This document shows positions 1-64,000 of a stretch of 64,000 bases of DNA, piece after piece. The notes beneath the pieces are model-generated. The model was not told the DNA's origin. It searched no databases and worked only from the letters and a program-made list of their open reading frames with translations. The position numbers and the translations under genes are program-made. The stretch covers positions 38,750,001 to 38,814,000 of the forward strand of contig NC_086378.1 of assembly GCF_036588685.1 (NCBI RefSeq), given 5' to 3'. Each line of letters starts with the position of its first letter. Position 1 is the stretch's first letter. Source of the stretch: Mytilus trossulus (taxonomy: Eukaryota).

Positions 1-156
1 CTTCTTTTATAAGTAAATGCCTGTACCAAGTCAGGAATATGACAGTTCTTGTCCATTCGTTTTTGATGCATTTTGTTTTTTGATTTTGCCATGTGATTAT
101 GGACTTTCCAAATTGATTTTCCTCTGAGTTCAGTATTTTTGTGATTTTACTTTTTA
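1..156 (+). repeat. Interspersed repeat fragment. Related copies at about 9888-9985 (-), 55330-55500 (-), 56805-56945 and 62990-63130
   Basis: Shared cctgtaccaagtcaggaatatgacagtt...gagttcagtatttttgtgattttact. Confidence 0.7.
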
Positions 157-398
157 TGAGACTTTTTTTCTGTGTATATTTGGGGCCTAATGCTATAGAT
201 TAGAACTAAAACATGTTCTGTTGCAATTAGTTTGAGGTTCAAACTAAGTTTGAATGGACTACTGAAAATAAATGAATCTGCAGTAGACTGATATTTTCCT
301 TAAGCAAATATTGGTGATTTTTGCAATCTGTTGTACTGTCCAATATTTTTGGTAAATCATACTTTTCAAATGTATTTTGAGAAAAAAAAACTATCTTA

Positions 399-1863
399 GG
401 CCACACCAATTTAATTTCTTGTTCTACGGATTTTTGGACTTCAAAAATTGGGGCGAGCAAGCGATTTGAAAATTTTAATAAAAAAATATTTAATTTGCAA
501 ATTTTTGAGGCGAAGCCTAAAAAGTAAAGGCGAGTGATTATATTTTTTTTTTGTAAACATAAATTTGTAGGTTTTGACTATATTAAAACTTGATTTATCT
601 CTTATACCTTGACAATTCTTTAATTTATGGAGTATTTTTTCCCTGTTCAACAAGAAATAATTGAATAATTAAATCTGGTCTATGTATGTGTGACTGACAA
701 TGAGACCATTCTCCATCCAAGTCATAATCAGGTTCAGAACAACCCCTTAATGTTATGAATATCCCTTTTATGAGGGGTCAATATAAGTTATAATATAATG
801 TTTTTTGTAAAACACTTCAGTACAAAAGGGCTAATATTTTTCCAAAGAACTATAATATCTTTATGGTTTTAAATGGACAAAAAATGTCCAAAAATTCTTT
901 AATATTCCTGGACTTCAACCATGTTAACACATTTACTTGAACAGTTTAATATTATTCAAAATAAGTGGACCCCTCTTTTAGAAAATTGGTTTAAAATATA
1001 ATGTATTTCTCCTCTTTTTGAGTTAAAATTCTAAGTTTTCAAAGGTAGTAGCACTATACAAGACAAATTCTTAGTATTTCTATTTTCTTTTCTACAACAG
1101 TAAACATGGTAAAATGACCCACCCCTTCAAGGCCCTTGTCTGAGGGAGGGCTGTTCCCAACCTGATAATAACAAACATAATGGGTCAAAGTACGGCCTTT
1201 TACACAGAGCTTTGATCCAGACCAAACAGCAAGCTATAAGGGACCACAACTTAGTATTGTACACAATTCGAACAGGAAACCCAACGATCTAATTTATATT
1301 TCCAAACGGGAAAATACCAATGAGCAACATCAACAAAAGATAACTGCTGAACGACAGGTCTCTGAATCAATCAGGACAGGTGCACAAACCTGCAGTGGGA
1401 ATGACTGTCAGCATACATTATAATTGCAGTTGAAGGCATATCCTTCAGAAGTTCTTTCTACTTTATTCTAACAACGAACATTTTTCGAGAGGGAATATAA
1501 GTCAGGGGGAAAGAAACGGACACCAATGTTTTGTTCTGTACAGGTATTTTTGGCAATCGCTGTTATATTTATATCGGAGCACTCCCACTTGGAATAAATT
1601 GCTTTTAATGCTGAACAATTATTCTCACAGATATTTACAGTGTTGTTGGGAGCTTATATGTTTAAAATCGTCATATAAAGGTTAGACTGTGATTTTAAAA
1701 CAAACGTTTCAGATCTTTTTATAATATTAACAAAAAAACGGTGTGGGAAATGGACATGATTACATTTCCGGATGCGGGAATATAATAAAAATAAAAAAAA
1801 ATCTGTTTAAAAAAAATTAGGTGCGGGCGGGTCCGTGGAACAAGGAATCACATTGTTGTGGCC
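399..1863. mobile_element. Non-autonomous TIR DNA element with TTA TSD (PIF/Harbinger- or Zator-like), with nested repeats
   Basis: Imperfect TIRs GGCCACACCAATTTAATTTCTTGTTCTACGGA and GGCCACAACAATGTGATTCCTTGTTCCACGGA; TTA on both flanks (396-398, 1864-1866). Confidence 0.6.
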
Positions 1864-2139
1864 TTACCATCAGTTTATGCCTTTTGCATTATGTTTTAAC
1901 TTAAAAAACTGTGAACTAACTTATTTCCATGGATACCTTATTTGGCATTTATATGTATCCTTTTCAGACTTGTGCGTGTTGATGTTTTTTCAGTGGTTGT
2001 TCTCTTCTGTTATTAATATTTAAGATGGATTTATTTGAAGGAAGACAAGTTTTTTATTTACCCAAGGTTAAATTTGCATTATTGTCTTACTCGCCCAAAG
2101 GAAAGAAAATTAGTTTGTTTACATTAATCTTTTTCTTAC

Positions 2140-5100
2140 TTGAAGGCATTTTCAACATCTTTGCAATGAATAACACCTGTATATGGATTCTTTTTCTTCT
2201 GCAGTTTTAGAATTCTTTTGTTTCTCATCTCTATGCACCTTAAATAAATAAAAACATAAAACTAACAAGAATTTGAGTCCCTAGGTCGCTGTGCCCTGCA
2301 TATACTAGCACTTTTCCATGGTAAGTAAACTGTGAAATTTGAATAAAATTTCTAGTATGCCATATATATAATATCTTCATTATTTGGTTAATGTAGATAG
2401 TTGCCTCATTTTCAATCATACCTCATCTCCTAATTTTAATACTTTTGGGTCAGTTTAAAAATGTTTCATCCAATACTTTCAGGAAAAGTAACTTAAAGCA
2501 AACCTCTAAACTTATATGGAACATATACAAACAAATTTTATATTACTGGGGTTATATTATTGATTTTTTTTACAAAATTAAAGTACTATTTTTTATAAAT
2601 TTTAGGTTACATATATTTAGTTAAACAGTGCTAGATACTTAGTTGATAATTCTAACAAGTGGAAAAATATAACTTTGTAACTATAAATGACAATTCTAAA
2701 CTTACATGTCAACTGAGACAACTATTACTGTAATTGTATTTTAAGACAAAAAAAGTCACATGATATACAATTAGATTTGAGAAATACAATAAAAGAATAA
2801 AATAAATACGATATTGGTATATCATTGTAAAATTAAACAATATAGCAGACAAGAACATCTTTTCTTAAATTAATATGATATTTAAATAAATTAAAAAAAA
2901 ATATAAAATACTTTAAAAATTAAATAATACTATTAGTAACAACCTCTGCATAAAACTCGATTTCAGATTGGATGACTTCAGGTCTCCAAGCTGTTGACCG
3001 CCTACTTGGGAAGGAACACATGCTTGTAGCAATGGCTTCCATAATAAACTAAAATACAAAAGATGGTCATGATTAATCATAAACTCATTTCACATATATT
3101 TTACATGATTTCATTCTTGTAGCAATGACTTCCACATTAAACTGATATAATAACAAGACATTCCTAAGAGTCAGGGATTAACTTAAAAAACAAATATGAA
3201 GTTCCAGTAATTAAGTAGGTCTTTGTACAATAATTTATATACAGTAATTTGTCTCAAATTTATTATGACATCCTTAAAAAATGTTTGCTAAATCATGGAA
3301 ATATGTAAAACTCCGAAAAATAAATATAAGATAAAACTCTTGAATATATAATGAATTTCAAGATGGATTTTTATAATTTTTAGATTTTGACCCTGTGAGC
3401 AAATCAAATACAGGAGAAATTGTCCATAGTTCTAATTTTATTTATGCTCATTCAACATTTTCAATATATTTGAAAAATCCAAAGTAATAATAGCAAACAG
3501 GACAGATCTAAAAAAAAAAATCTCACATGTTAAAACTTATTTAAAATGTACTGCCGAGTTGCTGATCAAATATCATGAATATAAAGTCATTCTGTCCTGA
3601 TAAAAGTTTAATTGATATATTTGTCGGAAGAACAGACAGAGAAGATGATTGCAACCTCACTTAAAGAGTGGGGATATAACAATTTTTTTTTATTGTTTAT
3701 ACATCATTACATAGAAAAATCATTGAACGAAAAATCCTTTTATTCTGTGAGTGTACACAAAATAACTAAACTTCATAAATCAGATTAAATACTGTTAAAA
3801 ATATGTAAACTGATCTTATAAAAGGATATAAATACTTGTTTGATGAAATATGCATGCAGAAAATAACAATAATTACTTATCAGATGAAAGCTGGTGCCAC
3901 AGATGACAGACTTGAGCCACAGATAACAATTCTCCTATTGACAGATATCCAAATATCTTTAGTATGATTTCATTTGGTAAACTGAAAAGTAAATGAAAAA
4001 CATTGTTATCACTTTTACACAGATAGTGAATGAATATTAATTGCTAATTAAAAGTTACTTGTGCTAAAAACTCAAACATGTTATGGTTATGGACATTTCA
4101 TTTCGAATTTTCCATAAAATTCAGTACTGTTGTTATTTCCCTTTTTTATGATACAGTTTGTAGTATAAATCCAGGACTGCTTAATTCACTTGCCCAGATG
4201 AAATACAGATACTAAAATTAAATAACTTCAAATTCTGGTCAACATAGAATGACTATTGAATGAGATCTCCTTAAGAAAGAGACATTTAAATAAAAAGATG
4301 CTCATACAAACCAAAAATCAATGGTTTATTTAATTAGCAACGGTAATACTTAGTCATTGCAAAGGAAATAAACTGGTTCCCCAGAATCAGATGGTGTTTG
4401 AAATGGTATTTAGTTTTAACAAGGTTAACTGCAAGAGTCATTCAATGAGAACTTTATTTCTCATAGTTTGTATTTGTGTGCAGCAGAAGTAATTACTGAA
4501 TGATTGCTTTTCAAGGAAAAATTTCAAGTTTCCATTGAATCAACTCAACAGAAGACAAAATGGAAGACAAATTTTATCAAATCAAGACAGTTCACCTTCC
4601 ACAAATTAAGATACTCTGATCAATACCAATTTGTATGTTTGGTCTATCTGATGAGTTAAGCCTTTTTCAACTGATTTTTATACTCCTTCTTATGTTGTAC
4701 TGTTATACCACTGTCCCAGGTTAGGGGAGGGTTGGAATCCCGCTAACATGTTTAACCCCGCCACTTTATTTATGTATGTGCCTGTCCCAAGTCAGGAGCC
4801 TATAATTCAGTGGTTGTCGTTTGTTTATGTGTTACATATTTGTTTTTTGTTCATTTTTTTTACAGAAATAAGGCCGTTACTTTTCTCGTTTGAATTGTTT
4901 TATATTGTCTTATCGGGGCCTTTTATAGCTGACTATGCGGTATGGGCTTTGCTCATTGTTGAAGGCCGTACAGTGACCTATAGTTGTTAATGTTTGTGTC
5001 ATTTTGGTCTTTTGTGGATAGTTGTCTCATTGGCAATCATACCACATCTTTTTTTATCAATCTTGGGAGATTGCTTTTTTATATTAATCCCATGAAAGGT

Positions 5101-8100
5101 TTAATTTGCTTTGCAATAAGACTATATTAAATGTAATGCATCACACAAGCAAATGCACTATTTAATTCAAAATTAACTTACTCATATATTGTTGCTGTTT
5201 TTAGTCTCCTTGCATAGGTTTTAACTGCAGTCTTTCTGCTGGCTGGTACTCTATAAAACATATTGAGCCTTTGATTTTAAATTCTGTTTGTAAACTTAAG
5301 TTTGTAGTTATTTGTTTCAATCAAGAAATCATACCCTAACTTTTACAGTAATATTTTTTTATAATTATGGGTCAAGTATACTTAACAATCCTTTGAGCAA
5401 ACTTATTCTTCCAAGTTATCTCACCCCAACTTGGGCCAAGAGGTGTCAAATACTGAAAACAAGCTAACTTGAAGTATAACAAACTAGTCTTTTCCTACAT
5501 GAATTTGCATAAATAATAAATAATCAACTTTTGTCCAACATAGCAAATTGGTAATTACTTATGCAAACTTATTCAATTTTTATTGTCATAAACTTGTACA
5601 ACTAAATAACAATATATCAAACATAGGATTAATAAGAATATTTAGCTGGTCAGATAATAGCAACAAAATCTGTACTAAACAGTAATTATTTTTTTTTAAA
5701 AACCAAACAACTACAGGCATTAAAGCACAAATATTTTTATTCATGATCCCTGCACAAAGCTGAACATTATTTGGATCTCATGTTTATTTAAGTTTGGTTT
5801 TTTTTTACAAAAGATGTTTCCTTGTGACAGCTCATTCCAGATAAATTTGAGCATCATCAAAATGAGCAAATTTCAAACCATACCTGGTAGTTCTGACTCT
5901 AAGGGGAACTGCTGTTTCCTGTGATCTAAAATTAAAGTTATGAATTTTACAATTCTTGTAGATAAGTTGGTCTTTTATCATCATAACCTTTTGCCACAAA
6001 CTTTACTCTGAGTAACAGACATACCTGTGCACCTGTGAAAGTTTAAAGCCATGGCTGGAACTAGATTATTAAATTCAACAGATTTTATGGTTCAGAAAAT
6101 TATAAACTTTTCTGGATTTTGCTATTCATTTTTTTCATTCCTGCAGAAGGTACAAAAATAAACTTCGTTGGGAAAACGTTTGAAAAGCTCCCCTCATTAA
6201 TGGATGTTGTGAGAAGTATTGATTTAAATGGACAATAGATTGACAATAGACACCTGTAAACAATAGGTGATTTTAACTGTGTAACAGAGTGGACCATATC
6301 AAATGCAACTCTTTTGTTTGTTTATTTTACATTCTTCTGCAGACTGGAAAAAAAAGGCATGTCTAAATCCAGGTAAGTAATTTATTTTCTGAAACAAAGA
6401 CTTCATATAACTTTAATATATTTAGGTCCTGCCATGCCTTAAAACTTTCCTAGATGCATCAGATTGTTTGTAATCATAGTAGATTTTTGAGTGTGAAAAT
6501 GGTCATATTTTTCAATTCCTTCAGATGAACCTTAATTCAAATCAGTCACAACATCCAATAATGAATATTTTATATTTTATGGTAATATTCTTTACAAAGC
6601 ACAAAAAAGTCAGTATTCACCTCAAAAGCTAACAAAACCTTTAAACAGACTTATTAAGAAGGGATGTACATGTAGTTACAACACTGTTGTCAGGTTATTA
6701 AAGATCGCATATTTTGGCTTTAATATTGATTCACAAATACACATGAAATAGGGTCTTTTCATCGGAATTAAACACATTTATTATAAAACCAGTTGTTGCC
6801 ATGACCCGGGTTATGTTCTTCTCATATATTTCATGATGGTATAATACTAAATCCCTAACAGAAGGGATTTTGTCTGATATTTACATGATTAGACAAAAAA
6901 TTTCAATCAGTTTAATTGAGGTCTGGAGCTGGCATGGGAGTAACTGCTAGTTGTTATTTATGTATTACTGTCATTTTGTTTATTTTCTTTTGTTTCATTT
7001 TCTGACATCGGACTCGGACTTCTCTTAAACTGAGTTTTACTTTGTTTGTGCAAGTGTTTTTTCTACATTCAATGGCTAAAGGTATAGGGGGAGGGTTGAG
7101 ATCTCAAAAAACATGTTTAACCCTGCCACAATTTTGTGCCTGTCCTAAGTCGGGATCCTCTGGCTTTTGACAAGTTTGTTAGTCTTGTACAATTTTTCAT
7201 TTAGTTTCTTGTGTATAATTCAGAGATTAGTATGATGTCCATTATCACTGAACTAGTATACATATTTGTTTAGGGGCCAGCTAAACGAAGCCTCCGGGTT
7301 CAGGAGTTTCTCGCTGCATTGAAGACCCATTGGTGGCCATCTGCTGTTGTCTGCACTATGAGGGACAAACTCCCCGGCAGTTCCAGTTCCGATCCGCATA
7401 CGGGCCCCAATACTTCTCTACACTAAGGTAGCAATACACAGTTAGAAGTTTAGTTTCGCATTATGGCCCCTGTGAATTTTTTAAATATGAAAGTTTTTGT
7501 ACAATAAAATTGATTTTTAGGTAATTGAAGAATAATATAGCCTTCTTAGTGGGTTTATATGAACATTTAGATTGATTTTAACATGTTTTATAGGCCATTT
7601 CAATGATTGACAGTCCGTATTTTCCTATCCGTACCGTTCATAGGTCCATAAATTATTGTAGTGTTTATCAACAAAGATTTTGCGCTCGATCTTTTCAATT
7701 CAATTTTATGGAAAAACGAGCAGGAAGACATATGATTTTTTTTGGACCACTTGATAGATATAAACCTATGGATTCAGGAAAGGTATCACTGTAATTCATT
7801 GAAATTTTCCTTTAGACCAAATTTTGGAGACTTTTGTGACATGTTCACCCCCCTTTTTTGCTATATTTTGTATCTAAGAAATGCAGATTGTTGCCATGGT
7901 TACACCCAAAAGGGATTATATTTCACCCTTATGACCATTAGAAATCAAATCTATGGAAGATTCTCTTTCTACAAGTATATACATGCATAACACACATATA
8001 AAGCCTTCTTTAGACAGGAGGGGAAAGGGGGTGTTTAAAAATTATGAGTGTCAATTTTAAGTTTTTTTCCTAACTGTGTATTGCTACCTAATTGATGGAG

Positions 8101-8593
8101 TAAAGGAAAATAGTTCCGGAACAGAAACGATCACTGTCCGGAGTTAGTATGAGGGAGGATCTTTTTCAGGACATTTATAGGATCAGTGTTTTTAAAATCA
8201 GGATTTACAAAATAATTTACTGGATCCGGTAATTCTTTTTTTTTAAATTCATGATGACTGGATGTGTGGATTTAAAGTTCTTAAAATTGGGACCTAGGGA
8301 ATTTATGTGTTTACGCCCCCAACCCAGGTTAATCCTACACTCCTCTATGTTTGGGTTGTAACGTCTCTTTTGACACATTCTCCATTTCCATTCTCAATTT
8401 TAATTTTACCAATATATCATCAGTATATAATTTAGATATAGGCCTATTTTGCAACAATTTCCTACTTTTCATGACTTTTGTAGCATATACAGTGTATAGT
8501 CATGATAGTGTTACATTTGTACCTAACTGTGGTTTGCTTTTGTTTGTTGGTTAGATATTCTGCAAGCTGCTTTCTGTGATTTTTGACATCCAT
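2140..8593 (-). CDS. FBXO15: F-box only protein 15-like, 5' portion. Exons 8593-8523, 5925-5884, 5250-5182, 3981-3877, 3048-2944, 2238-2140; the gene continues off the left edge
   Basis: Six GT-AG exons join in frame, all introns phase 2: MDVKNHRKQLAEYLTNKQKQTTVR-SQETAVPLRVRTTR-VPASRKTAVKTYARRLKTATIYD-LPNEIILKIFGYLSIGELLSVAQVCHLWHQLSSDN-LLWKPLL...MQR-CIEMRNKRILKLQKKKNPYTGVIH. This is a clear F-box followed by the NPYTG motif I recall from FBXO15 orthologues. Confidence 0.8.
7426..8089. mobile_element. MITE with 20-bp TIRs in FBXO15 intron 1; duplicate at 21522-22185
   Basis: AGGTAGCAATACACAGTTAG ... CTAACTGTGTATTGCTACCT. Confidence 0.8.
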
Positions 8594-9010
8594 TACTTTA
8601 CAAATTACTGATCAAAATCCATTCCTCACGTTGTAGTTAACCTTATTTTTCAATTAAATCGAAAGTGCTGTGCGTGGTACCGAAAGTAAGAGTTGGAAGT
8701 TGTTTACATGTTGATAAGTGGGAAAAGTAAAGGCTTATTTCGTTCCCATTATATTTTCGCCCTAGATTGGTTCGCCCCTAGAAGTGAATCCGAATAGAAT
8801 ATATTTTCAAAGATACCGACCTAAATCAATCGTCATCATACGATTTCATGTGCTTTTATTTGTTTGTACATATGTTTAATGAGAATATCGGGTCATAAAT
8901 CATCGACATTCTTCGGAGGTATCTAATAAAATACTGGTACGAGTTTACATTCTAGAGCGGAAACGCAACCATCAATATTTACCGTTTAGAGTTTTCCACA
9001 CATTTCCGGT
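8594..9010. promoter_or_regulatory. Putative bidirectional promoter/5'UTRs between the FBXO15 ATG (8593, -) and zinc-finger exon 1 ATG (9011, +), copy 1
   Basis: Divergent ATG-containing first exons 417 bp apart; locally CpG-richer, with CGGAA/TTCCGG (ETS-like) and ATTGG motifs. Confidence 0.55.
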
Positions 9011-9059
9011 ATGAACTCCAATGCAAGAATTATTTGCATTAACTCAGAAAATGTCAATG
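9011..9059 (+). pseudogene. Orphan duplicate of zinc-finger gene exon 1 (MNSNARIICINSENVN)
   Basis: Identical to 23107-23155, but followed by the URI1-containing segment instead of the native intron. Confidence 0.5.
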
Positions 9060-11226
9060 GTTAGATCCCGCTAAGTATTATATGAAGCAAAGTATTTAAT
9101 TACATTAAACACAGGCTAACCTAACATCGCCTGACAATTAATATCCACATGTAAAAAATATAAATCAATGACAAATCGCCCCACTGTCAAATCGCCCCAC
9201 TTTTTCACAAACTCTCCCCTCTCTGGTTTATCAACTCGCCCCACTTATAAAAAGGTTAAATCCTTTTGGAAATAGGTTTGTTAAATTGCCCCAATTATGA
9301 AAAGGGTTAAAATCCCACTAAAATAAGGTCTGCCATTACTTCACACTCATGACAAATAGATAAACAAAGATTAATTTAGTAATGCACACTCACCCCACTT
9401 AAACATGTATATAAATTTCTCATGTTTGTTTGTTTTCAAAGAAACCATAACTTAAACTTAGCAATCAATTTTTCAACAACAATAAAACCTGCTTAGACTT
9501 TTTTACTAGCAAAAACCACACCCACACTTATTGTAAAGAATGAATGGGCATTCTCTTTCATATTTACTTGAAAGTAACATTTGCCTTTCAATGATTGCTC
9601 GTTAGTTTTGAATTATTCTTAATTCAAAGACAAAAGTAACCAATCCAGCAAGTGCTATATGATATTTAATTGCTGTTAATTGAAATTCTTCATATTCATA
9701 ATTATAATTTTAGATTTAGTGAAACATCATTTATTTCAATAACAATAAATTTTCGTTTTTGGAAAGATTAGAACTCGTTCTAAATCTTTACTTAGGCACC
9801 GGCCTCCCTAACAACATGAAAGGTTAGCTACTGTTACTAAATGTATTCACACTGAAATATAATTCCCTATGGTTCTCATGTATGCACATAAAAAGTAAAA
9901 TCACAAAAATACTGAACTCAGAGGAAAATCAATTTGGAAAGTCAAGAATCACATGACAAAATCAAAAAACAAAACGCATCAAAAACAAATACACCTATAA
10001 ACTGAAAAAAAATGGGTAAATTATTGGAGCAGTTCATTCAAGAATGTATGTCATTAAGGTGTGTTGATGTGCAGGCTTTTTTTTTGAAAATATTATGATA
10101 AGGGAATGGATATTGATACAATACTAGTATGATTGACAACTGTCATTATCACCAAACAATCAGAGACAAGGTGGACATTTAATTACAATGCCCCACTTCC
10201 TAAACTTTGAATTGACCACATTAGCTATCAATCTTAGTCTTACATGATTATACAGACCATTCAATATACATCTAATCCTTAGTACACAAATATTTGACCT
10301 CATAATTGAATACACAAATGTGTATATTAGATGTTTGATATATATAAGGACATGAAGGGTGATAGATTTATTTATTGCCAATCACTTTTGATCTACATTA
10401 CATAAGGTGATTCTGTAAATTATATCTGAAAGATAAATGATTAATGGATTAACTAGATCTTTAAAAATATTGAAATATGAATATAAATATGAATATACAT
10501 ATGGTATTCAAGTAAGGCCTCAAATTTACTTGATAAATTTCCAATTATCATCTGTAATTTATCAACAATTTAGATTAGTTCCCATTTTTTTTTCATCTGG
10601 AATTGGCTTGAAACAAATTTTAAATTTTAAAACTTTTAATATAACAAACATTGTTTATTAATTTATTTCCCATCAATTATTATGTTTATTTTAGTCTTGA
10701 ATTTTTATTAGAAGTGAATATATATTTTTGCAATCAAGAACGAATCCACATTTCAATAAAAGATTTTTTTTAAATTTGTTTACATTGAAAAAGTACATTT
10801 TCAATGCCCTGTGTTGAAAAATACTTAAAAAATTGATCAAAAGGCACTCTATAACTATTAATCTTCAATGTCATATAACCTCTGTTTCAAGTTACAAAAT
10901 GCCCTAAAACACATTTTTAGATTAATTTTGTTGACACTTAGGTCGTAGGTTTTAGCTGTTGGTCTAGATTTTATGTCTTACAATGATAGTTGGTAACATT
11001 TTGTTACTAGAAGAATTTTTGATTTCAGTGGATAAGTTGAGGTGTGTTAGACTATTATCTTAATAATACAAAATAATAAGATTATAAAATCTATTATATT
11101 CAAAGTATGTATAAGCTTCGGTTGTACTTTCCTCAGGTATTTTCATCTACTTGCCTAACCATTGTTTACCTTTTAACTGTAAAACCCTTTTTTTTTATCC
11201 GTTTTACCACGTAATACACGAATGTT

Positions 11227-11320
11227 CACAGGCACTTGTCTCAGAAAATTTTTTTCCTATATACCTTATTATAACACAATAAGGTAAACAGGATTTTTTT
11301 TTCTGAGACAAGTGCCTGTG
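11227..11320. mobile_element. 94-bp palindromic MITE with an 8-bp TSD
   Basis: 22-bp TIR CACAGGCACTTGTCTCAGAAAA; CGAATGTT at 11219-11226 and 11321-11328. Confidence 0.85.
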
Positions 11321-14300
11321 CGAATGTTGCAATATTTTAAACAAAAGTTTAAACCATTGAAGAAATAGAAAGACAATCAAAACCAAAGTCTAGACTACTC
11401 TTTATGAAGCTATTCTATTACGTGTAAACTTAAAAAACTCCGTCCTTGTGCTCATAGATTTGTTCGGTTCATATATATGTACTGCAATTGTTTGCACCTG
11501 TCCTAAGTCAGGAATCTGATTTTCAGTAGTTGCCGTTTGTTGATGTTGTGCATAAGTGTTTCCCGTTTCTTGTGTTGATTAGTCAGTTGGTTTGAATCGT
11601 TTTTCACTAGTAATAGTTAGGGCCCTTTAAAGCTTGCTGTTCGGCGGGAAAAAGGCTCCGTGTTGAAGACCGTACCTTGGCCGATATTAAATGTTTTACT
11701 TTTATAAATTGTGACTTGGATGGAGAGTTGTCTTATTGGCACTCATACCACATCTTCCTATATCTATATATGTTTATATTTTCATTTACACAGCAGGGTC
11801 GAGTAAAAAGGAAAATAAAGTCATGCAAATGTGATCGGTGCCCCTCGCATCTTGTAATAAAATAAAATTTTAATTACATATTATGAAACTTTCGAACAGC
11901 TCGATAATTAACATGCCGCCGCTAAGTGGAAATTTTACGTGGCGCTGCACCACGTGCACCGTGAAAATCAATCATCTACAATCAACGATTGTGAAAATAA
12001 ATTAATTATCAAATTTATGACAATTTGAAACGGATGTCATAAATCTAAAGAGTCAACAGGGGCTATTTGTTAATTTAATTAACTTCTCAATACCACCATA
12101 TTTATTAAATGATTTATTGCGTGTTAAGTGATGGAAACAATTGTACGGCTGTCCAGGAATCTCCCAAGGGGGCGGAGACGTTTCTGTCATACACTACAGG
12201 ATTTGCGTGATTTCAAAATTAAGTGGCAAAAATCGATCTTGTCATTTTTTATATGCCTAAAGGACAACGCTGTCGCGCGCACTGGTTTTACAACATTATC
12301 AGTATTTACTCTGTGACGTGAAGCAAAACATTAGAATTACCTTTTTTTTTTAATTCTTCAGAAAAAATTAATTATATAGTGATTCATTCATCAACACTGA
12401 AACAAACAGCAAGAACAGATGAGGCAAACAACTTCTATTTGATGATCTTTGATAACTATTTCCACCATCATTGTGATCAAAATATGTTTTTTCAGTTAAA
12501 AAGAATTATCGTATTTCAAATAAATAGCTTTCCAAGTTCGTTGGAGTGAATGCAGACTATGAAGTAATTTTCAAATTGCCTGCAACACCAGTTCACACGC
12601 TAACCTGACTCGCCTGCTTCAATGACCATCATTTTATGTTAAAAATGTCTAAGATAAAGATCTACAAGTATATTAAACCTAGACACACAACAGTATATCT
12701 AACAAAAGAAAATGTTCCTGGTTGGTATAACATAAACTAAACATTTTTAAAGATAATGACAATGAGGTCAAGGTCAGAAAACGCTGTAAAGCAGACATAT
12801 ACCCCTTACAATTATCCCATACACCAAATATACCATACCTTTGGTTATTTGTATTTGAAAAACAGACAAAAACACAAAATCTTAACCTTCACCCATATAC
12901 AATGAAAATGAGGTCAAGGTCAGATTAAAAATACCAGTTCACCGACATAACTTTCCTATTGCTATTTGTATTTTAAATCTTTAACAAGTCAGTCGATGTG
13001 AGCATGTTCAGTGAGCATTTAATAGGACAAAAAATAGAATCAGTTTAAAATGGGAACTAAAAACCAATGGGAAATAACTCCTATAATAATGTTAAATAAT
13101 GATTTAATCATATAGGTATTTTTGTAGATCTTTTGTTCTGGTAACATTTTCTGTTTATCTATGATTTCGATAACAGAAACTGTCATCATTATTTAAAGGC
13201 AATAGTTCATACAAGGCTTTAATTTAAAATAGCTGTTTCAGTCACATTAGAACTTAAATAGATCTTGCATCAGCCATCATTTTTATCTGTTTACAGTTAC
13301 TGTCTATCTATTATAGTTTCAACATATAAGGCAAAACATAGAAATTTGTAAAAACAAATAATTTTTGAAGGACAATAACTCCTACTAGAAGGAGTTCATC
13401 TGATACTCTTGGTGCTAACAGGAAGTGGGTTAATCTTCACAATCTGAGCATTTTTTACCCGTTATATTTTCTCTGTATCTATTGGTTTTATATATATAAG
13501 AAATATGTTCTATTTTGTTCTATTTATAGCCATGGTGGACATATTGATTGCTTGACAGGAAAAAAAATAAAAATGTTCATACATTTTTGTACTACTTTTT
13601 CAAGATTATGAAGAAGATTGCTTGAAATTGATCATATAGTTTCATAGCAGGAGATGTTTGAAATAGTTTATAATGGATGCCCAGTAAGGCAAGGCCTCAA
13701 ATAGCCTAGGAGAGTTAAATGTGTATTGTGACAGCCCATGTCTATAAATTGTCCAGGTTATATATTCCTGTAATGTATCCCAATCTCTTCTATGCATAAA
13801 AAGACTATTGTTTACATCTAAATACACATTTGTCTGGTTCAACCCTCAATTTTATACATTTCTAGTGGTCCTAGGAATTTCTTACCATAATTGATTACAA
13901 ATGAGCTCCTGCGATACTAAGATACTCTGGTGAATAAGGTGAATCCAGTAAAGCAAAAATACTGATAAATCATGCATCAAATATTTCATGGAATTTCAAA
14001 TTCTCAAGTTTGGCTGTTGTCTGCAGGATGAAGATGCAAAATAAATGATTTACCAGTGTAATTGCAACTTGGTCATCCATGATTTATTTTAATTTAATTT
14101 TTCAGTTCATAACAACACTTCTGGATTTCGAATGATTTTTTCATGAATTTTATGAAAACAAATATTCAAAATCTTGCTCTGGATACTGAATTTTGGTCAT
14201 ACATAACCAAGATTTCCGTCCAAATTTCATCTAATTCCATGTAGATTTGAGAAGTTATTGATCCCCACAAAAAACTTTAAACATAGACTGAACTTAAATG

Positions 14301-14684
14301 TTGACAGCCCTGATGACAGAACTAAGAACTAGCTATATGTCTTGCTTTTCAAGAAATAAATTTCACTGGCTCGACAAAAATAACTATAAATACCTTCACA
14401 AAAAGAAAACACTTAAGAATATAACTTTAATTGTGTTTATCATAACATGTTGACACAATATAAGTTACATTGAAAACTTCAAAATTTTGTTGCTCTGTGA
14501 AAGCTTAAATTCTATTTATTGTGTAACAAAAACCTAAGCATACATTTCTAGAATTGTGACTTATTGTATGTATAAAGTTTTGGTTCAATAAGTATTTGAT
14601 TAAAAACAAAAAATTGTTATTTGGATGGAGAGTTGTCTCATTGGCACTCACACCACATCTTCCTATATCTATATAGTATATACA

Positions 14685-14930
14685 GATACTGGCACTATCA
14701 TTTTTTATGTTCAGTGGACAGTAAAATTAGGGTCAAAACTCTAATCTGGCATTACAGTTAGAAAGATCATATCATAAGGAACATAAGTACTAAGTTTCCA
14801 CTTAATTGGACTTCAACTTCATCAAAAACTACCATAACCAAATACTTTAAGCTGAACCAGGACAGAGAGATGAACGGACACACAGACCAAAAACATAATT
14901 CCCCTCTACTATCGTACGTAGGGCATAGAA
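14685..14930 (-). mobile_element. Short HINE/DINE-like non-autonomous element downstream of the URI1 stop
   Basis: GGAC/AGAC microsatellite-like block followed by a terminal hairpin region (cccctctactatcgtacgtagggcata), same layout as the other HINE-like copies here. Confidence 0.5.
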
Positions 14931-15050
14931 ATATATTCTTGTTTTGCACAGACCACAATTTATAACACTTTCCAATCATAATCAACAAATCAAATGTTAT
15001 TTCAATTTTAATATATGATAGTGATGATATAAAATATGATGCTCTGATTT

Positions 15051-18048
15051 TCATGTTTGATCTAAACCTTGTTGTCTAGCTTTAAACCTTGACATTCTTA
15101 CTGGTTTGTCTTGTACAATTCCTACATTAGTGTCACTGGAGGATTTCATTTGAGTTGACCGCTCAACAACAGAATCTGAAAATGCCTGGAAAAGAAAAAA
15201 TAAATAATATAAAATAATTGTTTTGTCCTCATGGTGACATTTTTTTTTAAAGATAGAGATGTAAGAAAATTGTACTATTTTTATAACCAATTATACATCC
15301 AGTTTCATTTTTTCATATCAAGAATAAAGTTGTCTACGTAGTATGACACTTATTTTGAACATCAAAATGCCAAACATTATATACTGCATGAAAATTGTAT
15401 ATTCTTGTTAATATAAATTACTTTACAATATTGCAAATTTGTTGACACTGGTGTCTGTTCTGAGCTACGAGTCAGCTGCATGTCAAGTTGTCAAAAAATA
15501 ACCATAATCACTTGAAAAATATTTTCTTGATCCATGTTTCAAATTTGGAGCATTTAAAAAAACAGCTGTGCCATGAACGCATGATAAGCCCGACATCTTG
15601 TGTGGAAGTTTTATGCAATAATCATAAATAGTTTCTGATAAAGTTTTAAGAAATAACCATTTATTGTTTTTGAGACATGGCGGGACATGTGAAACCCCCC
15701 ACCCTGTTTTTTTTTTACAAATATCACTAAAATAAAATTTTGAATCAAACCAAAAAGTATACAGATCTTTAAATTAATATAAAATAGAAGTGTGTACAGT
15801 TGAAGCAATAATCATAAATCGTTTTTGAGATACGGCATGTCATGTAAAAAAAACCTCCCCCTTTTTAACAAAATACTCAATAACTCAAAAATGAAATTTT
15901 GAATCATCACCAAAAAGTATACAGATATTAAGATTAATATAACTAAGAAGTGTGTAAAGTTTTAAGCAATAATCAAGAATCGTTTTTGAGATACGGTGCA
16001 ACATGTGAAAAAAAACCACACCCCTGTTTTAGTTACAAAGGGCAGTAACTCAAAAACTTTAAATCTTATTTTCACCAAAAAGTATACAGATCATTTGACC
16101 ATCATAAAAAACAACTATATTAAGTTTCATGAAATTTAGATAAGTCGTTCTCAAGTTACAGTGCAACATGTTTACGCTGGACAGATGGACAGACAGACGG
16201 ACACTGGACATTTGTATACCATAATACTTCCCGTCAAAATTTTGACGGACGTATAAAAACTTACAACAGGAGCAGTGACAGGCACTTCATCTTTACTATC
16301 ATTGGGAATCAATCTGACACTTTTCTTTGTCTGACGTTTCTCCCTATCACCCTTTAGTATAGATCTTGGTCCTGATGTAGGATAGAACTGGGAGTATATG
16401 TCTGCTGGAGATTTGATATCTGTCTCATTTATCTCTGTGTCATCATCATCATCTGTACTATCCACTCGAGAAGCAGTCTAAAATAGAAAAGTAATATATT
16501 GTATGATCCTAATTAATACCAAACAAATATCCAAAGCTGCTTCTTTTGATGATTGTGTTGTAGTATTTATGAGGACTCCATTGTTACTTGACACAATACA
16601 ATAATACAGCCAAAAACTTCATCATAATCTGTCCATATAAACCCTCAGAAAAATAGCAATTTACTTAAGTTTTCAGCTGTGTGAACATGCAATATATTGT
16701 ACATATTAAAGACAAAAATTATTCATTTGGAATAACAAATACCAAGACTTTCTTACATTTCAATGCCATAGGTGCTGTGCAGCAGTGTATACTTCGGAAT
16801 GATCAAAGCTATCTTAAATCAAAAAGTTTGTGTAAAGTCTGTCATTTGAGAATATTTGGTCCAACAACATGATCCATCACAGGTAAATGATCAGATATAT
16901 AATGTTATTTTAAGAATTAGTGTTAGATATCAGCCAAGAGACTGTCTTGATATAGATTAGTTGTCAAGTTTCCAAATATCAAAAAAGAAAGTCTGAAGTA
17001 AAAGTATATCATTCCTCCAAAGAAGACTGTTTATTTACCTTTTTTGTTGCGGTATGAGAAAATTTGATTATTTTTGTCACAGATCCAGGTTCACTTCCCT
17101 CGTCATCTGATTCTGCACTTTCTGATGATGATTCCTGAGCCTCTGCGTCATTGATGTCAGCATCTCCAGAATCTGATCCACTTCCAGTGTCAATACTGAG
17201 AATGCTATCATCACTATCATAACTTTTGTGTAGTAGTATTTCATCACTTGTAACCCTATGAAGAAATAATAACACGGTAACTTTTTGAAGTTCAGCTTAT
17301 TAGTTGGTTATAAATTATATACATATATTTTTCATAACCTATCAATTAAGGTAACAGGGACAATAACAACATTGTTAAAATCACGAAAATGATTTCAACT
17401 TAACACTGAAATTTTCATTTATATCATGGTGGTTGTAAAGTTTTACGTAAACACATGTGCTTGTACATTCATGACAGGTTTTCTAATTCAATGAACTTTT
17501 AATTAGAAATAACAAGTCAAATCTTCAAGCATTACAAAAAAAAAGTTGACAACTGATCATTTAAGTGAACTCTTTAAGTCAACGGACTATAACTTTGCAC
17601 AAAAACATTTGACCTGAACAAAATTCGAATTTGAGCTGTAATTTGTCATGGTTAAACTATCATACTATATACCAGTTTAAGTTATATTTTTTAATTAAAA
17701 TTGTTAGATATAATGACCTTTTTAAAATTCACAAAACAAACCAAAGCTTTATAAACTAATCGTCTGGTTGTCAATTATTAGTCGATGTAACTTGAGTAAA
17801 TTTTTTCAGGGAATGATAAAATAATGGCAATAATCTGAGTTGTTTAAGAAAAGGTGAGTAATTTTATAAATAAATAAAGATTCTGTAATTTTACTTGTGC
17901 ATTTCTCTTTTCTCTGATTCAATTCTCTCTAATTCATCTAGTCTATCCCATAATTCTTTATCTGTCATAGTCTTGCCTATTTCTGATGATTCATCTGCCT
18001 TTTTTTTAACATTTTTTTTGTAATCCTTGACATTTTTCTTGTGTTGTG
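15051..18048 (-). CDS. URI1: Unconventional prefoldin RPB5 interactor (URI1), last four coding exons only: 18048-17895, 17255-17039, 16477-16265, 15185-15051. The 5' prefoldin-domain exons were not found in the window
   Basis: In-frame spliced peptide with URI hallmarks: TDKELWDRLDELERIE, acidic D/E/S tract, IKFSHT, IKSPADIY, PRSILK, AFSDSVVER and the C-terminal MSRFKARQQ box; canonical GT-AG sites with consistent phases. Confidence 0.88.
15561..16258 (-). mobile_element. HINE/Helentron-type non-autonomous element with about 3 internal tandem units, in the last URI1 intron
   Basis: Terminal hairpin ccgtcaaaattttgacgg, GACA/GACG microsatellite, and repeated gcaataatca units 160-190 bp apart. 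Confidence 0.75.
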
Positions 18049-19277
18049 CTGTTGATATACATAAATAAAATTATGTGAGCAAACACTAAGAGATAAGATA
18101 TGGCATTCAGAAACATCACTCAAAAAGAAGCTACAATGTATATGGACCAATTGATGCTTACAGAAAATCACCAGATTAGTTGAGGAGGCTGGTATTCAAA
18201 TGTAAATGCAAAAGATGAAAAGAAAAGTCAAAACCCTGTTTCAAATGTCTTTATGCAGAAAAAGTAACCCCATCTTGTCACTGTACAATGTATTTATTTC
18301 TAAAACAATGTTTAAATCTATAGGAAAAAAAATATAAAATCAAAGTGTATCAGTTGTAGTAAATATTTTTTTCAGGTGTTTTTTTCTTTCTCGAAGTGAA
18401 AAATCATTACCATTATCTATATTTGTTTTATGTTTCAATTTGAGCATTAACAGATTAAAAGTTTTCATGGAATTTCTTACCTAACTTTTAAATGATACCA
18501 AAGAAAGTTTTTATTACAAATCTAGGATAAGAAATTTTCACACAAAACACTGAAATCCATCTCCTTCAATTTGAATTGCATTTCATGAATTCTTTGAGGT
18601 ATTAATCAACGAACAATTATTTTTCAAATTGACCTAAGTTATCATAGAACCAACAACCTGATTGAAAACTTTCTTTGACTAAAAGATTATCTCCCCATTA
18701 AAAATGACTTATCCAATTAACAACATTTATTTACAGATTAAAATGGTGTTACATAGAAGCATGCATTATCATTGTAACCACAGCAATTATCAAATTATCT
18801 CTTAATTAATTCACACAGGTGCTTTTAAAATATGTTCAATTACAGGTATAACCCCGCCACTTTATTTATGTATGTGCCTGTCCCAAGTCAGGAGCCTATA
18901 ATTCAGTGGTTGTCGTTTGTTTATGTGTTACATATTTGTTTTTTGTTCATTTTTTTTACAGAAATAAGGCCGTTACTTTTCTCGTTTGAATTGTTTTATA
19001 TTGTCTTATCGGGGCCTTTTATAGCTGACTATGCGGTATGGGCTTTGCTCATTGTTGAAGGCCGTACAGTGACCTATAGTTGTTAATGTTTGTGTCATTT
19101 TGGTCTTTTGTGGATAGTTGTCTCATTGGCAATCATACCACATCTTTTTTTATCAATCTTGGGAGATTGCTTTTTTATATTAATCCCATGAAAGGTTTAA
19201 TTTGCTTTGCAATAAGACTATATTAAATGTAATGCATCACACAAGCAAATGCACTATTTAATTCAAAATTAACTTAC

Positions 19278-22200
19278 TCATATATTGTTGCTGTTTTTAG
19301 TCTCCTTGCATAGGTTTTAACTGCAGTCTTTCTGCTGGCTGGTACTCTATAAAACATATTGAGCCTTTGATTTTAAATTCTGTTTGTAAACTTAAGTTTG
19401 TAGTTATTTGTTTCAATCAAGAAATCATACCCTAACTTTTACAGTAATATTTTTTTATAATTATGGGTCAAGTATACTTAACAATCCTTTGAGCAAACTT
19501 ATTCTTCCAAGTTATCTCACCCCAACTTGGGCCAAGAGGTGTCAAATACTGAAAACAAGCTAACTTGAAGTATAACAAACTAGTCTTTTCCTACATGAAT
19601 TTGCATAAATAATAAATAATCAACTTTTGTCCAACATAGCAAATTGGTAATTACTTATGCAAACTTATTCAATTTTTATTGTCATAAACTTGTACAACTA
19701 AATAACAATATATCAAACATAGGATTAATAAGAATATTTAGCTGGTCAGATAATAGCAACAAAATCTGTACTAAACAGTAATTATTTTTTTTTAAAAACC
19801 AAACAACTACAGGCATTAAAGCACAAATATTTTTATTCATGATCCCTGCACAAAGCTGAACATTATTTGGATCTCATGTTTATTTAAGTTTGGTTTTTTT
19901 TTACAAAAGATGTTTCCTTGTGACAGCTCATTCCAGATAAATTTGAGCATCATCAAAATGAGCAAATTTCAAACCATACCTGGTAGTTCTGACTCTAAGG
20001 GGAACTGCTGTTTCCTGTGATCTAAAATTAAAGTTATGAATTTTACAATTCTTGTAGATAAGTTGGTCTTTTATCATCATAACCTTTTGCCACAAACTTT
20101 ACTCTGAGTAACAGACATACCTGTGCACCTGTGAAAGTTTAAAGCCATGGCTGGAACTAGATTATTAAATTCAACAGATTTTATGGTTCAGAAAATTATA
20201 AACTTTTCTGGATTTTGCTATTCATTTTTTTCATTCCTGCAGAAGGTACAAAAATAAACTTCGTTGGGAAAACGTTTGAAAAGCTCCCCTCATTAATGGA
20301 TGTTGTGAGAAGTATTGATTTAAATGGACAATAGATTGACAATAGACACCTGTAAACAATAGGTGATTTTAACTGTGTAACAGAGTGGACCATATCAAAT
20401 GCAACTCTTTTGTTTGTTTATTTTACATTCTTCTGCAGACTGGAAAAAAAAGGCATGTCTAAATCCAGGTAAGTAATTTATTTTCTGAAACAAAGACTTC
20501 ATATAACTTTAATATATTTAGGTCCTGCCATGCCTTAAAACTTTCCTAGATGCATCAGATTGTTTGTAATCATAGTAGATTTTTGAGTGTGAAAATGGTC
20601 ATATTTTTCAATTCCTTCAGATGAACCTTAATTCAAATCAGTCACAACATCCAATAATGAATATTTTATATTTTATGGTAATATTCTTTACAAAGCACAA
20701 AAAAGTCAGTATTCACCTCAAAAGCTAACAAAACCTTTAAACAGACTTATTAAGAAGGGATGTACATGTAGTTACAACACTGTTGTCAGGTTATTAAAGA
20801 TCGCATATTTTGGCTTTAATATTGATTCACAAATACACATGAAATAGGGTCTTTTCATCGGAATTAAACACATTTATTATAAAACCAGTTGTTGCCATGA
20901 CCCGGGTTATGTTCTTCTCATATATTTCATGATGGTATAATACTAAATCCCTAACAGAAGGGATTTTGTCTGATATTTACATGATTAGACAAAAAATTTC
21001 AATCAGTTTAATTGAGGTCTGGAGCTGGCATGGGAGTAACTGCTAGTTGTTATTTATGTATTACTGTCATTTTGTTTATTTTCTTTTGTTTCATTTTCTG
21101 ACATCGGACTCGGACTTCTCTTAAACTGAGTTTTACTTTGTTTGTGCAAGTGTTTTTTCTACATTCAATGGCTAAAGGTATAGGGGGAGGGTTGAGATCT
21201 CAAAAAACATGTTTAACCCTGCCACAATTTTGTGCCTGTCCTAAGTCGGGATCCTCTGGCTTTTGACAAGTTTGTTAGTCTTGTACAATTTTTCATTTAG
21301 TTTCTTGTGTATAATTCAGAGATTAGTATGATGTCCATTATCACTGAACTAGTATACATATTTGTTTAGGGGCCAGCTAAACGAAGCCTCCGGGTTCAGG
21401 AGTTTCTCGCTGCATTGAAGACCCATTGGTGGCCATCTGCTGTTGTCTGCACTATGAGGGACAAACTCCCCGGCAGTTCCAGTTCCGATCCGCATACGGG
21501 CCCCAATACTTCTCTACACTAAGGTAGCAATACACAGTTAGAAGTTTAGTTTCGCATTATGGCCCCTGTGAATTTTTTAAATATGAAAGTTTTTGTACAA
21601 TAAAATTGATTTTTAGGTAATTGAAGAATAATATAGCCTTCTTAGTGGGTTTATATGAACATTTAGATTGATTTTAACATGTTTTATAGGCCATTTCAAT
21701 GATTGACAGTCCGTATTTTCCTATCCGTACCGTTCATAGGTCCATAAATTATTGTAGTGTTTATCAACAAAGATTTTGCGCTCGATCTTTTCAATTCAAT
21801 TTTATGGAAAAACGAGCAGGAAGACATATGATTTTTTTTGGACCACTTGATAGATATAAACCTATGGATTCAGGAAAGGTATCACTGTAATTCATTGAAA
21901 TTTTCCTTTAGACCAAATTTTGGAGACTTTTGTGACATGTTCACCCCCCTTTTTTGCTATATTTTGTATCTAAGAAATGCAGATTGTTGCCATGGTTACA
22001 CCCAAAAGGGATTATATTTCACCCTTATGACCATTAGAAATCAAATCTATGGAAGATTCTCTTTCTACAAGTATATACATGCATAACACACATATAAAGC
22101 CTTCTTTAGACAGGAGGGGAAAGGGGGTGTTTAAAAATTATGAGTGTCAATTTTAAGTTTTTTTCCTAACTGTGTATTGCTACCTAATTGATGGAGTAAA

Positions 22201-22689
22201 GGAAAATAGTTCCGGAACAGAAACGATCACTGTCCGGAGTTAGTATGAGGGAGGATCTTTTTCAGGACATTTATAGGATCAGTGTTTTTAAAATCAGGAT
22301 TTACAAAATAATTTACTGGATCCGGTAATTCTTTTTTTTTAAATTCATGATGACTGGATGTGTGGATTTAAAGTTCTTAAAATTGGGACCTAGGGAATTT
22401 ATGTGTTTACGCCCCCAACCCAGGTTAATCCTACACTCCTCTATGTTTGGGTTGTAACGTCTCTTTTGACACATTCTCCATTTCCATTCTCAATTTTAAT
22501 TTTACCAATATATCATCAGTATATAATTTAGATATAGGCCTATTTTGCAACAATTTCCTACTTTTCATGACTTTTGTAGCATATACAGTGTATAGTCATG
22601 ATAGTGTTACATTTGTACCTAACTGTGGTTTGCTTTTGTTTGTTGGTTAGATATTCTGCAAGCTGCTTTCTGTGATTTTTGACATCCAT
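19278..22689 (-). pseudogene. FBXO15: Duplicate of FBXO15 exons 1-3 (22689-22619, 20021-19980, 19346-19278), lacking the F-box and downstream exons
   Basis: Lies inside duplication copy 2; the same exons as 8523-8593, 5884-5925 and 5182-5250. Confidence 0.7.
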
Positions 22690-23106
22690 TACTTTACAAA
22701 TTACTGATCAAAATCCATTCCTCACGTTGTAGTTAACCTTATTTTTCAATTAAATCGAAAGTGCTGTGCGTGGTACCGAAAGTAAGAGTTGAAAGTTGTT
22801 TACATGTTGATAAGTGGGAAAAGTAAAGGCTTATTTCGTTCCCATTATATTTTCGCCCTAGATTGGTTCGCCCCTAGAAGTGAATCCGAATAGAATATAT
22901 TTTCAAAGATACCGACCTAAATCAATCGTCATCATACGATTTCATGTGCTTTTATTTGTTTGTACATATGTTTAATGAGAATATCGGGTCATAAATCATC
23001 GACATTCTTCGGAGGTATCTAATAAAATACTGGTACGAGTTTACATTCTAGAGCGGAAACGCAACCATCAATATTTACCGTTTAGAGTTTTCCACACATT
23101 TCCGGT
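22690..23106. promoter_or_regulatory. Putative bidirectional promoter, copy 2
   Basis: Duplicate of 8594-9010 at offset 14096; one substitution seen at 22792. Confidence 0.55.
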
Positions 23107-26100
23107 ATGAACTCCAATGCAAGAATTATTTGCATTAACTCAGAAAATGTCAATGGTTAGATCCCGCTAAGTATTATATGAAGCAAAGTATTTAATTACA
23201 TTAAACACAGGCTAACCTAACATCGCCTGACAATTAATATCCACATGTAAAAAATATAAATCAATGACAAATCGCCCCACTGTCAAATCGCCCCACTTTT
23301 TCACAAACTCTCCCCTCTCTGGTTTATCAACTCGCCCCACTTATAAAAAGGTTAAATCCTTTTGGAAATAGGTTTGTTAAATTGCCCCAATTATGAAAAG
23401 GGTTAAAATCCCACTAAAATAAGGTCTGCCATTACTTCACACTCATGACAAATAGATAAACAAAGATTAATTTAGTAATGCACACTCACCCCACTTAAAC
23501 ATGTATATAAATTTCTCATGTTTGTTTGTTTTCAAAGAAACCATAACTTAAACTTAGCAATCAATTTTTCAACAACAATAAAACCTGCTTAGACTTTTTT
23601 ACTAGCAAAAACCACACCCACACTTATTGTAAAGAATGAATGGGCATTCTCTTTCATATTTACTTGAAAGTAACATTTGCCTTTCAATGATTGCTCGTTA
23701 GTTTTGAATTATTCTTAATTCAAAGACAAAAGTAACCAATCCAGCAAGTGCTATATGATATTTAATTGCTGTTAATTGAAATTCTTCATATTCATAATTA
23801 TAATTTTAGATTTAGTGAAACATCATTTATTTCAATAACAATAAATTTTCGTTTTTGGAAAGATTAGAACTCGTTCTAAATCTTTACTTAGGCACCGGCC
23901 TCCCTAACAACATGAAAGGTTAGCTACTGTTACTAAATGTATTCACACTGAAATATAATTCCCTATGGTTCTCATGTATGCACATAAAAAGTAAAATCAC
24001 AAAAATACTGAACTCAGAGGAAAATCAATTTGGAAAGTCAAGAATCACATGACAAAATCAAAAAACAAAACGCATCAAAAACAAATACACCTATAAACTG
24101 AAAAAAAATGGGTAAATTATTGGAGCAGTTCATTCAAGAATGTATGTCATTAAGGTGTGTTGATGTGCAGGCTTTTTTTTTGAAAATATTATGATAAGGG
24201 AATGGATATTGATACAATACTAGTATGATTGACAACTGTCATTATCACCAAACAATCAGAGACAAGGTGGACATTTAATTACAATGCCCCACTTCCTAAA
24301 CTTTGAATTGACCACATTAGCTATCAATCTTAGTCTTACATGATTATACAGACCATTCAATATACATCTAATCCTTAGTACACAAATATTTGACCTCATA
24401 ATTGAATACACAAATGTGTATATTAGATGTTTGATATATATAAGGACATGAAGGGTGATAGATTTATTTATTGCCAATCACTTTTGATCTACATTACATA
24501 AGGTGATTCTGTAAATTATATCTGAAAGATAAATGATTAATGGATTAACTAGATCTTTAAAAATATTGAAATATGAATATAAATATGAATATACATATGG
24601 TATTCAAGTAAGGCCTCAAATTTACTTGATAAATTTCCAATTATCATCTGTAATTTATCAACAATTTAGATTAGTTCCCATTTTTTTTTCATCTGGAATT
24701 GGCTTGAAACAAATTTTAAATTTTAAAACTTTTAATATAACAAACATTGTTTATTAATTTATTTCCCATCAATTATTATGTTTATTTTAGTCTTGAATTT
24801 TTATTAGAAGTGAATATATATTTTTGCAATCAAGAACGAATCCACATTTCAATAAAAGATTTTTTTTAAATTTGTTTACATTGAAAAAGTACATTTTCAA
24901 TGCCCTGTGTTGAAAAATACTTAAAAAATTGATCAAAAGGCACTCTATAACTATTAATCTTCAATGTCATATAACCTCTGTTTCAAGTTACAAAATGCCC
25001 TAAAACACATTTTTAGATTAATTTTGTTGACACTTAGGTCGTAGGTTTTAGCTGTTGGTCTAGATTTTATGTCTTACAATGATAGTTGGTAACATTTTGT
25101 TACTAGAAGAATTTTTGATTTCATTTGCAACTTTTTTGGGTTTTTTGAAAGATGTTCGGAACAGGCAACATAGTTTCGATAAGATATAAACTGCAGTTTA
25201 AATGAAATTGTGCAAATTAAGAGACCCATATTATTAATTTGAGCTCATTTTATCTTCACACTGGAAGAGCATGTTTCCTTCTAAAGACCTGCTGTTAATG
25301 CAATTTTCAGCAATTGTGCTTTATTTATGTTCATTTTCCCCCACAATGCCTTAATATGAAATAATTCAAACTACTCTTCTAATCATTCCATGAGTGATAT
25401 CCATCATTTTGATTTGTATTCTATGAGATTAGTTTTCATTTAAGTGGGCAGACATGAAAATTGTATATTCATCTAGTCTAAGATATTACCATTTTCATCA
25501 AGTGGGGCGAGTTGGCAGGAGTATAAATATTAACAGGATTTAACCCTTTTTCACAAGTGGGGTGATTTAAAAAAAAAGTAGGGTGAGTATTCAGTTGGTA
25601 AACAAGTTGGGGCAATTTCTTTAAAAGTAGGTCGAGTTGGTGGAAAAGTGGGGCGACTTGCCAGTGGGGCAATTTGTCCTGCTAAGCTTCGATAAAATCT
25701 CCTGAATACTTTAAATAAATCAACTTAGAACCTCTTCTTTTTAGCTCAAGTGAGCTTTTCTCACCACTTGGCGTCCGTCGTCGTAAACAATTTACATTTT
25801 GAACTTCTTCTAGAGAACCACTGAATGGAATGGAACCAAACATGGCATGAATTTCCTTATGAGGTGGTGACCAAGTGTTGTTACTTTGTAGCCGATCGAA
25901 AATCCAAGATGGCCGCCAGCAAGCGACTTAGTTTAACATAGGACCCTATGGGAAATGCATACAAATGACTTCTTTTAGAGAACCACAGAATGGAATGAAA
26001 CTAAACATGGCATGAATGTTCTTTATGGGGTGCTGACCAAGTGTTGTTACTTTGTAGCCGATCCATCATCCAAGATGGCCGCCAGCGGGGGACTTAGTTT

Positions 26101-29100
26101 AACATAGGACCCTATGGGAAATGCATACAAATGACTTCTTTTAGAGAACCACAGAATGGAATGAAACTAAACATGGCATGAATGTTCTTTATGGGGTGCT
26201 GACCAAGTGTTGTTACTTTGTAGCCGATCCATCATCCAAGATGGCCGCCAGTGGGCGACTTAGTTTAACATAGGACCCTATAGGAAATGCATACAAATGA
26301 CTTTTTTAAGAGAACCACTGAATGGAATGAAACCAAACATGACATGAATGTTCCTTATGAGGTGCTGACCAAGTGTTGTTACTTTGTAGCCGATCCATAA
26401 TCCAAGATGGCCGCCAGCGTGGGACTTAGTTTAACATAGGACCCTATGGGAAATACATACAAATGACTTCTTTTAGAGAACCACTGAATGGAATGAAACC
26501 AAACATGGCATGAACGTTCCTTATGAGGTGCTGACGAAGTGTTGTTACTTTGTAGCCGATCCATCATCCAAGATGGCCGCCAGCGGGCGACTTAGTTTAA
26601 CATAGGACCCTATAGGAAATGCATACAAATGACTTCTTTTAGAGAACCACTGAATGGAATGAAACTAAACATGGCATGAATGTTCCTTATGGGGTGCTGA
26701 CCAAGTGTTGTTACTTTCTAGCCGATCCATCATCCAAGATGGCCGCCAGCAGGCGACTTAGTTTAACATAGGACCCTATGGGAAATGTATACAAATGACT
26801 TCTTTAAGAGAACCACTGAATGGAATGAAACCAAACATGGCATGAATGTTCCTTATGAGGTGCTGACCAAGTGTTGTTACTTTGTAGCGGATTCATTATC
26901 CAAATGGCCGCCAGCGGGGGACTTAGTTTAACATAGGACCCTATGGGAAATGCATATAAATGACTTCTTTTAAAGAACCACTGAATGGAATGAAACCAAA
27001 CATGGCATGAATTTTCCTTATGAAGTGCTGATCAAGTGTTGTTACTTTGTAGCCAATCCATCATCCAAGATGGCTGCCAGGGGGCGACTTAGTTTAACAT
27101 AGGACCCTATAGGAAATGCATACAAATGACTTCTTTTAGAGAACCACTGAATGGAATGAAACTAAACATGGCATGAATGTTCCTTATGGGGTGCTAACCA
27201 AGTGTTGTTACTTTCTAGCCGATCCATCATCCAAGATGGCCCCCGGCAGGCGACTTAGTTTAACATAGGACCCTATGGGAAATGTATACAAATGACTTCT
27301 TTAAGAGAACCACTGAATGGAATGAAACCAAACATGGCATGAATGTTCCTTATGAGGTGCTGACCAAGTGTTGTTACTTTGTAGCCAATCCATCATCCAA
27401 GATGGCTGCCAGGGGGCGACTTAGTTTAACATAGGACCCTATAGGAAATGCATACAAATGACTTCTTTTAGAGAACCACTGAATGGAATGAAACTAAACA
27501 TGGCATGAATGTTCCTTATGGGGTGCTGACCAAGTGTTGTTACTTTCTAGCCGATCCATCATCCAAGATGGCCCCCGGCAGGCGACTTAGTTTAACATAG
27601 GACCCTATGGGAAATGTATACAAATGACTTCTTTAAGAGAACCACTGAATGGAATGAAACCAAACATGGCATGAATGTTCCTTATGAGGTGCTGACCAAG
27701 TGTTGTTACTTTGTAGCCGATTCATTATCCAAAATGGCCGCCAGCGGGGGACTTAGTTTAACATAGGACCCTATGGGAAATGCATATAAATGACTTCTTT
27801 TAAAGAACCACTGAATGGAATGAAACCAAACATGGCATGAATTTTCCTTATGAGGTGCTGATCAAGTGTTGTTACTTTGTAGCCAATCCATCATCCAAGA
27901 TGGCTGCCAGCGGGGAAATTAGTTTAACATAGAACCCTATGGGAAATATATACAAATGTCTTCTTTTAGAGAACCACAGAATGGAATGAAACCAAACATG
28001 GCATGAATGTTCCTTATGAGGTGCTGACCAAGTGTTGTTACTTTGTAGCCGATTCATCATCCAAGATGGCTGCCAGCAGGGGACTTAGTTTAACATAGGA
28101 CCCTATGGGAAATGCATACAATTGACTTCTTTTAGAGAACCACTGAATGGAATGAAACCAAACATGGCATCAATGTTTCTTATGAGGTGCTGACCAAGTG
28201 TTGTTACTTTGTAGACGATCCATTATCCAAGATGGCCTCCAGCGGGGGACTTAGTTTAACATAGTACCTTATGGGAAATGCACACAAAGGATTTCTTTAA
28301 GAGAACCACTTAATGGAATGAAACCAAACATGGCATGAATGATCCTTATGAAGTGCTGATCAAGTGTTGTTACTTTGTAGCTGATCCATCATCCAAGTTG
28401 GCTTACAGCAGGGAACTCAGTTTAACATAGGACCCTACAGGAAATATAAACAAATGACTTCTTTTAGAGAACCACTGAATGGAATGGAACCAAACATGGC
28501 ATGAATGTTCCTTATGGGATGCTGACCAAGTGTTGTTACTTTGTAGCCGATCCATCATCCAAGATGGCCACCAGTTGGGGACTTTTGAATGAAATCAAAC
28601 ATAGCCTGAATGTGTCCTTCCTTATGAGGTTGTGTTGTTACTTTAAGCCAGATTTTTTATTTTTAATATGATTTCAAAAACCCAAGTAGAATCAGGTGAG
28701 CGATACAGGTTCTTGAGAGCCTCTAGTTTTGTGTTGCTGTCAAATTATGACAATATTGATAATGAGCTTTTTCCCAGTACAGATTCAGTATTAATTCAGC
28801 CCATTATCTTTGATAACAACCTGTCTAATAAGAAAGTTTCTGCAAAGGTAACATTTCCTTCTGCAAAAATGAACTGATCAGGAAATTATGAACTATAATT
28901 TGCATTAAAGGCACCACAATTCAGTTACCTTGTTTTGTAACCCCCATTGACAAAAAAATGATTGACATTTATAATGGTTACATTGGTTACATCAGACAAA
29001 CAAATCATAAATCATCATATTCAGAAATTCTCAAATCCTGGTACATTTGTAACCTCCATTGGCTCAGAGAAGAGGCTGAGCCTTTTATGACTTGTGTTTT

Positions 29101-32100
29101 GTATCCATTTAGATCTCTCTTGTAATGCTAATCATCAAGAGGGCTGAGGAAATCCCTAGTTCTATGGGGCAATCATTCTACAGAAATAACTGGTCCTGAT
29201 TTCAGTGATTTCTTTAGAGGGTTTAAATTTTGGCCCCTATCCTTTCAGTTAAATCCTCATCTTTTAAAACAAATTCTAAGGAAAGTGCTGTATCCTAACC
29301 GGCACCAATAAGCAAAAATTTAAAAATATTTTTACGACATTTGACAATGAGGGTCGGTTGAAAACAAAACTTTACAACAAAAGAGATGATTTCAGCTTTC
29401 CAATTTTGAACTTTCCATTTCTAAGTAGCAACATTCCAGCAGCACCTGCATACGGGGTATATATCTCCAAATTGATACAATATTCCCGTGCTTGCATTTC
29501 CTATCATGATTTTCTTGATAGAGGGTTGCTGCTCACAAGGAAGCTCTTAAACCTAGAGTTCAAATGTTGAAGTTGAAATCATCCCTTCGTAAATTTTACG
29601 GACGCCATCAGGAGTTTGTTGACCGTTATGGAATAACCATTTCACAAATGATATCGAATATGTTCTTTACGTCGTAACTATAATCCCCTTCCCTTTCATG
29701 AATGTGACCTACCAAATTAGACTATTTACCGAATTTGTTATCACATAAGCAACACGAGGGGTGCCACATGTGGAGCAGGATCTGCTTACCCTTTTGGAGC
29801 ACCTGAGATCACCCCTAGTTTTTGATGGGGTTTGTGTTGTTAATTATTAAGTTTTCTATGTTGTGTCATGTGTACTATTGTTTGTCTGTCTGTCCCTTTG
29901 GTTTCTTTTGTCCCTCTTTTGCAATTTGTGTACATTAAAAACTTTTCAGTTTTAAAAACTTTAATTAATCATCAATCCAACAAATAATTTTGTTTATCTG
30001 TAGACAACCATGTTTATTAATTAATAATATTCCATAATTTTCGACAGGTGAGAATAGTCAAGTTGATGTTCTGGTACATAGTACAGATGTGTTCACTTGT
30101 GGTATTTGTGAGCATAATGAAGAAAACCTCATAGATTTTTTAAAACACAAGATACAACGTAAGTAATAAGTTTTAATATTGTTAAATGCTATTTTGAGCT
30201 TGACCTTAAAAGAGGCATTACATGTAGCTATAATGAGATATATGTAAAATGAGATCTTTTTTTTGTTCATTCAATAATGAAAGTCATGTGAAAGTTAAAT
30301 AGTGAATTTATAATAATAAACCAGCTTTTAGCAGCCAGTTTGGTTCAATTTTATCAAACATTGCTGATGAACTTTTCACTTGCAAGTGAATATTTAAATC
30401 TCTTTAATCTGTATGCCTATGACCTAGAAGTCCTTCAATTAAACCCTTAAGCTGGAGATGGATTATATGTATAATATTTATATAATCCATCTCCAGATTA
30501 AGGGTTTAATTGAAGGACTTATATATATATATATAAAAGATGTGGTATGAGTGCCAATGAGACAACCCAAAAATGACTCATGAAAAACCATTCAAACAGG
30601 AAAACCAAGTCTAAAGTATATGAAAAACAAAAAACAAGAAACATTAATAAACCACATCAACAAACGACAACCACTTAACATCAGGTTCTTTACGTAGGAC
30701 AGGTGCAAACAAACCCAGTGGGTTTAAACCTACCAACCTTCACCCTTACCTGGAACAATAGTGTAACATCACAACATAGAAAAACACACTATAAAATATC
30801 AATTGAACTCAATACATATGAAAACAAAAAGTTAATATATATATACACTGAACAGATGAATTTGATCTATGATACATGTATTCAGCTATTAAAAGGAAAA
30901 GAATGTTAACATTGAAAGTGAAACAAGGATGTTTTTTTATGTATTATTGTCATTTTATTTATTTTCTTTTGTTACATCTTTTGACATTGGACTCAGACTT
31001 CTCTTGAACTGAATTTTAATGTGCATATTGTTATTCTTTTACTTTTCTACATTGGCTAGAGGTATAGGGGGAGGGTTGAGATCTTATAAACATGTTTAAC
31101 CCCGCCACATTTTTGCGCCTGTCCCAAGTCAGGAGTCTCTGGCCTTTGTTAGTCTTGTATGATTTTAAATTTTAGTTTCTTGTGTATAATTTGGAGTTTA
31201 GTATGACGTCCATTATCACTGTACTATTATGCATATTTTAGGGGCCAGCTGAAGGACAACTACGGGTGCGGGAATTCTCGCTACATTGAAGACCCATTGG
31301 TTGCCTTCGGCTGTTGTTTGCTCTATGGTCGGGTGGTTGTCGCTTTGACATATTCACCATTTCCTTTCTCAATTTTATGAACCATTTCGTTGACTGATTC
31401 AATCCACAAAACAATCAATCTTTATATATAGGTTAAAACATTGTTAAACATACTTTTAAACTTACAATATGAAATCAAATAGACCTAGAAAAATTTATTT
31501 GCATGTGACTGCTATCTTAATGTTTATATTTATCATGTTTATGTTTATATTGGGTTATATGACCTTCTGCAGGCCTCACAGGTCAAATATATTTGATTGA
31601 CAATTTGCATCATGTACATGATTGTATGACAAAGGGACTTTTTTTCTTTTGTTTCAGATCAAGGACCAGGAAACTGCTATGTTTGTCAGCTATGTAAGAT
31701 TTCATATACTAAAGACTCCTCGCTTACTCAGCATTATAAAGTGAAACATAAAGTGTCATTGGTTCCTAGGAAAAAAAGGAATAATAATTTTCATGAAAAA
31801 GAAGATATCCAAGACATAACAAACATTATAGAGGAAAAAGGAAATGATTATGATCTTCAAATTGTAAATATGGAAAACCTTGATGTTGTCAATTTATTAA
31901 ACAGTGACGGTTCTGACAACAGTAAATGTGATCCTGATTATGAAAAAGACAGCCAAACAGATGGGCCTCAAACTGATACAGCTGATTGTGATATAATTAA
32001 TTATTGTGAAGAAATTCCTGCTTCAGTAACTGTTAACCCAGCCATTGAAGATCATTTGCCAATGGATCACAGTCACGGAACAACAGAAATTGGACATTTA

Positions 32101-33519
32101 GATCTAAAAGCTAATAATGACCTGTCATTATCTTATACAAGTACAGTTGCTATCAAAGATAATCAGGAAGTTGTCTCGCCAAATTCAGCACATGGGGAAA
32201 ACAGTGTTGTCACCTGCAATATTGAAATAATAAGCTTGGATGAACCTAGTAATGACCTTTTTATTGATGATGACGAATCGTCAGAGAGAAATTTGAAATA
32301 TGTAAATGATGATATAACAGATGAAAATGATTTCTTTTTTTGTGTGAAAACAAATTTAAATGCAGGAAAAAGTATTATTTATGAAAGACAAAATTTGTGC
32401 TGTATATATTGTAATTACCAAGATATGGTATTGGCAAACTTGTATCAACATATGTCTGATCAGCATGTAGATCACATGAATACTAAGGAAGAACTCAAAC
32501 TTGAAAACACAAATGACAATATAAAGCTGATGAAATTTTCTGAATATAAAAACATTTGCTTAAAATATCACATGGGATCTGGCAGAAAGAACAGAAATAC
32601 CGAAATGCAAGACCAAGCAGGAGAATTTCCATGTGGGAAATGTGATAAAATATTCACTAGATTGCGTTATTTGAAAAAACATAATACACTCCATAAACCT
32701 GAAAAACCTTTTCTGTGTGATTTTTGTGGAAAATCATTTAAGACTCAAACCTACCTTACTATACATCATCGCTCACATTCCAAGAAGTCGTACCAATGTG
32801 AACAATGTGATTTTTCATCATCAAATACTGCCTTAATACACATACATAGGCAACATCATAACAATGGGTGTGTTTTATGTGATATCTGTGGTAATGCATA
32901 CTCTGATAAATCAACTTTAACCAAACACAAACGTGTTCATGATCCTAATCGACCATATCAGTGCAATTACCCAGGATGCACTTGGCGGTTTTTAACAGAA
33001 GTTATGTGCAGGGCACATCAAAGGAATCATGACACAGAAGGAAAATTTAAATGTTCCCATTGTGGTTATGTCTTTCGACACAAACATCATGTCAAAAGGC
33101 ATGAAGCTCAAGTGCATGGTATTAAAAATCAACCTATTAAGATTGATGATAAAACCGATTGTGGATCAGAACCATCAAGTATGAATAACATACAGAGTAT
33201 TAATGAAGACAAAAATACAAATGAATTGCAGGAAAAAGAGACATCTACAGTTAACGTTATAGTAGAATCAACAGAAGAAAGCACCTGTTTACAGGAGTCT
33301 GTGTCTGGTGGTCAGTTAGTAATTACAACAGACACTGAAGGGAATGCCTTGAATTATCAACTCACGGAAATTTCCAATATAGCTTTAATGGACTCAGGAG
33401 GAGGGAGAACAATTATAATTCCTCAAATTGACTATGGAAATGTTGTTTTGCAGAGGGTGGAAAATGCAGTTGGAGATACACCAATGATTAAAGTTACAGA
33501 ATTAAAGGAGAATATATGA
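23107..33519 (+). CDS. C2H2 zinc-finger protein, about 673 aa, about 9 fingers. Exons 23107-23155, 30048-30158, 31658-33519
   Basis: Two phase-1 introns join MNSNARIICINSENVNG-ENSQVDVLVHSTDVFTCGICEH...HKIQH-QGPGNCYVCQLC...HYKVKH to the 592-aa ORF. That ORF has one isolated finger and six tandem fingers (CGKC, CDFC, CEQC, CDIC, CNYPGC, CSHC) with a KPEKPF linker. Exon 1 is the least certain assignment. Confidence 0.85.
23262..25681. mobile_element. About 2.4-kb non-autonomous TIR element with subterminal GCCCCAC repeats; truncated copy at 9166-11027
   Basis: Left end GACAAATCGCCCCACTGTCAAATCGCCCCACTTTT versus right-end reverse complement GACAAATTGCCCCACTGGCAAGTCGCCCCACTTTT. Confidence 0.75.
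25738..28728 (+). mobile_element. HINE/Helentron-type element carrying about 17 copies of a 166-bp satellite
   Basis: 5' tttagctcaagtgagcttttct...gtccgtcgtcgt; 3' tcaggtgagcgatacaggttcttgagagcctctagttt (subTIR plus hairpin); inserted in a T-run. Confidence 0.8.
25805..28640 (+). repeat. Tandem array, 166-bp unit, about 17 copies
   Basis: The marker gaaccac recurs every 165-166 bp from about 25815 to about 28470; the unit contains ttagtttaacataggaccctatgggaaat and caagatggccgcc. Confidence 0.95.
29338..29900 (+). mobile_element. Penelope-like retroelement 3' fragment (RT C-terminal region), degraded
   Basis: LKTKLYNKRDDFSFPILNFPFLSSNIPAAPAYGVYISKLIQYSRAC resembles the Penelope-like RT C-terminus; frameshifted after 29570. 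Confidence 0.7.
30935..31378 (+). repeat. Abundant SINE-like interspersed repeat. Related copies at about 4640-5056, 6950-7358, 11485-11770, 33545-33700 and 39840-40500
   Basis: Shared core acatgtttaaccccgcc...cctgtcccaagtcaggagcc; common 3' ends ttgtctc...cattctcaatttt or ggca.tcataccacatctt. Confidence 0.7.
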
Positions 33520-34135
33520 TATTTTTTTGCAATTGTCTTTTATCATTTTTTTATTTCAAGGCCTTTTTTAGCTGACTATGCAGTAAGGGTTTTACTCATT
33601 GTTGAAGGCTGTATAGTAACCTAGGGCTATAGTTGTAAATTTCTGTGTCATTTGATCTCTTTTGTAGAGTTGTCATTTGCAATCGTACCATGTCTTCTAA
33701 TTTTACAGGAACATGTTCCCAATTACAATACAAGGTTGCATGAACATGATGAACAATAATTATAATAAACAGGGATTCAGCTTTAAGATTTTTGGCAATG
33801 GCTTCATGAATATTGTTTTAGAAATTTTATTTAAAAAAGTGGCAGAAGATACTTAGGTAATATAAAGTTGAGAAAATTTAACAATCAGCAATGCAAAAAA
33901 AAAAAAGAAGGAAAAAGCTATAAAAAGACAAAAAGTCCACAAAAAAACTTCATAGAAAACTATAGTGTACCCAGGTCTCAGGTGACAACAATAATAGGAA
34001 GACGACATGCTTGTTGTCATCAGTGGCACAGGTAATGGTTAACAGCTATCATCCAGAACAGTTATTGTAAGTTCATAAATTATTGCGTGCGTTTATTATT
34101 GTGATTTTTGAAAATGGACAAATAAGCGAGATTTA

Positions 34136-34471
34136 GGAGATAACTTTATTGTATTTTAAGCTCTGACGGCATCAATTGGGGATTTGATGGTCGCAAAATT
34201 AAGTTTACTGGCGACGCGTTAGCGGAGACAGTTAACGGGTATTTGCGACCATCAAATCCCCAATTCATGCAGTCAGAGCTTAAAATACAATATTGTTATC
34301 TCCATTCTAATGAAACTGACAGCAAACAACGTTAAAACATGTATTTAAAATCTGTCATATGCCGTCTGCGCTTGTGCGTACGTCCCATAGCATCAATTGT
34401 CAATTGATGCCATGTAAGAAAGTGAGGTTATCCAATCAAATTGAACGTTACGAACGTTGTTGCATTAGAAT
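34136..34471. mobile_element. Hairpin-headed non-autonomous element (family A), nested inside another TIR repeat
   Basis: About 168-bp palindrome at 34136-34303, then short inverted repeats ATTCTAATG...CATTAGAAT enclosing a CCAATCA motif. Confidence 0.6.
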
Positions 34472-35054
34472 AATTATTGCAATGTCAGGAAAATGAATGA
34501 GAGTTCTTATTATTGCGATACTCACTCAGTCACATTATTCACATTTATAAAAAACTCGCAATAATTTTTGAATTTACAGTAATAACCAACTTGTGATGGT
34601 CTCTGTAAAACTTTCAAAAGGATGACTTGAGAGTCACTACTTAAATCATTGGTTCATTTGGGTTTCTTTTAAGTGTACATGTCAACCCACTATCTAAAAT
34701 CCCATTTTTGGTTATACTCAATATGCTGGGCCTGTTTAAAAAAAAACCATTTCTAGTGATCTATATATGTTATCATGTATGAGTCAATGACACAGGATGG
34801 CAAATCTATATTGTATTGGAGGGACTGATTGATTAACAAAATCCTGTAATCTAAACCAGACCTCCAGAGTTCTCTGGTTTCTTAAACTCTATCCATAAGT
34901 TTTTATGGTCACTTATTCTGAGACAAATGAATGCAAATTTTAGGATTCAAAATTATTATAAGGAATCAAATTTTGTATATATTTTTATAGAAATATGAAT
35001 GGAATGTATAGTATGATCCCTTTTGTTAGCCTTTACATGTGCAAGTCAAAACGT

Positions 35055-35772
35055 ATACCCCCTGCTAACAGAAGTTTAAGGGGTATAGAGGAATCACCAT
35101 GTCTGTTTTTCTGTCCCTTCAAATTTGTGTCCAAAATTAAACTTAGTTTGATTTTAACAAAAATTTAATTCTTGAGGTTCTTTGATATGCTGAATCTAAA
35201 CATGTACTTTGATTTTTTTTATTATGGGCCATTATCAAGTTGGTCCAAAATTAAACTTCGTTTGATTTAAACAAAAATTGAACATATGGGGTTCTTCAAT
35301 ATGCTGAATCTAACCATGTATTTAGATTTTTAATATTTGGGCCCGGACGGTTATCAAATTGGTCCACATTGTGGTCTAAAGGGTCTAAAATAGAACATTA
35401 TTTGATTTCATCAAAAATTGAATTCTAAGGGTTCTATGATATGCTGAATCTATTAAACCATGTATTTAGATTTTGGATATTGGACCATAATAGGTAAATG
35501 TCCAATTTAATAAGTTTTTAAGTTTAAGTTCTTAGACCACATTCATTCCGTGTCGGAAACCTATGTTGTGTCAACTACTTCTGCTGTTGTTTTTTATTTT
35601 GGTCGGGTTGTTGTCTCTTTGACACATTCCCCATTTCCATTCTCAATTTTATTTCATCACAATCCAAATTCAGAGCTATATCAAGCTTAAATGTTGTGTC
35701 CATACTTGCCCCAACTGTTCAGGGTTTGACCTCTGCGGTTGTATAAAGCTGCCCCCTGCGGAGCATCTGGTT
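35055..35772 (+). mobile_element. Element with about 3 internal tandem units (about 115-145 bp) and a HINE-like 3' end
   Basis: Repeated tccaaaattaaact...gatatgctgaatcta units; 3' ctgcggttgtataaagctgccccctgcggagcatctggtt. Confidence 0.55.
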
Positions 35773-35884
35773 TCATCTTGCCTTTCGCGTGACTTCATTT
35801 TCATGGTTGATTGGATGTTTGAAAGTTTTTGTGATTTGGGTTAGTTTTCATATACTACTGCAATAGAAAATACAAAACAATCAA

Positions 35885-36470
35885 AAGCCAGCTACAACAA
35901 GGTCTGAGGAGGTCATACTGGCTGTATGAAGAGATTCTGGACATTCATAAAGCACAAACGAAGTAATGGAAATGAAGTCTCACCACTGAAAAAAAAGATG
36001 GCCTACTACATTCAGATCCTTTGGCAAATATACTTAACCAACAGTTCCAGTCTGCTTTTACTGGAAAAAAATAAGCTTTTCCAATCAGGAATTCCATGAC
36101 AGATGTGGATCTTAAAAACACTGGCCCAGACAAAATTACATCTAAGGTTCTATTTAAACGAATTTATAGACACCGAAATAGCACCAATACTCAGCAACAG
36201 TCATATGAGTCTGGAAAATAACCAAATGTCTGTCCTATCTTTAAAAAGACCAGAAATACAAAGCAGAAAACTACCACCCAGAATCTTTAACGTGTATAGC
36301 CTGTAAAATCACAGAACACATAATTACCAGCAACATCATGGCTCACTCGGACAAACATAATATCCTGCATCCTATGCAGCATGGGTTCCGCAAAAAAATA
36401 GCATGCGAAACTCAACTCATCATTTCATAGATGATATCGCACAAAACCTGGACGAAGGCAAGCAAACTGG
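35885..36470 (+). mobile_element. Degraded CR1/L2-type LINE ORF2 fragment
   Basis: KRFWTFIKHKR...LANILNQQFQSAFT and ...HNILHPMQHGFRK motifs, with frameshifts. Confidence 0.7.
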
Positions 36471-36879
36471 CCACGTTCAGTCTTGATATATCATTTCATA
36501 CACCAAATAAAATTTACCTTTTGCTTATAGTATCTGAAAAGCTGATAAATACTTATATTAACATTGCCATAATCATGATAATGCAAGGAGATTTGGCTAG
36601 CCACAAAACAAGGTCCAACCCACCATTTTTTTTTAAATGTCCTATATCAAGTAAGGAATATGACAGTTGTTATCTAATAGTTCTTTTCTGTTTACAAATG
36701 TATGTTGTTTTGTTTTTCATTGGACTAAAGTGTTCTGTTCTTTCATTGTTTTCTTCTTCTAGTTGATGTGTTTCCCTCAGTTTGAGTTTGTAACCTGGTT
36801 TTGTTTTCTCTTAATCGATTCATGACTTGAACAGCGGTATACTACTGTTGCCCTTTATTAATTTTCTAAACATCGACAA

Positions 36880-37262
36880 ATGAACCATGAAAATGGGGTA
36901 GAGATCATATGAGCCCTGACAGACTGACATTAACACCTTTCAATCATTCCATACATCAAATATAGTTTACTCATTGCTTATAATATCTGAACTTGACATG
37001 ACAAAACACTGAAAACGAATCATTGACCAATGAAGAAAGAAAATGAGTACAAGGTTATATGACCTCTGCCTAGCAAACATAAACACCTTACAATTATTCC
37101 ATACACCAAATATAATTAACCTATTGTTTATAGTATCTAAAGAACTGAATACTATGAGATCTGAATATTAACCTTTAAACCATGAAAATAAATGAGTTCA
37201 AGGTATGAAATATGCCAGACAGATGTGTTCACCTTACAATCATTCCATACACAAGAGTTGCC
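36880..37262. repeat. Degenerate tandem units (ccatgaaaat...caccttacaatcattccatacacc); the same family occurs at about 12750-12960
   Basis: Three related units about 145-155 bp apart. Confidence 0.55.
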
Positions 37263-37489
37263 CTATCTTCTTCTTCTTCCAGTTAAGTGGCCACAATCAA
37301 CTGTCTGATTATTCTGCCACTGTGTGTTGCGCATGAAAGTCCAAAGAAAATTTAATTATATTTACGATTTTGTGAAAACTAAAATCCTATATACAGGTGC
37401 TCATTAAAAACAAGTGTTTATAGATATAGGAAGCTGTGGTGTGAGTGCCAATGAGACAACTCTCCATCCAATTTATGTCTATATTGTTA

Positions 37490-37890
37490 GCTGAGCCTTG
37501 AAGCATTCAAGACTCGTGGCGGTGGTAGTGGAAAGTGGTAAGGCATTCCATTCCCGTATTGATTTTGGATAGAATGACCTTTTCCTTATATCCATTCTAC
37601 AAAGAGGAATCTGGAAACATCCAGTCGGAATTGTTCTTGATGCTCGGCTTGTTGGAATAAGTTTAGATGTTGCATCTATATTAACTTACTAGGCAGTTTG
37701 AAATTTTGTACATCATGCACATCCTTGTTGTTGATCTCCTCTCTTCTAGTTTTTGCCACTCAAGTTGCTTTATGATGGTGTCTACTGATGATGTCTTACG
37801 GTATTTGTTGGTAACATACCTAGCCCCTCTGCATTGTATTATATCAATTTTTTCTTGTTGTTTTGTTGATGGGGGTCCCAGACTGCCGTT
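37490..37890 (-). mobile_element. CR1-type LINE ORF2 C-terminal fragment
   Basis: Minus-strand translation gives WDPHQ...VTNKYRKTSSVDTIIKQLEWQKLEERR...MMYKI and WNALP...SLECFKAQL. Confidence 0.7.
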
Positions 37891-38129
37891 GGTCTGACTA
37901 ATGACTTGTATGCATTTTATTTCAGTTGTTTGTTGCTGATGTTTAGATTTCTTTTTTAAAGTATAATATGTCTGTGGGGCAGAGTAAATAAACTTGAAAT
38001 TTTAATGTTGTGGCCAAACTAGTTTTAGGGTGAACACTAGATTTTCCAAAAGAATCCGGTGACCTGAGAGATGACTTAGTTTGTTTAAAACTGGTATGAA
38101 TGAATACTGTTATATGTAATGCAGTAAAG

Positions 38130-38961
38130 AACAGTTAAAGCAAAAACCACCAAAATTCATAATTGATCTGTATTTTGTTGTAATAGCATTGGGTATAAGT
38201 TTCATAGCATTTGGTGGAGGCATGAGTTAGAGAATGGAAACGAAGTATTCAGCAGTTTTTCCATTTGTAAAGGGGCTGACTCTAGAATAATAAAAGTGAC
38301 AACCCCAAAAATCTAACTACTTCAGTATTTTGTGATAATTAGCATTGTGTACAAGTTTAATAGCATGTGGTTTGAGTATTAAAGAGAAAAAAAACGAAAT
38401 ATTTAGCAAATTTTCCAATTGTAAAGGGGTTCAACTCTAGAATAGTTTAAGTGACGACATCAAAATTCAAACTTGATATGTATTTAGTTGTAATAAGCAT
38501 TTGGTTTATGTGCATAGCATTTGGTTGAAGCAAACTAAAGTTAGAGAATGGAAACGAAATATTCAGCAAATTCTTCATTTGTTAATGGGATGACTCTAGA
38601 ACATTAAAAGTGACACACCTTAAATTCTAACTTGATCTGTATTTTGTGGTTATAAGCATTGTGAATAAGTTTCATAGCATATGGCTGAGGCAAACTAAAG
38701 TAAGAGGATGGAAACGAAAAATTTAGCAATATTTCAAATTATAAAGGAGCATGACTGGAGAACAGTTAAAGTGATGGCCCCAAAATTCTAACTTGATCTG
38801 TATGTTGGAGTTATAAGCATTGTGTATAAATTTCATTTCATTTGGTTGAGTCAAACTAAAGTTAGAGAATAGAAACCAACTTTGGGACGTACAGTGCAAA
38901 ACATGTTCAGACAGACAAGGGTGAACATTAATGCCCCTCTGCTATGGTGGGGGCATAAAAA
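38130..38961 (-). mobile_element. HINE-type element with about 5 internal tandem units of about 160 bp
   Basis: Repeated aacttgatctgtattttg...agcatttggttgag...ggaaacgaaa units; ends cagacagacaagggtg...atgcccctctgctatggtgggggcataaaaa (hairpin). Confidence 0.75.
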
Positions 38962-39170
38962 CACACATCTACATCTGCGACTCATCACTCAAGTATAAAT
39001 TTTACTTTGAAGTCTTCCAACATGTACAGTATTTATTATTCTCTGCTTTCCTTGGACAAATGCTATGTGGGTGACTAACACATACTGTTTAACAGTAAAT
39101 AACTCAATACCACAAACCAGAAATGAATTTATTTATAAATGGTCTCAAATTATATTAGTGAGTTCAATAG

Positions 39171-42100
39171 CTATGAATCATCTTCAGCCTCTAAATTAAT
39201 CTCATTTCCAAATTTAGCATAAAGCTCAACTTTTAGATCTTGGAGTATCTTTTTGTGAAATTCAGCCTGGTTTTCTATGGTTTTGATCTCCTCTTCTAAA
39301 GTAGCTTTGGCTTTTTCTAACATTTCTCCTACTCCATCTGTTGTAAAACTTACAAATACTTCACCAATCTGATATGTAAGATATGTTAAGGATAAATGCA
39401 TTATTATCTTGATGATAGACAGGTAATTTATGATCTCTTGTGTTACAGGTTTACCTTGGTATTTAAACATTTTACCAGATTATGCTTGATGTTGCTTAGG
39501 TTTCAGTGGCAAATGTCTCCTGCATATTCAGGACAAGAACTAATTAATAATAAATGCAATACTGAATAGGCCCCCTTAAACTGACCTAACCACAAACTAA
39601 CACAATGCTCAAGCCAAAGCAAACAAAGCAAAATATTTCAGCCTAGTTGAGACAAAATCTTTGAGCTATTTTTTTTTTAGAGATCTACATCTGTATACCA
39701 TCTAATATCTAACTGTAGGAATAGATTAAGTTATTACAACCTCATGAAAAACAAAACTTGTTACAACAAGCTTTTAAACTTCAATGTTGCTTTCTATAAA
39801 ATTTGTAATGTTTTACTACTGTTTAATAAGAGGGTGAAGTTTGCACCTGTCCTAAATTAGAAACCTGTTGATCAGTGATTGTCTTATGTTAATGTGTTTC
39901 TCGTTTTTCGTTTTTGTATATACAGATTAAACCACAAACCAATTCAAGTGCTATTTTATAGTGTGTCTTTCTATGTTGTGATTATACACTATTGTTTTTG
40001 GCAAGGTTGGTACCTATTAAAACGTTTAAATCTGCTGCATTTGTTTACACCTGTCCTAAGTCAGATGTCTGATGTTAATAGTTGTTGTTTGTTGATGTTG
40101 TTCATAAGTGTTTCTCGTTTATCAATTAGATTAGACCTTTGGTTTTCCCCTTTGAACTAGTCATTTTTTGGGGCCTTTATGGCTTGCTGTTTGGTGTGAG
40201 CTAAGGCTCCCTGTTGAAGACCATACTTTGAATTATAATGGTTTTTCTTTTACAAATTGTGAATTGTCTTATTGGCATTCATATCACAACTTCTTATATC
40301 TACATGTATAAACCTTGGTTTTTCTGTTTGAATCATTTCACATTTATAGTAATTTTTATGGTCCTTTATATCTAGCTGTTCAGTGTGAGCCAATACAAGG
40401 CTCTTTGTCGTCAAAGGCTGTACTATGACCTTTAATGGTTTACTTTTTAGAAACTGTGACTTTGATGGAGAGTCTCATTGGCACTCATACCAAATCTTCT
40501 TTTAATATTTAATTAGCAGTTATCTCTCCTGAACTATAGACTCCTGTTAACAATTTTAAAATGTAAATTGTATATGTAAAGGATATGGAACAGGTTCTGT
40601 ATCATCTTCTCTCATCAAAAGGTCATTTTCTGCATCCTCTACATTTTGGAGCTCTTTCTACAAAAACATGTCGAATATTATACTTTTTTCATTAACATTA
40701 ATATAACTACATGTAACTAAATTAAACACAAAAATTTCAATATAGGGTTTATGGAATCACACTCTTTTTCCACTCTAGATAAATAAAGTTTGAAACTTTA
40801 AAATATGAGGTTTACCATTAAACTATCCAGAGAAGATAAATAATATAATAAACAGTATAACGTGGTAGAATCTGTTTCTCAAATGATTTACTACATTGAT
40901 TCATTATTCCTGGTATACCTGTTTTTGTGCAATTTGTGGGTACAGGTTAACAACAAATCTAATTGTTCAATGAAGTACAAATTTTCTAAAGACTTGTTTA
41001 AGAATTCATTCTTTCATGCAATGCTTTATCTTTATACTGAGCATAGGCAAGGTGTTAAATGTTGAAAAATAAAATGCCTACCCTGGCATGTTTAAATTCA
41101 CATAGAGCATGTGATTGGTAGAATTCTTTTTATTCTTACAGGAAATATTTAGAATTTTGTACTTCGCAGCAGACTACATTGTATATAATATGCATTCAAA
41201 AGGAAATTATTCTGATTTGATGATGCCAAAACATTTTAGGAAATCAACTTTTCATGAAAAAAATTAACTTACTTTTAAAATAATTTAAAATTATAATAGC
41301 GGAAAACAAATCTCCATTTTGATTTCAGGCATTGTTCAAAACAGAGTTGACATCAAGTTTGCAAGTTTAGTTTTAAAAACATGCATGACATGTACATTAA
41401 TTAAAAAAAAACTCAATTACATATTACGAAATATTACATGCAAAATTGTAATTAAATAATTGAAAATTTTCAAGTCAACATTAATAACTTTTGGTTGTTG
41501 TAATCATTGAGTCAATACAATATTGACATATAATACTATCATAACTGTGCTTTTACCTTTTTATTTTTCACCTCTTCTTTGTAATCTTGAAGTCTTGCAT
41601 TATTTCTGGCAAATTTATTGATCTTTTGTTGGTCTTCAAAAGTTACTTTGATGTCTTTATCCTTCAAAAAATAGAAGAATCTCAATCATGCTACATTGTA
41701 TATTTAGAAATACTAAACAAGACATCAATTTGTCATTTTGTCTCTTTAATTCACAGGATGATGTGCCTGATGTGGGCTACATTATATATATGAATTTGTA
41801 AATTAGGTGCATAATCCAAAAACACACAAAACCCTACTACAAGTATAACATCAGGGCTAAACCTTGGATTTTGGAAAGGGGCAGTGATTTCATGAGAGCA
41901 AGGAAGTGTAAAATTCCATTACCATTTCAATCATGTTGAACCATAATCCTTGTCCAACCATCCTAGGTTTAATTACTTGTGGAATCATGTGTCTAGTTAA
42001 GTGACATAGGTTTAAAGATTATCCTATCTCCAATTCAAATTTACACATTCATTATATTACTGTGATTTAATTTGTACACGGTATGCAGTTTTTCAGTAAG

Positions 42101-42970
42101 AGTAAAGGCTGGTTTGCTTTGGTTCAGAATATATAGTGTACATGTACATGTATCTGGTTAGGGTGACCTGTCATACTCTGTGTTATCTTAGTCTGCACCA
42201 AAATATTTTCAGACTACTAGTCTGAAGACCAACAATTCATCATTTTTCTTCCTGTCTAACCCAAAGTTTTTTAAATACAAACTAGTCAGAATAAAATTTT
42301 CCACTGGCTACAATTACGTTGAAATGGAACATTAATATAAAAGTTATTGTTACGTTGGACACAAATTGCCTGAATAATTTGGTGGGTTAGAAACCAATTA
42401 ATTACATGAATTATGAATGTAACGATAACATTTGTGTCTATGGTTACGTTGTGTTTAAATATGATTTGTACAATGTACATAGTTTGTTCATGTTGTTCGT
42501 TATATTTATTAAACTCTTCACCTACTATCATGACTATATAATAGTTTAACATTATATTTAAGACAAGTTAAAACTACTCGCATGTTTCCCCCAAAAAAAT
42601 TGGGATAACAAATATTTATTTCAAGAATAAATTTCACCAGAAGCATGAGGGGCAGACACAATTTAAAAGTTGCTATAAAACTACAAAAGGGATATTTTAT
42701 TTTGCAGAAAGGAACTGTTTAGTCTACAAAACTGACGTGCAAATTGCAGCATCGTTCGTTTTTAAATTGGAATTAATGCAAATGAACTTATTCACTTATA
42801 TTTTATTTGTACAAAATCATTTGAAGCGACATATACCTGGATGCTGAAAACAAACAAATCAGACAGGACAATGCATCAATTTAAACTACCATTGTGACCA
42901 CAGACAGAAAAAATAGTTTGTATATATGTCCTTATTGATAAAATACCTTGGGTTTGTTTGGGCTTGCCAT
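39171..42970 (-). CDS. PFDN4: Prefoldin subunit 4, complete, 134 aa. Exons 42970-42947, 41661-41557, 40657-40587, 39375-39171
   Basis: Spliced protein MASPNKPK-DKDIKVTFEDQQKINKFARNNARLQDYKEEVKNKK-KELQNVEDAENDLLMREDDTEPVP-YQIGEVFVSF...LKVELYAKFGNEINLEAEDDS; 405 nt in frame with PFDN4 signature motifs. Confidence 0.95.
39376..40586 (-). other. U12-type (minor spliceosome) AT-AC intron, PFDN4 intron 3
   Basis: 5'ss ATATCCTTT (40586-40578), branch point TCCTTAAC (39392-39385), 3' end AC (39377-39376); removal restores P-YQIG in frame. Confidence 0.93.
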
Positions 42971-43249
42971 GACGAGTTTAGAATGTGGAGTAAAAAGGGT
43001 ATGGGGAGGAAAACGTGTTAAACTATAGGTGTGTATACAATGACAACTCGGACCCCAAATAGATCGGACCGTCTATAAAGTCATCTCGGAATGTCTATAA
43101 TGGCAACTCAGACAACGTTTTAAAAGAGAGTTTTTACTATTGAAATGATTTAAGCATATATGTCTTTGAACATGTGAAAACAAGACAAAAATAAAACTAA
43201 CGGCCGGACTGGTTATGCAAAAAATATAAATGGAAAATAGATATTATAA

Positions 43250-43592
43250 GTTATATGGTTCGCTACTGACCCCATACGGATCCATAGAGGGTTAGTAAAA
43301 TCCATAGGGGGTGAGGCCGGAGGCCGAGTCCCCTATGAATTTTATTCACCCTCTATGGATCCGTAGGGGGTCAGTAGTTAACCGTATAACGAATTTATCG
43401 GACGCTGGACTTTTTCTGCGGCGTTTTGTTGAAAAATAAACAATGAAACACAACAACATTAATAGATGACGTCGCCATTAACGCGTCACGAACCCCATAT
43501 GAAACTTACTAACCCCATACGGTCTCATAGGGGGTCACCACGTGACGGCGTTAAACCAATCACAACGTGATAATTCATCTGTGTTCCGATAA
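43250..43592. mobile_element. Hairpin-headed non-autonomous element (family B), about 280 bp upstream of the PFDN4 ATG
   Basis: About 140-bp palindrome at 43250-43390 with a GGCCGGAGGCC tip, then inverted repeats TTATCGGA...TCCGATAA enclosing CCAATCA; second copy at 60543-60830. Confidence 0.7.
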
Positions 43593-43593
43593 A

Positions 43594-45155
43594 AGATAAG
43601 ATAAGATAAGATAAATTTTATTTTCCAAATTAGGTCCCCAGGGGGGCATATACACATAACATATATGATTGATACAACATACAGTATTTTACATAACATT
43701 GTAAAATAAACTATTGAAATAGTCATACAGGTATTATTTGTTAAATAAAAAAGTATTTGAGAGTTGCTACTCCAGAGATGTGGCAAACCCCATTTTTTTT
43801 TTTTTTTCTCACTTGATTTTATAATATTTTGCTGAAAATGTATAAATATAAAATATAAAATAAATGATTGTTTAGCTGCAACAGACACCAAGGGACGATG
43901 CTCTAGGATTGTGATCTTAAAAGCTCTAACAATCCTCCTCGTATCTGATGCAGAAAAACAAACACAAATGAAAAAAGTTTATGTATATTCACAGCAAATA
44001 ACATATACTGCAGTAAACAGGTATTGAGAATAGTGTAGGTTTCCCTACTGCAACAGACACCAAGGGGCGGTACTCAAGGAGCTGTGGTATTTACACAGTC
44101 CTCCTCGTGTCTGAAGCAGACAAGAAGGCCACATAATTAACAATTTTTCGAAATAAATTTACATGCAGCAGTGAGAATAGACTTATCTTCTGTGTTCATA
44201 AGCCATATCAGTTTATCTCTTGCGTTAAGAGTTAAAAAGTTGGGGCAACTTTTAGTTATCTCTTGAAATAGATGATTGCGGTCATCATTAAATTTAACAC
44301 ATTGGAATAAAAAATGATATTCATCCTCCACATCTCCGGAGTTACAACGAGTACAAGTTCTGTCATTTAGGAGAGTACCCTGATACCTTCCAGACTCAAT
44401 TCTTAAGTGGTGTGATGAAATTCTGAGCTTTGTTAAGCTTCGTCTCTGTTCAAAATTCCCAATAATGGAAAGATATTTTTCTCTTCCAAAAACTGATTTA
44501 AATGTAACATAAGTTCTAAGTTTACCATCTGAATGCTTTACCAATTCAGTGTTCCACAAGTCTATAAAATATGATTTTAATATTTTTTTCATATTAGCTT
44601 TGAAGCTATTAATTTTTGGTAATGGTGAAGATAGATGATTGATGTCTGGGATCATTTCAAGAATTGACTTCATAGAGCCATACCAAGATGGTTTTTTTGA
44701 GTGAGAAAGATTCTGTGATGTTACATAAGCATCTTTAAGAAGAGAAAATAGGGAATCAAGATTTTCCAAGCGATACCAGTAATTTAACATGGATTTAATC
44801 ACATCATAATATAGTGGGAATCGTCCTAGCTCGGATAAAATTCCAAAATTCATGGATTTTTTATGAACACCTAAAACCAGTTTACAAAATTTTATATGTA
44901 GTCGCTCACATTTTAAACTGGAATAGATTTTTTCAAATGGTAAAGTTCCATTTCTGAATCTTGCTGAGAATGGATTAAAAGTTCCCCATATTTCAGACCC
45001 ATATAGGAGTATTGGTTTTATGGTATGATCAAATACATGTAAGCTGGTACTTATGCTTGGATTAAGTGATAATAAATTCTTGTACAATTTATAATAAGCC
45101 TTCAAGGACTTTTTATACAGTTCATTTTGAGCATATGAAAATGACCCTGATGCAC
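43594..45155 (-). mobile_element. 5'-truncated non-LTR retrotransposon (CR1/L2 group) with an uninterrupted ORF2 C-terminus (ORF 44137-45246) and a (TATCT)n tail
   Basis: FDHTIKPILLYGSEIWG, ELGRFPL, KLRTY..FK, LTKLRISSHHLRIESGRY and a C-terminal CxxC...EDEYHFLFQC motif; tail AATAAAATTTATCTTATCTTATCT at about 43594-43622. Confidence 0.9.
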
Positions 45156-45559
45156 TAATATATATATATGACAGACACCAACCAATGGCAATCAATGAAT
45201 TTCTTGTTGGGGGAAATGAACATACTGAATGTGGTGGGTTGAGCAAGTGTGAGAGACCTCATCCCTTTTTTAACGGCTTGCTCAACCCACCATATCCAGC
45301 ATTAGAATTGGAGACTTACCGAGTATATACAATTTAGGAGATTGTGATTAAAAAATGACAGAAAACTCTTATTTTAAAGTTTTCATTAAACATGTTAAAA
45401 ACATTTTAAAAATTGCACTAAATAATTCAGCTCGACATGAAAGTAAACGATCTCTCCCTTTTTGGAGAATAACACAGTAAAAATTGAGTAGAGACGAAAC
45501 AGAGTATTCAGTCGAATATTTTCGATGACACACATATTAAATGAAGATTGGTTGCTTAA

Positions 45560-46149
45560 GGTCGTATGGGAGTCAAAATTAAAAATGATAAAATTAATCA
45601 TACTTTGCCAAAACGTAGAAGGTCTATATATATATATATTGATAAATGTCAAAAATATAATCAAAATGATAGTCCACCGCGCCGCGATTTTCTCAAGCTA
45701 CAGGTTGTATAAACAAAATGACACATTTTGTATGGATTATGTGATTTAAACTATAGTATGATAGAATTTTAAATAAAATACGAGAAGATAGCATTTAGAA
45801 AATGCTTTGAGAATATCAACAGAAAAGATATGCTCACCGTACGTTTTTTTCCTGCTAAAATAAAAATTAGCCGAATTCCATGTAGATTCCTTCAGAATAT
45901 GCACTATTTCAGAGTTACCTCCCCTTAAAATGCCAATTTCAAAAATATTAAAAATCAAGCAGAAATAATCAACACTTGTAAAAGTGTTAATATTCATAAA
46001 TTATAATCTTATAGATTTGTTCTTTTAAATGTAAATGCACATTAGTTATTTGCATTCCTGCATCAAATTTTGCCATAATGAATGAAAATCTGGATCTTAG
46101 ATTCTCTGTTTTTTTACAATCAAAGATGGCGAAAGACACCCATTCCACC
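45560..46149. mobile_element. MITE with TTAA TSD (Kolobok- or piggyBac-type target)
   Basis: ttaa|GGTCGTATGGGAGTC ... GACACCCATTCCACC|ttaa; TIRs match 12/15. Confidence 0.6.
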
Positions 46150-46941
46150 TTAAAGTCGATCAAGTAAAGAAACATTCCATTCATACCCAAGACGAGAACA
46201 AGGCACCAAAAAAAATCCAATAGACGAGTTAAGCAAAGTGGGATCTACAGATAGGAATGGCGACAATTCACCTATAGACCCATCGAAGAGTTTTTACATG
46301 AACGGGCGTTTTTATAAAGAAAAAATCAGAAAATTCCTCGGACGCACGAAATTATAGAACTTTATTAACTAATCATGAACTTACTTCTAAATGAGAATAA
46401 AACAGGTAACCAAATATGTTTTTACTGCAGCCAACATCATTGTGGTCTTACAAAGACAACTCTTTACAATTTAAGTTACGCTTATTTTGTCTTTTATGCG
46501 ACTTTTTTGCGCTCTACATTAATATTGAGATTACCTAATGCATACAGTAGAAAAAAATAATACGACGAACACATTAGATTGTTAACGGATAATAAATGTA
46601 CATAAGCATCAACTAATTATATTTTTTTTTATCACGAAGCACAACATGTCTTTTTTTAACTAATAATTGTTTATTTGATGGCAAATACTCTCAGTCAAAA
46701 TCTTTATTAGTATAACTTTATTGCGTTCACCGTTGTCACTCTATCTATTCTTTCCCTTTTTAAAGTTCCATATCAAAATACTTATTTCTGTGACCATAAC
46801 TACGATCCTTTAAGATATAGTTTTTAGATAATGTGCAACAAATTCATCTCAATGCATAACATAGCATGTACTGTGTTACAACTGTAGATTATAATGAAAT
46901 GGATAGGTAACACTAGGCCACTGAAAGCTATTTTTCTAATT

Positions 46942-47110
46942 CCGTCTAGGTGGCCGAGTAGTCTAGAGTGCTAGTCACAATGCAGACGGTGTTGTCACAA
47001 TATCACAGTAGCATGCGTTAAAATCCAGACGAGGATAGATCAGGATAGAACAAACATTTGCTTAAGTAAATTTGCAGAATTAATAGTGTTGTGCTGATAT
47101 TTAGATTAGG
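46942..47110 (+). mobile_element. Degenerate tRNA-headed SINE-like sequence
   Basis: A-box-like TGGCCGAGTAGT and B-box-like GTTAAAATCC; no cloverleaf. Confidence 0.35.
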
Positions 47111-48409
47111 ACACATTTACAACATAAAACAAGTAGGTTCATTGGGTTAACTTATGTCACAAGTTGGTTTCCCCCCCCCCCCCCCCCCCCCCCCCCAGAA
47201 TTGATGTATTCGCTACAATTAGCGAAACCCTTGAGGTTAACTTTAATTCGGAAACTGTAGATTTTCCCGGACAACACATGCACAGCATCATGAAGAAACT
47301 GATGTCATACAGACAAAATATGGGTAAGATTATAAGAAAATAGGCGAATAATATATATTTCGACATAAATAGCATACATGTATTACAAAACTTGCAGAGT
47401 CTTTCTTAGACATGTACTTCAACGCCTGTGAATAAAATAGAGTACATACCACCGTTCTGCAGTGTTCGACCCCTTGTTTCTTTATTGTCAGTCTACGATC
47501 TTAAGATAAGTGATTGTTATGATTTGATGGAAAAAAATCCGGGGGACACAAGGAACGGTAAAACATAACTTGCAATTATATTTCAGATATTAAATTTGCT
47601 AGCACATTCACTTGAGAGTGACGTAGATTATTTTCTTTTTCCACCAGAATTTCCTGAAATAAACAAGTTGTTTAATCTACTGACTGGAATGATGTTGGGT
47701 TTGGTTGAAGCACATGAGACAGCTAGCGAGAGTTATAAGAAGTCATTTACTGAAAGAATCCAGAAAAAAAAACGTCAAACTGGTTTCATCATCTGACAGC
47801 ATTCTTCCAATTCCAACGTAAATTGTTTGATTTTAAAACAGTGTGTACATATTTTTTTGCTGTATTTTTAATGCCAACAAGCGATTTCTTAACACGAATA
47901 GCATCGATTTGTAAAATGCTCTTTCCTTGAAGCCAAAACAAACTCGATAACTTTTTATCAACGATCGGCCTGCTGGTAAAAGACTAGCGTATATTCAAAC
48001 TATACAGTGACATAATATTGGTAGCTTTTATGTATTCAAAACATAAAGTGACGAAGGCTTGCGTGTCTCCGAAATATAAAGTAATGGTGTCAATTTACTT
48101 ATGTTGTGAATACACAAAAAGCGGACCTACAGATCTTTACGCCGGTTTATAGTGGAATTTTATACATTTTTCAGATTTTATCAAATTACAACCAGTGAAT
48201 ACTATGCCAAGGTCGATGAAATGTACAAACTTCTGAGAACACATAAATATATTCACAAAGAACTTCAGCGACAACAAGAGGTAATATTTTACAGCAAAAG
48301 ACACGCGTGTGATAACATTTTTCTCAAATGGTTCAATTTTATTATTTGTTCAAGATGTAAATTTCGATATTTTTAGTTTCTAGATAAAATTTTACACCGG
48401 TGACATACC

Positions 48410-49215
48410 TACTGGGCGCCGAATGGGACTCTAGTGGTTTTGTACAAAATTCAATTCTGTCATAACAAAATCATTTTTGTCTTACAAAACTATGTGATAC
48501 AGACTTGTTTTATGACAACTTCAATTTTGTGATGACAAAATTCATTTTTGTGCGACAAAATTTCTTTTTGTGACAACAAAATTGACTTTTGTTAGACAAA
48601 ATTATCAAAATTCAATTTTGTCTCAATTTTGTGAGACAAAATTCATTTTTGTGACGACAAAATTCATTTTTGTGACGACAAAATTCATTTTTGTGAGGAC
48701 AAAATTGACTTTTGAAAAACAAAATTGACTTTTGTTAGACAAAATTGACTTTTGTGAGACAAATTTCAATTTTGTTACTTTTGTTAGACAAACAATTTTG
48801 TCTCAATTTTGTGAGACAGACTTGAATTTTGTCAATTTTGTCTCACAAAAGTCAATTTTGTCTCACAAAAGTCAATTTTGTCTCACAAAAGTCAATTTTG
48901 TCTCACAAAAGTCAATTTTGTATGCAAATTAGTTCACAGTATCCCAACAACTAATTTGCATACAAAATCGACTTTTGTCGCCCAATTTTCAAATTAGGTA
49001 ACAAAAGTCAAGTCTTTGTAACAAAAATGAATTTTGTCATGACGAAAGTGACTTTTGTCCACCGAAAGATAATTTTGTATGACAAAATTTTAAATTTGTA
49101 GTATGTTACAAATTTTGTTAAACTGAACTCATTTTTGTTGAACAAAAGTCACTTTTGTCCGTACAAAATTGAATTTCGAGTACAAAACCACAAGAGTCCC
49201 ATTCGGCACCCCGTA
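48410..49215. mobile_element. MITE copy 1 (TAC...GTA termini, 5-bp TSD ATACC) with an internal ~20-bp minisatellite
   Basis: TIR TACTGGGCGCCGAATGGGACTCTAGTGGTTTTGTAC; ATACC at 48405-48409 and 49216-49220. Confidence 0.9.
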
Positions 49216-49942
49216 ATACCGCATTGGTTTTTAAAGGTCAAAACGAAGATAATATTATTCTCCAAACAGTTCAACTCCAATACTATCAAAAACAAGAAAC
49301 AAAGTACCGTAGCTAGTTCACAGCCAATAGTCTCACAGACTAAATTTTCATTCAGCCTTAAACGAAAAGACGCCATGCATTAACAGTCAAAGAACACCAT
49401 GACACCATTGGGAAAGCTATAATTATAATGATATTCTGAGTTCAAACTAAACAGTAATGTCTTGTCTTTTGTTCAAAATGTACATACATACATATGGAAC
49501 TATCACTTTTAAAGCGCTCGGACTTTTCCACACATTTTTTGTAAGTCTTGGTAACAATTTGATAATAACACGGATTTTCATGTAGGAATTTCATACTGTA
49601 AATGGATTTAAAGCCAAGCTGCCAGATATACAGTTTGTTAGTTACAAATTAGCTATGCAGATGATGAAGGAACAACCATCTGAAGCGTCAAACGAACAAC
49701 GCAATAACAATAGTAAGTCAGTTTTTTACGTTTGTTTTGATAGGATAACGCCGAAAATTTCAATGCATCAGTTTTATGAAAGTGTATAGGCAAACGCAGA
49801 GACTTTTTGAATGTTTTAGCGATTTATTGTAGATGCAATACAATTGTTATTTATGTGTATTTTAGTAAACGGAACTGTTATTTTAGTGATTGATTTTTTT
49901 TAATTTTCTTATAAACATAATGATTCTTGAATTAGCCGTTAG

Positions 49943-50956
49943 TACGGGGCGCCGAATGGGACTCTTGTGGTTTTGTACAAAATTCAATTCTGTCATAACA
50001 AAATCATTTTTGTCTTACAAAACTATGTGATACAGATTTGTTTTATGAGAACTTCAATTTTGTGATGACAAAATTCATTTTTGTAGACAAATTTCGATTT
50101 TGTGATGACAAAATTAATTTTTGTAGACAAAAATCATTATTGTCATGACAAAGTCAAGAAGGTATGCAAATATAAACTTATTTGCATACAAAATTGACTT
50201 TTGTTACCTGACATGGAAATTAAAACACAAAAGTCAATTGTGTGAGACAAATTGAGTTTTGTGAGACAAAATTGACTTTTGTGAGACAAAATTGACTTTT
50301 GTGAGACAAAATTGACTTTTGTGATCAATTTTGTAACACAAAATTCAATTTTGTCTCACAAAAGTCAATGTTGTTACTTTTGTCAGACAAAATTGACAAA
50401 ATTGATTTTTGTCTCAATTTTGTAACACAAAATTCAATTTTGTCTCACAAAAGTCAATTTTGTTACTTTTGTCAGACAAAATTGACAAAATTGATTTTTG
50501 TCTCAATTTTGTGAGACAAAATTCAATTTTGTCAATTTTGTCTCACACATGTCAATTTTGTCTTACAAAAGTCAATTTTGTCTTACAAAAGTCAATTTCG
50601 TCTCACAAAAGTCAATTTTGTCTCACAATAGCCAATTTTGTGTAACAAAAGTCGATTTTGTATGCAAATTAGTTCACAGAATCCAAACTTAAGTAATTTG
50701 CATACAAAATTGACTTTTGTCGCCCAAATTTCAAATTAGGTAACAAAAGTCAAGTCTGTGTAACAAAAATTAATTTTGTCATGACAAAAGTGACTTTTGT
50801 CCACTGAAGATAATTTTGTATGACAAAATTTTAAATTTGTAGTATGTTACAAATTTTGTTAAACTGAACTCATTTTTGTTGAACAAAAGTCACTTTTGTC
50901 CGTACAAAATTGAATTTCGAGTACAAAACCACAAGAGTCCCATTCGGAGCCCCGTA
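49943..50956. mobile_element. MITE copy 2 (same family, 5-bp TSD GTTAG)
   Basis: TIR TACGGGGCGCCGAATGGGACTCTTGTGGTTTTGTAC; GTTAG at 49938-49942 and 50957-50961. Confidence 0.9.
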
Positions 50957-53024
50957 GTTAGACAAAAAGCCTGTAGTAATCATCAATTCTTCACAAACGT
51001 ACTTGGTCAGCTTCTAATTGTGATGACAACCAGTATTCGATGAGTTCTATAATCGGTTAAGTTCTCTCACTTATCACGAGCAAATAGGTCAAACACATGC
51101 AATATCACTAAACTATTCTAGAGAATATTATTTTTTTCATAAGCCCAATTTGCCATTTACTACTATGTCTGTGTAACAATAGGCCATTTGAATGATTTAA
51201 TAATATGTATTAACGGTCCCAATAATTCATTTGCAGACGCCAGATGTCAAGACAACCAGTTTGGTTTTTTAATCAACACTTATGTAAAGACAAAAGACTT
51301 GTCAGAGAAAACAAACGAGTGCTTTGTCAAAGTTAAGGAAGGTAAGAAAAAATGTTCCAAAGGTACACCAGGCATATATGATGACAACATGATATATCAA
51401 TTTTACATTTGAAAGGGCAAGGAATAATCATAAAAATTGAGAATGGAAACGTATGTCAAAGAGATTACAACAAAATCAAAGAGTAGATAATATTTTATTT
51501 GTATTTATATTTGACAAGTTTTATACAATATTGCACTAATTTGTTTCTCATAACTATCTTTTAAATTTATTAAATTAAAGAATGCAGAAGGAAAAGTGTC
51601 AACTCGATTTGTTTTAATTTTCAGGGATGGTCGTAAAGTTGAAGGTCGCTACAGACAATTCAGAAGTTGCCTTTGGGTGGTATAAGACAAACCCATGGAA
51701 TCAAAAGAAATGGGGATTCTTTCGCAAATCTACAGAGAAAATGATGTAAACATAAACATTATGAAGATATTGACCTTATTGGTTTATTTATAAATGATTA
51801 CACATTCAAGTTTTCTTCGATCATGTTTCAGTAATGATGTGGGAGTGAATCGTGTGTCGGTCTGTGTGAATGAGTGAGAGATCCTGTGTTCCAGTTAGTC
51901 TCGATGCACCAGAGTTATCGTTCTTACAGCAAACAATAACGACTCTACATATATATGCATATGGAGCGTCTGGATTATCGAGACTATGTTCCAGTGAGAG
52001 AGGGAGTGATTGTGAGAGCATGTTTGTCTATGCAAGTTGGAGCGAACATGTCTGTGTAAGTGGATCTTGCGAAAGAGTGTGTGTATTTGTGTGTGTGTGA
52101 CATGAGGGAAACGAGAGAGAATGGGTAGATGTATTGTTGTTTGTGTTGTATGACAGGTTTTAATATATTGTGAGTTTATATTAGATGATAATTAAATATT
52201 TATTTTGTGCATTGATCTTATTTATTATTTCTGAACTTGATTTACAGTTCTCCTACACATTGATTTATTTTTCTTTTCGAATAAGCTTTGTTAAAACTTG
52301 AATACTTGTTTCAAGTCAGACTTGTATATCGACTGGTAAATAAATATGTTATAAAATTAAAATTGAAAATGGAAATGATCAATGTGGCAAAGCGACAAAA
52401 ACCCTACCAAAGAGCCTAGTATAGTCCAATGCCACCAATGGGTCTTTAACACAGGAAAAAAAACAGCACCCGGAAGCGAGGCTTCAGCTAGCCCCTAAAC
52501 AAAAATGTGTACTAGTTCCATAAAAATGGACGTTTCCATTAAACTCCGAAACATATAAATGAATTTAAAAAAAACCCAACCCAACATACAATACTTACAA
52601 GGCTATAGTCTTCTGACTTGGACATATGTCAGCATAGGGCATCATAAACAAAATAATGTAAGCATTTGTGGCATAGAGCAGAAGTTTCCATTAAAAATTA
52701 CCAGAACAAGCTTAGAATCGAACCTATGATGCATGGCACTTTTCTATAAGTATTGATTTATGAGAATAAAATCACATGTTCTTCATTCAAAAAGGATTTG
52801 CAGTCAAACGCTTTTGTTCGTTCATGGCATACTGGTTGGGTGTAACATTATATAAGCCTTAATTTTGCATAGCGAGAGCAACATATATATTTAAAAGAAA
52901 AATATAATTTACAAGGTTATTTCTTAATACATCGAATTATCTAAGTGCTAGAACCAATCTGTACTAATTTGTCACTTGCTGGAAGGGTAATCTCACATTT
53001 GGCTTTATAAATATTTTGATATGA

Positions 53025-53068
53025 GCGTCACTGATGAGTCTTATGTAGACGAAACGCGCGTATGGCGT
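53025..53068 (+). ncRNA. Minimal type-I hammerhead ribozyme (GUA cleavage triplet)
   Basis: GCGTCA-CTGATGA-GTCT(TATGT)AGAC-GAA-AC(GCGC)GT-A-TGGCGT: stem I, catalytic core, stem II and a palindromic stem III. Confidence 0.75.
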
Positions 53069-53572
53069 ACTAAATTATAATCCTGGTACCTTTGATAACT
53101 ATCATTATTCTTGTTACTTTATCTATCAGTAATTATTAATATTATTTGTCTCAGATAAAACAAGAACATGATACAATGTCTTGCATAAAGTAAAACACAG
53201 CCATGCTGTATTATCATTTACTAGCTATGTTTAGTATAATTCAAATATATTAAAAGCAGTAAAATTCAATTGATACTTTATTTATACCTTATTGCGGAAA
53301 AATACACGCACAAAGTGTATAACTCCTACCATATTTCATTGTTAATTTAAATTACCAATTTGAATATTCACCACACTTAACAGGTAGTAAAGTTAAGTTT
53401 TTACCGGCCTTGATATTCTTCCTGGATACAAATCGTATCAAAACTGAAAGAAGAATCGTAAAAGCAACAGAAAGGTAGGAAAAAGTAAGTTCATACAACA
53501 AATACACTCAGTTCCATATTAAAAAAACCCACCACGGCATTGGCAGTGTTGAAGCTGGTTTAATTTAGTAAA

Positions 53573-53573
<1 letters not shown>

Positions 53574-53612
<39 letters not shown>

Positions 53613-53970
53613 CTTTATTCGAAAGCAATACAGCTTATAGAATATAAATATTACAAGTATTCAATTACATCAGTGAAATATATTTACATTTAAACAATTA
53701 GACAAATAATCATATAAGTAAGTATACCCATATAACAGTACAGCAGAGTATGATAAAACAAAACACATATTAAGCATTTATAATGATTAAATTAATTACC
53801 TGCCTTCTCGGTCAGAAATAAAAACTTCCCTAAATTGTTAAGTTCCTTTACATTACTAACAGATAGCAGTTGTATGAGTTTAAAATTAGAAGGTTTTCTC
53901 CAATAATATGGTTTGATAAATTTCTTTCGAAGTTCATTATACTTTTCACATACTAAAATAAAATGATATT
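53574..53970 (-). mobile_element. LINE 3' end with an (ATT)n tail
   Basis: Minus strand reads YHFILVCEKYNELRKKFIKPYYWRKPSNFKLIQLLS; AATAAAG followed by about 12 ATT units. Confidence 0.8.
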
Positions 53971-56900
53971 AGAAACTACAAAGTTCACAAACACAATGGG
54001 AGGGGCGTCAGGTACATGTACTATCTATTGTATATAAATTTACAATGTGAAATGAATCTTATTACCCTCACTTTGTTAAAATCCTGTAAACATATCCATG
54101 TTTGGCCCGTAGGAGGCCTACTGCAAGGTAAAATGTATGCTCTATCAAACTGACTATTTTCATGTCCATTTGCGTCTGTTTATGGGCACATACAAAGTTT
54201 CAATCGTGGTATCTATGATGAGTTTATTTATACCCAAACTTATAATAGTTTCACAGAGACCTGTAAATTACTTCATATTAAACCCAACAACATAAAATGT
54301 ACACGCATTAGTTGGTAAATACACGTGTCAAATTCAAAATTACATAGAAGGCAATCTAAGAATGGCTTAATGCGTTTACGCATACAATCTTGAATGAGTA
54401 AGACTCTTCTTTTCACAACAACGTCAGCTTTAGTGAAAAATATCAATGTTTTTATTCAAAACGGCTCAATGTTTTATTGTTAAAGAAAAATTAATTCAAT
54501 AGTACTCATAAATCGCTGTATATAATTTAATTTATCAGAATATGCTGAAAAAATTCAAATCAAATACAAATCATCGAAACTAGAAAAGCCATTTTAATAG
54601 AGTTAACAAACTCACCATAGAATCCAGGAATAAAATTTTGTCCGCCGGATCAAAAGAGTTAAAAAGAGTACGAAGTAGAAGAGCATTAAGGACCCCAAAT
54701 TGCGAAAACATTTGGCCAAATACAGCTAAGGCAAACTTTTCTTTTGATTGAAAATCATTAGCATTTCGAAAAATTCAACGTTTTGTTTACAATTAATAAA
54801 CTGTTTGCAGCCATTGAGTTGATCAATTACCATATGGTGTATGCGGTATGATTAACTTAATTATATTGCTATTTTGGAATGAGACATGTTGTCAAACATT
54901 GAACACGCAATAAAACTAAAACATGCTTACTAAATTCTTGAAGTTGTAATTTAATTATTAACATTTGTAATATGCTTTCGGTATTCTGATTCATGAACTT
55001 ATTCTCCCATAAATATCATTGAAGTATAATATGAAATTTTGGTTTACGGCCACACATTAGGATGTTCTTATACCCTTTTCGTGCCTACGAGTTATATTGG
55101 GTGACATATCAAGGATACACATTCTATCACTTGACTTTCAACTTTTTTAATTATAATTAAGTTCAGTTGTATTTTGATGCTTAAAAGTCTTGCTATTAAC
55201 ATTGCATTTTAAAAACATTTATAGTCACACTTGAAAATGCACACTGTGACTGGTTTATGTTGACATAATATTTTACAAATCATCGTAAGTTTCTGTATTG
55301 AGGACATATAATTAAGTCATGGTATGTATAAAGTAAAATAAAGAATAACGAACTCCAAGGAAAATTCAAAACGGAAAGTTCCTTAACAAATTGCAAAATC
55401 GACAGCTTAAACACATCAAACGAAAGGAAATTAACTGTCATATTCCTAACTTGGTATAGTCGTTTTCCGTTGTAGAAAATGGTGGATTAAACTGGTTTTG
55501 TAGTAAGCTAACTATGAATTGTGTGATAGTTGCATATCCATTATATTGACAAAAAAAAATGAGCATAACGAATGGACTTAATAGGTTAAAATGTCAAAAA
55601 TTGTATATATACATCAACCACAACGGAAAAAAAGAAAGTAAATAAAATTGTTAAGGGAAGATCATTCAATCAATATTAAGAAGCAGGACTGAAATTTTGG
55701 AAGTAGTCGATCATAAAAGTTCATATAGCATTGACTGAAAAGGGCGTCTTCAAATCAAGATATCCAGTCTTTGTGTAAACAGACTACATTGACCGAAATT
55801 ACATCCTTCATGTTAAAACATTTCAGGAATAAATGTTAAAACAATATAAACGTTTCAACTATAAAATTGCTCTGTGTGAAAGTGATCTGATATAATATGT
55901 CACTTGGAGATGAATTTTGTTAATACATTATTTAAATGTATAATCAAAGCAGATTGTTGAAGTCTTCAATGTGACTTTTATTTTGGTGCAAACAATTATC
56001 TACAGGATTTTACTGATTAAGGTCCAGGGTAGTCTTATAACATATAATCTCGGGGCGATATTTGTCTCTTCTATTTGTGTTCTGATAATTTTTTTCCTTG
56101 TCTTGTTATCTGTTGTGCCATATCTCATATTTGCTGTTTTTGCTCTCAATGTGTCGCCCTAAAATAGTAAACACAAAAGCACTAGTTGAACTCCTAACCA
56201 GATTTAAGGTCATATGAAACCTCAAATGAAAAAAAAGAAGATGCATATGTTTTTTTTTTTTTATAACTAAATGGATAGTTTTCATTGATAAACTTATGTT
56301 CATCTACTTCTTTCTGAAGAAAATTCGTATTTTTTTTCCACCATTAGAAGAAGTTTACGTTTTTTTAATTGCTTGCTTCAAGGAAGCAAATCGCCGACAT
56401 ATTTTCCGTATGCAAAGTGACCTTAGCGTGACCCTCTCGTATAAATCCGGTGATCGCAATACGCATGGATCTGTCATTAAAATAAACTTTGTCCTGGTTC
56501 TACATGTTAAACATGTGCTCATTATCCACGTTTATTTGTTGATTGTTTACTATAAGGTGACAATCGGTAACCTACGGGTTCAAAATACGACAAATAATTA
56601 GCTGCCATCTTTTCACAAAATAACAAAGAGAAAAAAAAATGACGATTATACGATATGTTTGCGCAAAAAATGATAAATTCGTTGCACAGAAGACTAAGTT
56701 TATGATATATATACATGCATTGGATAAACATTATTTTTCACCAGTCACTCGTTTCATATGACAAAATGTATGACTTTAATCTTCCATATTCTACAAATAC
56801 AGAAAACACCTGTACTAAATCAGGAATATGACAGTTGTTTTCCATTCGTTTGATGTGTTTGAGCTTTTGAATTTGTCATTTGATAAGGGACTTTCCTATC

Positions 56901-58230
56901 AGAATTTTCCTTGGGAGTTCGGTATATTTGTTATTTTATTTTTCATTAGTGTCAAGCGTTAAGAAACCTTCGGTGATGCCATAGGTTTATATTTTCATTG
57001 CGATAACAACGTAATTAATGAATAAATTAAGAAACAGACAAACGTTTACCTGATCTGTCCCAGCAAAAGAATGGTCATTCAATGCTGTTATGGCTTTGAT
57101 ACCTAAGGCAACTGTCGCGTGGTTTGAAGTAAGAATTGAATAATAAAACAACAATTGAGGTAATTATTTTATTCGGTCAGATGTCAAACGCACCATTTCA
57201 AGTACTTGTCGACTGAATGGACCTGATGTTTACCTCTTCTTTTCAGTTCAGTTGCATTCCCATTCTCTCGTGAAAACAAATGATAAATGTTCCCTCAAAG
57301 TTTCACACTAATATTAATTGATATCTATTTACAATGGAACTGTCTGTTTTGATTTGAGAACGCCAATTTGAGAAACTTCTGCATACATTTTTATATTTCA
57401 TTTTTCAAGGTCAACTGTTTCCAAAATTTCAAATTCTGCCACATAATTCGTGTTTTACAGAACCCGATTAGAGCTACATTGAAGAAAAAACAGGTACTTT
57501 AACGACATAAGTATGTCGTACTTAGGACATACTTATATCCTGATAACTACACATCCTATCATGGTAACCACCAGGCTACATCTTGGTAAATTTTTCCAAG
57601 AGTAATTGCCCTTCAAAAGATTTACATAATTGTCACTTTGTCATTAAAATCGCAAGAAATACCGTTTAAAATAAGAGAGAAACTGTAATCAGCATAAGTC
57701 ATCAGCAATATAAGATTAACAAAAAGGGAACGCAAAGGAAGTTTGAGAATAATAATTTTGGTTTAAATGCTTCTAAATAATAATTGTTGACCAATTACAG
57801 CATACTTAAAATATCTTTGATCACAAGGTAAAAAACTATCGACATTCATCCTGTCCCGTAATTTAAAAAAAGAATTGTCGTCCTCTTTCAATTAAATTTC
57901 AATTTTCTTTCTTTTTTCCGATTACCGGATCTGTGCTTCAAAACCGGAAGTTTTGTTTGTTCCTCGATTTAACTCGTCTCAGTTGTAATATTAACATAAT
58001 GGGTGACAGTTAAACAATGCAGGAGGAGCAGTTTCAGAGCTCATTTTGTATGATCTGTTGTTTTGTAGTTGAAGCACAAAATTTGTAATATTTCTAAAAG
58101 ATTAGGACTTATTGTTTCACGAGGAAGGGCATTTGAAAAATTTTCTTTAAAATTTTCTTGTTTTATTTCTTATTTGTACACAAAAAAGTTTATTATTTTT
58201 CTTTATTTCAGACGCAAATGTACCGGGATA

Positions 58231-59979
58231 ATGTCAACCCCTCAAACATGCTTTGAACATTCTTCAGAAGAAATCAGATTCTTTTGCGAAGAATGTCATG
58301 TCTTTGTTTGTGATGACTGTGTTTCAGGACAAGGAAAACATATAAGATGTACAAAAATTAAACTACGTGAATATGGTAATAAGAACAAAAATTGTTTGAT
58401 TGGAAGTGTTGAAGAAATTACCAGTAAAAAACTTCCACATATTAAAAGAACATTGGAACTAGCCAAAAATGTTAAAGGATCTTTTAACAAATCAATGGAT
58501 GAAAACATTGCAGATGTTCGATCAAAAACACAAATAATAAAGGCAATTCTTGATGAAATACAGAAGGAAAATATACGAGCGTTTGAAGAATCTAGACTAA
58601 AAGGAAATATGAAATTTGATGAATTTATAAATTATCATCAAAAACGATACAGTGAACTAGCACACATAACAGAAGAAATTCAACAACAGAAATCGGACAT
58701 ACTGCCATCAGATGTTGTAAAACACGACTTCGAACTGAAAAAAATTTTGAATATAGAACACGATTCGGAAACCATACCGAAACTCGAACCATCTTGTTTT
58801 GAGATAGCTCAGCAGTACTTAGAGAAAGAATTTTATCAGGATATTTTTCTGTGCAAGCATATTCAGGAGGATGAGAAAACAGAATCGTGTGCACATGGAA
58901 TGGAGAAAGAAGAACGAAGCTCTTCCCCGTATTATCTAGAACCGGTTTCACATGCAAGAGTAACTAATTCAGATTGTACGGTGATAGAAAAAATAACAAC
59001 TAAAAACTTCGAAGAAAACTCCAGTGACATTTATGTGTCAAAATCAACTGTTACAGGGACTTCAGCAATTTATAATAAAGAATTAAGCTACACCATCATT
59101 AAAAAGTTTGAATGTAAAAAGTCTATAACTTTCATTGTACCGAAGACGAATGTTTACGAGGCTTGGGTTATCGGAATGGATATCAGCGAGATAAATTTAA
59201 AACAACAAGAACCAAAATTCACCACTCTCCTTCCACACATAGATGGAGAACCAATTACAGCTGGAAAAAGTAAAAAGCATGGCTTACTTATAGGTCTTAA
59301 AAATAGGAATTCAATCAAACTACTTCAAGAGATGACTGGAACTCAAAGAAGAACTTCGGTCATGAACAAATTGGTTTCCCATATTCCTGCACATACTCCA
59401 CATTTATCAGCTATTTGTACCGTATCAACCCCAGAGAAGGACAAAGATATGGCGTTATTACTACGTGACTACCAGTTACCAGGAAGTAAAGAAAAGGGAG
59501 CAGTAATTCGATGGTTTTCTGACAAGAAATTAAAACCGAATGAGCTTAAAATTTCCAATAATATTAAAATTGAAAACCCAGTATACATGGACGAGTATAC
59601 AAACGGTAACATTTGTATTACATGTGCGCCGGACGATAAATCGTCGTGGATACAACTTCTTGACAAACAAGGAAATCACAAGATGAGGTATCCACCAAAA
59701 GATGAAAAATCGTTTGAAGATAATATTGTATATTCATTTATTGGTGCAGGATTTCTGAGAGATGGCCGCATTACAATTTTGGATCGAGTGAGCTTTCGTC
59801 AGCATCTTTTAGATGACAATGGACAGCTTATCAAAATAGATCAATACCAAAACCAACCATCATCCTTTGCTGTTGATATACACGACAATATCTGGATCGG
59901 ATTTGACGACGGAACAGTTCAAGTGATGGAATATAAGGACGCGGACGGATGGTACGAGGACGTTGAAATTAAGGGTTAA
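58231..59979 (+). CDS. RING-less TRIM-like protein (B-box, coiled coil, C-terminal NHL/beta-propeller-like region), 582 aa, single coding exon
   Basis: B-box CFEHSSEEIRFFCEECHVFVCDDCVSGQGKH, heptad-rich helical region, and propeller-like blades (PSSFAVDIHDNIWIGFDDGTVQV). A splice acceptor tttcag at 58206-58211 lies just before the ATG at 58231, so the track's 58069 start is intronic. Confidence 0.85.
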   Translation: MSTPQTCFEHSSEEIRFFCEECHVFVCDDCVSGQGKHIRCTKIKLREYGNKNKNCLIGSVEEITSKKLPHIKRTLELAKNVKGSFNKSMDENIADVRSKTQIIKAILDEIQKENIRAFEESRLKGNMKFDEFINYHQKRYSELAHITEEIQQQKSDILPSDVVKHDFELKKILNIEHDSETIPKLEPSCFEIAQQYLEKEFYQDIFLCKHIQEDEKTESCAHGMEKEERSSSPYYLEPVSHARVTNSDCTVIEKITTKNFEENSSDIYVSKSTVTGTSAIYNKELSYTIIKKFECKKSITFIVPKTNVYEAWVIGMDISEINLKQQEPKFTTLLPHIDGEPITAGKSKKHGLLIGLKNRNSIKLLQEMTGTQRRTSVMNKLVSHIPAHTPHLSAICTVSTPEKDKDMALLLRDYQLPGSKEKGAVIRWFSDKKLKPNELKISNNIKIENPVYMDEYTNGNICITCAPDDKSSWIQLLDKQGNHKMRYPPKDEKSFEDNIVYSFIGAGFLRDGRITILDRVSFRQHLLDDNGQLIKIDQYQNQPSSFAVDIHDNIWIGFDDGTVQVMEYKDADGWYEDVEIKG

Positions 59980-60542
59980 TATTTTAAAGAGATTATGGTT
60001 ACTTTTAAAACTTACATAGTTTTGATAACTTACACTGTAATTTTGATAATAAATGTATAGAAATTTATATTTTTTTCAGAATACACTTTATTTATCTAGA
60101 AAGGAAATTTATCTTATATCCAATACATTTCTATGAATATGATTAGTTAAATGCAAACCGCGTGGAGCGCGTGTATATTCCGTATAACGTTAGAAGGCGG
60201 GACTTATTTCAATACATGGTTAGTACTGGTGTTACGTCCTTTAATAAAATACAAAACGATACTGAAAAAATCTTAAAGGTTTCAACAGACGAAGGAATTG
60301 ATGAAGAAAGATTGAAATAAATTCATAAAACACATTTAAAGCTAACAAGTTGTTATTGTTGGCATTTGTTTTCGTATGACCAACGGAAGTAGTTTCTTAA
60401 TGCTAATGGTTTTGAAAACTTGCTCGCTTTGATAGGTCACCAGTCTTAATACCACATGTTAAGATAGTCGGTAAAATAAATTAGTTACATGGTGTGTTTC
60501 GCTCTCACCCTATACGGAATTCACTGACCCAATATACTATAA

Positions 60543-60830
60543 GTAATATGGTTCGCTACTGACCCCCTACGGATCCATAGAGGGTTAGTAAAATCCATAG
60601 GGGGTGAGGCCGGAGTTAACCGCATAACGAATTTATCGGACGCTGGCCTTTAATCTACTGGGTTGTGTTGAAAAATAAACAATGAAACACAACAACATTG
60701 ATAGATGACGTCACCATTAACGCGTCACGAACCCCCTATGAAACTTACTTACCCCTACGGTCTCATAGGGGGTCACCACGTGACGGCTTTTAACAAATAA
60801 CAACGTGATAATTTATCTGTGGTCCGATAA
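60543..60830. mobile_element. Second copy of family B, with most of the right hairpin arm deleted
   Basis: Aligns to 43250-43592 but lacks about 43323-43377. Confidence 0.75.
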
Positions 60831-61448
60831 ACCGTATTAGGGGGAGGTCACTAGCACGCTATGTAACGAATACTTTATATTTGAGATTAATTCTAATAAA
60901 TAGTCAGGAACACATGATTCATACTTTGTATAAAAGTTTTCGTGTTTTAACTTCTCGTCGGATCATTAACTTTCAAATTACCCCGTTTCTTGATACAGTC
61001 AACCAGCTCGCGATGTCGTTCGTAACATTTACGCTTTATAAATTTGACACATTATTTTAGAAAGATAATCCAATAAGTTAGCTTTATGCTTAATCCACTT
61101 GCAGTCACTAAAAAAATCGTTTAGTTTTAAAAGAGAAACAGTAATCATAGTTTTGCTTGAGTGATTGTTTTATTTTATTGATTAATTGTACCTTCACCAT
61201 ATAATCAGTGCTTCTTTTGTGCCTATTTATGATCAGTATTCTGTTTCATGTGTAAACACACTCATATTAGTAGTATTATATCGATTAAGATGGAAATGGT
61301 GACGGTTGATTCATGTCGAGAGCATTGACTCGCACCGAACAGGACACTTTAAAGGACCCCTAAAATGACTAGTGAAGACCATTCAAACAGGAAAACCAAC
61401 AGTTCAACTTTTACTTTATTTGGCCTTTTAAACTTTTTTTTTATTAAA

Positions 61449-61492
61449 GCGTCACTGATGAGTCTTTTGTAGACGAAACGCGCGTCTGGCGT
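61449..61492 (+). ncRNA. Minimal type-I hammerhead ribozyme (GUC triplet, cleavage predicted after 61486)
   Basis: GCGTCA-CTGATGA-GTCT(TTTGT)AGAC-GAA-AC(GCGC)GT-C-TGGCGT; all core nucleotides intact. Confidence 0.8.
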
Positions 61493-62829
61493 AAATATAA
61501 AATTTGAATCCTGGTTTCTATCTTTGATGAGTTTATATATAAATAATCGAGAAACACTTATGACCCACATCAACAAAAGACAACCACTGAACATCAGGTT
61601 CCTGACTAAGGACAGGTGCAAACAAATGCAGCGGGTTTAAACGTTTTAAAATGTACCTGAAACAAAAGTGTAATATCACACACTATAAAATATCAACTGA
61701 AATGGCTTAACTCAATCAAAAGACACATAAGGCACAAACAAGTGAACATACACTGAACGAATGAATTTGATATATGACACAATGTAAATATAAAATCAAT
61801 AAAATAAAGGGTGAGATTTTAAATAATATCAGAAAGACAACAATAACCTTGGACAAAATGCCGCCAAATAAATTAATGTACACAGGTAAATGGAATACGG
61901 AAATATTTTTTACAAAATATATAATTTTGTTGTTCATAGTATGAGAACAGAAGTGAAATTTCATAGTCATACCAAACACTTATCAAAGCTGGTATAGAAA
62001 GACGAGAATAAAATCTAGATAAGTAAACATTAAATAACAAAAAAGCATTACAAATGGTATCAACAGGCCAAATTAACACGAAAGAACGATTTAAGAGTAA
62101 TTGCAGTTACTGAAAGCTAGTCAAACATGTTAAAAGTAAAAAACAATAATAAAAAATCATGCACCAGAGAAAAAATATTTCATGTTTGCGTTCCCTGCTG
62201 TATATTTAATATTTTGGTGTTGATTGCAGATATAAAAATTGTCCAACTTTTTATTAGACATGAGACAATTTTTAAAATGCTTGAAATTCTGTAAAGGGAG
62301 ATAAATACTGTTAGGAGAACTATATATTGACGTCAAGAGGATAGTTAGTTTTTATGTGTCGTTCGATTGCGCTGTCTTTGTCATACGTGTATGCCTGAGT
62401 CCCTCTCTTTCTGTTCATACAGATTTTCGACATAAGAAAAATCAAGAATATAAAGACGATTGATTAATCCTATTGACACGCAGGTATACGATATGCTTTA
62501 CTGGCACATTTCACAGTCCAGAAGTGTTCTTTTGTTTGCCAAGATAGTTTTAAATTTAAATGAAATTCTATATGATTAGGTATTAATATGTATTCTTTAT
62601 AAATCCGCCTACAGGTTATTGGGTTTCGGAAGTACAACGAACAATTGACGTAATATATAGGTTACTTGAAATGATATGAATGTTATTTTAAGATAAAAAT
62701 ATGATGTGCACTGAACTTGAAAATCAAATATAACGGTACGTTAACAAACGTGTAGTTTCAATAAAAAATAAATTTAGAGGATGAACTCATGCACATTTGT
62801 ATCAGTCATCAGGGATAAATTACGAAAGA

Positions 62830-62880
62830 CTTTATGTAGACGAAACGCGCGTCTGGCGTACTAAATTATAATCCTGGTAC
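62830..62880 (+). repeat. 5'-truncated copy of the hammerhead-bearing repeat (no CTGATGA)
   Basis: ttatgtagacgaaacgcgcgtctggcgtactaaattataatcctggtac matches the 3' half and flank of the 53025 copy. Confidence 0.75.
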
Positions 62881-63621
62881 TATTTAAACCTCTGGGTCGA
62901 TACAATGGCATGCTGCGGACTGTCATACACGGGGAAGGGTTACCTATCAACTGGATACAAAACCTGGTTTAATCTGTCATTTTCTACATAAGTAAATGCA
63001 TGTGCCAAGTCAGGAATATGACAATTGTTATCCATACGTTTGATGTGTTTGAGCTTTTAATCTTGTCATTCGATTAGGGACCTTCCATTTTCATTTTCAT
63101 TGAAGTTCGGTATTTATGTAGTTTTACTTTAAACTTCAAATTTTAGTTCAATTTGTAAGACTTTTGCATGTTTTAAGTCAATTTGTTCATTTTTTCTAGT
63201 CCTGAAGATTGAGAACATGTTTTACAGTGAACGATTATCAAATAACAATCAATATAAATCCAATGGTTATATTTTTAGATTTTTATTTCTGATTTTATGC
63301 TTGTAATCCTTTTACAAAATTATATCATCTTCATCCTCTTTGTAACATTTGCATAAATTTGTGTACCTTATAAATAATAAGTTATAAAATAAACAGGAAT
63401 ATCAAAATAACAAGGAAAGGTAATAATACAATCTCAAAAACATGACTGAATTATTAATCAGTTTTGACTAATTCATCGCATCCATCGAAATTTGTCTTTT
63501 GTACCCTACCTTTATTTAATTGTGCAATATTTTCAGCAAGAAGCAGGCATCAGAAAAGAAAACCGTCATTAAAAAGTAGCATACTTCCACCAGTGTAAAC
63601 TATCAGTCCTAAGACCAGATA

Positions 63622-63840
63622 ATGAAGGTGTTTTTATTAGTCGCAATGGTATACTTCATTTTACAAATGATTCCAATCATTGATTACGACCAATTACAGG
63701 TCACCGTAAAGCCTTCAAGACAAAACCAACGGTCAGATGAATTCTTCAGATTGAAAGAAAAACAAACGAATAGGAAAAACAAAAACTTTTGGATCACATG
63801 TTCCTTGCTAGCGACAATGAAATACAGAATGTGGCCATAG
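63622..63840 (+). CDS. Possible small secreted peptide, or a decayed copy of one
   Basis: ATG followed by a signal-peptide-like hydrophobic stretch (MKVFLLVAMVYFILQMIPII); acceptor-like ttttcag near 63536; no recognised homology. Confidence 0.25.
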   Translation: MKVFLLVAMVYFILQMIPIIDYDQLQVTVKPSRQNQRSDEFFRLKEKQTNRKNKNFWITCSLLATMKYRMWP

Positions 63841-64000
63841 TCAAATGCAAAAATCAGATGGAAAAATCTTCACTCAATATATCGGTACGCAAGACTAAAA
63901 TAAAGGCAACAGTAGTATACCGTTGTTCGAAATTCATAAATCGATTGAGAAAAAAAAAATGCGGGTTACAAACTAAAGCACATCAAATATAAGAGGAAAA

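What the first reader, a model, noticed from the sequence alone, without database searches (positions are those of the whole stretch)
39376..40586. PFDN4 carries a textbook U12-type AT-AC intron
Seen: exon 3 ends ...CCT GTT CC and is followed by ATATCCTTT. The next exon is preceded by TCCTTAAC-atatctt-AC. Removing this 1,211-nt segment restores the conserved P-YQIG and gives a 134-aa protein. Established: ATATCCTT, TCCTTAAC and a terminal AC are the minor-spliceosome consensus, and GT-AG-only gene predictors usually mis-model such genes. Inference: from memory, human PFDN4 has no intron at this codon, so this may be an ancestral minor intron lost in vertebrates. It would put prefoldin supply under minor-spliceosome control in this lineage.
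Basis: partly seen in the sequence, partly recalled or inferred. Interest (0 to 1): 0.7.

Follow-up and report, generated by a model that had tools for sequence, protein, structure and literature searches.

The report
Ancient minor intron in mussel prefoldin-4
The last intron of the mussel prefoldin-4 gene has rare AT-AC ends, is cut out in transcript assemblies, and is likely removed by the minor spliceosome; the same intron sits at the same codon in corals and other invertebrates but not in the fish and insect genes examined, so it is likely an old, ordinary member of a known intron class.

Summary
Observation confirmed. Intron 3 of a Mytilus PFDN4 gene (40586-39376, minus strand, 1,211 nt) starts ATATCCTTT, has TCCTTAAC just before a terminal AC, and is skipped in transcript contigs of 7 of 8 runs laid. 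The spliced protein equals NCBI's 134-aa model. U11, U12, U4atac and U6atac genes are in the genome.

The intron is old. Metagenome contigs show it at the same codon and phase as AT-AC in stony corals and a clam-like gene, and as U12 GT-AG in other animal clades. Three non-animal genes have a major-like GT-AG segment there. One teleost-type locus and five insect-type loci lack it, and PFDN4 is absent from the human and mouse minor-intron lists.

The claim of lineage-specific control fails: human and mouse PFDN5 and VBP1 already carry minor introns, and the mussel genes have them too. Loss in the human line is common (34 of 136 in one published comparison). This scan already noted the same intron in an octopus.

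Verdict: real, but a new member of a known kind. One side lead is a clade whose intron lies 7 nt downstream as a major intron.

The parts
42947..42970 (-). PFDN4 coding exon 1 (24 nt, start codon)
   Evidence: joined to exon 2 in contigs of X3 and X14 (skip 1285)
41662..42946 (-). intron 1, GT-AG, 1,285 nt, major type
41557..41661 (-). coding exon 2 (105 nt)
40658..41556 (-). intron 2, GT-AG, 899 nt, major type; position after residue 43 shared with coral, teleost, insect and fungal-type loci
40587..40657 (-). coding exon 3 (71 nt), ends after base 2 of the Pro67 codon
39376..40586 (-). intron 3: U12-type AT-AC intron, 1,211 nt, phase 2
40578..40586 (-). U12 5' splice site ATATCCTTT; complementary to the 5' end of the genome's U11 and to U6atac
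   Evidence: the pairing registers are from established knowledge and were read by eye
39385..39392 (-). U12 branch site TCCTTAAC; its two adenosines are the 12th and 11th bases from the intron end; 7 bp with the genome's U12 snRNA when one A is bulged
39376..39377 (-). 3' splice site AC; no polypyrimidine tract (7 nt between branch site and AC)
39171..39375 (-). coding exon 4 (205 nt to the stop codon); Pfam Prefoldin_2
39115..39170 (-). 3' untranslated region; the X1 contig ends at 39115 in a poly(A)-like loose end
   Evidence: tables 7 and 8 (one contig)
39369..39370 (-). cryptic AG 7 nt inside exon 4 (Gln69 codon); used by GenBank model P0025; matches the acceptor position of the 7-nt-shifted intron in L081/L098
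40590..40591 (-). cryptic GT 5 nt before the true donor; in-frame GT-AG rivals would give 130, 143 or 152 aa; not seen among the joints shown
39839..40510 (.). interspersed-repeat DNA inside the intron (approximate bounds); many divergent contigs from elsewhere pile up here

Best explanation
Intron 3 of the single mussel PFDN4 gene is an AT-AC intron with full U12 signals that transcript contigs show is cut out, likely by the minor spliceosome, and it was likely inherited from the common ancestor of corals and bilaterians and later lost in the fish and insect lines. Inferred mechanism: the U11/U12 particle pairs with ATATCCTTT and TCCTTAAC, U6atac replaces U11 at the donor, one of the two branch adenosines attacks the first A, and the exons join to complete the Pro67 codon. 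Shown here: the signals, the 1,211-nt skip, the intact protein, the four minor snRNA genes and their complementarity, and the same-site intron in other animals. Inferred: that the minor spliceosome does the cutting, the single origin, and the losses. Elsewhere the intron switched subtype to U12 GT-AG. The mussel has minor-type introns in at least 3 of its 6 prefoldin subunit genes (PFDN3/VBP1, PFDN4, PFDN5) against 2 listed for human and mouse.
For: Signals at exact positions. Skip of 1,211 nt listed in 7 of 8 runs, each from a different study; X3 and X14 contigs skip all three introns. Protein identical to P0001; one locus in the genome. U12 (5 matches), U11 (3), U6atac (2), U4atac (1) above Rfam cut-off. 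Of 80 metagenome loci (read): 6 complete AT-AC U12 introns at the same codon and phase, 1 AC acceptor only, 12 complete U12 GT-AG, 1 donor only, 24 AG acceptor only, 4 major-like GT-AG at the same site, 4 shifted by 7 nt, 20 contiguous, 2 retrocopy-like, 6 uninformative; many loci are near-duplicates. Five of the 6 AT-AC loci are stony-coral genes (last exon 91-100% identical to the best coral-type protein; L061 matches L059 at both intron ends; tree) and L036 groups with clams. L027 is a spliced-form coral contig joined at the same site. Read-through of the donor (PYP[FL]) occurs in 5 of 199 non-vertebrate-type proteins (Mizuhopecten, Sinanodonta, Pocillopora, Ornithodoros, Cordylochernes) and 0 of 199 vertebrate-type ones. 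Teleost-type L101 is contiguous here and has an intron at codon 90/91 instead.
Against: Minor-spliceosome dependence was not tested by experiment, and intronIC could not be run. RNA evidence is from contigs, 7 of 8 runs only guessed to be RNA, with no DNA control; the joints table hid 17 rows and contigs drop rare forms. Vertebrate absence rests on one genomic locus plus indirect evidence. One fish model (P0178, Coregonus, partial) has the same exon-skipping shape as the mussel mis-model; this is ambiguous, because the Gln-codon AG lies inside the vertebrate exon anyway. No echinoderm, amphioxus, lamprey or sponge gene was read, so the time of loss is open. The tree is a quick tree on 134 columns with 37 of 75 inner branches unresolved; the GT-AG clades are unplaced.
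Confidence: 0.92

Rival explanations
1. The gene is spliced at nearby GT-AG sites by the major spliceosome, giving a 130-, 143- or 152-aa protein.
For: Three in-frame GT-AG pairs exist. GenBank model P0025 uses the AG at 39370-39369.
Against: Every listed joint across the intron skips 1,211 nt (the table is complete). None of the 7 equivalent placements is GT-AG. The 130-aa form deletes Tyr68, invariant in alignments A1 and A2.
Confidence: 0.02
2. It is one of the rare AT-AC introns spliced by the major (U2) spliceosome, like those of sodium-channel genes.
For: AT-AC ends alone do not define the class (PMC3584512 section 4).
Against: U2-type AT-AC introns have G at +5 (PMC2831892 passage); this one has C. 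It has a full U12 branch site at the right distance and no pyrimidine tract, and orthologues keep the U12 signals.
Confidence: 0.02
3. The joined form is an artefact: reverse-transcriptase template switching at the 6-nt direct repeat, or a processed retrocopy.
For: A 6-nt repeat flanks the joint; no DNA run was laid.
Against: The same contigs skip the ordinary introns too. Only one locus is found in the genome. The skip restores a conserved protein. Corals with other flanking bases keep the same intron.
Confidence: 0.01
4. The introns at this codon arose more than once, or some vertebrates keep it, so 'ancestral and lost in vertebrates' is wrong.
For: Only one vertebrate genomic locus was read. 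P0178 is ambiguous. The non-animal L102 intron sits in an AG|G context where independent gain is plausible.
Against: Same codon, phase and U12 signals in corals, bivalves and several other animal clades. New U12 introns are reported as very rare (PMC3584512 and PMC2831892 passages). PFDN4 has 0 hits in 8 supplementary files listing human and mouse minor-intron genes.
Confidence: 0.07
5. An add-on rather than a rival: slow splicing of this intron would limit prefoldin supply in mussels, a control that vertebrates lack.
For: Three mussel subunit genes carry U12-type signals. Human PFDN5's minor intron responds in 8 of 9 minor-spliceosome inhibition data sets.
Against: Vertebrates share the dependence through PFDN5 and VBP1. 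The intron has been lost, switched or shifted several times. A survey of over 3,000 genomes argues for a large neutral component (PMC10639083 abstract passage).
Confidence: 0.15

Closest known systems
U12-type (minor) spliceosomal introns, AT-AC subtype (U12DB, IAOD/intronIC, MIDB)
   Same: Donor, branch site, short branch-to-end distance, no pyrimidine tract, AT-AC ends, one minor intron among major ones.
   Different: Nothing in kind. This gene is not in the human/mouse list or the responsive-intron tables searched. The online databases could not be read.
Minor introns of prefoldin genes PFDN5 and VBP1 (human and mouse; PMC6717393 supplement)
   Same: Same complex; the mussel orthologues have U12-type GT-AG introns of 336 and 1,288 nt with the same donor contexts.
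   Different: Those are GT-AG subtype, in alpha subunits, and kept in vertebrates. This one is AT-AC, in a beta subunit, and absent from the vertebrate sequences examined.
Invertebrate minor introns not shared with human (PMC10639083)
   Same: 136 minor introns are shared by Saccoglossus and Aplysia, 102 of them also by human, so 34 of 136 are not.
   Different: None; this intron is one such case, here traced to corals.
Subtype switch and minor-to-major conversion series (Burge 1998 as cited; PMC2831892; PMC3584512)
   Same: AT-AC, U12 GT-AG, major-like and absent states all occur at this one codon.
   Different: One clade has a major intron 7 nt downstream with both ends moved and no change in protein length. 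The passages read describe cryptic donor activation, not this exact two-ended slide.

Membership tests
U12-type intron | Conserved 5' splice site RTATCCTT | tested here: met
   ATATCCTTT at 40586-40578
U12-type intron | Conserved branch site TCCTTRAC | tested here: met
   TCCTTAAC at 39392-39385
U12-type intron | Short branch-to-3'-end distance (optimum 11-13 nt, PMC3584512) | tested here: met
   The two adenosines are the 12th and 11th bases from the end
U12-type intron | No distinct polypyrimidine tract | tested here: met
   Only 7 nt lie between the branch site and AC
U12-type intron | Matched AT-AC or GT-AG ends used in the mature RNA | tested here: met
   1,211-nt skip in 7 of 8 runs; AT-AC is the only matched pair among 7 equivalent placements
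U12-type intron | Host has U11, U12, U4atac and U6atac able to pair with the signals | tested here: met
   6-7 bp complementarity read by eye for U11, U12 and U6atac
U12-type intron | Classifier score (intronIC or MIDB matrices) | not testable with these tools
   Program and matrices not on hand
U12-type intron | Splicing depends on the minor spliceosome (knock-down, lariat mapping) | not testable with these tools
   Needs an experiment
U2-type AT-AC intron | G at donor position +5 | tested here: not met
   +5 is C; criterion from PMC2831892 passage
Prefoldin subunit 4 (PFDN4) | Beta-type prefoldin domain and nearest named relatives are PFDN4 | tested here: met
   Pfam Prefoldin_2 E 4.7e-24; 100% to M. 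galloprovincialis and about 55-63% to vertebrate PFDN4; single locus

The most novel reading that the evidence does not exclude
This one PFDN4 codon records every fate of a pre-animal minor intron: AT-AC in corals and bivalves, U12 GT-AG in other animals, major-type at the same site in fungi and a protist, lost in fish and insects. In one animal clade it was converted to a major intron by a lossless 7-nt slide: the old donor ATATC became the Tyr-Gln codons and the old Gln-codon AG became the acceptor. That would be a direct AT-AC-to-major route with no change to the protein.
Probability: 0.2. Interest if true: 0.5.

Novelty: new member of a known kind. Interest (0 to 1): 0.25.

Why it matters
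Modest. It is a clean, RNA-supported example of a minor intron that dates from before corals and bilaterians split and that the human line lost, which published numbers show is common. It explains recurrent wrong PFDN4 gene models in bivalves, corals and chelicerates, and the PYP[FL] read-through mark is a cheap way to spot the intron in protein databases. It shows that early animals likely had minor introns in three of six prefoldin subunits. If the 7-nt slide is real, the site would be a small test case for how minor introns become major ones.

Tried and rejected
Literature searches found no paper on this intron: 'PFDN4' + 'minor intron' 0 papers; 'prefoldin' + 'u12' 16 listed, none on topic by title and abstract start; one off-topic paper; some searches gave general papers only. 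The library lacks most subscription papers, and MIDB, IAOD and the database behind PMC10639083 could not be read; they may well list this intron, since the correct NCBI model exists. The PMC7367187 supplement held only 2,790 characters. The PMC10639083 supplement PDF was listed, not read. Plants: PMC4792155 says most PFD4-group genes have two introns, but positions are in a figure not held, so the plant state is open.

Intron retention: low-depth contigs lie in all three introns and one X2 contig crosses the acceptor unspliced, but contig depth cannot measure retention, so nothing is concluded. The careful tree did not finish; the quick tree could not place the GT-AG clades or L081/L098. L099 (51 nt) and L104/L105 (66 nt) are in frame with no stop and have no RNA support, and L104's donor is unusual, so they may not be introns; L102 (89 nt) breaks the frame and must be one. 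PFDN1-, PFDN2- and PFDN6-like hits showed no U12 signal beside the matched exons, but only 3-kb loci were read. A regular-expression count of vertebrate proteins diverging after codon 90/91 gave 39 of 199, of which 20 were false positives by eye, leaving 19. Other RTATCCT sites in the window do not follow recognisable exons. Rfam found nothing in the window. The protein atlas gave no hit for the 16-kb exon.

Full report
1. The observation. On the minus strand the window holds a four-exon gene: 42970-42947, 41661-41557, 40657-40587 and 39375-39171. Introns 1 and 2 are GT-AG (1,285 and 899 nt). Intron 3 is 40586-39376, 1,211 nt, starts ATATCCTTT and ends TCCTTAAC-ATATCTT-AC. It interrupts the Pro67 codon after its second base. 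The joined exons give 134 aa, identical to NCBI's Mytilus galloprovincialis 'prefoldin subunit 4-like' P0001, with Pfam Prefoldin_2 at E 4.7e-24. The 1.30-Gb genome has one such locus. Each motif alone occurs about as often as chance allows in 64 kb (2 against 1.27 expected; 2 against 0.65). The evidence is that both sit exactly at the ends of the skipped segment.

2. RNA. Of 20 runs listed I laid 8, one from each of the 8 studies. A joint skipping 1,211 nt is listed for X1, X2, X3, X14 and X8, X17, X18. X16 has no listed joint, but its loose ends continue into the partner exon. The contigs of X3 and X14 skip all three introns, and X1's ends in a poly(A)-like tail at 39115. A 6-nt repeat makes seven placements of the joint equivalent; one is AT-AC and none is GT-AG. 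The three in-frame GT-AG rivals do not appear among the joints shown. Limits: contigs only, 7 of 8 runs guessed to be RNA, 17 rows hidden, no DNA control.

3. Class. PMC3584512 (passages and section 4) defines U12 introns by donor and branch site, no pyrimidine tract and an 11-13 nt branch distance; all are met. Position +5 is C, not the G of major-type AT-AC introns (PMC2831892 passage). The genome encodes U12, U11, U6atac and U4atac above Rfam cut-offs. Read by eye, U12 offers 7 bp to the branch site with one A bulged, and U11 and U6atac each offer 6 bp to donor positions +4 to +9. That the minor spliceosome does the cutting is inferred, not tested.

4. Age. A scan of metagenome contigs with alignment A2 returned 80 loci, read at the homologous codon. 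Tally of all 80: 6 complete AT-AC U12 introns (L036, L038, L040, L058, L059, L061); 1 AC acceptor only (L034); 12 complete U12 GT-AG (L037, L041, L043, L045, L046, L048, L060, L066, L067, L069, L071, L103; the branch site is weak in L071 and set further back in L103); 1 donor only (L100); 24 AG acceptor only; 4 major-like GT-AG at the same site (L099, L102, L104, L105; three distinct genes); 4 shifted by 7 nt (L081, L098 complete; L083, L085 acceptor only); 20 contiguous; 2 retrocopy-like; 6 uninformative. Many loci are near-duplicates, and several contiguous ones are transcript-like or wholly intronless. L038, L040, L058 and L059 are stony-coral genes (last exon 91-100% identical to the best coral-type protein; L061 matches L059 at both intron ends), and L036 and L034 group with clams. 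So mussel and corals share an AT-AC minor intron at one codon and phase.

5. A second line comes from wrong gene models. Read through, the donor translates as PYP[FL]. That mark is in 5 of 199 non-vertebrate-type proteins fetched: Mizuhopecten, Sinanodonta, Pocillopora, the tick Ornithodoros and the pseudoscorpion Cordylochernes. It cannot tell AT-AC from GT-AG. Other models skip or garble exon 3 (P0025, P0297, P0300).

6. Losses. Teleost-type L101 runs through the site and has an intron at codon 90/91 instead; five insect-type loci (L088, L092, L093, L095, L096) also run through it. None of 199 vertebrate-type proteins has the mark, and 19 diverge after codon 90/91 (counted by eye). PFDN4 has 0 hits in the 8 supplementary files of PMC6717393 (term search) and in the supplement of PMC11347168 (term search). 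Against this: P0178 from Coregonus has the same exon-skip shape as the mussel mis-model; it may simply use the AG inside the vertebrate exon. The human gene itself was not read. Such losses are common: in PMC10639083 (section 16) 34 of 136 minor introns shared by an acorn worm and a sea slug are not shared with human.

7. The regulatory claim. Human and mouse PFDN5 and VBP1 are listed minor-intron genes, and human PFDN5's intron responds in 8 of 9 inhibition data sets. The mussel VBP1-like gene has a 1,288-nt intron with full U12 GT-AG signals, and the PFDN5-like gene a 336-nt intron with somewhat weaker ones, at the same donor contexts. Prefoldin therefore depends on minor splicing in vertebrates too. 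The mussel has at least three such subunits instead of two. Nothing here shows rate-limiting control.

8. Side lead. L081 and L098 have a major GT-AG intron after the Gln codon, 7 nt downstream, with both ends moved and the protein length unchanged. In the mussel the donor and the start of exon 4 share ATATC, and exon 4 offers an AG at +7, so a slide would need only a few changes. Independent gain after loss is not excluded, and the clade is unplaced. Conversion through nearby cryptic sites is a known idea. The same-site major-like segments in two fungal-type genes and one protist-type gene hint that the position predates animals, but two of the three are in frame and have no RNA support.

9. 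Novelty. Eight literature searches found no paper on this intron; the minor-intron databases were out of reach and may list it. An earlier, unreviewed note of this scan (e1-10346683) reports the same intron in an octopus, with the same reading; I saw it after my own coral and fish results and did not check the octopus. Papers seen: PMC6717393, PMC11347168 and PMC7367187 (supplement term searches), PMC10639083 (passages, sections 16 and 27), PMC3584512 (passages, section 4), PMC2831892 and PMC4792155 (passages). Verdict: real and well supported, a new member of a known kind, interest 0.25.

Noticed in passing
L081, L098 (L083, L085 acceptor only): An unplaced animal clade has a major GT-AG intron 7 nt downstream of the U12 site, both ends moved and protein length unchanged; possible lossless minor-to-major slide.
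   Followed up: partly
L006 (G000:C10, about 36.58 Mb) and L009/L012 (G000:C2, about 98.43 Mb): Mussel VBP1-like and PFDN5-like genes carry U12-type GT-AG introns (1,288 and 336 nt) at the same donor contexts as the human and mouse genes.
   Followed up: partly
window 15054-18070, minus strand: Exons that look like the 3' half of URI1, a prefoldin-like gene (label recalled, no family hit). A second copy at G000:C6:38.12 Mb is 84% identical over 81 aa and lies near a prefoldin-domain exon; no such exon was found in the window. Likely a partial duplicate.
   Followed up: partly
window about 8100-10900 and 22200-25000: Identical translated stretches 14,096 nt apart: a recent local duplication or an assembly repeat.
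   Followed up: no
window 31630-33516 (+) and 58069-59976 (+): Long open frames: a C2H2 zinc-finger protein and a B-box (TRIM-like) protein.
   Followed up: no
window 44140-45258 (-): A 373-aa open frame just upstream of PFDN4 that looks like the 3' end of a non-LTR retrotransposon (recalled likeness; no Pfam hit).
   Followed up: no
window about 48400-51100 and 25900-28600: Arrays of short repeats: an ACAAAATTGA-like array in two or more related elements, and a longer tandem unit near 26-28.6 kb.
   Followed up: no
L099, L102, L104/L105 and protein P0266: Non-animal PFDN4 genes with a major-like GT-AG segment or an insertion at the same codon and phase; suggests a pre-animal intron position, but L099 and L104 are in frame and unverified.
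   Followed up: partly
protein P0178 (Coregonus, partial model): A fish model joins exon 2 directly to the Ile after the Gln-codon AG, like the mussel mis-model P0025; the gene should be read to exclude a retained intron.
   Followed up: partly
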